From positions 1 through 52,866 of the forward strand of contig JBDNJO010000034.1 in assembly GCA_041687715.1 (NCBI GenBank): DNA of 52,866 nt, written 5' to 3'. The notes under the pieces are model-generated. The model saw only the letters and a program-made list of their open reading frames with translations, was not told the origin of the DNA and did not search any database. The stretch is from Candidatus Nanopelagicales bacterium. Lineage in GTDB: Bacteria; Actinomycetota; Actinomycetes; S36-B12; UBA5976. The position numbers and the translations under genes were made by a program. Every line of letters begins with the position of its first letter. Position 1 is the first letter of the stretch. Of this stretch, positions 1-52,866 are shown piece by piece.

Positions 1-309
1 CGCGAAAAAGAATCCCTGATAAGAAGCTGACGCAATTGCCATAATCCAAACACCTCGGCGAGTAAGCAACCTAGGGAGGTTTTTGACCTTGCCGCCAAAA
101 AATGGCGCAAGTAACAAAAGAGTTAGGGCTCCTAATACCAGGCGAATAAAACCCACAACAGGCGCAGTGCTATTAAACGGATACAAAACCGCAGCCGTTC
201 CTGCAGTCCCAGCAAGTCCATTACCCAAAAGAGATAGCGAAACGGATCTGCCCGCATGATTTGAGGCATTTGCAACTAGCTCAGTCACAAAGGGTCCTGG
301 GTTTTGCAT
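1..309 (-). CDS. EamA/DMT family transporter, N-terminal part (runs off window); paralog of 8839..9786
   Basis: Not in the ORF track. Manual translation MQNPGPFVTELVANASNHAGRSVSLSLLGNGLAGTAGT...LLAPFFGGK...GVWIMAIASASYQGFFFA aligns with the 8839..9786 protein (HAGRSVSLSLLGNALAGTAGT...LAPFFGGK...GVWIMAASSASYQAFFFA). Start uncertain (ATG 309 or GTG 288). Confidence 0.85.
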   Translation of the reverse strand, partial: MQNPGPFVTELVANASNHAGRSVSLSLLGNGLAGTAGTAAVLYPFNSTAPVVGFIRLVLGALTLLLLAPFFGGKVKNLPRLLTRRGVWIMAIASASYQGFFFA

Positions 310-525
310 CACTTGCCACGCTTGAATCTTATTTCAAACCCAATTGAGTATTGCTGACAATCGATTGCTTTTCGATACACAATGCAGCTAGCAGTTACCT
401 ACGTAACCCAAATGCAATACCTGAGACCAGGTGCTGTAGGCGCTGGCAAACCAGGCATAACTTTGGTCGCGTTCGCCACGCAACCTCACTCAACCGCCGT
501 GAAGAAAATCAAGTAATCTGAGTCA

Positions 526-1434
526 ATGCGAATCGTCAGCTTGTTACCTTCAACCACCGAAATTATCTTTGACCTTGGATTGTCAGATCAATTACTTGGC
601 GTAACTTTTGAATGCAACTACCCCGAACAGGCCCAGGTGGATAGAGAAATTGTCGTTGGAGGCATGGATACTAAACTCCTGACTCCACTGCAAATTGATG
701 AGTTGGTTCGCGAACGGATGGCAGGTGGCGGTGGGCTCTACACCCTAGATGAGGCTGCGCTATCGCGTTGCAATCCAGATCTTATTTTGAGTCAAGATCT
801 ATGCCGGGTATGCGCGGTGGCCAGTGGCGATGTGGATGAAGCGTTGGAGCGGCTAAATTGTCACGCTACCGTTTTGCAAATTGATCCGCAAAACCTGTCC
901 GAGGTAATCGAATCTGTACAGACAGTCGCGGATGCAGCAGGAGTTTCGCAACGAGGAAGCGAACTCGTTACTTCGCTGCGGGCACGCCTTGCGGCCTTGC
1001 AAGAGCGGGTCACGCTGCATCAAGGTCAAAAAGCGCGCCCCAGAGTTTTCGTTTTGGAATGGGTTGATCCACCGTTTCTCAGTGGCCATTGGGTTCCTGA
1101 CATTGTGAGCGCTGCTGGCGGTGACCCTGTTCTGGCGCTACCCGGCGAACGCTCAGTGCAAACTGATTGGGAAAGCATTAACGCGAGCCAGCCTGAACAC
1201 ATCATCATTTCGCCATGTGGCTTTGACCTTGATGGTGCCACCGCACAAGCGTCAGCCATTATGGACAAACTTGCTTTGAACTGTGCGGTTTGGGCGATCG
1301 ATGCTGACGCCGTAATTGTGCGGCCCGGACCTCGCCTAGTGGATGGCGCGCAAGCTATTGCCGCTGCCCTATTTGGCGCTCAGGTTGCTGGACTCGAAGA
1401 GTTTCCAGGTCACATTATCCGCAGGCTGCGATAG
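526..1434 (+). CDS. BtuF-like cobalamin/iron-siderophore binding protein (helical-backbone family), no signal peptide
   Basis: MRIVSLLPSTTEI, LLGVTFEC, PDLILSQDLCRVCAV, EWVDPPFLSGHWVP, RPGPRLVDG motifs; TAATCT-N6-ATG leaderless start. Confidence 0.75.
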   Translation: MRIVSLLPSTTEIIFDLGLSDQLLGVTFECNYPEQAQVDREIVVGGMDTKLLTPLQIDELVRERMAGGGGLYTLDEAALSRCNPDLILSQDLCRVCAVASGDVDEALERLNCHATVLQIDPQNLSEVIESVQTVADAAGVSQRGSELVTSLRARLAALQERVTLHQGQKARPRVFVLEWVDPPFLSGHWVPDIVSAAGGDPVLALPGERSVQTDWESINASQPEHIIISPCGFDLDGATAQASAIMDKLALNCAVWAIDADAVIVRPGPRLVDGAQAIAAALFGAQVAGLEEFPGHIIRRLR

Positions 1435-1890
1435 TTTCTAAGCCACGTGTAATTAGGACTTTTACTGAATCTAGATAAAAGTATTAACAAAATTTAAATA
1501 CTTCTCTTCTGTTAATGCCATTTCGTTTTAGTTTTACAACGGTGCTGTGAACTAGCAGCCTTTTTTTTTGCATTATCAGGGAATTTATCAAATTGTGATC
1601 TGTCATTAAACGCCAGTAAACAAGGGTTATTTGAATTTGCATTTGAGAAAGCGAAGCTCAGAACTTTCTCCAATAGCTGCATTTGACTCAAGTAAAGAGT
1701 TGGCACTTGGCGTTTCATTCCTCATTGCAACGTCAGCTCGCAGTAATTCAGGTGCTTCACCGGAAATCTTTGACTCCCCAAACACCGGCTGTCATACTTA
1801 ATAAAAGACCAATGGCTGCAATGTCAACGCCTAAATTATGACCCGCACAGTGCTCGCAAGCAGCGGATCAATGATCAAAGGAACACAGTC

Positions 1891-4092
1891 ATGCCAATAG
1901 AAGCGTTGAACTCAGACCAGTTAATAGTCGTCGCCAACAGGCTCCCCCTAGAGCCGATCTACACAGATGAAGATCCAAATTCTGGCCCCGTTTCTTGGCG
2001 TCTTGCTCCTGGTGGACTCGTCAGTGCACTTGAATCCATCCTGCGTACCAGGCCCTCGATCTGGGTTGGCGCCGGTGACGAAGTGCCTGATGTGGACCTT
2101 GGCGAGATGCAGCTAGAGGCGGTGAGTCTGGATCCGCAGGATGCCCACGGCTACTACGAGGGCTTTTCCAATACAGCGATTTGGCCGCTCTACCACAGTT
2201 CAGTTGTGACCCCTGAGTTCCACCGCAATCACTTCACTGCCTATCAGCGCGTGAACCAAGCCTTTGCTGATCATGTGATCTCGATTGCCGAAGTGGGTGC
2301 AACCGTATGGGTGCACGACTATCAATTGCAACTCCTGCCGCAACTGCTTCGAGAGCGACGCCCAGACCTAGTCATCGGTTTCTTCTTGCACATTCCGTTT
2401 CCGCCAAGCGAGCTTTTCGCTCAATTGCCTTGGAGACATAGCATCCTCCAAGGTCTGCTTGGCGCCGACCTCATCGGGTTCCAATCCCACGGCGATGCAA
2501 CCAATTTCGGGGATTCAACTCAGCGCTTACTCGGGACCAATATCCATTCAGGCAGAGTTTTACTCAGTGATCGACATGCTGAGATAGGGGTGTTCCCAGT
2601 CGGAATCGACGCAGCGGGATTTGCCGAGATCGCAGCAAGCCCCGCGGTGCGTGCACGGGCAGTTGAGCTTCGCACCGAACTTGGTAACCCAAAGACTCTG
2701 CTACTGGGTGTCGATCGACTTGATTACACGAAGGGGATCGACATCCGACTGAAGGCATTCGCTGAGGTACTTGAGTCAGGTCAACTCGATCCCACCGAAA
2801 CCGTCTTTGTCCAGGTTGCCGTTCCCTCCCGTGAAGATCTCTCCGAGTACCAGAACATCAGGGACGAGATCGAGCTGCTCGTTGGACGGTTTAATGGATC
2901 GCTGTCGAGCTTGGGTGCTACCCCAATTCACTACCTGCGACGAGGTTTGGAGCGCGAGGAATTGGTGGCGCTCTACCTCGCCGCAGATGTGATGCTCGTG
3001 ACTCCACTTCGTGATGGGATGAATCTCGTATGCAAGGAATACATCGCCTCGCGCAATGACGACTCTGGGGCCCTAATCCTCAGCGAGTTCACCGGCGCTG
3101 CTGCTCAACTCACCGATGCGTGGCTGGTCAATCCATTCGATACCGTAGGCCTGGAAGTTGCCATCTGCGATGTCGTGCTTGCAGAAAACCAGGACCGAAG
3201 AAATCGCATGCACCGAATGCGCAAGGTCGTATTCGAATCTGATTCGAGTGCATGGGCCAATGATTTCTTGGGAACTCTGCACTCAATTGCGGTGGGTGGC
3301 GATGACGCACCTGCGCCGAAGCTGGTGAATCTCAAGGACTCGTTCCTGAACCTACTGGCAGCAACGCCCCACCTTCTTGTCTGCTGTGACTATGACGGCA
3401 CGCTTGCCCCAATAGTTGATGACCCGTCGCTTGCGCAACCATTAGCAGATGCTGTTGTCGCACTTCGAGAACTCTCGCTGCTCCCATCAACCACAGTGGC
3501 CGTTATATCTGGCCGAGCACTTAGTGATGTCGCGGAACTTTCTCAGTTACCGAGTGAAATACATCTAGTGGGAAGCCACGGTGCCGAGATGGACGTTGAA
3601 TTCACACCCAACTCGCAACAGCGCCGACTCTTGGACCAGTGTGTTGCTGCAAGTACTGAACTGAGTTCAGACATTGACGGCGCCCATATCGAGATTAAGC
3701 CTGGCAGTGTCGCCGTTCATGTGCGCCGTTGTTCACCCGCGGACGGCAAGGACCTAATTGAACGCATCGTTATGGGCCCCGGGCAGTTTCCGGGGATTGT
3801 TGTGCAACAAGGCAAGAAAGTAATTGAACTCAGCGTTTTGCACGCCCAAAAGTCAGACGCCGTTGCCGCGCTCCAGCATCGGGTAGGTGCCAGCATGACC
3901 TTATTCATCGGCGACGACGTCACCGATGAGTCCGTATTCACAACACTCAGCAGTCAAGATGTCGGAGTGAAGGTCGGCGATGGTTCTACCGCAGCGCCGT
4001 GGCGGGTAAATGCACCACAGGATGTTGTCGATCTACTCTTTGAACTCTCCAAGCAGCGAGAGCGTTGGCTTCTTGGTGGCATACATTCTTGA
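1891..4092 (+). CDS. otsAB: Bifunctional trehalose-6-phosphate synthase (GT20) / trehalose-6-phosphate phosphatase (HAD)
   Basis: OtsA motifs [62 protein letters not shown]; HAD motifs [28 protein letters not shown]. Confidence 0.93.
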
Positions 4093-4212
4093 GGAAACAC
4101 TCGAGGTTACCTACAACCTCGATGAGAAGATGGTGGCAAATACCTACTCGCAGGGTGATGCCGACAACCACAGCCGGCGTTTGCCCAGGCACGTGCGAAC
4201 TTCGGGGAAAAT

Positions 4213-4722
4213 TTAAGGGAGTAGTAGCGAGTTCTTAACTCTAGATTGTTGTTGGCTGACGACTTCAACCCGCCCATTTAACTTTCTTTCCTCGGATAGT
4301 TTTTCTCTTACGGTGATTTTGATAGCAGGGTCAACTGATTTGGCATACTCACAGGCCAGTTGAGCTCGAAGCCGCACAGCTCGATACATTGAATTCCGTT
4401 GTTCAGGAAGACTTACACCCGTGCAGACAAAGTTTCGATTTCCTTTGCCCTTGGCCTTAGCTTTTGAGTTTGCCAGGATCTCCCTGATCTCGGATTTTTG
4501 CTGGAGAGTTAAAGCGGTGGCTCTACCTGGGTGATCCGACAACACTTTGACAAAGCGCGCTGTGGAATCGCTCTTTGGAACTCCATGAATAGTGAGCGCT
4601 GCACTATGGGCTTTTTGCGCGTATTGCTGCAAGTTGTCGGCGGCAGCAGACGTTGAATGAGTCGATAACCCCAAAAACGCCAATGCTGTGGCTGTTTTTG
4701 TCCAGAGCTTCATGTCACTCAC
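4213..4722 (-). CDS. Hypothetical secreted protein
   Basis: Signal-peptide-like N-terminus (MKLWTKTATALAFLGL...SAAA); AAGGTGAG upstream; no family recognised. Confidence 0.55.
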   Translation of the reverse strand: MSDMKLWTKTATALAFLGLSTHSTSAAADNLQQYAQKAHSAALTIHGVPKSDSTARFVKVLSDHPGRATALTLQQKSEIREILANSKAKAKGKGNRNFVCTGVSLPEQRNSMYRAVRLRAQLACEYAKSVDPAIKITVREKLSEERKLNGRVEVVSQQQSRVKNSLLLP

Positions 4723-4830
4723 CTTTTTATCCGCTTAACAGAGTGCATGGGTGAATAGTCAAACACAATCAACGGATAAACTCTCTCCTCGGGCCCCGCC
4801 CCACTTGGCGAAGCAAGCCCAGAAGCCAAA

Positions 4831-5922
4831 CTAAGTCCTGTTCTTTCTGCCCTTAATAAGCCCAAGCTCATATGCCGTAGTCGCTACCAAGGTCATTGCC
4901 ACCAATGGAAGCACGAACCAAAGCATGATTGAGGTAAATCCGGTTGCCGCATCGTGCTGAGTTGAGGCAAGCACTAAGTAGAGGGTGTAGGCCACATAAA
5001 GTAGTACGAACAGTGCGCCCTCCCACCGCGCCACAAAAAAACCGGTAAACGCAAGTGGAACCAGGGCTAAAGCAGCGGCAAGCATCAAGGGTAAATCGAT
5101 CGCGATTGCTGCTGCTGCAACTGGGATGCCCTCACCGAACAAAATTGCTGGAATACCAATCACGATGCCGATGTTGAAAATATTACTTCCAACAACATTT
5201 CCAACCGCCATGTCTGTTTCCCCGCGTCGAATCGCAATCAATGAAGTTGCAAGTTCCGGCAGCGAGGTGCCAATGGCGACAACTGTAAGCCCAATTACAA
5301 GGCTGCTAATTCCTAACTCAGTAGCGATGTTCACGGCTCCAGTTACCAAGAGCTGAGCGCCTAGAACTAATAAACCGATACCCGCAATTAACAAAAGTAT
5401 TGCCAACCAAAGTGAAACAGGCTTGCTGTTTAACGGCATTTCGTCTGGCTTTGAAATTGGAGAAAGTTCTTTCTTGCGACCTAAAACGATGCTAATGACT
5501 GCATGAATTATCACAGCACTAAGAAGAAGTAGTCCATCAAACAAGCTGATTCGACCGTCAAGACAAACGACAAGAAACATAATTGACATTCCGACCATTA
5601 CTGGCATGTCGAATCGAACTAGTTGTCGCTTAATAATTAACGGACTTATAACCGCCGATAGTCCCAGAATTAAAAGAATGTTTACGATGTTACTTCCGAC
5701 AACATTTCCAACTGCTAAATCTGGCTCACCATCTAGCATCGCGCCAACAGTTACTGCGAGCTCTGGGGCAGAAGTTGCTGCCGAGACCACCACCAAGCCG
5801 ATAACTAGCGGCGAAATACCCGCCTTAGATGCCAGGGTTCCAGCGCCTCGAACCAGCGCTTCACCGCCTCCAATAAGGAGTACCAGTCCGGCTATAACTA
5901 ACCCAATGTCCATAACGCTCAC
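4831..5922 (-). CDS. Calcium/sodium antiporter (CaCA, YrbG-like)
   Basis: Duplicated alpha-repeats ATSAPEL...GNVVGSNIVN and GTSLPEL...GNVVGSNIFN; about 10 TM. Confidence 0.9.
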   Translation of the reverse strand: MSVMDIGLVIAGLVLLIGGGEALVRGAGTLASKAGISPLVIGLVVVSAATSAPELAVTVGAMLDGEPDLAVGNVVGSNIVNILLILGLSAVISPLIIKRQLVRFDMPVMVGMSIMFLVVCLDGRISLFDGLLLLSAVIIHAVISIVLGRKKELSPISKPDEMPLNSKPVSLWLAILLLIAGIGLLVLGAQLLVTGAVNIATELGISSLVIGLTVVAIGTSLPELATSLIAIRRGETDMAVGNVVGSNIFNIGIVIGIPAILFGEGIPVAAAAIAIDLPLMLAAALALVPLAFTGFFVARWEGALFVLLYVAYTLYLVLASTQHDAATGFTSIMLWFVLPLVAMTLVATTAYELGLIKGRKNRT

Positions 5923-6112
5923 ACTTTCTAGGGTAATCGATTATTTTGAGCGACCGATTCCAGGCGTTTACTTGCGCGTTAAATTGCTAGGAAAACACCT
6001 GCAATTTCTATATGTGAAGCCCTGATCTGGCGGAACTAGACCGTTATGATTATGGGCAAACACTCCAGCGGCAACACATTTGCCTCGCTAGAGATTGCGG
6101 AAAAGAGCAAAG

Positions 6113-7849
6113 ATGACCAACAGTCCGTGGCTAGCTCACTATCCAAGTGATGTTCCACATCAACTTCCAGCAGCTGCATTCGCTAATTTGCCAGAACTCC
6201 TTAGGAGTTCAGCGAGCCAATACAAAAAGCAAATCGCTTTCACGCAGGTGATGCCAAATGGTATGAATGGCTCTTTGACTTACGCTGAAGTTGATCGGCT
6301 TTCTGATCACTTTGCGGCCTATCTTCGCGAAGATCTTGGTTTAGCCGCTGGCGACAGAGTTGCAGTGCAAGTACCCAATTGCTTGAGCTTTCCAATACTC
6401 GCCTTCGGTATTTTTAAAGCAGGTTGTGTTTTGGTTAACACAAATCCGCTGTACACCGCAAATGAAATGATTCACCAATTCAGCGACTCTGGCGCTAAAA
6501 CTTTAGTCGTCATCGATATGTTTGCCGATCGCCTACCAGCAGTCCTGGCAAGTACCAGTATTGAAAATGTTGTAACTGTAAAGATCTCAGAATTCTTCCC
6601 AACCATGGTTGGCGGAGTAATTCGCGGAGTTCAAAAATTCTGGAGTAAGACGATTCCGAAAATTGAAGTTAAGCACACTAAATTTTCAGCAGCTATATCT
6701 TCGGGTAAAGCTAAATACCAAGAAAATAAGGTCAGCGGCTACATAACAGGTCTAAATTCCGAGACCTTAGCTGCGCTGCAGTACACCGGTGGAACCACTG
6801 GGGTTTCAAAAGGCGCGATGTTAAGTCATGGCAACTTGGTGGCGAATACGTTGCAGATGATTGCCCATTGTGGCAGCGGCATGCGCGCTGGCAAAGAAAC
6901 AGTTCTAACTGCGCTACCGCTATATCACGTGTTTGCTTTCACCGTTAACTTGTTAGGTTTCTACTACAACGGAGCAAGAAACATCCTGGTGCCATCACCA
7001 AGACCACCTGGTAATCTTCGGCGCGCCTTTGATAACTACAAAATCACTTGGCTAAGTGGTGTGAATACTCTTTTTAACGCGTTACTTAATGAGCGTTGGT
7101 TTCAAGACGCACCTCCTAAGTATTTACATGCCTCCGCCGCTGGTGGAATGGCGCTTCAGGCTTCAGTTGCTACCCGTTGGCGCGAGTTAACTGGCACTCC
7201 AATTGTTGAAGGCTACGGATTAACGGAATCATCTCCAGTTTTAACCTTTAACCCTTTAACCGGCACAGCAAAAGATGGCACTGTGGGCATTCCAGTTCCA
7301 TCAACTGAACTTAAATGTGTCGATGAAAACGGCAACGAAGTTCCTGTTGGGCAACCAGGAGAAATAATTGCGCGCGGTCCACAGGTAATGCTTGGCTATT
7401 GGCACAGGCCCGATGAAAGCGCAAAATCTCTTCAGAATGGCTGGCTCCACACGGGCGACGTTGCCTCCATGGACGCAGATGGCTACTTCACGATTGTTGA
7501 TCGAACTCACGACATGATTCTGGTCAACGGTTTCAACGTTTATCCAAATGAGATTGAAGAGCAAATTGCTGCAGTTCCTGGAGTTCTTGAAGTTGGGGTT
7601 ATTGGTGTTCCCGACGAGCAAACTGGTGAACGGGTGCAGGCCTACATTAAGGCCTCAGTTCCTGCCCCTAGTCCAGCTGAAGTGACTGCTTACTGCCGAA
7701 CAAATCTATCGGCCTACAAAATTCCGCAGGACATCATCTTTGTTGACGAACTTCCAAAAAGCCCAATAGGCAAAATTCTTCGTCGCACTTTGCGCGATGA
7801 AGCTACTGCTTCTAGATCAGCTAAATCCGACGCCAACAAGGGGGCTTAA
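6113..7849 (+). CDS. fadD: Long-chain fatty acid-CoA ligase
   Basis: LQYTGGTTGVSKGAMLSH, EGYGLTESSP, GWLHTGD, LPKSPIGKILRR; start moved to ATG 6113. Confidence 0.85.
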   Translation: MTNSPWLAHYPSDVPHQLPAAAFANLPELLRSSASQYKKQIAFTQVMPNGMNGSLTYAEVDRLSDHFAAYLREDLGLAAGDRVAVQVPNCLSFPILAFGIFKAGCVLVNTNPLYTANEMIHQFSDSGAKTLVVIDMFADRLPAVLASTSIENVVTVKISEFFPTMVGGVIRGVQKFWSKTIPKIEVKHTKFSAAISSGKAKYQENKVSGYITGLNSETLAALQYTGGTTGVSKGAMLSHGNLVANTLQMIAHCGSGMRAGKETVLTALPLYHVFAFTVNLLGFYYNGARNILVPSPRPPGNLRRAFDNYKITWLSGVNTLFNALLNERWFQDAPPKYLHASAAGGMALQASVATRWRELTGTPIVEGYGLTESSPVLTFNPLTGTAKDGTVGIPVPSTELKCVDENGNEVPVGQPGEIIARGPQVMLGYWHRPDESAKSLQNGWLHTGDVASMDADGYFTIVDRTHDMILVNGFNVYPNEIEEQIAAVPGVLEVGVIGVPDEQTGERVQAYIKASVPAPSPAEVTAYCRTNLSAYKIPQDIIFVDELPKSPIGKILRRTLRDEATASRSAKSDANKGA

Positions 7850-7851
7850 CG

Positions 7852-8814
7852 ATGCGCACACTTAGAATCTTGAGCGAGGAAATTGCCAACGAAGCCACGG
7901 TTGTAAATGAATTCGAGCAAACTTTGCTGCGGATTTTTATTCTTGTTATCATGTTCGGCTTGGGCGCAGGATTAACACCAAAAGATTTCTCCTTGGCTAT
8001 CCGCCGGCCGTGGGGACTTGTAATTGGCTGGTTAACGCAATTTGGCATAATGCCACTTACTGCCTACCTCTTAATTGTGACTGTTCTTTTCCCATTTTCT
8101 AATGGTGGCGACGTCATGTTAATTGCTTTAGGTGCCTTGATCATGGGTAGTGTGCCAGCGGGCACTACCTCGAACCTGTTTACTTATTTCTCAAAAGGAA
8201 ATGTCGCACTCAGTGTCACGATGACGATCAATTCAACGCTGTGGGCTTTCATAATGACTCCCGCTGCGCTGCTTATTTACTCACGGCTGCTTGGCCTTGA
8301 TGAATCACTTCAAATTGAATTTGGGGAATTGGCAATTGTTATTGTTGGACTAATCATTCCAGTTGCTTTGGGAATGCTGGTACGTAAGTTCAGTTCAAAC
8401 ATTGGAGCTTTGTTGGAGTTGTTTGGCTCCGTCGTTGGATTGTTGTTTATTCCATTCTTGATTGCCATTTGGGTTCCACGAAACTGGGAGCTACTGCTCA
8501 CTACGCAGTGGCCAACTTACGTGGTTGCTATTGGAATGGGACTAGTTGGCATCACAGTCGCGTACTACCTCTCCAAGCTGCTTCGCTTGCACCCTATGAA
8601 TGCGCGCACTATTGCGCTGGAAACGGGCATCAACAACGGGCCATTGGCTATTGCTGTCATTGTCGCGGTTTACATTGAGAACCCTGGAGTGGACAAAATA
8701 CTTCTTGTTCCAGCGCTGTACTCGTTGTTTATCGTCATCATCTCAACGCTTGTAACGCTGGTGTTTAGGCGAGCAAACTTGGCAGCGGAACAAAAGATTC
8801 CTAATTTGCTTTAG
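7852..8814 (+). CDS. Bile acid:sodium symporter (BASS) family transporter
   Basis: IMFGLG, QFGIMPL, PAGTTSNLFTY, KGNVALSV, TIALETGINN motifs; starts 2 nt after the fadD stop. Confidence 0.88.
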   Translation: MRTLRILSEEIANEATVVNEFEQTLLRIFILVIMFGLGAGLTPKDFSLAIRRPWGLVIGWLTQFGIMPLTAYLLIVTVLFPFSNGGDVMLIALGALIMGSVPAGTTSNLFTYFSKGNVALSVTMTINSTLWAFIMTPAALLIYSRLLGLDESLQIEFGELAIVIVGLIIPVALGMLVRKFSSNIGALLELFGSVVGLLFIPFLIAIWVPRNWELLLTTQWPTYVVAIGMGLVGITVAYYLSKLLRLHPMNARTIALETGINNGPLAIAVIVAVYIENPGVDKILLVPALYSLFIVIISTLVTLVFRRANLAAEQKIPNLL

Positions 8815-8838
8815 CTAATTAATCTGCAAGCAAGGTAA

Positions 8839-9786
8839 CTAAGCTTTAGTTTTTTGGACGCTATCTTCTGCAGAAAAACCTTGCATCAACAGTCCAATTA
8901 CTACAAGTAATAGACCAGCTGCAAGATTAATGGTCAACTTCTCATTGAGTACGATAACCCCGAGCACGGCCGCCGTTACTGGGTCAGCCAGCATCATCGT
9001 TGAGGCAACGCCTGGACTAATTCCCCTAAGGCCAATGATTTGAATTCCATTAGCGATGCCCATGGTCACTGCCCCGAGATAAACAGCCAACAGAATCGTC
9101 TGTGTATTCCACTGCACCTGAAGTAACTCACTACGCACTATGAAAAACAGCCCAATCGATCCAAGTAAGAATGCCATTCCTGGCAACTGCATTGAGTGAG
9201 CGCCCGCGCGCACTTCTACTTTGGCAGCATTGATGTAGGCGCCAATTCCTGATCCAGCTGCGACCGCATAAAGCAATCCAGTTGCGTCATTAGTTTGCAG
9301 CTCCCCTACCGAAGCAATAACTAATCCGGATATCGCAATTGCAGTTGATAGCAGCCAGATCTTGCTTAAGCGTTCGCGCAAAAAAATCCAGCCAACAATT
9401 CCTGCAGAAACTGGAATACATCCAACAGTAATTAGGGCGGCCGTCGCTACCCCCGTGCGCTCAACTGAGGCAAAGAAAAATGCTTGGTAAGACGCAGAAC
9501 TAGCTGCCATTATCCAAACGCCAGGGCGAGTGATCAAAGGAATTAACGCTCGAATCTTGCCTCCAAAAAATGGCGCAAGTATGAGCAATGTGATCGCACC
9601 AATTGCAAGTCGAACGAATCCAATAACTGGAGATGGCGTATTTATTGCATAGATAGCGGCAACAGTTCCTGCGGTTCCCGCCAGTGCGTTACCAAGAAGC
9701 GATAACGACACCGATCTTCCAGCATGACTTCGGGCATCCAATGAAGGAGCAGGTGCTGCATTACTCAAAGTTTCCGCTGCACCCAC
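8839..9786 (-). CDS. EamA/DMT family transporter
   Basis: About 10 TM in two repeats; ERTGVATAALIT, WIFLRERLS, ADPVTAAVLGVIVLNEKL. Confidence 0.88.
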   Translation of the reverse strand: MGAAETLSNAAPAPSLDARSHAGRSVSLSLLGNALAGTAGTVAAIYAINTPSPVIGFVRLAIGAITLLILAPFFGGKIRALIPLITRPGVWIMAASSASYQAFFFASVERTGVATAALITVGCIPVSAGIVGWIFLRERLSKIWLLSTAIAISGLVIASVGELQTNDATGLLYAVAAGSGIGAYINAAKVEVRAGAHSMQLPGMAFLLGSIGLFFIVRSELLQVQWNTQTILLAVYLGAVTMGIANGIQIIGLRGISPGVASTMMLADPVTAAVLGVIVLNEKLTINLAAGLLLVVIGLLMQGFSAEDSVQKTKA

Positions 9787-9910
9787 GCTTGCATCTTATT
9801 TGAATTTCAGCACTTCCCTGCCCAATATCCGTTAAAGCCTGCAGTAATCCGATCATCACAAGCTACCTACTTAACGCGAAAATTATTGGATCTCAAGTTA
9901 ACCTTGGCTT

Positions 9911-10351
9911 ATTAACAGGATTGTAATTACTCTTATGGCCACTTTCTTGCTCAGTGGTTGTGCCTCGAATGCGCCTTTTGATAATTCAAAAAATGGTGTG
10001 TGCACTCCTGAGCAATCTCAATTAGTGACCGATCACATTGGTGCACAAATATCTGCCTTCCAGGACCAGGATTTTGAAAAAGCTTATTCTTATGCTGCAG
10101 TTTCGTTTCAAAAAGATATAGATTTAGATTCTTTCACTCAAAGCATTGAGGCACGATACTTCATGCTTATTGAGAATGATGGTGTTGATTTTGGTCAATG
10201 TGAAATTATCACCGGTGACGTAATACAGATAGTGATTGTTAAGAGTTCTAAGAACAATTTCGCTCTTAACTATGTGTTAAGCCTTGAAGATGGAAAACTT
10301 GGTGTCGTGGCTGCAGTTGTGACCTCAGCAAGCGAAAACACTATAACTTAA
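9911..10351 (+). CDS. Lipoprotein, DUF4864-like
   Basis: Lipobox LSGC; IGAQISAFQDQDFEKAYSYA...F...Y pattern typical of DUF4864. A full signal peptide needs a start at ATT 9911; the first ATG is 9935. Confidence 0.6.
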   Translation: MNRIVITLMATFLLSGCASNAPFDNSKNGVCTPEQSQLVTDHIGAQISAFQDQDFEKAYSYAAVSFQKDIDLDSFTQSIEARYFMLIENDGVDFGQCEIITGDVIQIVIVKSSKNNFALNYVLSLEDGKLGVVAAVVTSASENTIT

Positions 10352-10412
10352 CAATTTCCGTTGCTGTAGGTTCGCACCAAACTTGCCCACCATGCAATTA
10401 CGAGAACGTTAG

Positions 10413-11207
10413 TTAGTTAGCCACATCTCTACGCTTGAACAGAATCGCAGCTACTAATGCCGAGATGCCAACATAAATTGCAAGCAATGTTGCGGACCGG
10501 TCGTAACTAATCGAATCCGTACCTCCGCGAGTTAACGAATCGATTAATTGCCCTGGTAACCACTTTGCGCTCGCGCTAAGTACACCAGACAAAATGTTGT
10601 CCAAGATTAGGAACCAGATCACACCTAGCGCAATGGAGCTAATTGGTGAACGTAAAAGAATTCCTAGAATCATGCCAATGGTTCCATAGATGATTACTGC
10701 AATTGAGACATTGACGAGAGTCTCAGTTATTGCCTGCGTGCCTTCCGCCGATGACCATGCAGTGGTATTGACTCCAGCCCAATCTGCAAGGCCATAGGAA
10801 ACCCCGATGCTAGTAATTGCTGAAGCTGCAACTATTAGTAAGCCAAAGATTGACATGGAAATGTACTTACCGGCAAGAATTTTCATTCGACTTGGCTGGC
10901 GTACTAGCAGGTTGCGTAATGTGCCGTAGGTATATTCTTGAGCCATCTGCGCAGCAAAAATACAAAGCGCAATAATTCCCAGCAGCACGGGAACTTGCTG
11001 AAAGCTAACTACTACACCGTTGGCCAGAGAAATTGATTCAACGGTTGGCGCTACCGCACCTGGTCGGCCACCGCCTTGTGGACTTTTCACTTCGCTAAAG
11101 ATTAGGTAAGTGAATAGAACGGAGAAAAATAACGTAGCTAGAAGTGTGCCTAACGTTAATGTTGGACGGCGCAATTTTCTAAACTCAGCTCGAATGACAT
11201 TAATCAT
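10413..11207 (-). CDS. ABC-2 type exporter permease
   Basis: IRAEFRKL N-terminus, EYTYGTLRNLLVRQPSR..ILAGK, C-terminal FKRRDV. Confidence 0.88.
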   Translation of the reverse strand: MINVIRAEFRKLRRPTLTLGTLLATLFFSVLFTYLIFSEVKSPQGGGRPGAVAPTVESISLANGVVVSFQQVPVLLGIIALCIFAAQMAQEYTYGTLRNLLVRQPSRMKILAGKYISMSIFGLLIVAASAITSIGVSYGLADWAGVNTTAWSSAEGTQAITETLVNVSIAVIIYGTIGMILGILLRSPISSIALGVIWFLILDNILSGVLSASAKWLPGQLIDSLTRGGTDSISYDRSATLLAIYVGISALVAAILFKRRDVAN

Positions 11208-12109
11208 GCTTGCTCTCCTGTCATGTCAAAGAATGTTTCTTCAAGAGATGGCAGCTGAGCAATCAATGTTGAGAGTGTTATGCCTTCCGCAAATACTGCG
11301 CGATTTAAGTCTGCCGTGAAATCATTCTCACCAACAATGCGTACTTCGCTAGCAACTATTTGTGCTTGGTGTCCCATTCGATTAGCGATCTCTGAAACTT
11401 TTCCAAGGTCACTCACATTTTCTGGCACTGCAATAACTATTGGCTGCTGGGCTGCCAATAGTTCAGCTAGGCGCCCAGTGAATAGGACTTTACCCTTTCG
11501 AAGCATGACAAGATGCTCACTTATCATTTCCAGTTCACTTAGTAGGTGCGAGGACACAAATACCGTGGTTCCCTCCTGAGCAAGTGATTGCATTAACTCT
11601 CTGATTTCCTGAATGCCCTCTGGATCAAGCCCATTTGTTGGCTCATCAAGAATCAATAGCTCTGGGTTAGGTAATAAAGCCGCGGCAATACCCAGCCGCT
11701 GTTTCATGCCAAGTGAATAGGTTTTGAACTTTGATCCTGCGCGATCCGCTAGACCCACCAACTCAAGTAGCTCATCAACGCGCTTCTTGGGAAAATGTCC
11801 CAAAGTAGCTAGCACGTTTAAGTTTTCCTTTGCCGAAAGGGCAGGATAAAACGCTGGGCCCTCAATCATTGCGCCAACGCGTGGCAAATACTTTTCTGGT
11901 TCGTTAATGCTCTCGCCCAGTACCGTTCCAGTTCCACCCGTTGCGGAAATTAAACCCAAGAGCATCCGGATTGTCGTAGTTTTACCCGCGCCATTTGGCC
12001 CAACGAAACCACACACAGTCCCTTTTGGGACTTCGAATGTGGCATGTGAAACCGCTGCCGCTTCACCGTAAATCTTGCTAAGGTCGCTCACACTAATTGC
12101 AATACTCAC
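11204..12109 (-). CDS. ABC exporter ATP-binding protein (BcrA-like)
   Basis: Walker A GPNGAGKTT, YSLGMKQR, LILDEPTNGLD, VSSH; ATGA overlap with the permease. Confidence 0.92.
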   Translation of the reverse strand: MSIAISVSDLSKIYGEAAAVSHATFEVPKGTVCGFVGPNGAGKTTTIRMLLGLISATGGTGTVLGESINEPEKYLPRVGAMIEGPAFYPALSAKENLNVLATLGHFPKKRVDELLELVGLADRAGSKFKTYSLGMKQRLGIAAALLPNPELLILDEPTNGLDPEGIQEIRELMQSLAQEGTTVFVSSHLLSELEMISEHLVMLRKGKVLFTGRLAELLAAQQPIVIAVPENVSDLGKVSEIANRMGHQAQIVASEVRIVGENDFTADLNRAVFAEGITLSTLIAQLPSLEETFFDMTGEQA

Positions 12110-12267
12110 AAAGTTCCTTGCTTATTAGAGGAAGTAAATTGTCACTGGTTTCATTCTAACTTTACAAAATTTCTAAGACATCCAACTAGGTAGGATTGAC
12201 TTTAAAGTAGCACTTCAATCACACTGTGAATTAAATGAGTCTGGCAAAATTAAGATAGTGTTATTCA

Positions 12268-13350
12268 ATGATTGCAACAAAAATCTGGAGACTTGGTCTG
12301 GTTGTTGGGCCTATTGCCGCAATTTTTACTGTCATATTCTTTTGGACGAACTCCCCCAATAACCTGCAAGCATTTTTTATCACGCTAATCCTTATCGGTG
12401 CCGTAATTACTGCTGTTCATTATGCAGAAGTTATATCGGCTTATGTTGGGCGAACATTTGGCGCCATTATTTTGGCATTGTCTGTAACAGTTATTGAAGT
12501 TGGGCTAATTGTTGCGATCATGACCTCCTCCGATATTGGCGCAGCCTCACTAGGCCGCGAAACAGTGTTCGCTGTGATTATGATTACCTGCAATGGAATT
12601 ATTGGGTTTTCAATTGTTGCTTCCTGCTTAAAGATGGCGGCCCCAACTTTTAACTCCGAAGGAAGCGGTGCAACACTTGGTGCAATTGCGACTATTGCAA
12701 CTTTGAGTTTTGTGTTACCAACATTTACCCGCGGAAGTGCCGGGCCAACTCTGACTTCAAATCAACTTGGTTTTGTAGCGCTGGTTTCTCTTGGAGTCTA
12801 CTTTTTGTACCTGTACGTTTTGACAGTTAGAAACCGAGAGCATTTTGAAGATCCAGAAAATTTAGTAGTTGTGCCCTACGCGCATCACCCTTCAAAGAAG
12901 GTGTTTCGAAGCAGTATTTTCATGCTGTTGATTGCGTTGGCATCTGTGATTGGCTTGGCAAAGATCATCTCACCATCGATTCAAGGATTAGTTATAAATG
13001 CAGGGCTTCCGCTCACTTCGGTTGCGGTAGCTGTTGCATTAGTCATCTTGGCTCCTGAAGGATTAGCTGCCATCAGGTCCTCAAGCAGAGGTGACTTGCA
13101 AACTGGCTTCAATCTTGCGTATGGCTCAGCGCTAGCTAGTATCGGTCTAACAATTCCAGCACTTGCAATCGCTTCTGAGATTTTGGATATCGAATTGCAG
13201 CTTGGTTTAAGCGCCACTGAAATTGTTCTCTTCGTACTAACTATGGTGGTCAGCCTTGTGACGGTGTCGTCTCATCGAGTGACTCTGTTCCAAGGTGGAT
13301 TGCACATCGTAATCTTTTCATCGTTTCTGTTTCTTGCAATAAATCCTTAA
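12268..13350 (+). CDS. Ca2+/H+ antiporter, ChaA-like (CaCA)
   Basis: AVHYAEVI, ILALSVTVIEV, APEGLAAI, NLAYGSALASIGLTIP, QGGLH. Confidence 0.85.
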   Translation: MIATKIWRLGLVVGPIAAIFTVIFFWTNSPNNLQAFFITLILIGAVITAVHYAEVISAYVGRTFGAIILALSVTVIEVGLIVAIMTSSDIGAASLGRETVFAVIMITCNGIIGFSIVASCLKMAAPTFNSEGSGATLGAIATIATLSFVLPTFTRGSAGPTLTSNQLGFVALVSLGVYFLYLYVLTVRNREHFEDPENLVVVPYAHHPSKKVFRSSIFMLLIALASVIGLAKIISPSIQGLVINAGLPLTSVAVAVALVILAPEGLAAIRSSSRGDLQTGFNLAYGSALASIGLTIPALAIASEILDIELQLGLSATEIVLFVLTMVVSLVTVSSHRVTLFQGGLHIVIFSSFLFLAINP

Positions 13351-13360
13351 GTCCTAGCCG

Positions 13361-14342
<982 letters not shown>

Positions 14343-14502
14343 TACCTTAAGGTTGGTTTCCCCGCTACTAGCGCAGACTTCTATCTTTTCCTAGATTCCA
14401 GTATCTGCAACTTAGGAGAATAATTCGGCGTTTGCACTGCGAATTAACAAAACGCAACCTGACTGTAACAATTGAAATTGCGCACTTGGCTAACATTGGG
14501 AC

Positions 14503-17445
14503 ATGGATCAACGTTTAGCGTTCGAGGCAGCCAAGAAATTCTTTGGGATCACTGGCGAATTAGTAGAACTAGCTGGGGAACGTAACCCAAACTATTTATT
14601 AACCACCGACACTGAACATTTCGTACTTAAAATTCAAAATGCAGACGAAGTTGCCCAGATTGAAATTCAAGAATTAGCACTTGCTCAGCTGAGTGGGCTT
14701 TCAAGATTTTCGACACCCCGAACCATAACCAGTGCGAACGGTCAGTCACTTGTTTCTATCGGTGATGGGCAATTTGCAAGAATGTTGACGTGGATTCCTG
14801 GCGAACTTTGGTCAGCAAGTGAGACTTCTGAGTCACACAAAGTTGCTTTGGGCCAGCTGATCGCGACAGTCGATAACGAGCTTGCCAAAGTTGATGTTGC
14901 TGAACATGGAAACGTACTTGATCGGCCCTTTGGGTGGAACGCGCTACAGGTGCAGTCTCTTGTCGCCGATGTTGACTTAATTAAGGATCCAGAACTAAAA
15001 GTAAATGTGAAATTGATCTTGGACCGGGTAATTAATACCACGCTTGCCAAGGTCAAAGCGCTACCCAACCAACTAATTCACAACGATGCTAATGACAACA
15101 ACGTTGTGGTTCGGGATGGATCTGTCGTCGGCTTAATCGATTTCGGTGATCTGATTTATGCTCCGCGGATTTGTGGTCTGGCTGTTGGTTGCGCTTATCA
15201 ACTCGATGCGTGCGATCCGGTAGCCAGTATCTACTCAATCGTTCGCGGCTACCACGAAGTTTCGCCATTAACTCCGGCGGAACTGGAAGTATTATTTGAT
15301 TTAGTTTGTCTTCGAGTTGCAACTAGCGTTGTTATGGCGCATCGCCAACTGGCAGCGGATCCTGACAATGAATACTTAGCGGTTTCGCAAGATTTGTTCG
15401 AGAAATTACTTCCTGCATTAACTGCTTCTTCTGATCGCTTAGCGCACTATCGTTTGCGTAACGCGTGTGGCTATGAGGCACATCCAGATAGTCGCCATGT
15501 TCGCCAGTGGCTAACCACAACCAGTGATCAAATTGCTGATGTTGTTATGCCGCCATTTGCCCAAGCTAAGAAGATTTGGCTGGACTGGTCGGGCGAGAAC
15601 AAAAACATTGCTCGTTCTTGGGATGCCATCAAGGCGGAGATGGACGCAGCTGGCGCTGATGTTGCAATTGGTCATTACTGCGAGGATCGCAATGTTTATG
15701 AATCAGATTTCTTCGTTGATGAGGGCAAGGAATCTCGCACTGTTCATTTAGCAGTTGACCTATTTGCGCCAGCTGGAACACCCGTGTATGCAGCATTGGC
15801 TGGAACCGTCTTCCTATTCCACGACAACACAGCTCATCTCGATAACGGCCCAATGATTGTCCTAGAGCATAAAACAGATGCTGGCGTTAAGTTTCACACT
15901 CTCTACGCGCACCTTTCGCGTGAATCCCTCGTTCCGCTTGAAGTTGGGCAGGCAATTAAAGCGGGTCAACAAATTGCCAGTATGGGAACCGAAGAAGTTA
16001 ACGTTGGCTGGCCACCTCACACGCACTTTCAGATCATCTTGGATCTGTGCGACATGGCTCATGACATTTTTGGTGTGGCAGCAATTAGCGAACTCCCAGT
16101 TTGGCGAAGTATCTGCCCTAACCCGAACTTGATTCTGCGCATGCCCGAAGGCGTCGATGTGCATGCCCACCTAAAGACCGAAACCATCGCCGCTGAACGC
16201 GAAGTAGTAATGTCTCGGGCGTTAAGCCTTAATTTCCAGAAACACCTTGAAATCGTTCGAGGTGAAGGTGCTTATCTGTATGACAGAGCTGGCGGAAAAT
16301 ATTTAGATCTAGTTAACAATGTTGCTCATCTTGGACACAGTCATCCCCGAGTTGTTCAAGCCGCACATAAACAAATGTTGACGTTGAACACTAATACTCG
16401 TTACTGGAACCAAAGCGCTATTGAATACGCGCGCGCACTTGGAAACACACTCCCAGATCCATTAAACGTGGTCTTCTTCGTTAATAGCGGTAGTGAAGCA
16501 AATGATTTAGCGCTTCGATTAGCGCAGGCACATACCAAAGCCAAGGGCATGATGGTTTTAGAGCATGCATATCACGGACACATCACCAGCATTATTGAGA
16601 TTAGCCCCTACAAATTCAATGGCCGAGGCGGAGATGGGCGACCAGATCATGTCCGGATCGTTCCCATCCCTGATGCATATAAAGGTATCCATCGTGGCGA
16701 AGGAGCTGGCGCTAAATATGTCACGGAATTCAAGCGTGAACTGGAAACTTTAGCGCAACCACTATCCGCGTTCATTTCCGAATCAATCGTTAGTACTGGC
16801 GGTCAAGTGCCACTGGCACCTGGATTTTTAAAGCAAGCATTTGAATTGACGCGGGCAGCCGGTGGCGTATGTATTGCTGATGAAGTTCAAATTGGCATGG
16901 CTCGAGTTGGCACAAGTTTCTGGGGATTTGAAATGCACGATGTAATTCCTGACATCGTAACTATGGGAAAGCCAATTGGAAGTGGTCATCCCCTAGCTGC
17001 TGTTGTTACTACTCCCGAAATTGCTCATTCATTTATGACGGGCATGGAGTACTTTAATACTTTTGGTGGCAATCCAGTCTCAGCTGTAATCGGCCAAACT
17101 GTGCTTGATGTAATAGTTGATGAATCCTTACAGCGCAATGCACTAGACACTGGTAACTACCTAATGACTGGTGTTCGCGAACTAGGTAAATCATTGGAAT
17201 ACATCGGCGATGTTCGAGGTAGCGGATTGTTTATTGGCGTTGAACTCGTTACTGACCGAAGCACGCAAACTCCAGGTACCAAAATCACAAAAGACTTGAT
17301 TGAATTTGCTCGTGAAAATGGTGTCTTCTTATCAAGTGATGGTCCAGCAGATAACGTGTTAAAAATTAAGCCACCAATGATCATTGGCAAAAACGAAGTC
17401 GATATATTTCTTGATGTCTTAGAGTGCGGCCTTAAATCAATTTAA
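14503..17445 (+). CDS. Three-domain protein: APH/hydroxylysine-kinase-like phosphotransferase + M23-like domain + class III aminotransferase (phospho-lyase-like)
   Basis: Kinase HNDANDNN and IDFGD; M23-like HLAVDLFAPAGTPV, LYAHL, PHTHFQ; PLP domain YLDLVNNVAHLGH, NSGSEAND, ADEVQ, TMGKPIG, YFNTFGGNP. Confidence 0.88.
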   Translation: MDQRLAFEAAKKFFGITGELVELAGERNPNYLLTTDTEHFVLKIQNADEVAQIEIQELALAQLSGLSRFSTPRTITSANGQSLVSIGDGQFARMLTWIPGELWSASETSESHKVALGQLIATVDNELAKVDVAEHGNVLDRPFGWNALQVQSLVADVDLIKDPELKVNVKLILDRVINTTLAKVKALPNQLIHNDANDNNVVVRDGSVVGLIDFGDLIYAPRICGLAVGCAYQLDACDPVASIYSIVRGYHEVSPLTPAELEVLFDLVCLRVATSVVMAHRQLAADPDNEYLAVSQDLFEKLLPALTASSDRLAHYRLRNACGYEAHPDSRHVRQWLTTTSDQIADVVMPPFAQAKKIWLDWSGENKNIARSWDAIKAEMDAAGADVAIGHYCEDRNVYESDFFVDEGKESRTVHLAVDLFAPAGTPVYAALAGTVFLFHDNTAHLDNGPMIVLEHKTDAGVKFHTLYAHLSRESLVPLEVGQAIKAGQQIASMGTEEVNVGWPPHTHFQIILDLCDMAHDIFGVAAISELPVWRSICPNPNLILRMPEGVDVHAHLKTETIAAEREVVMSRALSLNFQKHLEIVRGEGAYLYDRAGGKYLDLVNNVAHLGHSHPRVVQAAHKQMLTLNTNTRYWNQSAIEYARALGNTLPDPLNVVFFVNSGSEANDLALRLAQAHTKAKGMMVLEHAYHGHITSIIEISPYKFNGRGGDGRPDHVRIVPIPDAYKGIHRGEGAGAKYVTEFKRELETLAQPLSAFISESIVSTGGQVPLAPGFLKQAFELTRAAGGVCIADEVQIGMARVGTSFWGFEMHDVIPDIVTMGKPIGSGHPLAAVVTTPEIAHSFMTGMEYFNTFGGNPVSAVIGQTVLDVIVDESLQRNALDTGNYLMTGVRELGKSLEYIGDVRGSGLFIGVELVTDRSTQTPGTKITKDLIEFARENGVFLSSDGPADNVLKIKPPMIIGKNEVDIFLDVLECGLKSI

Positions 17446-17457
17446 TTGTTGTTTATT

Positions 17458-17910
17458 TTATTTTTTTGAGTTAATGGTATACGCCGCCAGCGCCAAAACA
17501 ACAGCGCCAGCGCCAAGTCCGTAATACATAACATCTTGAGCGGACTTTGCATCAACAAGTTCACCGACAAATATCACGGCAATGATTGCAACGATGACGC
17601 CGATAAGTTTTGCTTTAAGATCATCTAAATCATTAATCTCCAGCCAAACTGGAACGTCAATGTTTGTGTCTACAAATAGTTCGTAAAGTCCATAGCCAAT
17701 AACTAACAGCACAGTTCCAAGCAAGATTGCATCAACTGATGCTAAAACGTCTACGATCGTATCTTTTAGCGGAACTTGGTCTACAACCACACCTGAAGCT
17801 GCTCGTAAGATCTCAAATGATCCAAGTATCATCAGGACAATTGCTCCGATTATGGCAGCGAGCGCCGGAAGAATTACGACAAATCGGGATAATTCAATTA
17901 ACCTGCGCAT
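17458..17910 (-). CDS. YqhA (UPF0114) family membrane protein
   Basis: VDAILLGTVLLVIGYGLYELFV, PVWLEINDLDDLKAKL. Confidence 0.85.
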   Translation of the reverse strand: MRRLIELSRFVVILPALAAIIGAIVLMILGSFEILRAASGVVVDQVPLKDTIVDVLASVDAILLGTVLLVIGYGLYELFVDTNIDVPVWLEINDLDDLKAKLIGVIVAIIAVIFVGELVDAKSAQDVMYYGLGAGAVVLALAAYTINSKK

Positions 17911-18099
17911 TGCCCAAGTCTATTCACCCCTACGATCGATGATCTCCTGGCTGGAGAGGACTTATCAAGCCAAATTATTAGCAATCTAAGCCCTTAAAAT
18001 GCGCGAAATCGCCTACCAACTATGGATTTTCGATCGGCGCACGCCCTATCCTCATGGTACGGTTATCCCAGAAAGTCCATTGTTTTCGGGAGGATTCAC

Positions 18100-18351
18100 A
18101 TGTCAGAAGAAACTGCAACGGCTGCCGAGGCAATCAAATCAATTTGGCAAGGAAATCCCGCCACCATGGCTGAGCTCGATGAAGAGTGCAACCCAAATAA
18201 GGTATGTCGCAACATGAAGGACGTAACTTACGAAGGTTTTGGCGAAGAGGGCATGGATGTTGCCAGCGCCTGGAAAGCCAAGTTGGCTCGCGAAGGCAAG
18301 CTTGCCACTGGCGGCTCAATTGGCGACCTAATTCTGGGTCAACAAAACTAA
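18100..18351 (+). CDS. Small hypothetical protein (83 aa), first gene of the coxDE operon
   Basis: GGAGG RBS before ATG 18100; 24 nt upstream of coxD; acidic, contains C-x5-C. Confidence 0.7.
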   Translation: MSEETATAAEAIKSIWQGNPATMAELDEECNPNKVCRNMKDVTYEGFGEEGMDVASAWKAKLAREGKLATGGSIGDLILGQQN

Positions 18352-18375
18352 CAAATCGGAGAACTCGGATTTCCA

Positions 18376-19263
18376 ATGAGTGACGCTCGCCCATTTGCAG
18401 ACTTAACTGTTGAAAAGTTAACCACTGACCTTCGCGAACTTGGCTACATAGCTGACCGTGGTCTTGCTACCTCCATTTTAATTTCACTAAAACTTGGCAA
18501 ACCTCTGTTACTTGAAGGTGAGGTTGGCGTCGGTAAAACTGAACTCGCAAAAACACTTGCAGTTTTGTTCCAGCGCGAGTTGATTCGCTTACAATGCTAC
18601 GAAGGCATTGACACTAATCACGCACTTTACGAATGGGATTATGCCCGCCAGATGCTTCACATTCGCTCGCTGACCAGCGCCGAGCTAACCGGCAATTCTG
18701 ACGAGCAACTGTTTAGTACTAAATTCCTACTCGAGCGCCCATTACTTAAAGCAGTTCGAGCTGGGGCAGGTTGCGTACTACTTATTGATGAAGTGGATCG
18801 CGCTGATGATGAGTTCGAAGCTTTCTTACTTGAGTTGTTGTCCGATTTTCAAGTTACGATTCCTGAAATTGGAACAATTGCTGCAGTAACCCGCCCGATT
18901 GTGATTTTGACTTCCAATCGAACTCGCGAATTGCATGACGCTCTAAAGCGTCGTTGCCTGTATACCTGGATTGGCTTCCCAACTGCTGATCGGGAAATTG
19001 AAATTGTCCGCTCTCGGGTGCCTGGAATTAGCGAGCGCTTAGCGACTCAGGTCGTTGGCGCAGTAAACCAACTTCGCGATATGGAACTTGAAAAAGTACC
19101 GGGCGTTGCCGAAACTATTGACTGGGTTGAGTCCCTAGATGCAATTGGTGCTAATGACCTGACGGAAGCGAGCGCTGCCGACACAATTGGCGCAGTGATT
19201 AAAGATCGCGATGATCTTGATTTCACTCTGAAGAACTTAAATGACATCGTCCCTAGCTCCTGA
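18376..19263 (+). CDS. coxD: MoxR-type AAA+ ATPase, CODH maturation
   Basis: LEGEVGVGKTEL, RLQCYEGID, LYEWDY, LLIDEVDRAD.EFEAFLLE, TSNRTRELHDALKRRC; cox context. Confidence 0.88.
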   Translation: MSDARPFADLTVEKLTTDLRELGYIADRGLATSILISLKLGKPLLLEGEVGVGKTELAKTLAVLFQRELIRLQCYEGIDTNHALYEWDYARQMLHIRSLTSAELTGNSDEQLFSTKFLLERPLLKAVRAGAGCVLLIDEVDRADDEFEAFLLELLSDFQVTIPEIGTIAAVTRPIVILTSNRTRELHDALKRRCLYTWIGFPTADREIEIVRSRVPGISERLATQVVGAVNQLRDMELEKVPGVAETIDWVESLDAIGANDLTEASAADTIGAVIKDRDDLDFTLKNLNDIVPSS

Positions 19264-20389
19264 CCTAACAGGATTTGACGAACTCTTTATTGAGTTTGCC
19301 CATGACTTACGAGAACATGGCATGGTCATCGGTTCAGATGACGTCATAACTTTCCTTGCTGGCATTGCAGTTCTTGATGCAACTGATGTTATGGATGTTT
19401 ATTGGAGTGGGCGAACTACTCTGGTTCGCAAAAAAGACAATGTTCCCCTTTATAACAGGCGCTTTCAATCATTTTTTTTAACATTAGAAGCTGGCGAAAC
19501 AGATGAGCGCAAACTAAAACTGAAATCTTCAGCAAATGCTGGCGCGACTTTAGAAGTGCCAAATGTCGAACAGGGTTTGCCTGGCGATGTGCAAGAAGAT
19601 GAAAGTCGTATGGGTTACATGGCCTCAGCAGCCGATGTTGCTCGCCATAAAGCATTTGCTGACTGCACTCCTGAGGAACTAAATCGGTTTCGAAAATTGA
19701 TTTCAATGCTTCGGGTATCCCCTCCGATGCGACGGACCTTTCGCACGCAATCCAGCCCTAAAGGCAAGATCCTTGATATGCGGCGAATGGCGCGCGAAAC
19801 CATGCGTTCTCTTGGTGAACCAAACGAATTAGTTTTCATTAAGCGCAAAGAAAAACTGCGCCCCATTGTTTTCATCCTCGATGTCTCTGGATCCATGGCT
19901 GATTATTCTCGAAACTTATTACAACTTGCTTACTCAGCTAGGCGCGCAAATACTAAAGTTGAAGTTTTTTGTTTCGGATCTCGGCTCACTCGAATCACAA
20001 AATCAATCGATAAGCGCACACCTGATGAAGCAATGCGACTTGCCGGAGAAGCAGTACTGGACTGGGATGGTGGCACCCGTATCGGCGACTCACTTACAAC
20101 CTTTGTTAAAGAATCTCGCAGAGCGCGGCTGGGTCGCGGCGCGATTATCGTCATCTGTTCCGATGGTTTAGATCAAGGCCAACCTCAAGTTCTGGATAAG
20201 TCCATGCAGACTCTGGCTCGCCTTGCCTATCGGGTAGTTTGGGTAAATCCTCACAAGGGTGACGCCGAAGACTATGTACCAAATACCATTGGAATGATGG
20301 TGGCAGATCCGTACATCGACAAGGTTTACTCCGGGCACAACTACAAGAGCATCGAAGAATTTGCTCGAGAACTATCAAGAATGGGATAA
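19241..20389 (+). CDS. coxE: VWA-domain CODH accessory protein
   Basis: MIDAS DVSGSM, VEVFCFGSRLTRIT, WDGGTRIG, SDGLD, WVNP; overlaps coxD. Confidence 0.88.
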   Translation: MTSSLAPDLTGFDELFIEFAHDLREHGMVIGSDDVITFLAGIAVLDATDVMDVYWSGRTTLVRKKDNVPLYNRRFQSFFLTLEAGETDERKLKLKSSANAGATLEVPNVEQGLPGDVQEDESRMGYMASAADVARHKAFADCTPEELNRFRKLISMLRVSPPMRRTFRTQSSPKGKILDMRRMARETMRSLGEPNELVFIKRKEKLRPIVFILDVSGSMADYSRNLLQLAYSARRANTKVEVFCFGSRLTRITKSIDKRTPDEAMRLAGEAVLDWDGGTRIGDSLTTFVKESRRARLGRGAIIVICSDGLDQGQPQVLDKSMQTLARLAYRVVWVNPHKGDAEDYVPNTIGMMVADPYIDKVYSGHNYKSIEEFARELSRMG

Positions 20390-20395
20390 CAGATT

Positions 20396-20692
20396 ATGAA
20401 ATTTAGCGTTTCTTTAGTCGCTCACGGCGACCGAGATATGACACTGGATGAGATTGTTGAGCTTGCCGATGCAGTTGCACCACTTAATGGCATCGCATCA
20501 GGCATGGGAACAACTTCGTACGGTGCTCAAATTATGGTGGAGGCCGAATCTGCTGTGGACGCAGTAAATGAAGGTCGCAAACTCTTTGAGGCAGCAATTG
20601 CAAAGACTTCCCTACCTAAATGGGAGATCACTGACGCCGACACTATGAGCGAAGAAGAAGACTTCTTCAACATTGATTTAGGAGTCGAATGA
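20396..20692 (+). CDS. Hypothetical protein (98 aa, acidic)
   Basis: Tightly packed after coxE; ATGA overlap with the next gene. Confidence 0.7.
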   Translation: MKFSVSLVAHGDRDMTLDEIVELADAVAPLNGIASGMGTTSYGAQIMVEAESAVDAVNEGRKLFEAAIAKTSLPKWEITDADTMSEEEDFFNIDLGVE

Positions 20693-21129
20693 TTCGTCTC
20701 GGTACGTTAGCGGGCTACCCTTTCGAAGGCCCACGGGTACTTTCGGGATGGACTGCGCCAAAAGTTCCAGCAGTTTATGCCATCCTTAGCCGCAACGATG
20801 CCGAAGGAAAGCCGCAAGATTACTCGGTAATCTTTGTTGGACATTCTGAGGACTTAACAACGGTTGGTTTTCCGTTTAAGCATCGTCGTTCGCCAGCCTG
20901 GATTGCTCGCGCTGGCGATAAATACAACCTGCATGTGGCTTACTACGAAATCCCTGGTGGTTTGCAGTCACATCGTCAACTGGTCTGCGAGGAGTTATTG
21001 GCCATTTACACACCGAGCTGTAACGAAGAAAAGTTTGATAAGACCTGGAAGGACGAATGGATCGGTGAATACTCAACTCCTGTAACTGATCCACTGACAA
21101 CTAATCGGGATCCAAACTCTTCTAACTAA
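20689..21129 (+). CDS. Hypothetical protein, degenerate GIY-YIG-like fold
   Basis: PAVYAI...VIFVGHSEDL and EELLAIYTPSCN resemble the GIY/YIG and E..L...Y.P..N motifs; AGGAG RBS. Confidence 0.6.
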   Translation: MIRLGTLAGYPFEGPRVLSGWTAPKVPAVYAILSRNDAEGKPQDYSVIFVGHSEDLTTVGFPFKHRRSPAWIARAGDKYNLHVAYYEIPGGLQSHRQLVCEELLAIYTPSCNEEKFDKTWKDEWIGEYSTPVTDPLTTNRDPNSSN

Positions 21130-21160
21130 TCAAGGCATTTGTTTCATAGCTATTTGAAGC

Positions 21161-21197
21161 ATAAAAATAGCCCCACTTGCGTGGGGCTCTTTTTTAT
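21161..21197. terminator. Bidirectional intrinsic terminator between the convergent cox operons
   Basis: ATAAAAAT-AGCCCCAC-TTGC-GTGGGGCT-CTTTTTTAT: 8-bp GC-rich stem with A and T tracts on either side. Confidence 0.9.
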
Positions 21198-21204
21198 TTT
21201 GAAA

Positions 21205-21567
21205 TTAATCTAGATCTATGCCAACACCATGCATTTGACGAGAGCGACGAACTCCCATTGCTGGCTTCGCACCCTCTCGTTCCGTTCCTTTTGGCTCTGG
21301 AACATAAGTAGCACCGGTAACGATGCCCTCAGCCATTGTGTAAAGCAGCGGCAAAGCGCCGGCAACAATTCCACCAGTTGAGTTGATCTGGGTTAGGCCG
21401 CCGTGAATAACTTCAGCGTCCTTCTTGATTTCCCAAACTAGATCAGCAGCTTCTTCCAAGGTGCCAGCAACTTTTGTAAGTTGACGGCCAACGATGAATA
21501 AGTAAACAGCTAGACCTGCAATAAGTGCTACTACGTCAATAACTGACCACAATGCTAATGAGCTCAT
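21205..21567 (-). CDS. Small single-TM + coiled-coil protein 5 of the cox operon (120 aa)
   Basis: N-terminal hydrophobic helix, then heptad-like LTKVAGTLEEAADLVWEIKKDAEVI; ATGA overlap with the upstream gene. Confidence 0.8.
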   Translation of the reverse strand: MSSLALWSVIDVVALIAGLAVYLFIVGRQLTKVAGTLEEAADLVWEIKKDAEVIHGGLTQINSTGGIVAGALPLLYTMAEGIVTGATYVPEPKGTEREGAKPAMGVRRSRQMHGVGIDLD

Positions 21568-21839
21568 GAGCGCACCTTCTCTAGGACGCGGCCTAAGAAC
21601 AAGTGATGCTCTAGGCCTTCATTTAATACAGCGTCCACGCCAGCAGCAGTTAAGCCGATAAGCGCAGTGTTTGAAGTGTTGTCCTTGGCTGCTGCCAAAG
21701 TTGCTTTGATGGCGGCAACGCGCTTATCAATAGTGCGAACCAAAAGCACCAAGATTGTTAGAAGCGCAGCTACTGCAACGACTACAACAATGCCAAGGAT
21801 GTTTGCAACGGTCCACAATGTTTCTACTGTGCTATCCAT
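21564..21839 (-). CDS. Small single-TM + coiled-coil protein 4 of the cox operon (91 aa)
   Basis: TM helix, then VRTIDKRVAAIKATLAAAKDNTS; GGAGG RBS. Confidence 0.8.
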   Translation of the reverse strand: MDSTVETLWTVANILGIVVVVAVAALLTILVLLVRTIDKRVAAIKATLAAAKDNTSNTALIGLTAAGVDAVLNEGLEHHLFLGRVLEKVRS

Positions 21840-21841
21840 TT

Positions 21842-22102
21842 TCAGCCTCCAAGCTTAGTGCGACCACGATTTAGACCAGCAACGATGTTTGTTGCTGATT
21901 CAATTGTGATGCGTAGTTTTTTAAGACCAGCAGTGTTTGTTTCTGCGGCCTGTAATCCTTTATTGATTCGCTTTGCCTGGCCGCCGATGCGTCCTGCCAA
22001 AAGCAGAATTGGCACAACTAATGCGACGACAACTAGTACAACGACTAGGCCGATTACATATCCAAGTAGCCAACCTGTGTGGGTACCGAAGAAATCACTC
22101 AT
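21842..22102 (-). CDS. Small single-TM + coiled-coil protein 3 of the cox operon (86 aa)
   Basis: TM helix, then AGRIGGQAKRINKGLQAAETNTAGL; AGGGG RBS. Confidence 0.8.
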   Translation of the reverse strand: MSDFFGTHTGWLLGYVIGLVVVLVVVALVVPILLLAGRIGGQAKRINKGLQAAETNTAGLKKLRITIESATNIVAGLNRGRTKLGG

Positions 22103-22110
22103 AGCTACCC

Positions 22111-22338
22111 CTAAATCGATTCTGCGAAGTTACGCACTGGAGCCAAGCTGGCATTTACTGAATCAACTGTGCTTGTCACAGTTGATGTTTGCGCAACGAT
22201 TACTGCAACTCCGCCATCAAGTGCGTCCAGTGTCTTAACTACTGCACGCAAGTGAAGAATAACGCGGATTAAGCCAAGTGCGGCTGCGGCGATGATGATC
22301 GTAAAGATCACTAATGAGACTACAAATACGGTTTCCAT
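22111..22338 (-). CDS. Small single-TM + coiled-coil protein 2 of the cox operon (75 aa)
   Basis: TM helix, then LRAVVKTLDALDGGVAVIVAQTSTV; AAGGGG RBS. Confidence 0.8.
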   Translation of the reverse strand: METVFVVSLVIFTIIIAAAALGLIRVILHLRAVVKTLDALDGGVAVIVAQTSTVTSTVDSVNASLAPVRNFAESI

Positions 22339-22348
22339 TGTTATCCCC

Positions 22349-22603
22349 TTATCCCAATAACTTTGCTACTGAACCGGCGTAACGTACTGCGCCGTTGGCA
22401 ACATCTTTGATGGTTGCATCTGTGGTTTCCAGCAGCGCAGGTGTGGTGCCAAGTTCGCCAATTAGAGCAACGCCCCCAGCTAATGCATCATCTGCTGCGC
22501 CGCGGATACGTTCCAATGCGCTAAGCACCATGTTTAGTAACCAAACCAAAACTGGAATGATCACAACAACAAGTGCAATGTTAAAAATTGCCCAAATACT
22601 CAT
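22349..22603 (-). CDS. Small single-TM + coiled-coil protein 1 of the cox operon (84 aa)
   Basis: TM helix, then LERIRGAADDALAGGVALIGEL; AAGGGG RBS; 12 nt after coxG. Confidence 0.8.
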   Translation of the reverse strand: MSIWAIFNIALVVVIIPVLVWLLNMVLSALERIRGAADDALAGGVALIGELGTTPALLETTDATIKDVANGAVRYAGSVAKLLG

Positions 22604-22615
22604 GTCTGCCCCCTT

Positions 22616-23203
22616 CTACCGTCGTGCCAAAGGCTTGTAAGGCATAAAGAAGCGAGCGAGTACTCGACCCGTTGCCCTCTTGAAAGCGTTCACACCAATC
22701 GCTAAACCACTTGCTGCTTTTGCGCCACCAATTGCATTTGGATCCAAGCCCTTAGCGATTGCGTCCATTCGGGCTTCCATGTTTTTAGTCGCTGTGTTTA
22801 CTAACACTGCAGTAACGTCAGCTACCAGGCCACGACCATAGTTTGCAGCCGCGCCAGAGATTACAAGATCCATTGAAAGATCTACTTTGGTGCCACCAGC
22901 AATTTGATTTAGTGAAGCAGTTAGTAGGACTGAAGCTGCGCCTCGGCCTTTTTTATCTGCACCTGATGCGTCAAGAACAAGAATCTTTTTTACGTTGTCC
23001 CGGCTCTTAACTTCTGCCACACCATCAAACTCAAGTTTTACCGGTCCGGCGGAAACAATAACTCCACCTTCGTACCTGTCTTTGGTAATTTCCTTGGACA
23101 GATTAGCTCCTGGAATTGAAGCTGCTACTTGTGGAATGTCATCAAAGAACTTCCACACAGCGTCAATTGGCTGCTTTACTTCAAAGGATTGCGAGATCAG
23201 CAT
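22616..23203 (-). CDS. coxG: CoxG (SRPBCC/START fold)
   Basis: FEVKQPIDAVWKFFDDIPQVAASIPGA, AGPVKLEF.G, GADKKGRGAA, G.AANYGRGLV.DV; directly after coxL; AAGGAGG RBS. Confidence 0.88.
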   Translation of the reverse strand: MLISQSFEVKQPIDAVWKFFDDIPQVAASIPGANLSKEITKDRYEGGVIVSAGPVKLEFDGVAEVKSRDNVKKILVLDASGADKKGRGAASVLLTASLNQIAGGTKVDLSMDLVISGAAANYGRGLVADVTAVLVNTATKNMEARMDAIAKGLDPNAIGGAKAASGLAIGVNAFKRATGRVLARFFMPYKPLARR

Positions 23204-23246
23204 TATGCCTCCTTAAGGCCCGAGTTTGGACTAACAGAATTCACTA

Positions 23247-25628
23247 TTAGTCGCCCATTTTTACTGGCGGCATTCCGCTGATGTCTTTACCGGTCATAAG
23301 AGCTTCGTATACCCGGTTAGGCATCATTGGCATGTCGATGTTACGAACACCGGTGTGACCAACGGCGTCAATTACAGCGTTCACGAATGCAGCAGGTCCG
23401 GCAACGGTTGCACATTCGCCAACACCCTTGGCACCAATTGGGTGGTGTGGGCAAGGTGTTACAACTTCATGCAACTCAAAGCCTGGAGTTTCCCAAGCTG
23501 TTGGTAGCAAGTAGTCCATGTAGTTTGCGCCGATGCAGTTACCTTCTTCATCGTAAGTTTGGTACTGCATGCTGGCCATTGCGTATGCCTCGGTGAGTCC
23601 ACCCATGATTTGTCCTTCGACAACCATTGGGTTAATGCGGACACCACAGTCATCAACTGCAACAACCTTTAGAACATCCCAAACGCCTGTTTCAGCATCT
23701 ACTTCAACCTTTACGAAGTAGGCAGCGAACGGCCAAGTTAAGTTCGGTGGATCGTAGTAAGCGTTGTTCTCTAAGCCGGGCTCCATGCCATCTGGCATGT
23801 TGCTGTAGGCCGCCATTGCGCAATCCTGAATCGTTACGCCACGCTCTTTGTTTGAACGAACATAGAACCGACCCAACTCCCACTCAATATCTTCTTCAGA
23901 TACCTCAAGTAAGTGAGCTGCAATCTTGCGAGCCTTGGCACGAATCTTACGCGAAACCATCGCAACTGCAGCGCCAGCAACTGGAGTACTACGTGATGCG
24001 TAGGTTCCCATGCCAAACGGCGCAGTGTCGGTATCGCCTTCTTCAACAGTTACGTCATCAGCTGGAATACCTAGCTCATGCGCAACAATTTGTGCCCAAG
24101 TGGTCTGGTGACCCTGACCCTGGTTCATGGCGCCGGTGCGCAAGATTGCCTTACCGGACATGTGAACGCGAAGTTCAGCTGAGTCAAACATCTTGATACC
24201 CAAGATGTCGTACTCACGGCTATTTCCTGCGCCAAGTGGCTCAGTCATAGTCGAGATACCAATACCGATTAACTTGCCACGCTTGCGCGCTTCAAGCTGC
24301 TCTGCTTTGTAGCCGTCATATCCAATTGCCTTCAAACCAATGTCAAGGCACTTTCCGTACTGACCCGAGTCGGTTAAGAAACCGAAGGCAGTGCGGTAAG
24401 GGAACATGTCATCCTGCACCAAGTTCATGCGACGGAATTCTGCTTGATCCATTCCTAGATCGTTAGCTGCTGCGTGAACCATGCGCTCCTGGAAGAACAT
24501 CGCCTCAGTTACGCGGAAGGAACAGCGGTAAGCAACGCCACCTGGAGCCTTGTTGGTGTAATAACCAACGGACTCAAGGTGGGCAGTTGGAATGTCGTAG
24601 CAAGCAAATGTTGAGTGCATCAGACCAATTTTGAACTTACTTGGCTGGGCATCTGCATAGAAAGCGCCGTGATCAGAGATCGTCTTCATGCGCATTCCAA
24701 GCATCTTGCCGTCCTTACGAAGCGCCAATTCACCTTGCAAGTAAACATCGCGGCCAAAGCCAGTTGAAATCAAGTTGCCAGTCTTATCTTCAATCCACTT
24801 AACCGGGCGTTCAGTCAAAATCGAAGCAAGAATTGAAACTACGTAACCTGGGTAGATCGGCACCTTGTTACCAAAGCCACCACCAAGGTCAGGTGAAACA
24901 ATACGGATCATGTGTTCTGGAAGTTCCGCAACCATGGCTACAGCTGCGCGCACGATGTGCGGAGCCTGCGAAGTCATGTAAACCGTTAACTTGCCTGTTG
25001 CGCGATCGTAATCGGCAATCGAACCACAAGTTTCCATTGGAGATGGATGAGAACGTGGGTAGTGAAGTTCCATCTTTGAAATAACATCAGCTTCAGCGAA
25101 TGCCTTATCTGTTGCAGCCTTGTCGCCGATTTCCCAATCGAAAACCTTGTTGCCTGGCTGATTCTCTTTGTCGTCACGAATGATTACAGCATCTGCTGAC
25201 ATTGCCTGCATTGGATTTACGATTGCTGGAAGTTGTTCGTATTCAACAACGATTGCTTCACATGCATCTTTTGCAATGTAAGGATCATCAGCAATAACAG
25301 CAGCAACTTCTTGTCCCTGGAAACGCACTTTGTCAGTTGCAAGCACTGCCTGGGTGTCGTAGGAAAGAGTTGGCATCCATGCCAAGTTACGAGCTGCCAT
25401 CATTTCGCCAGTTAAAACTAAGCGAACACCAGGAATGTCGTATGCCTTGCTGACATCAATTGACTTGATGCGAGCGTGAGCTACTGGGCTACGAAGGATT
25501 TCCATGTGCAGCATGCCAGGTAAAACGATGTCATCAACATAGTTACCCTTGCCACGAATGAAACGGTTGTCTTCTACGCGGCGGCGACTTGCGCCAAGTC
25601 CGCCAATTTTAATTTCGTCTAATGCCAT
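23247..25628 (-). CDS. coxL: Aerobic CO dehydrogenase large subunit, form I
   Basis: Form I active-site loop GGVAYRCSFRVTEA; EDNRFIRGKGNYVDDI, GGGFGNKVPIYPGYV, GAKGVGE. Confidence 0.95.
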   Translation of the reverse strand: MALDEIKIGGLGASRRRVEDNRFIRGKGNYVDDIVLPGMLHMEILRSPVAHARIKSIDVSKAYDIPGVRLVLTGEMMAARNLAWMPTLSYDTQAVLATDKVRFQGQEVAAVIADDPYIAKDACEAIVVEYEQLPAIVNPMQAMSADAVIIRDDKENQPGNKVFDWEIGDKAATDKAFAEADVISKMELHYPRSHPSPMETCGSIADYDRATGKLTVYMTSQAPHIVRAAVAMVAELPEHMIRIVSPDLGGGFGNKVPIYPGYVVSILASILTERPVKWIEDKTGNLISTGFGRDVYLQGELALRKDGKMLGMRMKTISDHGAFYADAQPSKFKIGLMHSTFACYDIPTAHLESVGYYTNKAPGGVAYRCSFRVTEAMFFQERMVHAAANDLGMDQAEFRRMNLVQDDMFPYRTAFGFLTDSGQYGKCLDIGLKAIGYDGYKAEQLEARKRGKLIGIGISTMTEPLGAGNSREYDILGIKMFDSAELRVHMSGKAILRTGAMNQGQGHQTTWAQIVAHELGIPADDVTVEEGDTDTAPFGMGTYASRSTPVAGAAVAMVSRKIRAKARKIAAHLLEVSEEDIEWELGRFYVRSNKERGVTIQDCAMAAYSNMPDGMEPGLENNAYYDPPNLTWPFAAYFVKVEVDAETGVWDVLKVVAVDDCGVRINPMVVEGQIMGGLTEAYAMASMQYQTYDEEGNCIGANYMDYLLPTAWETPGFELHEVVTPCPHHPIGAKGVGECATVAGPAAFVNAVIDAVGHTGVRNIDMPMMPNRVYEALMTGKDISGMPPVKMGD

Positions 25629-25643
25629 GTCTAAAACTCCAAC

Positions 25644-26171
25644 CTAGTTTGATTCTGCGCGCATTTTTTTTGCGGCCCAGAGAACTGACTTCACGATATT
25701 TTGGTAACCGGTGCAGCGACATAAATTGCCGGAAAGTGCCCAGCGAATTTCATCTTCTGTTGGGTCGTTGTTCTGATCTAGCAGTGCCTTTGCAGCCAGC
25801 ATCATGCCTGGTGTGCAAAAACCACAATGTAAACCGTGCTCTTCTTTGAAGCCTTCTTGAATCGGGTGAAGTTCACTTGCAGTTGCAAGACCTTCAACTG
25901 TTTCCAAGCTGTGACCATCTGCCTGAACTGCCAGCATGGTGCAACTCTTAATTGGGCGACCGTCAAAGAGAATGACACAGGCACCACAGTTACTGCTGTC
26001 GCAGCCGGAGTGAGTGCCGGTCAGCTTTAGGCCTTGGCGTAATAAGTGTGCAAGAAGTAAGCGAGGCTCAACATCTACAGTGCGATCATCGCCGTTGACC
26101 TTGATGGTCACACGGCGAGTTGCAACGCCAGGGGCCGGTGCTGCTTGTACTTCGTCATAAAGACTGGTCAT
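25644..26171 (-). CDS. coxS: CO dehydrogenase small (2x[2Fe-2S]) subunit
   Basis: [10 protein letters not shown]...[22 protein letters not shown]. Confidence 0.93.
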
Positions 26172-26173
26172 TT

Positions 26174-27049
26174 TCAGGCTGCTTTCTGTGATGTGTTTGC
26201 AAGTCCAGTAAGGATTCGGGAAACAAATACTTTAACGATCTGACGCTTGTAGTCCGATGATCCGCGATGATCAGTGCGAGGTTCAGCTGTCGCTGCAACT
26301 GCCGCTGCAACTTCGGCAATTAACTCAGGTGTGATCTTTTTGCCAACAAGTGACTGCGCAGCTTCTGATGCATCGATAGTGCGTCCGCCAACACTGGCTA
26401 GCGCAATACCGGCGCCAACAACAGTTTCGCCATTCATTTCTAGTGAAACTGCAACCGATGCGGTTGCGAAATCGCCAACACGGCGCTCAAGCTTTAGGTA
26501 GCTTCCTACGCGAACACCCTTAGGCGCTGGAATAACTGCCTCAATAGCAATTTCGTTAAACGCAAGTGTGTTTTGGAACGGCCCAATAACAAAATCTTTC
26601 ATTGAGATTTCGCGAGTTCCCTTTGGACCTTGCGCAACAATGTGACCGCCCATTGCAGTCATGGTTGCTGACCAGTCTCCTTGTGGATCTGCGTGGCAAA
26701 CCGAACCAACAAAAGTTCCGCGGGTGCGCACGATTGGATCTGAAACAAGCGGCGCAGCTGCAGCGATTGTTGGTGCATGCTCTTCCATGATTGCGCAGTT
26801 TTCAAGTTCTTCATGTCGGCAAAGTGCGCCGATGTGAATGCTGCCATCTGGATCAACTCGGTGGTAGTTGAGTCCCTCAATGCCGTTGATATCAACTAAC
26901 ATCTCCGGCGCAGAGAAACGAAGCTTGATCATCGGGATCAGGCTTTGACCACCGGATAGAACTTTGGCTTCGCCCGCATGAGCATCAAGAAGGGCGATTG
27001 CCTCTTCAATAGTTTTTGGGGATTCATATCCAAATCTGGAGGGATACAT
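26174..27049 (-). CDS. coxM: CO dehydrogenase medium (FAD) subunit
   Basis: [52 protein letters not shown]; M-S-L gene order. Confidence 0.93.
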
Positions 27050-27106
27050 TTATTTCCTTTCGGTGGCTGTGTATTTTAAGTTAAATCGATTAATTACTTG
27101 CGCGAG

Positions 27107-27334
27107 TTACTGGTTGTCGCGGACTGCAACAGGAAGGTCGTTAGCATCTGGATCTGGCCGTTGCTCTTGAGTCGGAGGCCATGGACCTTGAACTGGTTGA
27201 CCGGAAACTTTTAAGAACTCAACCATCTGCGGCCAAGCCCAAATTGTTGGACTCTTGCCAGTCTTTGGGGTGTTTTCAAACAACGAGTACATGCGTGGGT
27301 TGCCACGTTCTTCGCCAGTGGACTCAACTGCCAT
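27107..27334 (-). CDS. Small Pro-rich hypothetical protein (75 aa) upstream of coxM
   Basis: GAGGGAG RBS; same strand as coxM and 57 nt from it. Confidence 0.65.
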   Translation of the reverse strand: MAVESTGEERGNPRMYSLFENTPKTGKSPTIWAWPQMVEFLKVSGQPVQGPWPPTQEQRPDPDANDLPVAVRDNQ

Positions 27335-27421
27335 TTAACTCTCCCTCGTATTTTTCTTAAAGGTTCGACCATGGAATGATTGAACCTAACATTATTAACA
27401 ATAAGTTATACACAAAACGCC

Positions 27422-27442
27422 AAAGTGCAGTTTTAGCACTTT
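27422..27442. promoter_or_regulatory. Inverted repeat upstream of the cox operon (operator or weak terminator)
   Basis: AAAGTGC-N7-GCACTTT perfect 7-bp arms. Confidence 0.35.
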
Positions 27443-27482
27443 TAACTGAAAATCAAGAAATTGCTGATTTCAGGGACTTGAA

Positions 27483-28376
27483 TCAGTTTTGCTTTAAAAC
27501 CTGAATGATTTCAGCAATTACCGAAACTGCGATTTCCGCTGGAGTGCTTGCCGAAATCTTTAGGCCAGCTGGTCCATGTACGCGGGATAAATCAGTTACT
27601 TCCTGGTAAGCCAGCCAGTCAGCGCGATCTTGCTGCATTTTGGCTGAGCCCAGTGCTCCGATGTAGCCAGCATTGCCTTCAATTGCAGCGCCCAAGTTTC
27701 GGCTGGAAATTTCTACTTCGTGCCCCATGATTACTGCAGCATCAAGTGGCGACAGCGAAGCTAAAAGGCCAATTGCTTGGTCGTTTCGCATAACTACTGA
27801 GACATTCCACCCAAGTGTTTTACCGAGAGCGGCAATAGCTTCAGCTTTTGGACCTTGGCCGGCAACAACGAGTCTGGTGACTGGGAATAGTACTGAGATA
27901 ACTCGATCTGGGTGGACTTGAAAATCTGTAACACCTCTGGCAAATAATTCAGCAGTTTCAGGGTCTGCTGTTGAAATTGAGCTTTCGTCGAATACATCAA
28001 CTCGAGTTACCTCATCACTGCTCAGGTGGGCAACTACTGCAATCGGCACCCGATCGATCATGGCTGGCCAAGTATCGGGGTCGAAGTTATCCGCTGGGAC
28101 TATTAAGAACTGGGCGTTTGTTCCAACAGGGATACCAGAGATGGTGGATTCGAATTCATTAACAGGTACATCCAGCAATCGGCCAGTTGGCAGTTTGCGA
28201 TTTGAGTAATCTGACATCACACCGTCGAAGGCGCCCTCAAAGATTTTTCCGATGCGTCCCCCGCCTGGAGTCAGCGCTAAGGCATGAACTCCTAAATTGG
28301 GCGAAACTAACCAAGCAATTTCAGCTCTAGTTTTGGAACGAACACAAGCATTTACACTGAGCGCAATGTCATACAT
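27483..28376 (-). CDS. XdhC/CoxF/CoxI family Mo-cofactor insertion protein
   Basis: RLVVAGQG, AVIMGHE, AGYIGALGS, RVHGPAGLKISASTPAEIAVSVIAEI. Confidence 0.85.
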   Translation of the reverse strand: MYDIALSVNACVRSKTRAEIAWLVSPNLGVHALALTPGGGRIGKIFEGAFDGVMSDYSNRKLPTGRLLDVPVNEFESTISGIPVGTNAQFLIVPADNFDPDTWPAMIDRVPIAVVAHLSSDEVTRVDVFDESSISTADPETAELFARGVTDFQVHPDRVISVLFPVTRLVVAGQGPKAEAIAALGKTLGWNVSVVMRNDQAIGLLASLSPLDAAVIMGHEVEISSRNLGAAIEGNAGYIGALGSAKMQQDRADWLAYQEVTDLSRVHGPAGLKISASTPAEIAVSVIAEIIQVLKQN

Positions 28377-28421
28377 AACTAAATCTTAAGGTGATTCGCT
28401 CACTCGTACATATCGGTATTA

Positions 28422-29630
28422 CTAATGTGCCGAATTTAGTGCCTGATCAAAATCAGCAATCAAATCCTGCGCCGATTCCAGTCCGACGGAAATGCGTAAA
28501 ATTCCTTGTCCTGGCTTAGCCTCTGATGCAACTGGCCGATGCGTTAAACTCGCTGGATGTTGAATTAGTGTGTCAGTACTGCCAAGTGAAACTGCGTGTG
28601 TTGCAATTTTAAGGTTGCGGCATAAATTCTGTGCAACTATAAAGTCTCCATGAAGATCAATGCTTATCATTGCACCCGGACCAAGCATTTGCGTGCCAAT
28701 TAAACCTTTTGGATCAGAGTCATCCAAACCGGGAAAGTAAACTTTCAAGATCTTTGGTTGCCCAGAAAACCAGTGAACCAATTCCATCGCAGTACTTTGA
28801 GCAGCTAAAACTCTAAGTGCCAAAGTTGGCAATCCTCTATGGAGTAACACTGCAGATTGTGGATCAAGTAGTGCTCCTGTTATCGCTCTGAGTTGACGCA
28901 ACTCAACTGCGCGCTCTGCGGTTGTGACAACGATGCCGCCCATTGCATCGCCATGTCCACCAATATATTTAGTTGCGCTATGCACCACATAGGTGACATC
29001 AAATTCCAATGGTTGTTGCAATACTGGTGTAGCAAAAGTGTTATCGACCATAACGGGAACCTTGCCGGACTGAGCGACGATGTCTCGTAAGTCTAAAAGT
29101 TGAAGAGTTGGATTTGCCGGAGTCTCGACTACCACCAATCCAGTTTCTGCAGTAATTGCATCACCAACCTGATCAGCTTCAACGAAACTAACTTTTCCAC
29201 CAAATATTCCACTGGCCAATAAGTGGTCTGTGCCTCCGTAAAGTGGACGAACTGCTACAACATGAGCCTTGCCTGCTTTAACCCTTGAGAGCAGTACTGC
29301 GCTAATTGCAGCCATACCTGTTGCAAATGCGACTGATTCATACTGCGAAATATCTTTATTAACTGCAGCGATACGTTGGGTCTCAAGTTCAGTCATTGCA
29401 TACTCAAGTCTTGCCACTGTCGTATTCCAGAGTCTGCGATATACGGTTGAGGACTGACCAGCAAAAGTGCCACCCGTTGCCATAACTTCATAGGCCTGAC
29501 CGCCAGATTCGATGTCAACTAGTGGCGCTGTCGTAGACATATCGATTGGCGGAGCATGAACCCCGAGCGCCGTGAAGTCTTGTCGACCGGCGTGAACTGC
29601 GAGCGTGGCAAAGGAATATGGCTTAGTCAT
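28422..29630 (-). CDS. PLP-dependent trans-sulfuration family enzyme (methionine gamma-lyase / cystathionine gamma-synthase-like)
   Basis: FATGMAAI, ETPANPT, VDNTFATP, HSATKYIGGHGD, AVSLG, LRISVGLES; start moved to ATG 29630. Confidence 0.85.
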   Translation of the reverse strand: MTKPYSFATLAVHAGRQDFTALGVHAPPIDMSTTAPLVDIESGGQAYEVMATGGTFAGQSSTVYRRLWNTTVARLEYAMTELETQRIAAVNKDISQYESVAFATGMAAISAVLLSRVKAGKAHVVAVRPLYGGTDHLLASGIFGGKVSFVEADQVGDAITAETGLVVVETPANPTLQLLDLRDIVAQSGKVPVMVDNTFATPVLQQPLEFDVTYVVHSATKYIGGHGDAMGGIVVTTAERAVELRQLRAITGALLDPQSAVLLHRGLPTLALRVLAAQSTAMELVHWFSGQPKILKVYFPGLDDSDPKGLIGTQMLGPGAMISIDLHGDFIVAQNLCRNLKIATHAVSLGSTDTLIQHPASLTHRPVASEAKPGQGILRISVGLESAQDLIADFDQALNSAH

Positions 29631-29730
29631 GTTCAGATAATGGCAATTTATTCGTAAATATGATGAATAAACAAAGAAAGTTCGGCAAAATATAAAAATC
29701 AATAGAAAAATTCAAAAAGATGGGCCTGAA

Positions 29731-30189
29731 GTGAGAATATCTGAAAAAAATTTGGTGCTTGATTCTCTTGATGTTGAAGTCATTAATCAACTGGATGCAG
29801 ATTCCAGCATCACTAATTCTCGGCTAGCTGAGAGCGTTGGATTGGCAGCATCAACAACACTTATGCGAGTTCGCAACCTTGTGCAACGCGGCATAATTCG
29901 AAAATTCACCGTTGACGTAGATTACGGTGCTATCGGACTTGGCGTGCAAGCAATCGTATTCCTGTCCCTTCGTCGTCAGGATGAACTCACCATGGCGCCA
30001 ATGATTGAGCGCATTAGTTCAGTTGGAAATGTTGTGCAGATTTTTCACGTTTCTGGAAATGAAGATTTACTTGTTCACGTAGCAGTCTCGAGTTCAGAGA
30101 CCTTGCGCGAATTTATTCAAAAACATTTGACTAGCGATCCAAATGTAAGGAATGCCCAAACACACCTAATTTTTGGTCACACTAGATAA
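29731..30189 (+). CDS. Lrp/AsnC family transcriptional regulator
   Basis: LDSLDVEVINQL...LAESVGLAAST..RVRNL...GII, VSGNEDLL; divergent from the PLP enzyme. Confidence 0.9.
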   Translation: MRISEKNLVLDSLDVEVINQLDADSSITNSRLAESVGLAASTTLMRVRNLVQRGIIRKFTVDVDYGAIGLGVQAIVFLSLRRQDELTMAPMIERISSVGNVVQIFHVSGNEDLLVHVAVSSSETLREFIQKHLTSDPNVRNAQTHLIFGHTR

Positions 30190-30197
30190 CCCTTGAA

Positions 30198-31163
30198 CTA
30201 AATACGGTGTGGCATGATCGCATCAACTGGGATCTGCCCAAAGCGACCTTTTTGGTAATCCTCCATAGCTTGCATAACTTCTTCTCTAGTGCTCATTACG
30301 AATGGGCCATATTGAAAAACTTGCTCGCGAAGTGGGATGCCACCAATTAAGAAAATGTCCAGTGCATCATGGCGAGCTTCTTGGATTTGATCGGCTTGAA
30401 TAGAAATGTGATCGCCTTCAACTAGCACTGCCATTTGACCGGTTTGGATTGGATGATTAGCGGGCCCAATAGTTCCTGCGCCATTCAGCACATATGCCAG
30501 TGCGTTGAAATCTGTTCGCCATGGAATATCTACTCGAGCTCCAGGCGCAAGTGATACGTGCGTGATTGTGATTGGAGTGTGCGAAATGCCAGGACCAGAA
30601 TGGCCATCGATGTTTCCAGCAAGTACGCGAACTAATGCGCCACCATCACTACTGGTGACCAGTGCAGAATCTAAACCTTGCAAATCTTGGTAAGCCGGCT
30701 CGATCCGCTTCTTAGCTTTAGGCAAATTAATCCACAGCTGCACGCCGTGAAAAATTCCACCCGACAAAACTAAATCTTCAGGTGGGGTTTCGATGTGCAA
30801 GATTCCGTCGCCCGCAGTCATGTATTGCGTGCCACCTTCTTTAATGATGCCGCCGCCGCCATGTGAATCTTGATGCAGGAATCGGCCGTCCATTAAATAT
30901 GTGAAAGTTTCAAAACCGCGATGTGGGTGCCACGGTGTGCCCTTTGGCTCACCCGGCAAGTATTCAACTTCGCCCATCTGATCCATGTGAATAAATGGAT
31001 CTAGATCTGCAGTTGGGATGCCTGCAAATGCTCGGCGAACTGGAAAGCCTTCACCTTCATATGCTTGCGGCGCATTGGTAACCATTTTGACCTTGCGCGC
31101 TTTAGATCCAGGTGCAACGACTAGTCGTGGCAAAGTCAATGTATCAGCGGTAATTGCGGGCAT
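30198..31163 (-). CDS. Pirin family protein
   Basis: DPFIHMDQ, WHPHRGFETFTY, HQDSHG, MTAGDGILHIE, GVQLWINLP, YGPFVM. Confidence 0.93.
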   Translation of the reverse strand: MPAITADTLTLPRLVVAPGSKARKVKMVTNAPQAYEGEGFPVRRAFAGIPTADLDPFIHMDQMGEVEYLPGEPKGTPWHPHRGFETFTYLMDGRFLHQDSHGGGGIIKEGGTQYMTAGDGILHIETPPEDLVLSGGIFHGVQLWINLPKAKKRIEPAYQDLQGLDSALVTSSDGGALVRVLAGNIDGHSGPGISHTPITITHVSLAPGARVDIPWRTDFNALAYVLNGAGTIGPANHPIQTGQMAVLVEGDHISIQADQIQEARHDALDIFLIGGIPLREQVFQYGPFVMSTREEVMQAMEDYQKGRFGQIPVDAIMPHRI

Positions 31164-31179
31164 GAATGCCTCCTAAGAG

Positions 31180-31201
31180 AGTAGTTGAACCTTCAACTAC
31201 T
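31180..31201. promoter_or_regulatory. Perfect palindrome, probable repressor operator upstream of pirin
   Basis: AGTAGTTGAA-CC-TTCAACTACT, just upstream of the pirin RBS in the divergent pirin/cupin intergenic region. Confidence 0.7.
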
Positions 31202-31286
31202 AACAATTTTACGTCCCTTTTCTGCCTAATGCAACTGGAATCTCTGGATTGACCGTACTCTTTTGTTTTGGGCCTAAATAGATGGA

Positions 31287-31676
31287 GTGACCGTGGAGCC
31301 GATAGTTCGTCGTTTAACTGAAGGTGACTGGTCGGGTTGGCCAGATGACCAAGTTGCTGCCCGTGGCAAAGTCACCTGGAAGGCGCTTCAAGGCGTCAAT
31401 GATGACGAGAACACCGACATGGTTCTTGGGGTCGCGCGCATTTTTAAGGGTGAATCACTTGAAGCGCATCGACATTTGCAGCCAGAGACTTACTACGTAC
31501 TAAGCGGCAAAGGTAAAGTCACAATCGAACACGTTGAGTACGACGTGGAAGCTGACACCATGGTTTACATTCCGGGCGACGCGCTTCATCAAATAAATAA
31601 TTACGATGAAGAGCCTCTTCGGATTTTATATTTATTTGCGACACCACATTTTGCAGACGTCATCTACAAATTTTAA
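31287..31676 (+). CDS. Cupin protein, DddW/DddK (cupin DMSP lyase)-like
   Basis: VTWKAL, DMVLGVA, HRHLQPETY, YIPGDALH, LRILYLFA..F..V.YKF; cupin call is firm, DMSP-lyase activity is unproven. Confidence 0.7.
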   Translation: MTVEPIVRRLTEGDWSGWPDDQVAARGKVTWKALQGVNDDENTDMVLGVARIFKGESLEAHRHLQPETYYVLSGKGKVTIEHVEYDVEADTMVYIPGDALHQINNYDEEPLRILYLFATPHFADVIYKF

Positions 31677-31688
31677 TTACGAAAAGTT

Positions 31689-32468
31689 CTAGTGAGCGTA
31701 TTCTGGCTGACTGCGATCTAGCATGCGCTTCAGCGCTGCAAAATGTAAATCGATTCGGCTGTAGCCATTTAGATGTGTGGAATCTTTAAATTGTTCGACC
31801 GTTAGATCCACTATGTCTTTTGGAACTTCGCGAAGCGCTTGGCCGGTTGATTGTGCTAAAACTTGAACTTCAGCAGTGCGCTCAAAGAAGTAAAGATGAT
31901 GGAATGCTTCACCAACGCTTTCGCCCGTTGTAACAATTCCATGGTTGCGAAGCAACAGGATTGACTTGTCCCCCAGTGCGCGAGTCATTCGCTCACCTTC
32001 GGATCGATCAAGTGCCAGACCGTTGTAATCACAGTCATAAAAAACGTCGTCGCGATATCCGAGAGCATTCTGACTTGCCATGACTAGATCTGGTTCATCT
32101 AACATTGCAAGCGCAGTCGCGTAAGGCATGTGAGTGTGCAGCACAGCGCGTAATTTTCGAGCACTGCCGTGCATTGGTGCGTGTATGAAGAACGCAGTCT
32201 CTTCAACTAATCCGGTGCCTTCGTAAACTGTGCCATCCAAGTCCACGATCATAAAATCGCTTGCTTGCATTTCTGACCAGTGCAAACCAAATGGGGCAAG
32301 AAAGAATCGATCGTCATAACCTGGGACCAGCAAAGTGAAGTGATTGTCGATACCTTCGTGAAACCCATACATAACTGCAAGGCGATGCGCGGCCGCTAAA
32401 TCAATTCGAGCTTGGCGAATCGGATCTGGATCTACCCGCAACATTTCATCAGGTGAAGTCAGTGACAT
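31689..32468 (-). CDS. Class II aldolase/adducin family protein
   Basis: ARIDLAAAHRL, EGIDNHFT, FFIHAPMH, LHTHMPYATAL, LLRNHG. Confidence 0.88.
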   Translation of the reverse strand: MSLTSPDEMLRVDPDPIRQARIDLAAAHRLAVMYGFHEGIDNHFTLLVPGYDDRFFLAPFGLHWSEMQASDFMIVDLDGTVYEGTGLVEETAFFIHAPMHGSARKLRAVLHTHMPYATALAMLDEPDLVMASQNALGYRDDVFYDCDYNGLALDRSEGERMTRALGDKSILLLRNHGIVTTGESVGEAFHHLYFFERTAEVQVLAQSTGQALREVPKDIVDLTVEQFKDSTHLNGYSRIDLHFAALKRMLDRSQPEYAH

Positions 32469-32478
32469 GTTGGCTCTC

Positions 32479-33435
32479 CTATTCAGTGACGTTAAGTGCC
32501 ATTAACGACATGATTTCATAAGCCAGCGTCGCTGCGGCAAGGGATGTGATTTCTGCATGGTCATAAGCAGGGGCAACTTCCACAATGTCAGCGCCAATCA
32601 TTTGTTCGCGCGGCATTCCGCGGACCAAGTTCAGCAGTTCACGGGAAGTAAATCCACCCATCTCAGGGGTTCCAGTACCCGGGGCAAAAGCTGGATCCAG
32701 CACATCTATGTCTATAGATAGGTACATTGGGCAGTCACCAACCCGCTTTTGGGCTAGGCCAATAACCTCAGCAACACCCATGCGATCAAAATCTGCTGCG
32801 CGAACTGTGGAAAAGCCAAACTTCTTATCGTTAATAAGGTCTTGTTGGTCATAAAGCGGTCCGCGGATACCAATGTGAAGTGACTTATCTTCAATCAGAA
32901 GTCCTTCTTCAAATGCTCGGCGCATAAAAGTTCCATGCGTACGGTCGGCGCCGAAATAACTATCCCAAGTGTCAAGGTGCGAATCAAAGTGAATCATCGC
33001 GATTGGACCATGGACTTTAACTAATGCGCGAAGCAATCCAAGAGTTACTGTGTGATCCCCGCCAAGAGTTACTAACTTGCGACTATCACTTACCAGTTCA
33101 CTTGCGCCATCATCGATTTGCTTTAGTGCGCTATCGATATCAAACGGGTTGCAAGGAATGTCGCCCGCATCTACGGCTTGGATTGTTCGAAACGGCGCAA
33201 CCTGCAGATCTGGGTGATATGCCGGACGCAAATGTCGCGATGCCTGTCTAATTGCCATTGGTCCAAAACGTGCACCTGGGCGATATGAAACTCCCCCATC
33301 AAATGGCGCACCAAGAATTGCTACATCGTAATCAGAAACTTGATCAATGCGCGGCAATCGCGCAAAAGTTGACTCACCGGCAAATCGAGGAACTTTAGTT
33401 CCCTCGACTGGACCAACGATATCTTCTGGCTTCAT
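32479..33435 (-). CDS. speB: Agmatinase / ureohydrolase (guanidinobutyrase-like)
   Basis: RPGARFGP, LGGDH, HFDSHLD, HGT, SIDIDVLDPAFAPGTGTPE, DIVEVAP. Confidence 0.85.
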   Translation of the reverse strand: MKPEDIVGPVEGTKVPRFAGESTFARLPRIDQVSDYDVAILGAPFDGGVSYRPGARFGPMAIRQASRHLRPAYHPDLQVAPFRTIQAVDAGDIPCNPFDIDSALKQIDDGASELVSDSRKLVTLGGDHTVTLGLLRALVKVHGPIAMIHFDSHLDTWDSYFGADRTHGTFMRRAFEEGLLIEDKSLHIGIRGPLYDQQDLINDKKFGFSTVRAADFDRMGVAEVIGLAQKRVGDCPMYLSIDIDVLDPAFAPGTGTPEMGGFTSRELLNLVRGMPREQMIGADIVEVAPAYDHAEITSLAAATLAYEIMSLMALNVTE

Positions 33436-33475
33436 TTACGCTCCTCTGAACTTAGATTAATTACTTGCTTGTCGT

Positions 33476-33844
33476 TCACTGTCCGATTGAAATGCCAACA
33501 TCCGAACAACGCTGTGTTGTCGATGCGATTAAATCGTTAAGGTCGGCTTGGCTTTGTGCCGCGTCCGGAGATTGTCGAAGTACTTCGACGATTCCATTTA
33601 GATCTTGACTTAACTCTGGTGAAAGCAAGCCTTCTCCCCCAGAATTTAAAACCGCTGCAATCTGGTCCACAAGATTTGAGTCAATTAAGCCGGCTTGAAA
33701 GGCCTCACTTAGTCCAGTTAAAGACGAAGAAATTGCAGAGCAAGCTGTAGTGTCTGCCGCATTTGATGCAATGGATGAGACGCTACTGCAGCCCATTAGG
33801 GAGAGTGCAGCTATCGGGAGTGAAACTATAAAAGACTTTTTCAT
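33476..33844 (-). CDS. Hypothetical lipoprotein
   Basis: GAGGAGG RBS, MKKSFIV...LMGC lipobox; start moved to 33844. Confidence 0.7.
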   Translation of the reverse strand: MKKSFIVSLPIAALSLMGCSSVSSIASNAADTTACSAISSSLTGLSEAFQAGLIDSNLVDQIAAVLNSGGEGLLSPELSQDLNGIVEVLRQSPDAAQSQADLNDLIASTTQRCSDVGISIGQ

Positions 33845-33908
33845 GTGAAAAATTACCTCCTCATTCGTAATTGGAAAAAACACCAATCACAGTCGTCTAG
33901 CAGATGAC

Positions 33909-34277
33909 CTACTTATTGAATCTGCGAATAACAAACATTTTTCGGATTGGCTCGTGCACAACCCAAGTTCCACGCCAACCCTCGGGTGTAACGATTGTGG
34001 AATCTACTTTCAATTCAACAACGACGCCGTCATCCCCCGTGATGGTTGCAGAACCACTTAAGATTTGTGCAATTTCGTCATACCCGTCGCGGTGCACAAT
34101 AAACGTCCCTGGTGAGCATTCCCAAATTCCAGTTTCAATTGCGGCGTCCGGTGAGATCCAAGCCATGAGCACAGATTCCATTTGGCCATCGATGCTGTTT
34201 GGCTTGAGTGCAGCTGGCGGCACTGCAATGGTGCTGCCTGAGAGGACGGTAATAGTTGGTTCGATACGTTCTGACAT
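33909..34277 (-). CDS. Cupin_3 / DUF861 (EutQ-like) protein
   Basis: ETGIWECSPG, EIAQILSG, PEGWRGTWVVHEPIRKMF. Confidence 0.85.
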   Translation of the reverse strand: MSERIEPTITVLSGSTIAVPPAALKPNSIDGQMESVLMAWISPDAAIETGIWECSPGTFIVHRDGYDEIAQILSGSATITGDDGVVVELKVDSTIVTPEGWRGTWVVHEPIRKMFVIRRFNK

Positions 34278-34404
34278 TTGCTAACACCTTTCACGGATGA
34301 ATACCCCAAGTGTATGACGCACTGGTCTCCCGATTGCGAGTGGTGGATCAGGCACAACCATCGCCAGCGCCAAGTTTTATAAAGCGATAAGGCACAATTA
34401 CGGT

Positions 34405-35004
34405 ATGGCTAAAACATCTGATGTTGCTTCGCTAAGTAAGCGCACTATTACGTCTAGCACGATTCTTCTGGGCGCAGTTTGGCTAGTTGCCTTAGCTTCT
34501 GTTTCAGGGGCACAGAGTTACCGCGATCAATTAGCGGCTGGCGTTGAACCCACAAAAATTTTCACAACGTATGACTCATTGGCTTCGTTGATTCCAATTG
34601 CCATGATTGCGGCTTGGTTTTTTACGACCAAATGGTTAAGCAGTCTCTATAAAGTTGCAACTGAAACTAATCCAGCCGTTATGCGGCTAAAGCGGCCGTG
34701 GATTTTTTGGGGTTGGATTGTTCCAGTTGTCTCACTCTGGTTTCCAAAGTTACTTATTGAAGATTTACTCAAATTCCGTAACTCCGAGCAAAGTAATGAA
34801 CTTGTCGGTCGCGAAACGCTAACTTGGTGGCTGACTTGGGTCGGCTTTGCCTTAGTGAACAACGTTGGGATTGTTTCGGCAATTACTGCTCCTGCTGATT
34901 ACATCCCCATTCGCCCTGAGCTCGAGATTGCTGGCGCCTGCATTTTGACGGCTTCCTACTTCGTCTGGGTTCGAATCGTTAGGGCACTGAGTCAAGAAGT
35001 CTAA
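34405..35004 (+). CDS. DUF4328-like membrane protein
   Basis: WIFWGWIVPVVSLWFP and WWLTW motifs; about 4 TM. Confidence 0.7.
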   Translation: MAKTSDVASLSKRTITSSTILLGAVWLVALASVSGAQSYRDQLAAGVEPTKIFTTYDSLASLIPIAMIAAWFFTTKWLSSLYKVATETNPAVMRLKRPWIFWGWIVPVVSLWFPKLLIEDLLKFRNSEQSNELVGRETLTWWLTWVGFALVNNVGIVSAITAPADYIPIRPELEIAGACILTASYFVWVRIVRALSQEV

Positions 35005-35007
35005 AAC

Positions 35008-35826
35008 TTAACGGGAAAAAGTTTTAATCAAATTTGAGCGCAAGAAAAAGACAACCACAATTGCTACAGCTAACAAGATCGCACTGACTACAAAGGCACT
35101 GCCTTGATCAGATTCCATGGCCGAGTAAACCGCCATCGGCATAGTCCGCGTAACACCAGGCAGTGAACCTGCGAACATCAATGTTGCGCCGAACTCTCCT
35201 AGCGCACGAGCCCAAGCCAACACAGCGCCAGCGATCAATCCTGACTTGGCAAGAGGCAGCGCGATCCGCCAAAAAACTCTTGTAGGTGGCGCGCCAAGTG
35301 TTGCTGCGGCTTCTTCTAATTCAATTGGTGTCTGGCGAAATGCTGACTCCAGCACCAGGACAAGAAATGGCATCCCGACAAAGACTCCTGTAACAATTAC
35401 TGCCGTTGTTGTAAATGGCATTGAATAGCCCGTTGTTTCATAGATGTACTTTCCAAACATGCCATTTCGTCCCATGAGAGTTAGCAATGCAATTCCAGAA
35501 ACTGTGGGCGGCATGACCAGCGGGGCAATAACTATCGGGCGAATCCACCTAGTTTTTGTCTGGGGGCCACGCGCTAAGTACCAGGCAAGTGGCACCCCAA
35601 GTAATACGGAAATAACTGCCGAAATTATTGAAGTTACAACTGATACTTCCAGCGCAAGCAAAACACTTTCTGACATGGCAATTTCAAAAAACGAACTCCA
35701 TGGGACTCTGGTTAATAGCGCAAGAACTGGCAGCGCTATTACGAAGAAACCAACCAACGCCAACAGCGCTAGGCCAGGGTTTAGTTTCGAACTGGTTTGT
35801 GCTCGCTTAACTTGATGGCGCATCAA
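35008..35826 (-). CDS. modB: Molybdate ABC transporter permease
   Basis: PLVMPPTVSG, LEEAAATLGA, LAWARALGEFGAT. Confidence 0.93.
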   Translation of the reverse strand: MMRHQVKRAQTSSKLNPGLALLALVGFFVIALPVLALLTRVPWSSFFEIAMSESVLLALEVSVVTSIISAVISVLLGVPLAWYLARGPQTKTRWIRPIVIAPLVMPPTVSGIALLTLMGRNGMFGKYIYETTGYSMPFTTTAVIVTGVFVGMPFLVLVLESAFRQTPIELEEAAATLGAPPTRVFWRIALPLAKSGLIAGAVLAWARALGEFGATLMFAGSLPGVTRTMPMAVYSAMESDQGSAFVVSAILLAVAIVVVFFLRSNLIKTFSR

Positions 35827-36571
35827 AACCTGCTGAGATTAAAATTTGCTGGCTTGATTGGGAAAGTACATAAGCTACAAAAGCTTGAGCGGCAGCGCTT
35901 GCTGCATCCGAAGTACCAATTGAGTAAGAAGTTGCTGCGCTTTCCTTGTTGCTAAATTCCAATGATCTTAAATTCGCATTTGCAAAAACGTCTGTCAAGT
36001 AAACAATTGCGGCATCAACTTCACCAGTTAATAATTTCGCCAATACCGAATTCACATCTGGCTCAAGTGACTTTGGTTGCGCAGTGACTCCGTCAACTGC
36101 CAATGCCTTATCCGCAGCTGCGCCACATGGAACTTGATGATCGCATTGAATCCAAACTAAATCGGTTTTATTCAAATCTAACGACGCCATAATGTTTTTT
36201 GGATTAGCCGCAGGGTAAGCAATGACGACCCTATTACTTGCAAAGGTTTTTGGATTTGGAATCTCTTTCACGACACTTGACATTGCTGACTGCGAAGCGG
36301 ATGCAAAAACATCCGCAGGAGCGCCCTGTTTAATTTGCTCTGCAAGTGTGGCGGAACCAGCAAATGAAATTGTAACTTTTATGTCCGGATTTTCCACTCC
36401 GAATTGCTTAGAAATTTCGGTAAAAGTTTGGGTAAGGCTCGCGGCAGCAAAAACGGTGATTTCAGTTTCAGAATTAGATTCAGCCGCTTGGATCGCGCTG
36501 TCAGATTTAATGGAGCAGCCAGTTATTGTCAAAATGCAGATAGTTAATGCAACTAATTTTTTAGCTAACAC
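35807..36571 (-). CDS. modA: Molybdate-binding lipoprotein
   Basis: Lipobox ITGC, VFAAASLT, FAGSATLAEQI..GAPADVFASA, VPCGAAA, GEVDAAIVY.TD. Confidence 0.93.
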   Translation of the reverse strand: MLAKKLVALTICILTITGCSIKSDSAIQAAESNSETEITVFAAASLTQTFTEISKQFGVENPDIKVTISFAGSATLAEQIKQGAPADVFASASQSAMSSVVKEIPNPKTFASNRVVIAYPAANPKNIMASLDLNKTDLVWIQCDHQVPCGAAADKALAVDGVTAQPKSLEPDVNSVLAKLLTGEVDAAIVYLTDVFANANLRSLEFSNKESAATSYSIGTSDAASAAAQAFVAYVLSQSSQQILISAGFDAPSS

Positions 36572-36580
36572 GAAATGCTA

Positions 36581-36970
36581 CTAACCTTTTTCGATTACAA
36601 CGTCAGTTGATTTCACACTCGCAATTGCTTTGCTACCAACTTCCAGTGCCAATGCGCGAGCAGCGTCAGCAGTAATCATGCTTACGATGTGGTTTTGGCC
36701 AGACTGGATTTCAATAACAGCAGCTAGCCCTTCAATGTCAACGCGGGTAACAATTCCAACGATTCGATTGCGAGCACTAACTGACGAGCCGCGCTCGTCT
36801 CGGAATTCCTTGGCCAGCTCAACTGCTACTTGTGCAAGTGAAGCACCATCAACGCCCTGCGGTCCTTGCTCACTCGATGACTTCAATCGACCAGATTCAA
36901 CCCAGCGACGAACCGTGTCATCGCTGACGTTTAGTAGCGCAGCGGCTTCGGAAATTCGAAAATGAGGCAT
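36581..36970 (-). CDS. Molybdenum-responsive regulator (HTH + TOBE/Mop), ModE-like
   Basis: FRISEAAALLNVSDDTVRRW; SARNRIVG, ASVKSTDV. Confidence 0.85.
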   Translation of the reverse strand: MPHFRISEAAALLNVSDDTVRRWVESGRLKSSSEQGPQGVDGASLAQVAVELAKEFRDERGSSVSARNRIVGIVTRVDIEGLAAVIEIQSGQNHIVSMITADAARALALEVGSKAIASVKSTDVVIEKG

Positions 36971-37083
36971 AATTCATAATTATTCACCGCATTTCAGGAA
37001 AAATCAACTATATTCTGCCGAAATGAGCTACTTTGCAGGTATTTTTTCTAAGTCGTTGGCAGAATTCTGCTAACTTCAACTTG

Positions 37084-37671
37084 ATGTTGAACCCTGATGA
37101 ATTGCTTGTAACTCCAAGGCTGGATTTGCACCTCATCCCAATTCCTGAATTAGTTATGTTGCACGAGGATCCAGATAACCCATCGCTTCTGGCTGATCGT
37201 AATTTCACAAATCCTCATAATGAGTTTGCCCATGAACATTCCGGTCCCTTGCGCTGGCGCGTGCCACAAGTCAAAGCTGACCCAACGGTAAACATTTGGT
37301 TCATGCGCTGGATTGTCTTGCGCGAAACAAAGGAAATAGTTGGCTCGATAAGTTTCCATTCCCCACCTGATGAATTAGGCATGATCGAAATCGGATTTGG
37401 AATTTCAAAAGCCTGTCGGAACAACGGCTATGGGACCGAAGCGTTGATTGGTATGTGGAGTTGGGTGGTAGCTCAACCTGGGGTAGAAATTCTTCGCTAC
37501 ACAGTTAGCGAAAGTAATCTGCCTTCAATGGCAATCATTTCTAAATTTGGTTTTACGCACGTCGGTCAACAAATTGATGAAGAAGATGGTCCAGAAGAAA
37601 TATTTGAAATGACAGCTGGGGATTTTAAACTACGCATGAAAAACGGTTTCGCCGCTAACGACAGTTCTTAA
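37084..37671 (+). CDS. GNAT acetyltransferase (RimJ/RimL-like)
   Basis: LVTPRLDL, EIGFGI...RNNGYGTEAL, NLPSMAIISKFGF; start moved to ATG 37084 (TAACTT-N7). Confidence 0.82.
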   Translation: MLNPDELLVTPRLDLHLIPIPELVMLHEDPDNPSLLADRNFTNPHNEFAHEHSGPLRWRVPQVKADPTVNIWFMRWIVLRETKEIVGSISFHSPPDELGMIEIGFGISKACRNNGYGTEALIGMWSWVVAQPGVEILRYTVSESNLPSMAIISKFGFTHVGQQIDEEDGPEEIFEMTAGDFKLRMKNGFAANDSS

Positions 37672-39228
37672 TACCGGTAAACCGATCACGTCATTTGGGT
37701 TAACAAGTGATGGGTCTTCTTGCCACAAAACTAGATCGGCTTGCATCCCGGGCTTTAACATCCCACGCTCATCTTGCGCGCCAACAGCAAGAGCTGCATT
37801 ACGGGTATAGCCACTCAAAGTTTCTGCGCCTGTTAACGCACGAGTTTTACCAATTGGTTCATCAAATGAAACATCATGTGCTCTACGTTTTTGCGCCGCA
37901 AAGAATCCCATTCGAGGATCAAAAGGTGCAACTGGCCAATCTGAGCCAAGAACTACAAGTGCGCCTGTGCTCATGATGTCGCCCGAGCGCCAAGCATGGT
38001 TGCATTGCGTAGTATCAAGTCGCTGTGACCAAGGGTCGCTTAAGTCATACTCAACCCAGCGCATGTGAACTGGTTGCATGGACGCCGTTACCTTCAGCGG
38101 TTTAAATCGCGAAATTGTGTCATCGGGTGAAGTCTCAATGTGTTCAACGCGATGGCGGCCATTGGATCCACCTGGCAAAGCTTCATAGACATCAAGAACT
38201 TCACGTACGGCGCGATCACCAATTGCGTGAGTGGCAATTCGAAATCCTGCATCATGAAATTGCCGTGCGCGCTGGTGATATAACGAGAGTTCAGGCCACA
38301 TTGGCTCAGTACCGGCGCCTTGCGAATCTGGCTGCTCCAGCCAAGCAGTTCCAGTATCAATTACGCCATCGAGCATGAACTTCACGCCATCTGCCTGCCA
38401 ACGCAAACCTTTCAAATTACGGGTTTGCATCATCGCTTCGACTTCTTCAATTGGCGTGTATGGATAGACGAAGTGGTGCAACAGAATTCGTAATTTTAGT
38501 TCTGCCTGCTCTTCAAGGTCTCGCATCACACTAACTGTTTCAACATTGCCATCCATCAAGTGAACTTCAGTGATGCCAAGTGCATTTTGGCGGCGAATAG
38601 CTTCGGCGTACCATTGCATTCGCTCACTTCGAGTCGCAACTGGGACATGTTGCAAAACGATTTGCATTGCGGCCATTTCTAGTAGCTCACCCGTTGGCTT
38701 GTCATCTTGATCAACAACAACAACAGAATTATCTGCCACTCGCATTGGGCCTGTTAATCCTGCGATCTTCATGGCTTGGGCATTTACCATTCCGGTGTGG
38801 ACATCAAGAGTGTATAAAAACATTGGACCGTCGCCAGCAGCGTCATCCAAGAGTGAGTGATGGTACGGACCACCGATAGCTGAATATTCCAACGCAAATC
38901 CCATAAGCCATTGGTCAGGCCCAATCCGCTTACGTTCGGCGGAAATGGCAGCGCGCAAATCTGACAAATTTGAAATGCGATCAAGATCAAGGCCTTGTGC
39001 AAATTCTGCGCCATGAAACAAATGCTGATGCCCGTCAACGATTCCTGGAGTGATCGCAGCTCCGTGCGCATCTGTTACCTGCGTCGCGCCATCACAAGCT
39101 TCGCGAACTTGATCATCACTTCCAACGGCAACGATGTGATTGCCAGACCATGCGATCGCGGTGGCAAAAGGCGCAGCTGGATCTTGGGTGTTCACCCTGG
39201 CATTAAATATTGCCTGGTCGGCTGCCAT
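37630..39228 (-). CDS. Amidohydrolase 3 (YtcJ-like)
   Basis: PGIVDGHQH, KFMLDG, HAIGDRA, RHRVEHIE, GSDWPV, GMLKPGMQADLV. Confidence 0.9.
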   Translation of the reverse strand: MAADQAIFNARVNTQDPAAPFATAIAWSGNHIVAVGSDDQVREACDGATQVTDAHGAAITPGIVDGHQHLFHGAEFAQGLDLDRISNLSDLRAAISAERKRIGPDQWLMGFALEYSAIGGPYHHSLLDDAAGDGPMFLYTLDVHTGMVNAQAMKIAGLTGPMRVADNSVVVVDQDDKPTGELLEMAAMQIVLQHVPVATRSERMQWYAEAIRRQNALGITEVHLMDGNVETVSVMRDLEEQAELKLRILLHHFVYPYTPIEEVEAMMQTRNLKGLRWQADGVKFMLDGVIDTGTAWLEQPDSQGAGTEPMWPELSLYHQRARQFHDAGFRIATHAIGDRAVREVLDVYEALPGGSNGRHRVEHIETSPDDTISRFKPLKVTASMQPVHMRWVEYDLSDPWSQRLDTTQCNHAWRSGDIMSTGALVVLGSDWPVAPFDPRMGFFAAQKRRAHDVSFDEPIGKTRALTGAETLSGYTRNAALAVGAQDERGMLKPGMQADLVLWQEDPSLVNPNDVIGLPVLRTVVSGETVFHA

Positions 39229-39290
39229 GAATGACTCCTAAAGTGAGACTTAACGCAACCTTATTAGAACCGCCAAGTAGATTGGTGGGT

Positions 39291-39989
39291 ATGACTGTAC
39301 ATATTGGTGCCAATAAAGGCGACATAGCTGAAACAATTTTGCTTCCCGGAGATCCACTGCGCGCAAAGTGGGTTGCTGAGAACATGTTGGAAAATGTCAC
39401 GCAGTACAACTCAGTTCGCAACATGTTTGGTTACACCGGCACCTACAAAGGCAATCGCATTTCGATTCAGGGAACTGGGATGGGTATTCCGTCTATATCT
39501 ATCTATGTCACTGAGCTTTTCAAAGACTTCGATGTCCAAACAGCAATTCGTATTGGAACTTGTGGCGGCATTGGTAAAACTAAATTACGCGATGTAATTA
39601 TCGCCATGGGCGCATCAACAGATTCGGGTGTAAACCGTCGCACAATGGGTGGCTTGGATTTTGCCCCTATCGCTAATTACGACTTACTCAAGGCTGCTGT
39701 TGATGCAGCTAAAGCGCATGGAATTAATTACCATGTTGGCGGAATCGCTTCAATGGATGTTTTTTATGACGATAGCAACGCCTTCGATGTACTTGAAGCA
39801 CATGGCGTACTCGGTATTGAAATGGAAGCCAGTGGACTTTACACAATTGCTGCAAGGTATGGTCGCCGCGCTTTGGCCATTTGCACAGTTAGCGACTTGA
39901 TCCGCACTCATGAAAAAACTTCTTCCGAAGAACGTGAGACAGGTTTCCAGGCAATGGTAGAAGTAGCTCTCGAAGCGGCATTTGCTTAA
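39291..39989 (+). CDS. deoD: Purine nucleoside phosphorylase
   Basis: HIGANKGDIAETILLPGDPLRAKW, GTGMGIPS, RIGTCG, IEMEAS, TVSD; start moved to 39291. Confidence 0.95.
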   Translation: MTVHIGANKGDIAETILLPGDPLRAKWVAENMLENVTQYNSVRNMFGYTGTYKGNRISIQGTGMGIPSISIYVTELFKDFDVQTAIRIGTCGGIGKTKLRDVIIAMGASTDSGVNRRTMGGLDFAPIANYDLLKAAVDAAKAHGINYHVGGIASMDVFYDDSNAFDVLEAHGVLGIEMEASGLYTIAARYGRRALAICTVSDLIRTHEKTSSEERETGFQAMVEVALEAAFA

Positions 39990-40012
39990 CCAGTTTCAAC
40001 GGTTGTTAAAAC

Positions 40013-40888
40013 TTACTTATTTATAAAGGTTTGGAATTCTTCTGGAGTTCCATTAAAAACATTCAAGTCAGTGGAACTTGAGGGAACTGCGTCGATTTTT
40101 CCATCCGCAGTAAATTGCCAGAGTGCCCAATCGTTTTTCCAGATTCGATTTTCTTTAGGATCAGTGCCAAGCTTTGGCCCCCACTTTGCTAACCACAATG
40201 GATAGCCAGCCAAATCCGATGCACCGGCATCTTCTAATCGTTGAACGAAGCTGCCATTTGCATAAATTATTGGCGTCCGTCCCGTAATTCTTTCAGCCTC
40301 AATTAAAAATTCTCTCGTCCAGGTTGCTAACCGAGTTACGGTCCAGCCACATGGCAGTTCCTCGATATCAAGGGTCAACGGTAGTTCACCGATCGGAGCG
40401 CCATTTACTTGTTCTGCAGCTCGCTGAGCTTGGAGCTTGGCGTCCGTAACCGTATTGCCATCCATAATTCCTGGCAGCGCGTAATGGTAACCCCCAACAA
40501 CTAGTCCCTCAGCTTTTGCAGCAGCGCTATCAATTGGAAACCACTTCTTTGCATTTTCATTTCCTCGGACCCCACCGTCTGAGGATTTAATGATTACAAA
40601 TGACACACCGTATTCAGACTTGAGGCGGGCAAAATCAATGGGTTTATTATTTGGATGCTGCCAAACCGAGATGTCGATTCCTCTGACTTCTTGGGTGAAT
40701 CCCTGCTGCTTCCAGGAAAGTGCATTTGGGACATATTTTCCAGGCGTGCCCTTTGGGTAAGTGCAAGAGAGGTACTTATTTGCGACGGTGGCATTAGACG
40801 CCAGCGCTGGCTTGGCCGATACAACCAAAAATGCTGGCAAAACACTAATGAGGATTAGTCCCGCAAGTAACCGAATTCTCCATGACAT
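40013..40888 (-). CDS. Secreted GH25 muramidase (lysozyme)
   Basis: GIDISVWQ, FVIIKSS, GGYHY, LDIEE, LWLAKW, WQFT, TDLNVF; signal peptide. Confidence 0.9.
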   Translation of the reverse strand: MSWRIRLLAGLILISVLPAFLVVSAKPALASNATVANKYLSCTYPKGTPGKYVPNALSWKQQGFTQEVRGIDISVWQHPNNKPIDFARLKSEYGVSFVIIKSSDGGVRGNENAKKWFPIDSAAAKAEGLVVGGYHYALPGIMDGNTVTDAKLQAQRAAEQVNGAPIGELPLTLDIEELPCGWTVTRLATWTREFLIEAERITGRTPIIYANGSFVQRLEDAGASDLAGYPLWLAKWGPKLGTDPKENRIWKNDWALWQFTADGKIDAVPSSSTDLNVFNGTPEEFQTFINK

Positions 40889-41071
40889 TACTCAAGTTTA
40901 CGTTGCGTTATCTGGAATTTGGATTTTTGCGGATGGGACAAATGTCGCCACCTAGCACTGGCCAAAATGTAGCCAATCCCTAGGGTTTGCTTAAACCTCG
41001 CGCAAATAGTCCGATTTTCCTAAGTTACGATAGGATCACTTAATTTTTTAAAGTGCGAAATTTGGAGTGCA

Positions 41072-43225
41072 ATGTCTTACCGGCCACGTGTCATCATTGC
41101 CTTGATTTCCGCGCTCGCGTTGGTCTCAACCTTAATGATCGATACTTTCCCAACAACGGCCCAAGCTAAGTCCATTGCATCCAGAGCTATCTCGGCTGGC
41201 CCAAATGGACCTGACTGCACTACGCCCAGTGCAACCACAATTACATTAGTAAATTCTGGCGAAGTTAAAACTTATTCTGTAGCCGCACTCACCCTTTGCG
41301 CTTCTTACGCTGCCCCAAATCCAGTTCCTACGGTGACCCCAACTCAGCGACCTGGAAGCACTCCTACGGCGAGTCCGTCGTTTGCACCATCGCCGATCGC
41401 GTTACCTTCGCCCACATCGACGACTTACTCAATCGGAAATAATCCCGCGGCTTTGACGGCGAGTATTGCTGGCGATGTTTTGACGGTTTCAACTAGTGGC
41501 GCTGCAGGAAGTAGCACACTCGAGATTATTGCAACCTATACATATGTTGATCCACGTGAAAGTTCCTACGAGTACCAAGATTCAAATTCCGTCAGTGTGC
41601 CGCTTACCGTGAGTGCCCCTGCCACTGATTCACCTGCCCCTGCTCCAGTTGATACCGCACCTGTCGTTGTTTCTGGGCCACGCGTATGTACTGGTGCTAC
41701 TGCCAAATCTGAAACCGTGTTTAACAATCCGCTAGCGGGCGCAGCTCGCGATGGCAAGCTTTCAAATTCCAGATTTGCTATTACAAATCGCCTAATCGAC
41801 ATGATCGATTGTGCAGCGCCTGGACAAACTGTTGCTATGTCGTGGTTCTCATTTACTGACATGAATTTAGTTGGACACATCCAGCAGGCATATGCTGCTG
41901 GCGTAAATATTCGTATTTTGGTGAACAGCCACGCGACTCGACCAACATCATCTTCCTATGTTGCGGTCAATACCTTGCGCTCAACACTTGGCTCGAACAT
42001 TACTGCAGCAAATGCGAATGCCTCAACGAATCCAGGAAGCTGGATTTCTTCATGCAATTCTGGCTGCCTCACACCACCTGCAAAGGCTGGAACTGTCTTC
42101 CCGGATGAGTCTGAAGGCGAATTTCCTGCACTTCACTCCAAATTTTTCCTTGTGACTCAGTCTGGTTCTGCCAAGAACATAGTCGGTATCTCGTCGATGA
42201 ACCCAACATTTGAACAAGCGCGGGTTGGATTTAATAATGCGTCAATCGTGGTGGATGACTCGACGTTATTTAATTCCATGAATGACTACTACGCAGATTT
42301 AGCAAATTCTGCTCGTGGCGCGGGCGAGGCTACAGCCTTTAGGCAACTGAAAAGTGAAAGTAAATCCACTTCGTACTACGTCTACCCTAAATCTGGCGCG
42401 GATGATGTACTAAAAATGTTGCAAAACGTTAAGTGCATCTACAAAGAAGGTGGCAAGACTAAGCGCACGCAAATTTCAGTAAACATGTTTGTGTTTACCC
42501 GAAATGCACCAGCTATGGAATTGTGGCGTAAAGCGTTTAATTCCAAGTCCAGCAATGGTGGCTGTGACGTAAAAATTATTTACACAGACTTAGATCAGCG
42601 CATCAAGGCGCTTAACACTAGAACTGGCGAAACGGATTTCATTCCAAACGGAAGTAAGCCAAGTCCATGGGGCGCAGCCGATTGTCTATCCACTTTGCCG
42701 CAGGGGAAAAATGGTAAGCCTTCAAAGCTAACTGGCCCTGGCTTGGTTTACAACGCAGCATCTGGCCGCATGGTTACAGCATCAGTTTGTAAGTTTGGCT
42801 CACTGCAAGGCGCCGTTCCAACAATTAACAAGGGCGGCGGCTATTGCTGGTTTAACGCAAAGTCTAAGAGCTCAGGTGGCTCACTTGAGATGTGTGCGTC
42901 AACTCCTTACAAGATCACAGCGTTCGATAGAGCAGATGGTCGCGCCAAGTTAGAACCGACTGCAGACTCCTCAGGCGCGCGTTGGTACACGCACCAAAAG
43001 TACATTGCAATCGATGGTATGTACGCAAACAAGCGACAAAAGATTGTGATTTCTGGAACTCCAAATATCACATCGCCTGGTCTGCGATGGAACGATGAGA
43101 TTTTGACATTCACCACTAGTGGCGAAATTTACGGTCAACACCTTGCCGACTTCAATGCGTTGAAAGCAGCAATTATGCGCCGCCCTGCGCCTAATTCTGG
43201 AAATACCGCAACCGCTAGTTGGTAA
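41072..43225 (+). CDS. Secreted phospholipase D-superfamily protein with Pro/Thr-rich linker
   Basis: Signal peptide; LHSKFFLV...ISSMN and THQKYIAIDG...SGTPN (HKD-type motifs). Confidence 0.7.
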   Translation: MSYRPRVIIALISALALVSTLMIDTFPTTAQAKSIASRAISAGPNGPDCTTPSATTITLVNSGEVKTYSVAALTLCASYAAPNPVPTVTPTQRPGSTPTASPSFAPSPIALPSPTSTTYSIGNNPAALTASIAGDVLTVSTSGAAGSSTLEIIATYTYVDPRESSYEYQDSNSVSVPLTVSAPATDSPAPAPVDTAPVVVSGPRVCTGATAKSETVFNNPLAGAARDGKLSNSRFAITNRLIDMIDCAAPGQTVAMSWFSFTDMNLVGHIQQAYAAGVNIRILVNSHATRPTSSSYVAVNTLRSTLGSNITAANANASTNPGSWISSCNSGCLTPPAKAGTVFPDESEGEFPALHSKFFLVTQSGSAKNIVGISSMNPTFEQARVGFNNASIVVDDSTLFNSMNDYYADLANSARGAGEATAFRQLKSESKSTSYYVYPKSGADDVLKMLQNVKCIYKEGGKTKRTQISVNMFVFTRNAPAMELWRKAFNSKSSNGGCDVKIIYTDLDQRIKALNTRTGETDFIPNGSKPSPWGAADCLSTLPQGKNGKPSKLTGPGLVYNAASGRMVTASVCKFGSLQGAVPTINKGGGYCWFNAKSKSSGGSLEMCASTPYKITAFDRADGRAKLEPTADSSGARWYTHQKYIAIDGMYANKRQKIVISGTPNITSPGLRWNDEILTFTTSGEIYGQHLADFNALKAAIMRRPAPNSGNTATASW

Positions 43226-43226
43226 G

Positions 43227-43253
43227 TTTCAGAAGGAAAATTACCTCTGGAAA
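43227..43253. terminator. Possible bidirectional hairpin between the PLD gene and tRNA-Asn
   Basis: TTTCAGAAGG-AAAATTA-CCTCTGGAAA imperfect stem between convergent genes. Confidence 0.4.
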
Positions 43254-43260
43254 TTAAGTG

Positions 43261-43333
43261 CTCCCCCGATTGGACTCGAACCAATAACCACTCGATTAAC
43301 AGTCGAGTGCTCTGCCAATTGAGCTACAGGGGA
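43261..43333 (-). tRNA. tRNA-Asn (GTT), CCA not encoded
   Basis: TCCCCTGTAGCTCAATTGGCAGAGCACTCGACTGTTAATCGAGTGGTTATTGGTTCGAGTCCAATCGGGGGAG folds as a cloverleaf with anticodon GTT; usual actinobacterial position after dnaG. Confidence 0.97.
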
Positions 43334-43379
43334 TTAACTGGTCAATCCTAACAAAACGAAGTCGTTGTGGCGAAACGAC

Positions 43380-43874
43380 CTAGATACCAAAAATAGACTT
43401 GAGTTCGCCAAGGGCCTGGGCAACATCTCGCGCGCCGGCTGCGCTTTTCGTGGCAGTTAAATCATCAACAACCGTGATCCAAGTGACATTTTTACCATCA
43501 CGCCTGGCTACAAAACGAACGCTGCCAGCATTTGGTAATTCATACACCCGATCAACTATTACCGTGCTCGTAACACGATCACGCACTGCGCTTGGTATTT
43601 TTCTGGGCTCATCTATTGTCCAAGATTGAGTCGTTGCAGTTGAATCACTATCTACCTGAGTTACCAAGGAAAGAGTCGGTGGATCCCAACGAGCTTGCAG
43701 CGCAATGGACCAAGGAGTCAAAGAGGGCTTCGATTCCCCAGTGCAAATTAGATTTTTATCAGTTACGGCAATTACCCCACCGCGATAATTCGCCCAAGCA
43801 AGTAGTCGATCCGCTTTTGGAATAGCCGCCGCTAGTTCAAATGGAACTTTTTCATCTTTTGCGAACAACGGCAT
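43380..43874 (-). CDS. Hypothetical protein downstream of dnaG
   Basis: TAATG coupling with dnaG; RLLAWA, ARWD, VRDRVTSTV. Confidence 0.7.
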   Translation of the reverse strand: MPLFAKDEKVPFELAAAIPKADRLLAWANYRGGVIAVTDKNLICTGESKPSLTPWSIALQARWDPPTLSLVTQVDSDSTATTQSWTIDEPRKIPSAVRDRVTSTVIVDRVYELPNAGSVRFVARRDGKNVTWITVVDDLTATKSAAGARDVAQALGELKSIFGI

Positions 43875-45706
43875 TAGCTATCTCCAACTGCAAAGTTACG
43901 CATATCACGGCGGTAACTTTCAAGTGAAAGTAAGTCGCCCAGTAACCGTGCTTGATCGGCGTCATCCGTGCCATCTTCGGCTCGACTAAGTGCTGCTTTT
44001 ATTTCGGCCACGCGGCGACCTGCATCCATTTCTAAGATTCGTGCAAGAACTGCTTGAACGTATCGCTCATCCGGTTCATCATTAGGCAGTGGCTCAATCG
44101 CCATGGCTCTGATGTGGGAACGAGTCTCATCATCTGGTGCTTGTTCTAAAACCTTTGCAATCCAAGTTTGTGCTGAATCAAATTCCAGTGGATTGCCAGC
44201 TTGCGCGCATGCCGAATAAACGGCTGAAGCTGCAGGAACTAGAAAAACACTCGGTTCAAGTGATTCAAACCAATTGCCTACTAAATGCGGAGTTTGCAAA
44301 ACACACTTAAGTGCCTCTCGCTCGACATGAGCTGCTTGTGAGGAAGCCGTTGTTTGCGCTCTTGTTTGCGTAGGGGCTGATTTCTTTCCTGCCGCGTTCA
44401 TCTCATTACGAATAGTGGCATCATCCATGCCCAGCCAACCTGCGACCATGCGAATGTATTCGGGACGCAATGCCGTGTCTTTAATACCAGCAAGTATTGG
44501 CGCGACTGCTCGCATACTTGCTACTCGGCCTTCAGCGGTATCTAAATCAAATTCTTCTACAGTTGAGCGCATTACAAATTCAAACAAGGGAATCTTTGAT
44601 GCAACTAAAGCCTTGACGGCTTCATCACCTTGCTTTAAACGTAAGTCACAGGGATCTAATCCAGTTGGTTCAATTGCCACGAAAGTTGAGGCGACAAACT
44701 TTTGATCTTCACTGAATGCCTTGAGCGCAGCTTTTCGCCCAGCGGCGTCGCCATCAAAAGTAAAAACGACTTCCGCGTGCTTTGAATCATCATCCATCAA
44801 AATTCGGCGCAACATTTTTACGTGATCTGGGCCAAATGCCGTTCCACAAGTAGCCACTGCAGTTGTGATTCCAGCTAAGTGGCATGCCATCACGTCGGTA
44901 TAGCCCTCTACGACTACGGCTTGCTGCTGCTTTGCCATGTCACGACGGGCTAAATCAATTCCATACAGAACTTGGGATTTGCGATAAATCGGGGTCTCAG
45001 GTGTATTTAAATACTTTGGACCTTGATCTGCCTCTGTTAATTTTCTGGCGCCAAAACCAATGGTGTCGCCGCTGGAATCTCGGATCGGCCACATTGCGCG
45101 ATCACGAAATCTGTCATAAGCGCCGCGTTGCCCAGAAACCGCAAGTCCTGCTGCGATCATTTCTTCTTCAGTAAAACCTTTACCTCGAAGTTCGTTACGA
45201 AGGCCATCCCAACCTGCAGGCGAGTAACCAACTCCAAAGTGATCCCATGATGCTTGATCAAAACCGCGCTCAGTTAAGAAAGTACGAGCATGCGCGGCAT
45301 CGGTAGTTAGAAGCGCTGTGCGATAGAAAGCTCCTGCTACTTTGTGGGCTTCGATTAAACGAGATCGCTGACCTTGTTGACCTGCTGATGAACCGCCACC
45401 TTCTTCGTAGCGCAAAACTATGCCGCACTTGCCGGCAAGTTTTTCAACTGCTTCAGTAAAAGTTAAGGCATCGATTTTACGAACAAACGTAATTACATCG
45501 CCACCTTCCCCACAGGAAAAGCAGTGGTAAAGCCCTTTGCTTGGAGTCACATGAAATGATGGCGATCTTTCATCATGAAACGGGCACAAGCCCTTGTAGC
45601 TACCGCCGCCAGCGGCTTTGAGGGTTACAGTTTCCCGAACAATTTCATCGATGCGGGAGCGCTCGCGAACGCTAACTACGTCCTCTTCGCGAATTTTCCC
45701 AGCCAC
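43874..45706 (-). CDS. dnaG: DNA primase
   Basis: CPFHDERSPSF...CFSC zinc finger, KYLNTPET, VVEGYTDV, FDGDAAG; start moved to GTG 45706. Confidence 0.97.
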   Translation of the reverse strand: MAGKIREEDVVSVRERSRIDEIVRETVTLKAAGGGSYKGLCPFHDERSPSFHVTPSKGLYHCFSCGEGGDVITFVRKIDALTFTEAVEKLAGKCGIVLRYEEGGGSSAGQQGQRSRLIEAHKVAGAFYRTALLTTDAAHARTFLTERGFDQASWDHFGVGYSPAGWDGLRNELRGKGFTEEEMIAAGLAVSGQRGAYDRFRDRAMWPIRDSSGDTIGFGARKLTEADQGPKYLNTPETPIYRKSQVLYGIDLARRDMAKQQQAVVVEGYTDVMACHLAGITTAVATCGTAFGPDHVKMLRRILMDDDSKHAEVVFTFDGDAAGRKAALKAFSEDQKFVASTFVAIEPTGLDPCDLRLKQGDEAVKALVASKIPLFEFVMRSTVEEFDLDTAEGRVASMRAVAPILAGIKDTALRPEYIRMVAGWLGMDDATIRNEMNAAGKKSAPTQTRAQTTASSQAAHVEREALKCVLQTPHLVGNWFESLEPSVFLVPAASAVYSACAQAGNPLEFDSAQTWIAKVLEQAPDDETRSHIRAMAIEPLPNDEPDERYVQAVLARILEMDAGRRVAEIKAALSRAEDGTDDADQARLLGDLLSLESYRRDMRNFAVGDS

Positions 45707-45716
45707 AGGTGCTACT

Positions 45717-46955
45717 TTACGTGCCCAACCTGGTGTGCCATTGCACAAGGCTGACGTCAGTGAGCGCAGCAATCTGATCAATCACAACTCGGGCTTTAGT
45801 TTGTGAAGAATTTGCATTGACCCAGAGTTCCTTGTGGAAGCGATCAAGCCCAGCCATTGGATCAAGGGAAATGGTGCCAACGAGGTCATGGATTTGTTGG
45901 CGCTGCCTGGCATACATTTGCTCAGCGCCATCACGGTTCATTACATACCTCGCTGCCAAGGCTTTAAGCGCAGTTACTTCATACCGGGCATCATCTGGAA
46001 CTTCAAGGTTTGCTGAATATCGAGTTAATGGTTCGGTACCAAACTTTGCCTGAGTGGCTTTTTGGGCAGCCAAACAAAACCGGCCAATTAAAGTGCTCGT
46101 TAAGTTTTTCAAGGAAGCGAGAGACGTCATGGTTCCATCAAAGGATTTAGGCCAACTAGGAAGCGAACTAATTCTTATTAGGGCCTCATCTAGTAATTCA
46201 GTTGCGAACTCGTGTCCGTACCAAATTTGCGCAACTTCAACGATTTCGCTTCGCCCGGTTTTGGACTTAAGGATATCAATGTTTACGTGACCGGCAAAAA
46301 CTGCATCTTCGATATCGTGCACGCTGTAGGAAACATCATCTGACCAATCCATAACTTGCGCCTCAAAGCAGGTCGTGTCATCAGTTCGACCATTTCTTGC
46401 CCAATTAAAAACATCGGCGTCATCATCATAGACACCAAATTTAATTTGACCATCACGTTTAGTCCACGGATATTTTGACGCTGCATCAAGTGCTGCGCGC
46501 GTGAGATTCAAACCAATTGATTGACCTGCGCGCGGGCCAGCTGCGACGTCAAACGCTTTTGGTTCAAGCCTGGTTAGCAATCGAAATGATTGGGCGTTAC
46601 CTTCAAATCCACCGATGTCTTTTGCTAATTCATTTAGCGCCGTCTCTCCATTGTGGCCAAAAGGTGGATGACCTAAATCATGCGAAAGACAAGCGGTATC
46701 AACTAGGTCAGGGTCACAGCCAAGAGCTGAGCCCAACTCTCTACCAACTTGTGCCACCTCGAGTGAATGCGTTAATCGAGTACGCGGAAAATCTTCTTGC
46801 CCAGCTTCCATGACTTGGGTTTTGACGCCTAACCGGCGAAGCGCAGAACTATGCATAACTCGAGCACGATCACGAGCAAATTCAGTTCGCTCTACACTCT
46901 TGTTTGGTTCATTAACCCAACGCTGGGTGTCCGTTGCTAAGTACTCGCCTAACAT
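45717..46955 (-). CDS. dgt: dGTP triphosphohydrolase
   Basis: RDRARVMHSSALRRL, RTRLTHSLEVAQ, HDLGHPPFGHNGE, FEGNAQ. Confidence 0.95.
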   Translation of the reverse strand: MLGEYLATDTQRWVNEPNKSVERTEFARDRARVMHSSALRRLGVKTQVMEAGQEDFPRTRLTHSLEVAQVGRELGSALGCDPDLVDTACLSHDLGHPPFGHNGETALNELAKDIGGFEGNAQSFRLLTRLEPKAFDVAAGPRAGQSIGLNLTRAALDAASKYPWTKRDGQIKFGVYDDDADVFNWARNGRTDDTTCFEAQVMDWSDDVSYSVHDIEDAVFAGHVNIDILKSKTGRSEIVEVAQIWYGHEFATELLDEALIRISSLPSWPKSFDGTMTSLASLKNLTSTLIGRFCLAAQKATQAKFGTEPLTRYSANLEVPDDARYEVTALKALAARYVMNRDGAEQMYARQRQQIHDLVGTISLDPMAGLDRFHKELWVNANSSQTKARVVIDQIAALTDVSLVQWHTRLGT

Positions 46956-48122
46956 TTAGCCACCGCTAACTAGTAGCTCAGCTTCACGAACTGTTTCTTG
47001 TTCAGTCTTAGAAATGAATTGTGAATTCAGCCAACCATCAGGCAGATTTACTTTGCGATCTGGCGTAGTACGACCACGTGGCAACTGAGCAAGTTCTTCA
47101 TCAAGTATTTGATCAGGGTCAATTTTGGACAACAGAGATTCCAGTTGTTCCAGACTAGATATCAAAGACAGCGCTCCCCTGGTTTCGCTGCCAGCAATCA
47201 CACCCTTTAAATACCAAGCCATGTGTTTACGCATTTCCTGACAACCGCGGAACTCATCACCATGCATTTCAACTAATAACTGCGCATGGCGACGCATTAA
47301 ATTTAAAATCACACCAGCTTTGGGTTCTGCTGGAACTGGTTCGCCTGCAAACGATGCTCGAATTTGCCCGAATAACCAAGGTCGACCTAAGCAGCCACGC
47401 CCAATCACAACGCCACGCGCACCAGTTTGATCCAGCATTCGCTGCGCATCTTGCGCGCTCCAAATGTCGCCATTACCAAGAACCGGAGTGTTTGGAATGT
47501 GTCCTACTAATCGAGCGATTGCATCCCAATCTGCTTTACCGCCGTAATACTGCGCAGCAGTTCGTCCATGCAAAGCAACCCAAGTGATACCCGCTTGCGA
47601 AGCAATCCGTCCAGCATCCAAATAAGTAATGTGATCTTGGTCAATTCCAATTCGCATCTTTACCGTCACAGGAACTTTGCCTTGCGCATTAGACACAGCA
47701 GAATTTACAATGCTGGAGAATAAATCTCGCTTCCACGGCAGCGCACTTCCGCCGCCTTTGCGAGTTACCTTAGGAACTGGACAACCAAAATTTAAATCAA
47801 CGTGGTCTGCCATGTCTTCGTCAACAAGCATGCGGACTGCGGCGCCAACTACATCTGGGTCCACTCCATACAGCTGTGCACTTCTAACTTTTTCATCCCC
47901 GTCGAAAGTTACTAGATCTAAAGTCTCCGGATGTCGTAACAAAAGTGCTTGTGATGTTGTCATTTCCGCAACGTAGATCGTGTTGTCATTGTCGACTTGA
48001 CCAGCAGCATTTCGAATTTCTGTGGATGCTTCGCGACAGACTCGCCGAAATGCGCGATTAGTGACGCCAGCCATCGGAGCAAGTTCGATGACTGGATCAG
48101 TTGCTAATAGATCGGCATACAT
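46956..48122 (-). CDS. dusB: tRNA-dihydrouridine synthase
   Basis: LAPMAGVT, DLNFGCPVPKV, TVKMRIG, LHGRT, GNGDI, IGRGCLGRPW; start moved to ATG 48122. Confidence 0.93.
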   Translation of the reverse strand: MYADLLATDPVIELAPMAGVTNRAFRRVCREASTEIRNAAGQVDNDNTIYVAEMTTSQALLLRHPETLDLVTFDGDEKVRSAQLYGVDPDVVGAAVRMLVDEDMADHVDLNFGCPVPKVTRKGGGSALPWKRDLFSSIVNSAVSNAQGKVPVTVKMRIGIDQDHITYLDAGRIASQAGITWVALHGRTAAQYYGGKADWDAIARLVGHIPNTPVLGNGDIWSAQDAQRMLDQTGARGVVIGRGCLGRPWLFGQIRASFAGEPVPAEPKAGVILNLMRRHAQLLVEMHGDEFRGCQEMRKHMAWYLKGVIAGSETRGALSLISSLEQLESLLSKIDPDQILDEELAQLPRGRTTPDRKVNLPDGWLNSQFISKTEQETVREAELLVSGG

Positions 48123-49510
48123 CAGCAGCCTACGAGGCGTTGGCCTAACCAAGAGACAACGGAATCTAGGCCAACTCGCTCTTGCTCCATGGTGTCGCGA
48201 TCACGAATTGTGATGGCGTTGTCCTCGAGAGTCTCAAAGTCAACTGTGATGCAATATGGAGTTCCGATTTCATCTTGGCGGCGGTAGCGTCGGCCAATTG
48301 CGCCAGCATCATCGAATTCAATGTTCCAATTTTTGCGAAGCTCAGTTGCTAAGTCGCGAGCTTTCGGGCTCAAATCGGCGTTGCGCGAAAGCGGCAAGAT
48401 CGCAGCCTTGACCGGGGCTAAGCGCTTATCAAAACGCATCACCACTCGCTTATCAACGCCGCCTTTAGTGTTTGGCGCTTCATCTTCGTCGTAAGCCTCA
48501 AGCATGAACGCCAATACAGCGCGAGTTAATCCAGCGGCGGGCTCAATTACGTACGGCACATACTTCTCGCCAGTCTCCTGATCAAAGAATGACAAATCTT
48601 TTCCAGAGGCTTCCATGTGAGCCTTTAGATCGAAATCTGTGCGGTTCGCAATTCCTTCGAGTTCAGCAAATTCACTACCACCAAATTGAAAACGATATTC
48701 AATGTCGGTAGTGCGCTTGGAGTAATGCGAAAGCTTTTCTTTGGGATGTTCAAAGCGGCGCAGGTTATCAACTGATAATCCAAGATCTAGATACCAATTC
48801 CAGCGCTCTTCTAGCCAATATTCGTGCCACTGCTCATCCGTTCCAGGTGGGACAAAGAATTCCATTTCCATCTGCTCAAATTCCCGAGTGCGGAAAATGA
48901 AGTTACCTGGGGTTATTTCATTACGAAATGACTTTCCAGTCTGGCCAATTCCAAATGGTGGCTTCTTGCGTGAGGATGCTGCAACATTTGCATAGTTTGT
49001 AAAAATACCTTGTGCGGTTTCCGGGCGTAAGTAATGCAACGAGTTTTCATCAATGACGGGTCCAAGATTCGTTGACAACATGCCATTAAACATTTTTGGT
49101 TCCGTGAATTCACCTTTTGTTCCACAATTTGGGCAAGGTACGCCAGCAAGTCCACCTTCAGGAGCTCGGCCTTTGCGCTCTTCGAATTCTTCCAGCAAGT
49201 GATCTTCCCGGAATCTTTTATGACATGAGGTGCACTCAGTTAGTGGATCAGTAAATGTTGCCAAGTGACCTGATGCTGCCCAGACTTGCGGAGCCAAGAT
49301 TACCGCTGAATCAATTCCAACGACATCTTCGCGCGCTTGGACTACAGATTTCCACCACTGCCGGCGAACATTCTCTTTTAGTTCAACACCAAGTGGTCCG
49401 TAATCCCAGGCGGAGCGGGAGCCACCATATATTTCACTGCTTGGGAAAACAAAGCCCCGACGTTTTGAAAGATTAACTACAGCGTCTACGCGATCCATAA
49501 AACTCAACAT
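48122..49510 (-). CDS. glyQS: Glycine-tRNA ligase (alpha2 type)
   Basis: [60 protein letters not shown]. Confidence 0.97.
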
Positions 49511-49630
49511 TCGATTAGGCCATCCGACTGGTTGCCGGTGAACGTGAAACCCTATTCTATCGAGGAATTACGACATCCTTGGTGCAGGCAGTTACGATGT
49601 CAGCACCCAAATATTAGGAAGCAACAACTC

Positions 49631-50239
49631 ATGCAAGCGTGGCCAATTAACAAAGTATCCATTGCACTGCTCTGCGTTTTAGCGGTGGCTGGCTGCTCCA
49701 AAACTGATGCTGCGCCAGAAAGTTCAGCGCCAGCACCAGCAACTTCGCAATCAGTTGATTCAGGAGCTGTCACAAATTTAATTGAAGCGCAGGCCGAATC
49801 TGCATATCGAACTGCCTTGGAAGCTTCAAATAGCGCCGCAGAAACTCTTGGCTTGACCGAACTTTGGTACGACGCAAGCGTCGAGTTAGTGCAAGTGCTT
49901 GTCCAGGATCCACAATCAAAAAGATTTGTTTTTCTTGATGTCTTGGAAGATGCCAATTACCCAGTTGATAAAAACTCCATGATGCCAGCTCGTCTACTTG
50001 CTGAACTCGATGGGTTGATTGCTGGGGGCTTAGATCAAGGTTCAGTAATTACTGGCAGCCAGGGTGAATTTATCATCACAAACACCATCGATTTAATTAA
50101 ATATGTAACGACTTACACCCTCGATGCCGATGGACGAATTGCAACTGCCTCCATAATCGCCGATGAGGAATTGCTTGGAACCATAACTTATAATTTTTCA
50201 ATCACTCCTGAGGGAATTCAAGCACTTGCAGCTGGCTAA
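49631..50239 (+). CDS. Hypothetical lipoprotein
   Basis: Lipobox VAGC followed by an Ala/Pro/Ser linker; start approximate. Confidence 0.65.
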   Translation: MQAWPINKVSIALLCVLAVAGCSKTDAAPESSAPAPATSQSVDSGAVTNLIEAQAESAYRTALEASNSAAETLGLTELWYDASVELVQVLVQDPQSKRFVFLDVLEDANYPVDKNSMMPARLLAELDGLIAGGLDQGSVITGSQGEFIITNTIDLIKYVTTYTLDADGRIATASIIADEELLGTITYNFSITPEGIQALAAG

Positions 50240-50246
50240 CTAAGCC

Positions 50247-50690
50247 CTACTCGTAAACCTCGTAATGTTGAGTGAGCGAACTAGGTGCGGGTGGTGAAAC
50301 CACGAAATCTATCGCATCATAAACCTGCAGTAATTGCGGGATAAGAGAGCGTGGGCAAACCGGAACCATGAGCGCAGCCGAAGATGCACCTTCTGCTTTT
50401 AACATTGCTCCAATTGCCAGTGCCGTTGTTCCGGTTTCTACGCCATCATCAATAACAGCGATCCGAAGATCCGCTACTTGCGTAATGCGCGGTATTACAA
50501 CTCCAGCTGCCGTTCTGGAAATTACGAGATCGCGCATAGGTATTGTCGTTGCCGAAGCAAAAGCAAAGGCAATCTCACTTGCTGCTGGTTGCACAACAAC
50601 GATGAGATCACATCCCAAAATCTTTTCCCCGAAATTTTCGTACATCTGACGTCCTGCGTCTGCGCGATCTAGGAAATCAAAATTATTCAT
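50247..50690 (-). CDS. Phosphoribosyltransferase-like protein (short)
   Basis: FLDRADAGR, VIDDGVETGTT PRPP loop, VPV. Confidence 0.75.
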   Translation of the reverse strand: MNNFDFLDRADAGRQMYENFGEKILGCDLIVVVQPAASEIAFAFASATTIPMRDLVISRTAAGVVIPRITQVADLRIAVIDDGVETGTTALAIGAMLKAEGASSAALMVPVCPRSLIPQLLQVYDAIDFVVSPPAPSSLTQHYEVYE

Positions 50691-51015
50691 CTACGCTCGA
50701 TTCAAATTCCATCGTGATATCGGCAGTCATGCTAAAAAGCTTTTCAAATGCTGTTACATCATCTTTCATGTCGGCTAAGAATGGCCAAACACCAATCTTG
50801 GAATCCATTGACCCCATGGCGCGACGATAAGAACCCACGTCTTTCCAGTCTGACTGGACTAAATAACGCTGTGGTTCATCTGCGCTATGCAAAATGGTGG
50901 CTGAAATAAAACCTGATTGTTTTTGCAGGATGTTTAGCGCAGCGCGCGCATTTGCATTCCAATTTGAAATATCTAAAACTTCAAAAGTCCACAGGGAGTG
51001 AAAGGTTCCTAGCAT
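50683..51015 (-). CDS. Antibiotic biosynthesis monooxygenase (ABM) family protein
   Basis: QSGFISA...ADEPQRYLVQSDWKDVGSYRRAM. Confidence 0.75.
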   Translation of the reverse strand: MLGTFHSLWTFEVLDISNWNANARAALNILQKQSGFISATILHSADEPQRYLVQSDWKDVGSYRRAMGSMDSKIGVWPFLADMKDDVTAFEKLFSMTADITMEFESSVDE

Positions 51016-51018
51016 CTG

Positions 51019-51354
51019 CTATGAAATGAAACTTACCGAGGTGGCTGCGGCCAAGATTAATAAAACTGTGAACCGAATAACTTTGGAACGAGGATCAAGC
51101 AGTGGCCAAGATAAATACATCAACCAACCAACAAAAGTACTAACAATAGCAAGTGCTATTCCAGAAAGTGGTGGCTGCAGAAATAGCCCTAGCACCATAA
51201 AAATTGCCATCAGTGCGGGAACTACAAAGCGTGGCAAGGAATGAATTCGAAGCAGAACCGGTGCACTTACATTGGTAATCTTCTTGCGCAAAAGTGAGTG
51301 CGTAACTACAGGAACGGTAGGAATTGGCTTTTTAGGATTGTTTTTCTTGCTCAT
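51019..51354 (-). CDS. Small membrane protein (DUF6703-like)
   Basis: SAPVLLRIHSLPR, GWLMYLSWP; 3 TM; typical glyQS-upstream context. Confidence 0.6.
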   Translation of the reverse strand: MSKKNNPKKPIPTVPVVTHSLLRKKITNVSAPVLLRIHSLPRFVVPALMAIFMVLGLFLQPPLSGIALAIVSTFVGWLMYLSWPLLDPRSKVIRFTVLLILAAATSVSFIS

Positions 51355-51465
51355 TGCCTAATTCAAGCATGGATTCTTGGGAATTTACCTAATTCACCCG
51401 AGAGTGACACGAACTAATGCTAAGCACCAAGTGATAGTCGCCGTGGCGCTGGCCAAAAATTAAAA

Positions 51466-52245
51466 TTAGTCAGTTGGAAGTGGGTTTGGCGCAGCGCCGC
51501 CATAGCGGCGATCCCGTGAGGCATAAATTTCGCAGGCATGCCACAAGTGGCGACGGTCAAAGTCTGGCCAAAGCGTTGGAAGAAATACGAATTCTGCGTA
51601 CGCACTTTGCCAAAGCAAAAAATTACTCAAGCGTTGTTCGCCACTTGACCGAACAAACAGATCAACATCTGGCATGTCTGGTTCATCTAGAAATTTCTTG
51701 ATGGTTTTTTCAGTAACTTTCTTAGGATCAATTTTTCCTGCAACTACTTCACTTGCAATCATAGAAACTGCATCTACGATCTCAGCTCTTCCCCCGTAAT
51801 TGACACACATGGTCACAGTTAACTTTGAATTCTTGGCTGTTAATCGCTCACACGCTTCAAGTTCTTCAATTACGGATCGCCAAAGTTTTGGTCGCCGACC
51901 TGCCCAGCGAATGCGAACACCCATGTCATTCATTTCATCGCGCCGACGGCGGATTACATCGCGATTAAAGTTCATTAGGAAACGAACTTCTTCTGGGGAC
52001 CGTCGCCAGTTTTCGGTGGAAAATGCATATGCCGAAAGCCATGAAACTCCAAGTTCTAGCGAGCCATAAATGCAATCCATCAAACTGGCTTCGCCAGCTT
52101 CGTGACCAGAAGTGCGAGGTAAGCCGCGCTCTTTAGCCCATCTGCCATTGCCATCCATAACAACTGCGATGTGATTTGGAATTAGCTCCGTTGCAATCTT
52201 GGGCGGCCTTATCCCAGTTGCATGTGGTGGTGGTTCGATTGGCAC
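51466..52245 (-). CDS. uppS: Isoprenyl (undecaprenyl/decaprenyl) diphosphate synthase
   Basis: [51 protein letters not shown]. Confidence 0.96.
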
Positions 52246-52263
52246 GATCTAAGTCTGCCATGT

Positions 52264-52866
52264 TCAGGTTGTTTGCTGATCAACTATCTGACGGTCTACT
52301 AAAGATAAGGAGCGAAGACCTCGTTCTAGGTGCCACTGCACATAAGCCGCGACAATACCCGATACTTCATTTCGATCTCGAGGCAATGAACTGTCTGCCT
52401 GCTCCCAATCACCCGAAAGTAATGCTTGCATTAGCAATATAGATTCGGCGCGAGGTGCAACACTTCCTGGAACGCGATGAGCAACACAAAGCACTCCCCC
52501 GGTCGCGACATGAAAGAACGGCTGAACTCCCGCAGTGCCACAAGTTATACATGCTTCAAGTGACGGTGAATATCCAGCCATCGAAAGTGATCTAAGCAAG
52601 TACGCGTCGAGGACTAATGCGGCGGCATGCTCACCACTAATTAGGGTGCGCAATGCGCCAACTAGCAATAAGTACTGCGACTCCGCTGATACTGCTTCTT
52701 CAGGCGACAACCGATCAGCTGTCTCAAGCATGGTTTGCCCAGCTGTCCATAACGAATAATCCAATGCAAGTTCTTGACCATATGCATTCAAAGATTCAGC
52801 TTGCGTGATTATGTCGAGATTCTTTCCTGCAAATACCAAGAGATCAACCCGACTAAAAGGTTCTAA
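52264..52866 (-). CDS. recO: DNA repair protein RecO (5' end outside window)
   Basis: LEPFSRVD...LDIITQAE, LLRSLSMAGY.P...CITCG, GGVLC, WHLERGLRSL; upstream of uppS. Confidence 0.93.
   Translation of the reverse strand, partial: LEPFSRVDLLVFAGKNLDIITQAESLNAYGQELALDYSLWTAGQTMLETADRLSPEEAVSAESQYLLLVGALRTLISGEHAAALVLDAYLLRSLSMAGYSPSLEACITCGTAGVQPFFHVATGGVLCVAHRVPGSVAPRAESILLMQALLSGDWEQADSSLPRDRNEVSGIVAAYVQWHLERGLRSLSLVDRQIVDQQTT

What the first reader, a model, noticed from the sequence alone, without database searches (positions are those of the whole stretch)
21205..22603. Five tandem TM + coiled-coil microproteins after coxG: candidate hetero-oligomeric membrane stalk for CO dehydrogenase
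Seen: five consecutive genes (84, 75, 86, 91, 120 aa), each with an RBS, gaps of at most 12 nt or overlaps, lying between coxG and the operon terminator. All share one plan: short N-terminus (Trp in four), one hydrophobic helix of about 20-25 aa, then about 45-55 aa of heptad-patterned helix rich in Ala/Gly/Val/Leu. A recurring (L/V)xx(I/V)xxxxxx(I/L/A)...(N/Q)T register suggests divergent paralogs. CoxG here ends in a basic amphipathic segment (FKRATGRVLARFFMPYKPLARR) rather than a clear TM anchor. Established from M. smegmatis: CoxG carries menaquinone between membrane and CODH, and hydrogenase Huc uses a coiled-coil HucM stalk to deliver quinone. Inference: these proteins assemble into a membrane-anchored helical bundle that docks CODH/CoxG or channels quinone. 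I know of no description of such a module in cox operons. This is the best candidate for an undescribed system in the window.
Basis: partly seen in the sequence, partly recalled or inferred. Interest (0 to 1): 0.92.

Follow-up and report, generated by a model that had tools for sequence, protein, structure and literature searches.

The report
Hydrogenase-type membrane stalk genes beside CODH
Five tiny membrane-anchored helical proteins encoded after the carbon monoxide dehydrogenase genes belong to a family so far reported only beside certain hydrogenases, which suggests a shared plug-in membrane dock for enzymes that harvest trace gases.

Summary
Five minus-strand genes (84, 75, 86, 91 and 120 aa) follow coxM-coxS-coxL-coxG and end at a terminator. 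All five are under purifying selection. Each has one TM helix with an N-out/C-in charge pattern, followed by a heptad-patterned cytoplasmic helix.

The genes are not orphans. Their five sequence classes recur in other Actinomycetota, in three settings:
- next to a second kind of form I CODH operon;
- flanking a [NiFe]-hydrogenase cluster that matches the published "group 1m" description;
- in one locus, as five short genes between the hydrogenase small- and large-subunit genes, the published "group 1l, HylTM1-5" layout.

The array is therefore a CODH-linked version of a hydrogenase-associated membrane module that others have modelled as a scaffold. Within the genus, the same 13 of 24 genomes hold both the module and coxL, and 11 hold neither.

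My best reading (about 0.6) is a heteromeric membrane stalk that docks CODH, and perhaps CoxG, at the membrane. The link to anchorless CoxG is only partial. My literature searches found no paper tying this module to CODH. I classify it as a new variant of a known kind.

The parts
22349..22603 (-). m1, 84 aa. Single-pass TM plus helical tail. This class occupies the fourth slot of the hydrogenase-interposed set in L138.
   Evidence: ORF. TM core 9-27 with N-out/C-in charges. Heptad signal reached by 1/2000 shuffles. pN/pS 0.04-0.10. Found in 67 of 67 reachable loci. Class recognised in hydrogenase and CODH loci.
22111..22338 (-). m2, 75 aa. Single-pass TM plus helical tail. Paralogue of m5.
   Evidence: Heptad 3/2000. 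pN/pS 0.09-0.20. 71 of 71 reachable loci. m2-m5 profile match at 98% probability.
21842..22102 (-). m3, 86 aa. Single-pass TM plus helical tail. Paralogue of m4 and m1.
   Evidence: Heptad 6/2000. 73 of 73 reachable loci. Near-gapless alignment (one single-residue insertion, in the L206 row) with hydrogenase-linked and CODH-type-2 members (A4). m3-m4 profile match at 98.4%.
21564..21839 (-). m4, 91 aa. Single-pass TM plus helical tail. Conserved NT layer, and an EGLEHHLFLGRVL end in this cassette type.
   Evidence: Heptad is weak at 97/2000. 76 of 76 reachable loci.
21205..21567 (-). m5, 120 aa. Single-pass TM plus a helix with an invariant GALPLLY segment. It also has a C-terminal tail of about 35 aa (PAMGxRRSR) that the other contexts lack.
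   Evidence: 34 invariant columns in 38 sequences. Lengths are 116-122 aa here, against 78-105 aa (one 185-aa ORF whose start was probably mis-trimmed) in hydrogenase-linked and CODH-type-2 loci. Family size.
22616..23203 (-). coxG. SRPBCC quinone-carrier homologue with a conserved amphipathic C-terminal tail and no TM helix.
   Evidence: PF06240, E 1.6e-12. Tail hydropathy 0.91. Tail residues invariant in 38 orthologues (A6).
23247..25628 (-). coxL, large subunit of form I Mo-Cu CO dehydrogenase.
   Evidence: TIGR02416, 1103 bits against a cut-off of 991. AYRCSFR loop.
25644..26171 (-). coxS, 2Fe-2S subunit. Has a 19-aa N-terminal extension specific to this cassette type.
   Evidence: PF01799 and PF00111. 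Extension seen.
26174..27049 (-). coxM, FAD subunit.
   Evidence: PF00941 and PF03450.
21169..21188 (.). Bidirectional terminator-like hairpin that closes the cox-m1..m5 operon and the convergent coxD-coxE-p98-p146 operon.
18376..21129 (+). Convergent accessory operon: coxD-like MoxR AAA+ (18376-19263), coxE-like VWA (19241-20389), and two conserved ORFs with no family, p98 (20396-20692) and p146 (20689-21129).
   Evidence: Pfam; no family for p98 or p146. Present in 62/62, 68/68, 77/77 and 79/79 reachable loci respectively.
27483..28376 (-). XdhC-family maturation factor upstream of coxM.
   Evidence: PF13478. NF045664, E 5.5e-17, below its cut-off.

Best explanation
m1-m5 are five co-translated, single-pass (N-out, C-in) membrane proteins with amphipathic, heptad-patterned cytoplasmic helices. 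They fall into two paralogue groups, {m1,m3,m4} and {m2,m5}. They belong to the same five-member family that accompanies group 1l-like and group 1m-like [NiFe]-hydrogenases in other Actinomycetota; in print the group 1l set is called HylTM1-5.

Shown here:
- homology of the five classes across enzyme contexts;
- strict co-inheritance with form I coxMSL-coxG;
- strong purifying selection;
- the predicted topology.

Inferred:
- One copy of each protein assembles into a hetero-oligomeric helical stalk rooted in the membrane.
- The cytoplasmic end of the stalk holds the soluble CODH, together with or next to the quinone carrier CoxG, at the membrane surface. Electrons from CO then reach menaquinone over a short path.
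- The enzyme-specific part of the dock is supplied by tails. These are the extra C-terminal tail of m5 in this cassette, a long C-terminal extension of m2 in the second CODH arrangement, and (from the literature) the C-terminal extension of the hydrogenase small subunit in Hyl.
For: Conservation in close relatives. In the best 80 of at least 513 related loci, every gene of coxMSL-coxG-m1..m5 was found wherever the contig reached: m4 76/76, m3 73/73, m2 71/71, m1 67/67, coxG 59/59, coxL 47/47.

Co-inheritance. In the genus, the same 13 of 24 genomes hold m5 and coxL, and 11 hold neither. The 11 include genomes that are 95%, 97% and 90% complete.

Constraint. The microproteins are as conserved as enzyme subunits: median identity 68-78%, against 61% for CoxG and 70% for CoxM. 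pN/pS is 0.04-0.37.

The same five classes elsewhere.
- As m3-m4-m5-m1-m2 directly upstream of a second clade of AYxCSFR coxMSL, in L136, L137, L139, L144 and L206.
- Split as m3-m4-m5 and m1-m2 around a [NiFe]-hydrogenase cluster with NifU, TPR, DUF1059, a CooC-like gene and a protease, in L128, L133, L134 and L140. This matches the published group 1m cluster, including its 'two small proteins (82-92 aa)' with one TM helix (PMC9561532).
- As five short genes between the hydrogenase small- and large-subunit genes in L138. This is the published group 1l / HylTM1-5 layout.

Published model. [quoted passage not shown]

No hydrogenase here. No [NiFe]-hydrogenase scored over the Pfam cut-off in this genome or in four near-complete congeners. 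In this genus CODH is therefore the only one of the enzymes seen beside the module elsewhere that is present.

Topology and heptad signal.

CODH-specific tails. m5 is 116-122 aa here, against 78-105 aa elsewhere (apart from one ORF with an uncertain start). m2 is 201-254 aa in type-2 CODH loci, against 75-104 aa elsewhere.

CoxG in type-2 loci. In the three type-2 module loci where a complete CoxG was found, its sequence ends with the SRPBCC domain, with no linker or anchor (143 and 146 aa in two; the third ORF is 191 aa with an uncertain start).

Expression. Contigs from RNA libraries of three studies cover m1-m4 of close relatives. One 1978-nt contig spans m2-m1-coxG-coxL.
Against: - No structural or binding test was possible (closed). 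Oligomerisation and docking therefore rest on homology, co-inheritance and a published prediction for relatives, which is itself not experimental.
- Direct homology to the Hymenobacter roseosalivarius HylTM1-5 reference proteins was not tested. The link runs through one actinobacterial locus (L138) that has the same layout.
- Most form I CODH operons do without the module. I found it next to coxL in 9 of the 83 genomes with coxL over the cut-off, in a sample of 401 genomes of the phylum. It was lacking within about 9 kb of coxL in 19 of 20 further loci.
- An amphipathic CoxG tail like the window's occurs in five module-less loci, in genomes with no m3-class gene. The module is therefore not simply the substitute for a missing CoxG anchor.
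- No residue pattern suggests a cofactor or a quinone site.
- Three module loci (L126, L127, L142) lie next to neither enzyme within the 14-20 kb stretches read.
- RNA-library contigs can contain DNA and cannot prove a single transcript.
Confidence: 0.6

Rival explanations
1. Quinone conduit rather than passive anchor. The five helices form a hydrophobic tube through which menaquinone leaves the bilayer and reaches the enzyme, or CoxG at its tip. This would be functionally like the HucM stalk of the Huc hydrogenase.
For: The cytoplasmic helices are rich in A/G/V/L/I/T (57-70%). [quoted passage not shown] CoxG, a quinone carrier in M. smegmatis (PMC12202499), is encoded immediately upstream. 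My recollection of HucM as a quinone-delivering stalk comes from the Nature 2023 paper, of which I saw only the search listing.
Against: No conserved aromatic or polar quinone-binding motif stands out across contexts. If the tube delivered quinone directly, the strict retention of coxG in the cassette (59/59) would need another explanation. No sequence comparison with HucM was made.
Confidence: 0.2
2. Assembly or targeting factors. The five proteins act transiently, for example as a membrane platform on which CODH or hydrogenase is matured or handed to the membrane, and are not part of the working enzyme.
For: In hydrogenase loci they sit among maturation genes: protease, NifU-like, CooC-like, HypE. 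In this window they converge on the coxD-coxE maturation operon.
Against: In the cox operon they are co-oriented and tightly spaced with the structural genes coxMSL-coxG, not with coxD or coxE. Five stoichiometrically retained paralogues with high conservation fit a structural complex better than a chaperone. The metal centres to be matured differ completely (Mo-Cu versus Ni-Fe), whereas membrane docking is a need both enzymes share.
Confidence: 0.1
3. A general membrane or stress module (DUF948/YoxC-like small coiled-coil membrane proteins) that is merely co-regulated with trace-gas enzymes during starvation, with no physical link to CODH.
For: Some relatives carry the automatic label 'uncharacterized protein YoxC'. 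Sub-threshold DUF948 matches occur in long relatives (E 0.0017; 1 of 14 members at E 0.004). Three module loci lie away from both enzymes.
Against: No member reaches the DUF948 gathering score. Presence and absence match coxL exactly in 24 of 24 congeners. Adjacency to one of three enzyme operons held in 18 of the 21 genomes whose context I read. The tails vary with the enzyme type.
Confidence: 0.07

Closest known systems
[quoted passage not shown]
   Same: There are five consecutive short genes, each with one TM helix. In the actinobacterial locus L138, which has the published layout (hydS, five short genes, hydL), the five ORFs score best as classes m3, m4, m5, m1 and m2/m5 in that order. 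The role proposed in print, scaffolding a cytosolic trace-gas enzyme to the membrane near the quinone pool, is the one inferred here.
   Different: Here the partner is a Mo-Cu CO dehydrogenase and the genome has no hydrogenase. The gene order is rotated (m1-m2-m3-m4-m5 after coxG). m5 carries an extra conserved tail. Homology to the Hymenobacter reference proteins themselves was not tested.
The 'two small proteins (82-92 aa)' with a single TM helix in group 1m [NiFe]-hydrogenase clusters (Ray et al. 2022, PMC9561532)
   Same: In L128, L133, L134 and L140 the cluster content matches that description: adjacent small and large subunit genes, protease, NifU-like, CooC-like, TPR, DUF1059. The pair beside DUF1059 belongs to classes m1 and m2.
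   Different: These loci also hold an m3-m4-m5 trio on the other side of the hydrogenase genes, so all five classes are present. The passages I saw in the paper mention only two. Its supplement could not be read.
HucM stalk of the Huc hydrogenase of Mycobacterium smegmatis (Grinter et al. 2023, PMC10017518; search listing seen, content recalled)
   Same: Conceptually similar: a membrane-associated helical stalk that links a soluble atmospheric-gas oxidising enzyme to menaquinone.
   Different: As recalled, HucM is a single protein that forms a homo-oligomeric stalk, not five single-pass paralogues. No sequence relationship was tested or is claimed.
C-terminal transmembrane anchor of CoxG in M. 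smegmatis (Kropp et al. 2025, PMC12202499)
   Same: It addresses the same problem, keeping the quinone carrier and CODH at the membrane. Seven of the 12 CoxGs found in module-less loci have such a linker plus TM helix.
   Different: The window's CoxG has a conserved amphipathic tail and no TM helix. The complete CoxGs in type-2 module loci have no tail at all. The anchor function may have moved to separate proteins, but five module-less genomes also have tail-type CoxG.

Membership tests
HylTM1-5 type small TM proteins (group 1l [NiFe]-hydrogenase clusters) | Five consecutive short ORFs, each with one predicted TM helix | tested here: met
   Five ORFs of 75-120 aa, each with one hydrophobic core of mean Kyte-Doolittle 2.55-3.45.
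HylTM1-5 type small TM proteins (group 1l [NiFe]-hydrogenase clusters) | Sequence homology to the five ORFs interposed between hydrogenase small- and large-subunit genes | tested here: met
   Against L138 (hydS 7398-8711, five ORFs, hydL 10258-12144), HMMs built from window-type orthologues hit four of the five ORFs at E 5e-4 to 1e-8. Leave-one-out broad HMMs give best classes m3 (54.5 bits), m4 (76.9), m5 (53.9), m1 (54.2) and m5/m2 (48.4/43.6). That L138 is 'group 1l' rests on its gene layout, not on a hydrogenase phylogeny.
HylTM1-5 type small TM proteins (group 1l [NiFe]-hydrogenase clusters) | Homology to the reference proteins of Hymenobacter roseosalivarius | not testable with these tools
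   The reference sequences were not obtainable. A 401-genome sample of another phylum, reached through G441, held no locus with interposed short genes.
HylTM1-5 type small TM proteins (group 1l [NiFe]-hydrogenase clusters) | Located between hylS and hylL | tested here: not met
   Here the genes follow coxG in a cox operon. No [NiFe]-hydrogenase scored over the cut-off in G000 or four congeners.
HylTM1-5 type small TM proteins (group 1l [NiFe]-hydrogenase clusters) | Assembly into a tube-like membrane scaffold (published AlphaFold3 model) | not testable with these tools
Small single-TM pair of group 1m [NiFe]-hydrogenase clusters | Homology of m1 and m2 to the pair next to DUF1059/NifU in clusters with the published gene content | tested here: met
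In L134, m1 class scores E 1e-8 and m2 class E 1e-8. L128, L133 and L140 behave likewise.
DUF948 / YoxC (PF06103) | Score at or above the Pfam gathering threshold | tested here: not met
   None of m1-m5 matches. The best matches among relatives are E 0.0017 (18.9 bits against 37.2) and 1 of 14 members at E 0.004.
HucM-type stalk | Sequence or fold similarity to HucM | not tested
Only a functional analogy is proposed.
Form I Mo-Cu CO dehydrogenase (neighbouring coxL) | TIGR02416 over its cut-off and the AYXCSFR active-site loop (motif recalled from the literature) | tested here: met
   1103.2 bits against a cut-off of 991.15. The loop reads AYRCSFR.
CoxG (PF06240) with C-terminal TM anchor | SRPBCC domain plus linker plus C-terminal TM helix, as in M. 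smegmatis | tested here: not met
   The domain is present (E 1.6e-12). The C-terminus has no TM helix: its 19-aa hydropathy maximum is 0.91, against 1.9-3.1 in TM-type CoxGs.

The most novel reading that the evidence does not exclude
The five-protein set is an enzyme-agnostic, exchangeable 'membrane dock and quinone access' module. It has moved between operons of unrelated soluble trace-gas oxidoreductases: Mo-Cu CODH at least once and perhaps twice, and two [NiFe]-hydrogenase lineages. Specificity is provided by short adaptor tails: the m5 tail in this cassette, the m2 extension in the second CODH type, and the small-subunit extension in Hyl. In abundant freshwater Actinomycetota it, rather than a CoxG anchor, would be the route by which CO-derived electrons enter the menaquinone pool, through a hydrophobic heteropentameric tube.
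Probability: 0.3. Interest if true: 0.8.

Novelty: new variant of a known kind. Interest (0 to 1): 0.62.

Why it matters
How soluble atmospheric-gas oxidising enzymes hand electrons to membrane quinone is only partly solved. Huc uses the HucM stalk, and mycobacterial CODH uses a membrane-tethered CoxG.

This window shows that a five-member family of tiny membrane proteins, known in print only as unexplained or modelled companions of group 1l/1m hydrogenases, is also a fixed part of form I CODH operons. It is found in Nanopelagicales-like and Ilumatobacteraceae-like freshwater bacteria, and in a second arrangement in other Actinomycetota.

A module shared by enzymes with unrelated catalytic subunits points to a common job at the membrane. 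It also gives three natural versions to compare, with enzyme-specific tails that are ready-made hypotheses for the docking contacts. In addition, gene-context surveys of CODH that look only for coxG miss a conserved component.

Tried and rejected
- Family libraries. Pfam and NCBIfam gave no family over its cut-off for m1-m5, p98, p146 or the long relatives. The sub-threshold hits (DUF2561, DUF6755, DUF4381, DUF948, pilin-like) look driven by the TM helix, and I set them aside.
- Paralogues in the genome. No further paralogue turned up among 15,575 ORFs of the genome.
- Protein atlas. It returned only unnamed Actinomycetota clusters.
- Reaching the Hymenobacter-type locus. I sampled 401 genomes of the phylum of G441, a genome reached through locus L024. 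39 held a hydrogenase match. The best (G816, 43% identity) has adjacent subunit genes and no m-like ORF at E<=10. The cross-phylum link therefore stays untested.
- Fusion to CoxG. I checked whether the long m2 proteins of type-2 CODH loci are fused to a CoxG/SRPBCC domain. They are not, and their extension matches nothing else in the sequences I held. The resemblance between the basic end of that extension (PRRRLP) and the RRSR of the m5 tail is a loose observation by eye, not a result.
- Anchor-replacement idea. I tested whether the module replaces the CoxG anchor. It is only partly supported.
- Module tree. A concatenated tree placed the two CODH-linked types apart (CODH type 2 with L138 at 83% support; the adjacent-subunit hydrogenase group at 78%). 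With proteins this short and no root, I do not claim two independent recruitments.
- Metatranscriptomes. m5 itself was not covered by any contig in the four runs laid. This says nothing either way.
- Supplements. Paper supplements were closed. Fig. S5 / Table S7 of the Antarctic preprint and Supplementary 17 of PMC9561532 may list these small proteins, and possibly CODH-linked ones. I could not see them.
- Literature searches that found no link between such proteins and CODH: plus passages of PMC13240472.
Full report
**What is in the window.**
- On the minus strand, coxM (26174-27049), coxS (25644-26171), coxL (23247-25628) and coxG (22616-23203) are followed by five short ORFs. These are m1 22349-22603 (84 aa), m2 22111-22338 (75), m3 21842-22102 (86), m4 21564-21839 (91) and m5 21205-21567 (120).
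- The spacing is 12, 10, 8 and 2 nt, then a 4-nt overlap. Each start is preceded by a purine-rich SD-like motif (my reading).
- A terminator-like hairpin at 21169-21188 closes this operon and also the convergent coxD-like / coxE-like / p98 / p146 operon.
- CoxL scores 1103 bits on TIGR02416 (cut-off 991) and carries AYRCSFR.
- CoxG matches PF06240.
- None of m1-m5 reaches any Pfam or NCBIfam threshold.

- Each protein has one strongly hydrophobic 19-aa core (mean hydropathy 2.55-3.45). No K/R precedes it and 2-4 K/R follow it. By the positive-inside rule this predicts N-out/C-in, with the helical tails in the cytoplasm where CODH sits.
- The tails have a hydrophobic moment that peaks at 102-105 degrees in four of the five. 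The observed value was reached by 1, 3, 6, 97 and 0 of 2000 shuffles for m1-m5, so the signal is weak for m4.
- pN/pS against orthologues is 0.04-0.37, with synonymous sites near saturation.
- The genome (1.39 Mb, 47.6% GC, 70% complete) holds no further paralogue.
- With class alignments that include distant members, profile-profile comparison gives two paralogue groups. {m1,m3,m4} scores 96-98% probability over about 85 or more columns. {m2,m5} scores 98% over 80 columns. There is a weaker m2-m3 link at 84%.

**Conservation with cox in close relatives.**
- The m5 family has 1539 relatives at E<=0.01 in the 90%-clustered collection, and 232 clusters at 50% identity at E<=0.001. It is a narrow family.
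The best 80 come from records titled Nanopelagicales, Planktophila, Ilumatobacteraceae, Acidimicrobiales and the like.
- In those 80, every cassette gene was found wherever the contig reached that far: m4 76/76, m3 73/73, m2 71/71, m1 67/67, coxG 59/59, coxL 47/47, p146 79/79, p98 77/77, coxE 68/68, coxD 62/62. All five m genes were in the same order in 69 of 69 loci.
- Median identity to the window is 68-78% for m1-m5. It is 61% for CoxG, 70% for CoxM and 88% for CoxL.
- In a draw of 24 congeners, the 13 genomes with m5 are exactly the 13 with a coxL match. The other 11 have neither, and they include genomes that are 95%, 97% and 90% complete. The cassette is therefore gained and lost as a unit.

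**The same five classes in other contexts.**
- A profile of m5 matched 27 of 401 genomes sampled across the phylum. Three of these are unpublished genomes that I did not analyse.
- I read 14-20 kb stretches around the matches in 18 of these genomes, on top of the window's own and two whose contig coordinates already place m5 beside coxL.
- HMMs built from the window-type orthologues recognise all five classes there.

Four genomes have the window-type cassette. One of them is a 5.6-Mb, 71% GC genome (L125).

Four genomes, plus a fifth found later (L206), have a second arrangement. It runs m3-m4-m5-m1-m2 directly upstream of coxMSL, where coxL is about 55% identical to the window's but also carries AYxCSFR.

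Ten genomes have the module beside [NiFe]-hydrogenase genes or their accessory genes.
- In L128, L133, L134 and L140, an m3-m4-m5 trio and an m1-m2 pair flank adjacent small and large subunit genes. With them are a protease, a NifU-like gene, a TPR protein, DUF1059, a CooC-like ATPase, HypE and a SIS protein (Pfam; maps).
- In L138, five short ORFs lie between the small (7398-8711) and large (10258-12144) subunit genes. Leave-one-out class HMMs assign them, in order, to m3, m4, m5, m1 and m5/m2.
- That layout is the one published for 'group 1l' hydrogenases, whose five interposed genes were named HylTM1-5 (bioRxiv 10.1101/2020.08.06.239558, passages seen).

The hydrogenase large subunit of L134 is closest, among solved structures, to the group 1h enzyme 5AA5 (E 1.3e-140). 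I label L138 and L134 as 1l-like and 1m-like from gene layout and content, not from a phylogeny.

Three loci (L126, L127, L142) show the module, or part of it, next to neither enzyme within the stretch read.

**What this means for the window.**
- The five genes are a CODH-linked version of a module known from hydrogenase clusters.
- This genome and four near-complete congeners have no [NiFe]-hydrogenase over the Pfam cut-off. Of the enzymes seen beside the module elsewhere, only CODH is present in these genomes.
- A module shared by enzymes with unrelated catalytic subunits and cofactors most simply serves what they have in common. Both are soluble, cytoplasmic, quinone-reducing enzymes that must work at the membrane.
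- No Cys/His pattern or other cofactor-like motif is conserved across contexts. The conserved positions are an N-terminal Trp, small residues in the TM helix, a basic patch after it, and an N/T-rich layer about 25-30 residues further on.
- I therefore favour a structural stalk or dock.

**Enzyme-specific tails.**
- Window-type m5 is 116-122 aa in 38 sequences. It has an invariant GALPLLY segment, which is shared with other contexts, followed by a tail of about 35 aa with PAMGxRRSR, which is not shared.
- In other contexts, m5-class proteins trim to 78-105 aa, apart from one 185-aa ORF whose start was probably mis-trimmed.
- In type-2 CODH loci it is instead m2 that is long, at 201-254 aa. Its conserved extension matches nothing else I hold.
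- In the Hyl model, the C-terminal extension of the small subunit lies beside the TM helices.
- I infer that these tails are the adaptors.
- The window-type CoxS also has a 19-aa N-terminal extension, and CoxL and CoxM have slightly longer C-termini than all other clades compared. I cannot say whether that is related.

**CoxG.**
- The window's CoxG has no TM helix, but its tail is highly conserved. G152, D154, P155, A164, S165, R180, R184, F185, P188 and Y189 are invariant in 38 orthologues.
- Among 19 module-less form I CODH loci, a CoxG was found in 12. Seven have a long linker plus a clear TM helix. Five have an amphipathic tail resembling the window's.
- Those five genomes have no m3-class gene anywhere.
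- In the three type-2 module loci where a complete CoxG was found, the sequence ends with the SRPBCC domain. Two are 143 and 146 aa; the third ORF is 191 aa with an uncertain start.
- All module-linked CoxGs therefore lack a TM anchor. Lacking one does not, however, require the module.

**How common it is.**
- In the phylum sample, 83 of 401 genomes have coxL over the curated cut-off. Five of those 83 are unpublished genomes counted only in this tally.
- The module lies next to coxL in nine genomes that I could verify.
- 19 of 20 further coxL loci have no module within about 9 kb.
- It is a minority solution, concentrated in particular lineages.

**Expression.**
- Contigs from four freshwater metatranscriptome runs, 90-95% identical to the window and so from relatives, were laid on 21100-27100.
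- Three runs from three studies cover parts of m1-m4.
- One 1978-nt contig spans 22241-24218, that is m2-m1-coxG-coxL.
- RNA libraries can contain DNA, and contigs cannot prove one transcript. This is a weak hint of co-expression.

**Evolution.** A concatenated tree of the five classes gives 100% support for each CODH-linked type. It places type 2 with L138 (83%), apart from type 1. The proteins are short and the tree is unrooted, so I only note that the module has changed enzyme partner at least twice.

**Limits.**
Oligomerisation, docking and any lumen are untested here.
- The Hymenobacter reference proteins could not be compared.
- Paper supplements were closed.
- Literature searches found no paper that links these proteins to CODH. 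The library does not hold all journals.

**Verdict.**
- What appears new is the attachment of this known, still uncharacterised module to form I CODH, in two arrangements with enzyme-specific tails.

Noticed in passing
window 20396-20692 (+) and 20689-21129 (+): Two ORFs (98 and 146 aa) with no Pfam or NCBIfam family follow coxE and overlap each other by 4 nt. They are present in 77/77 and 79/79 reachable loci of the cassette, and also in the 71% GC relative L125. They were not seen in type-2 CODH or hydrogenase loci. They may be further cassette-specific CODH accessory proteins.
   Followed up: partly
window 14503-17445 (+): A 980-aa protein combines a phosphotransferase (APH) domain, a peptidase M23 domain and a class-III aminotransferase domain. 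It is conserved next to the cassette in congeners. This is an unusual three-domain fusion.
   Followed up: no
loci L015-L094: The cassette occurs at 64-70% (m5) and 85-88% (CoxL) identity in records titled Nanopelagicales/Planktophila and in records titled Ilumatobacteraceae/Acidimicrobiales, which are two different classes. It also occurs on contigs of MAGs titled Flavobacterium, Bifidobacterium breve and Actinomyces. This suggests transfer between freshwater lineages, mis-binned contigs, or both.
   Followed up: no
P0267 (325 aa); L127:1202-1867 and 1877-2512; L129:16759-17436 and 18153-18875; L131:11735-12448 and 12460-13281: Longer relatives (211-325 aa) start with an m-like TM plus helix, then continue with repeated N/T-rich helical segments. 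One has a sub-threshold DUF948 match (E 0.0017). They sit near module copies, so the family may be part of a wider superfamily of membrane-anchored helical-repeat proteins.
   Followed up: partly
L129-L130 (G230) and L131-L132 (G433): These genomes carry two or more copies of the module classes around two hydrogenase gene sets, together with a MoxR/VWA (coxD/coxE-like) pair.
   Followed up: no
L126:9907-10807 (G292): An m3-m4-m5 trio has no m1-m2 nearby and lies away from coxL, which is on another contig. It sits between very large ORFs of 774, 813 and 1604 aa that I did not annotate.
   Followed up: no
window 25644-26171 (coxS), 23247-25628 (coxL), 26174-27049 (coxM): Cassette-type CoxS has a conserved 19-aa N-terminal extension. 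CoxL and CoxM end about 7-12 residues later than in all other CODH clades compared. These could be contact sites for the module, but this is untested.
   Followed up: partly
window 13578-14342 (-): A 254-aa ORF begins like the N-terminal amidotransferase part of a large glutamate synthase subunit (my reading of the translation, with no family search). It stops early, so it may be a broken or frameshifted gene or an assembly error.
   Followed up: no
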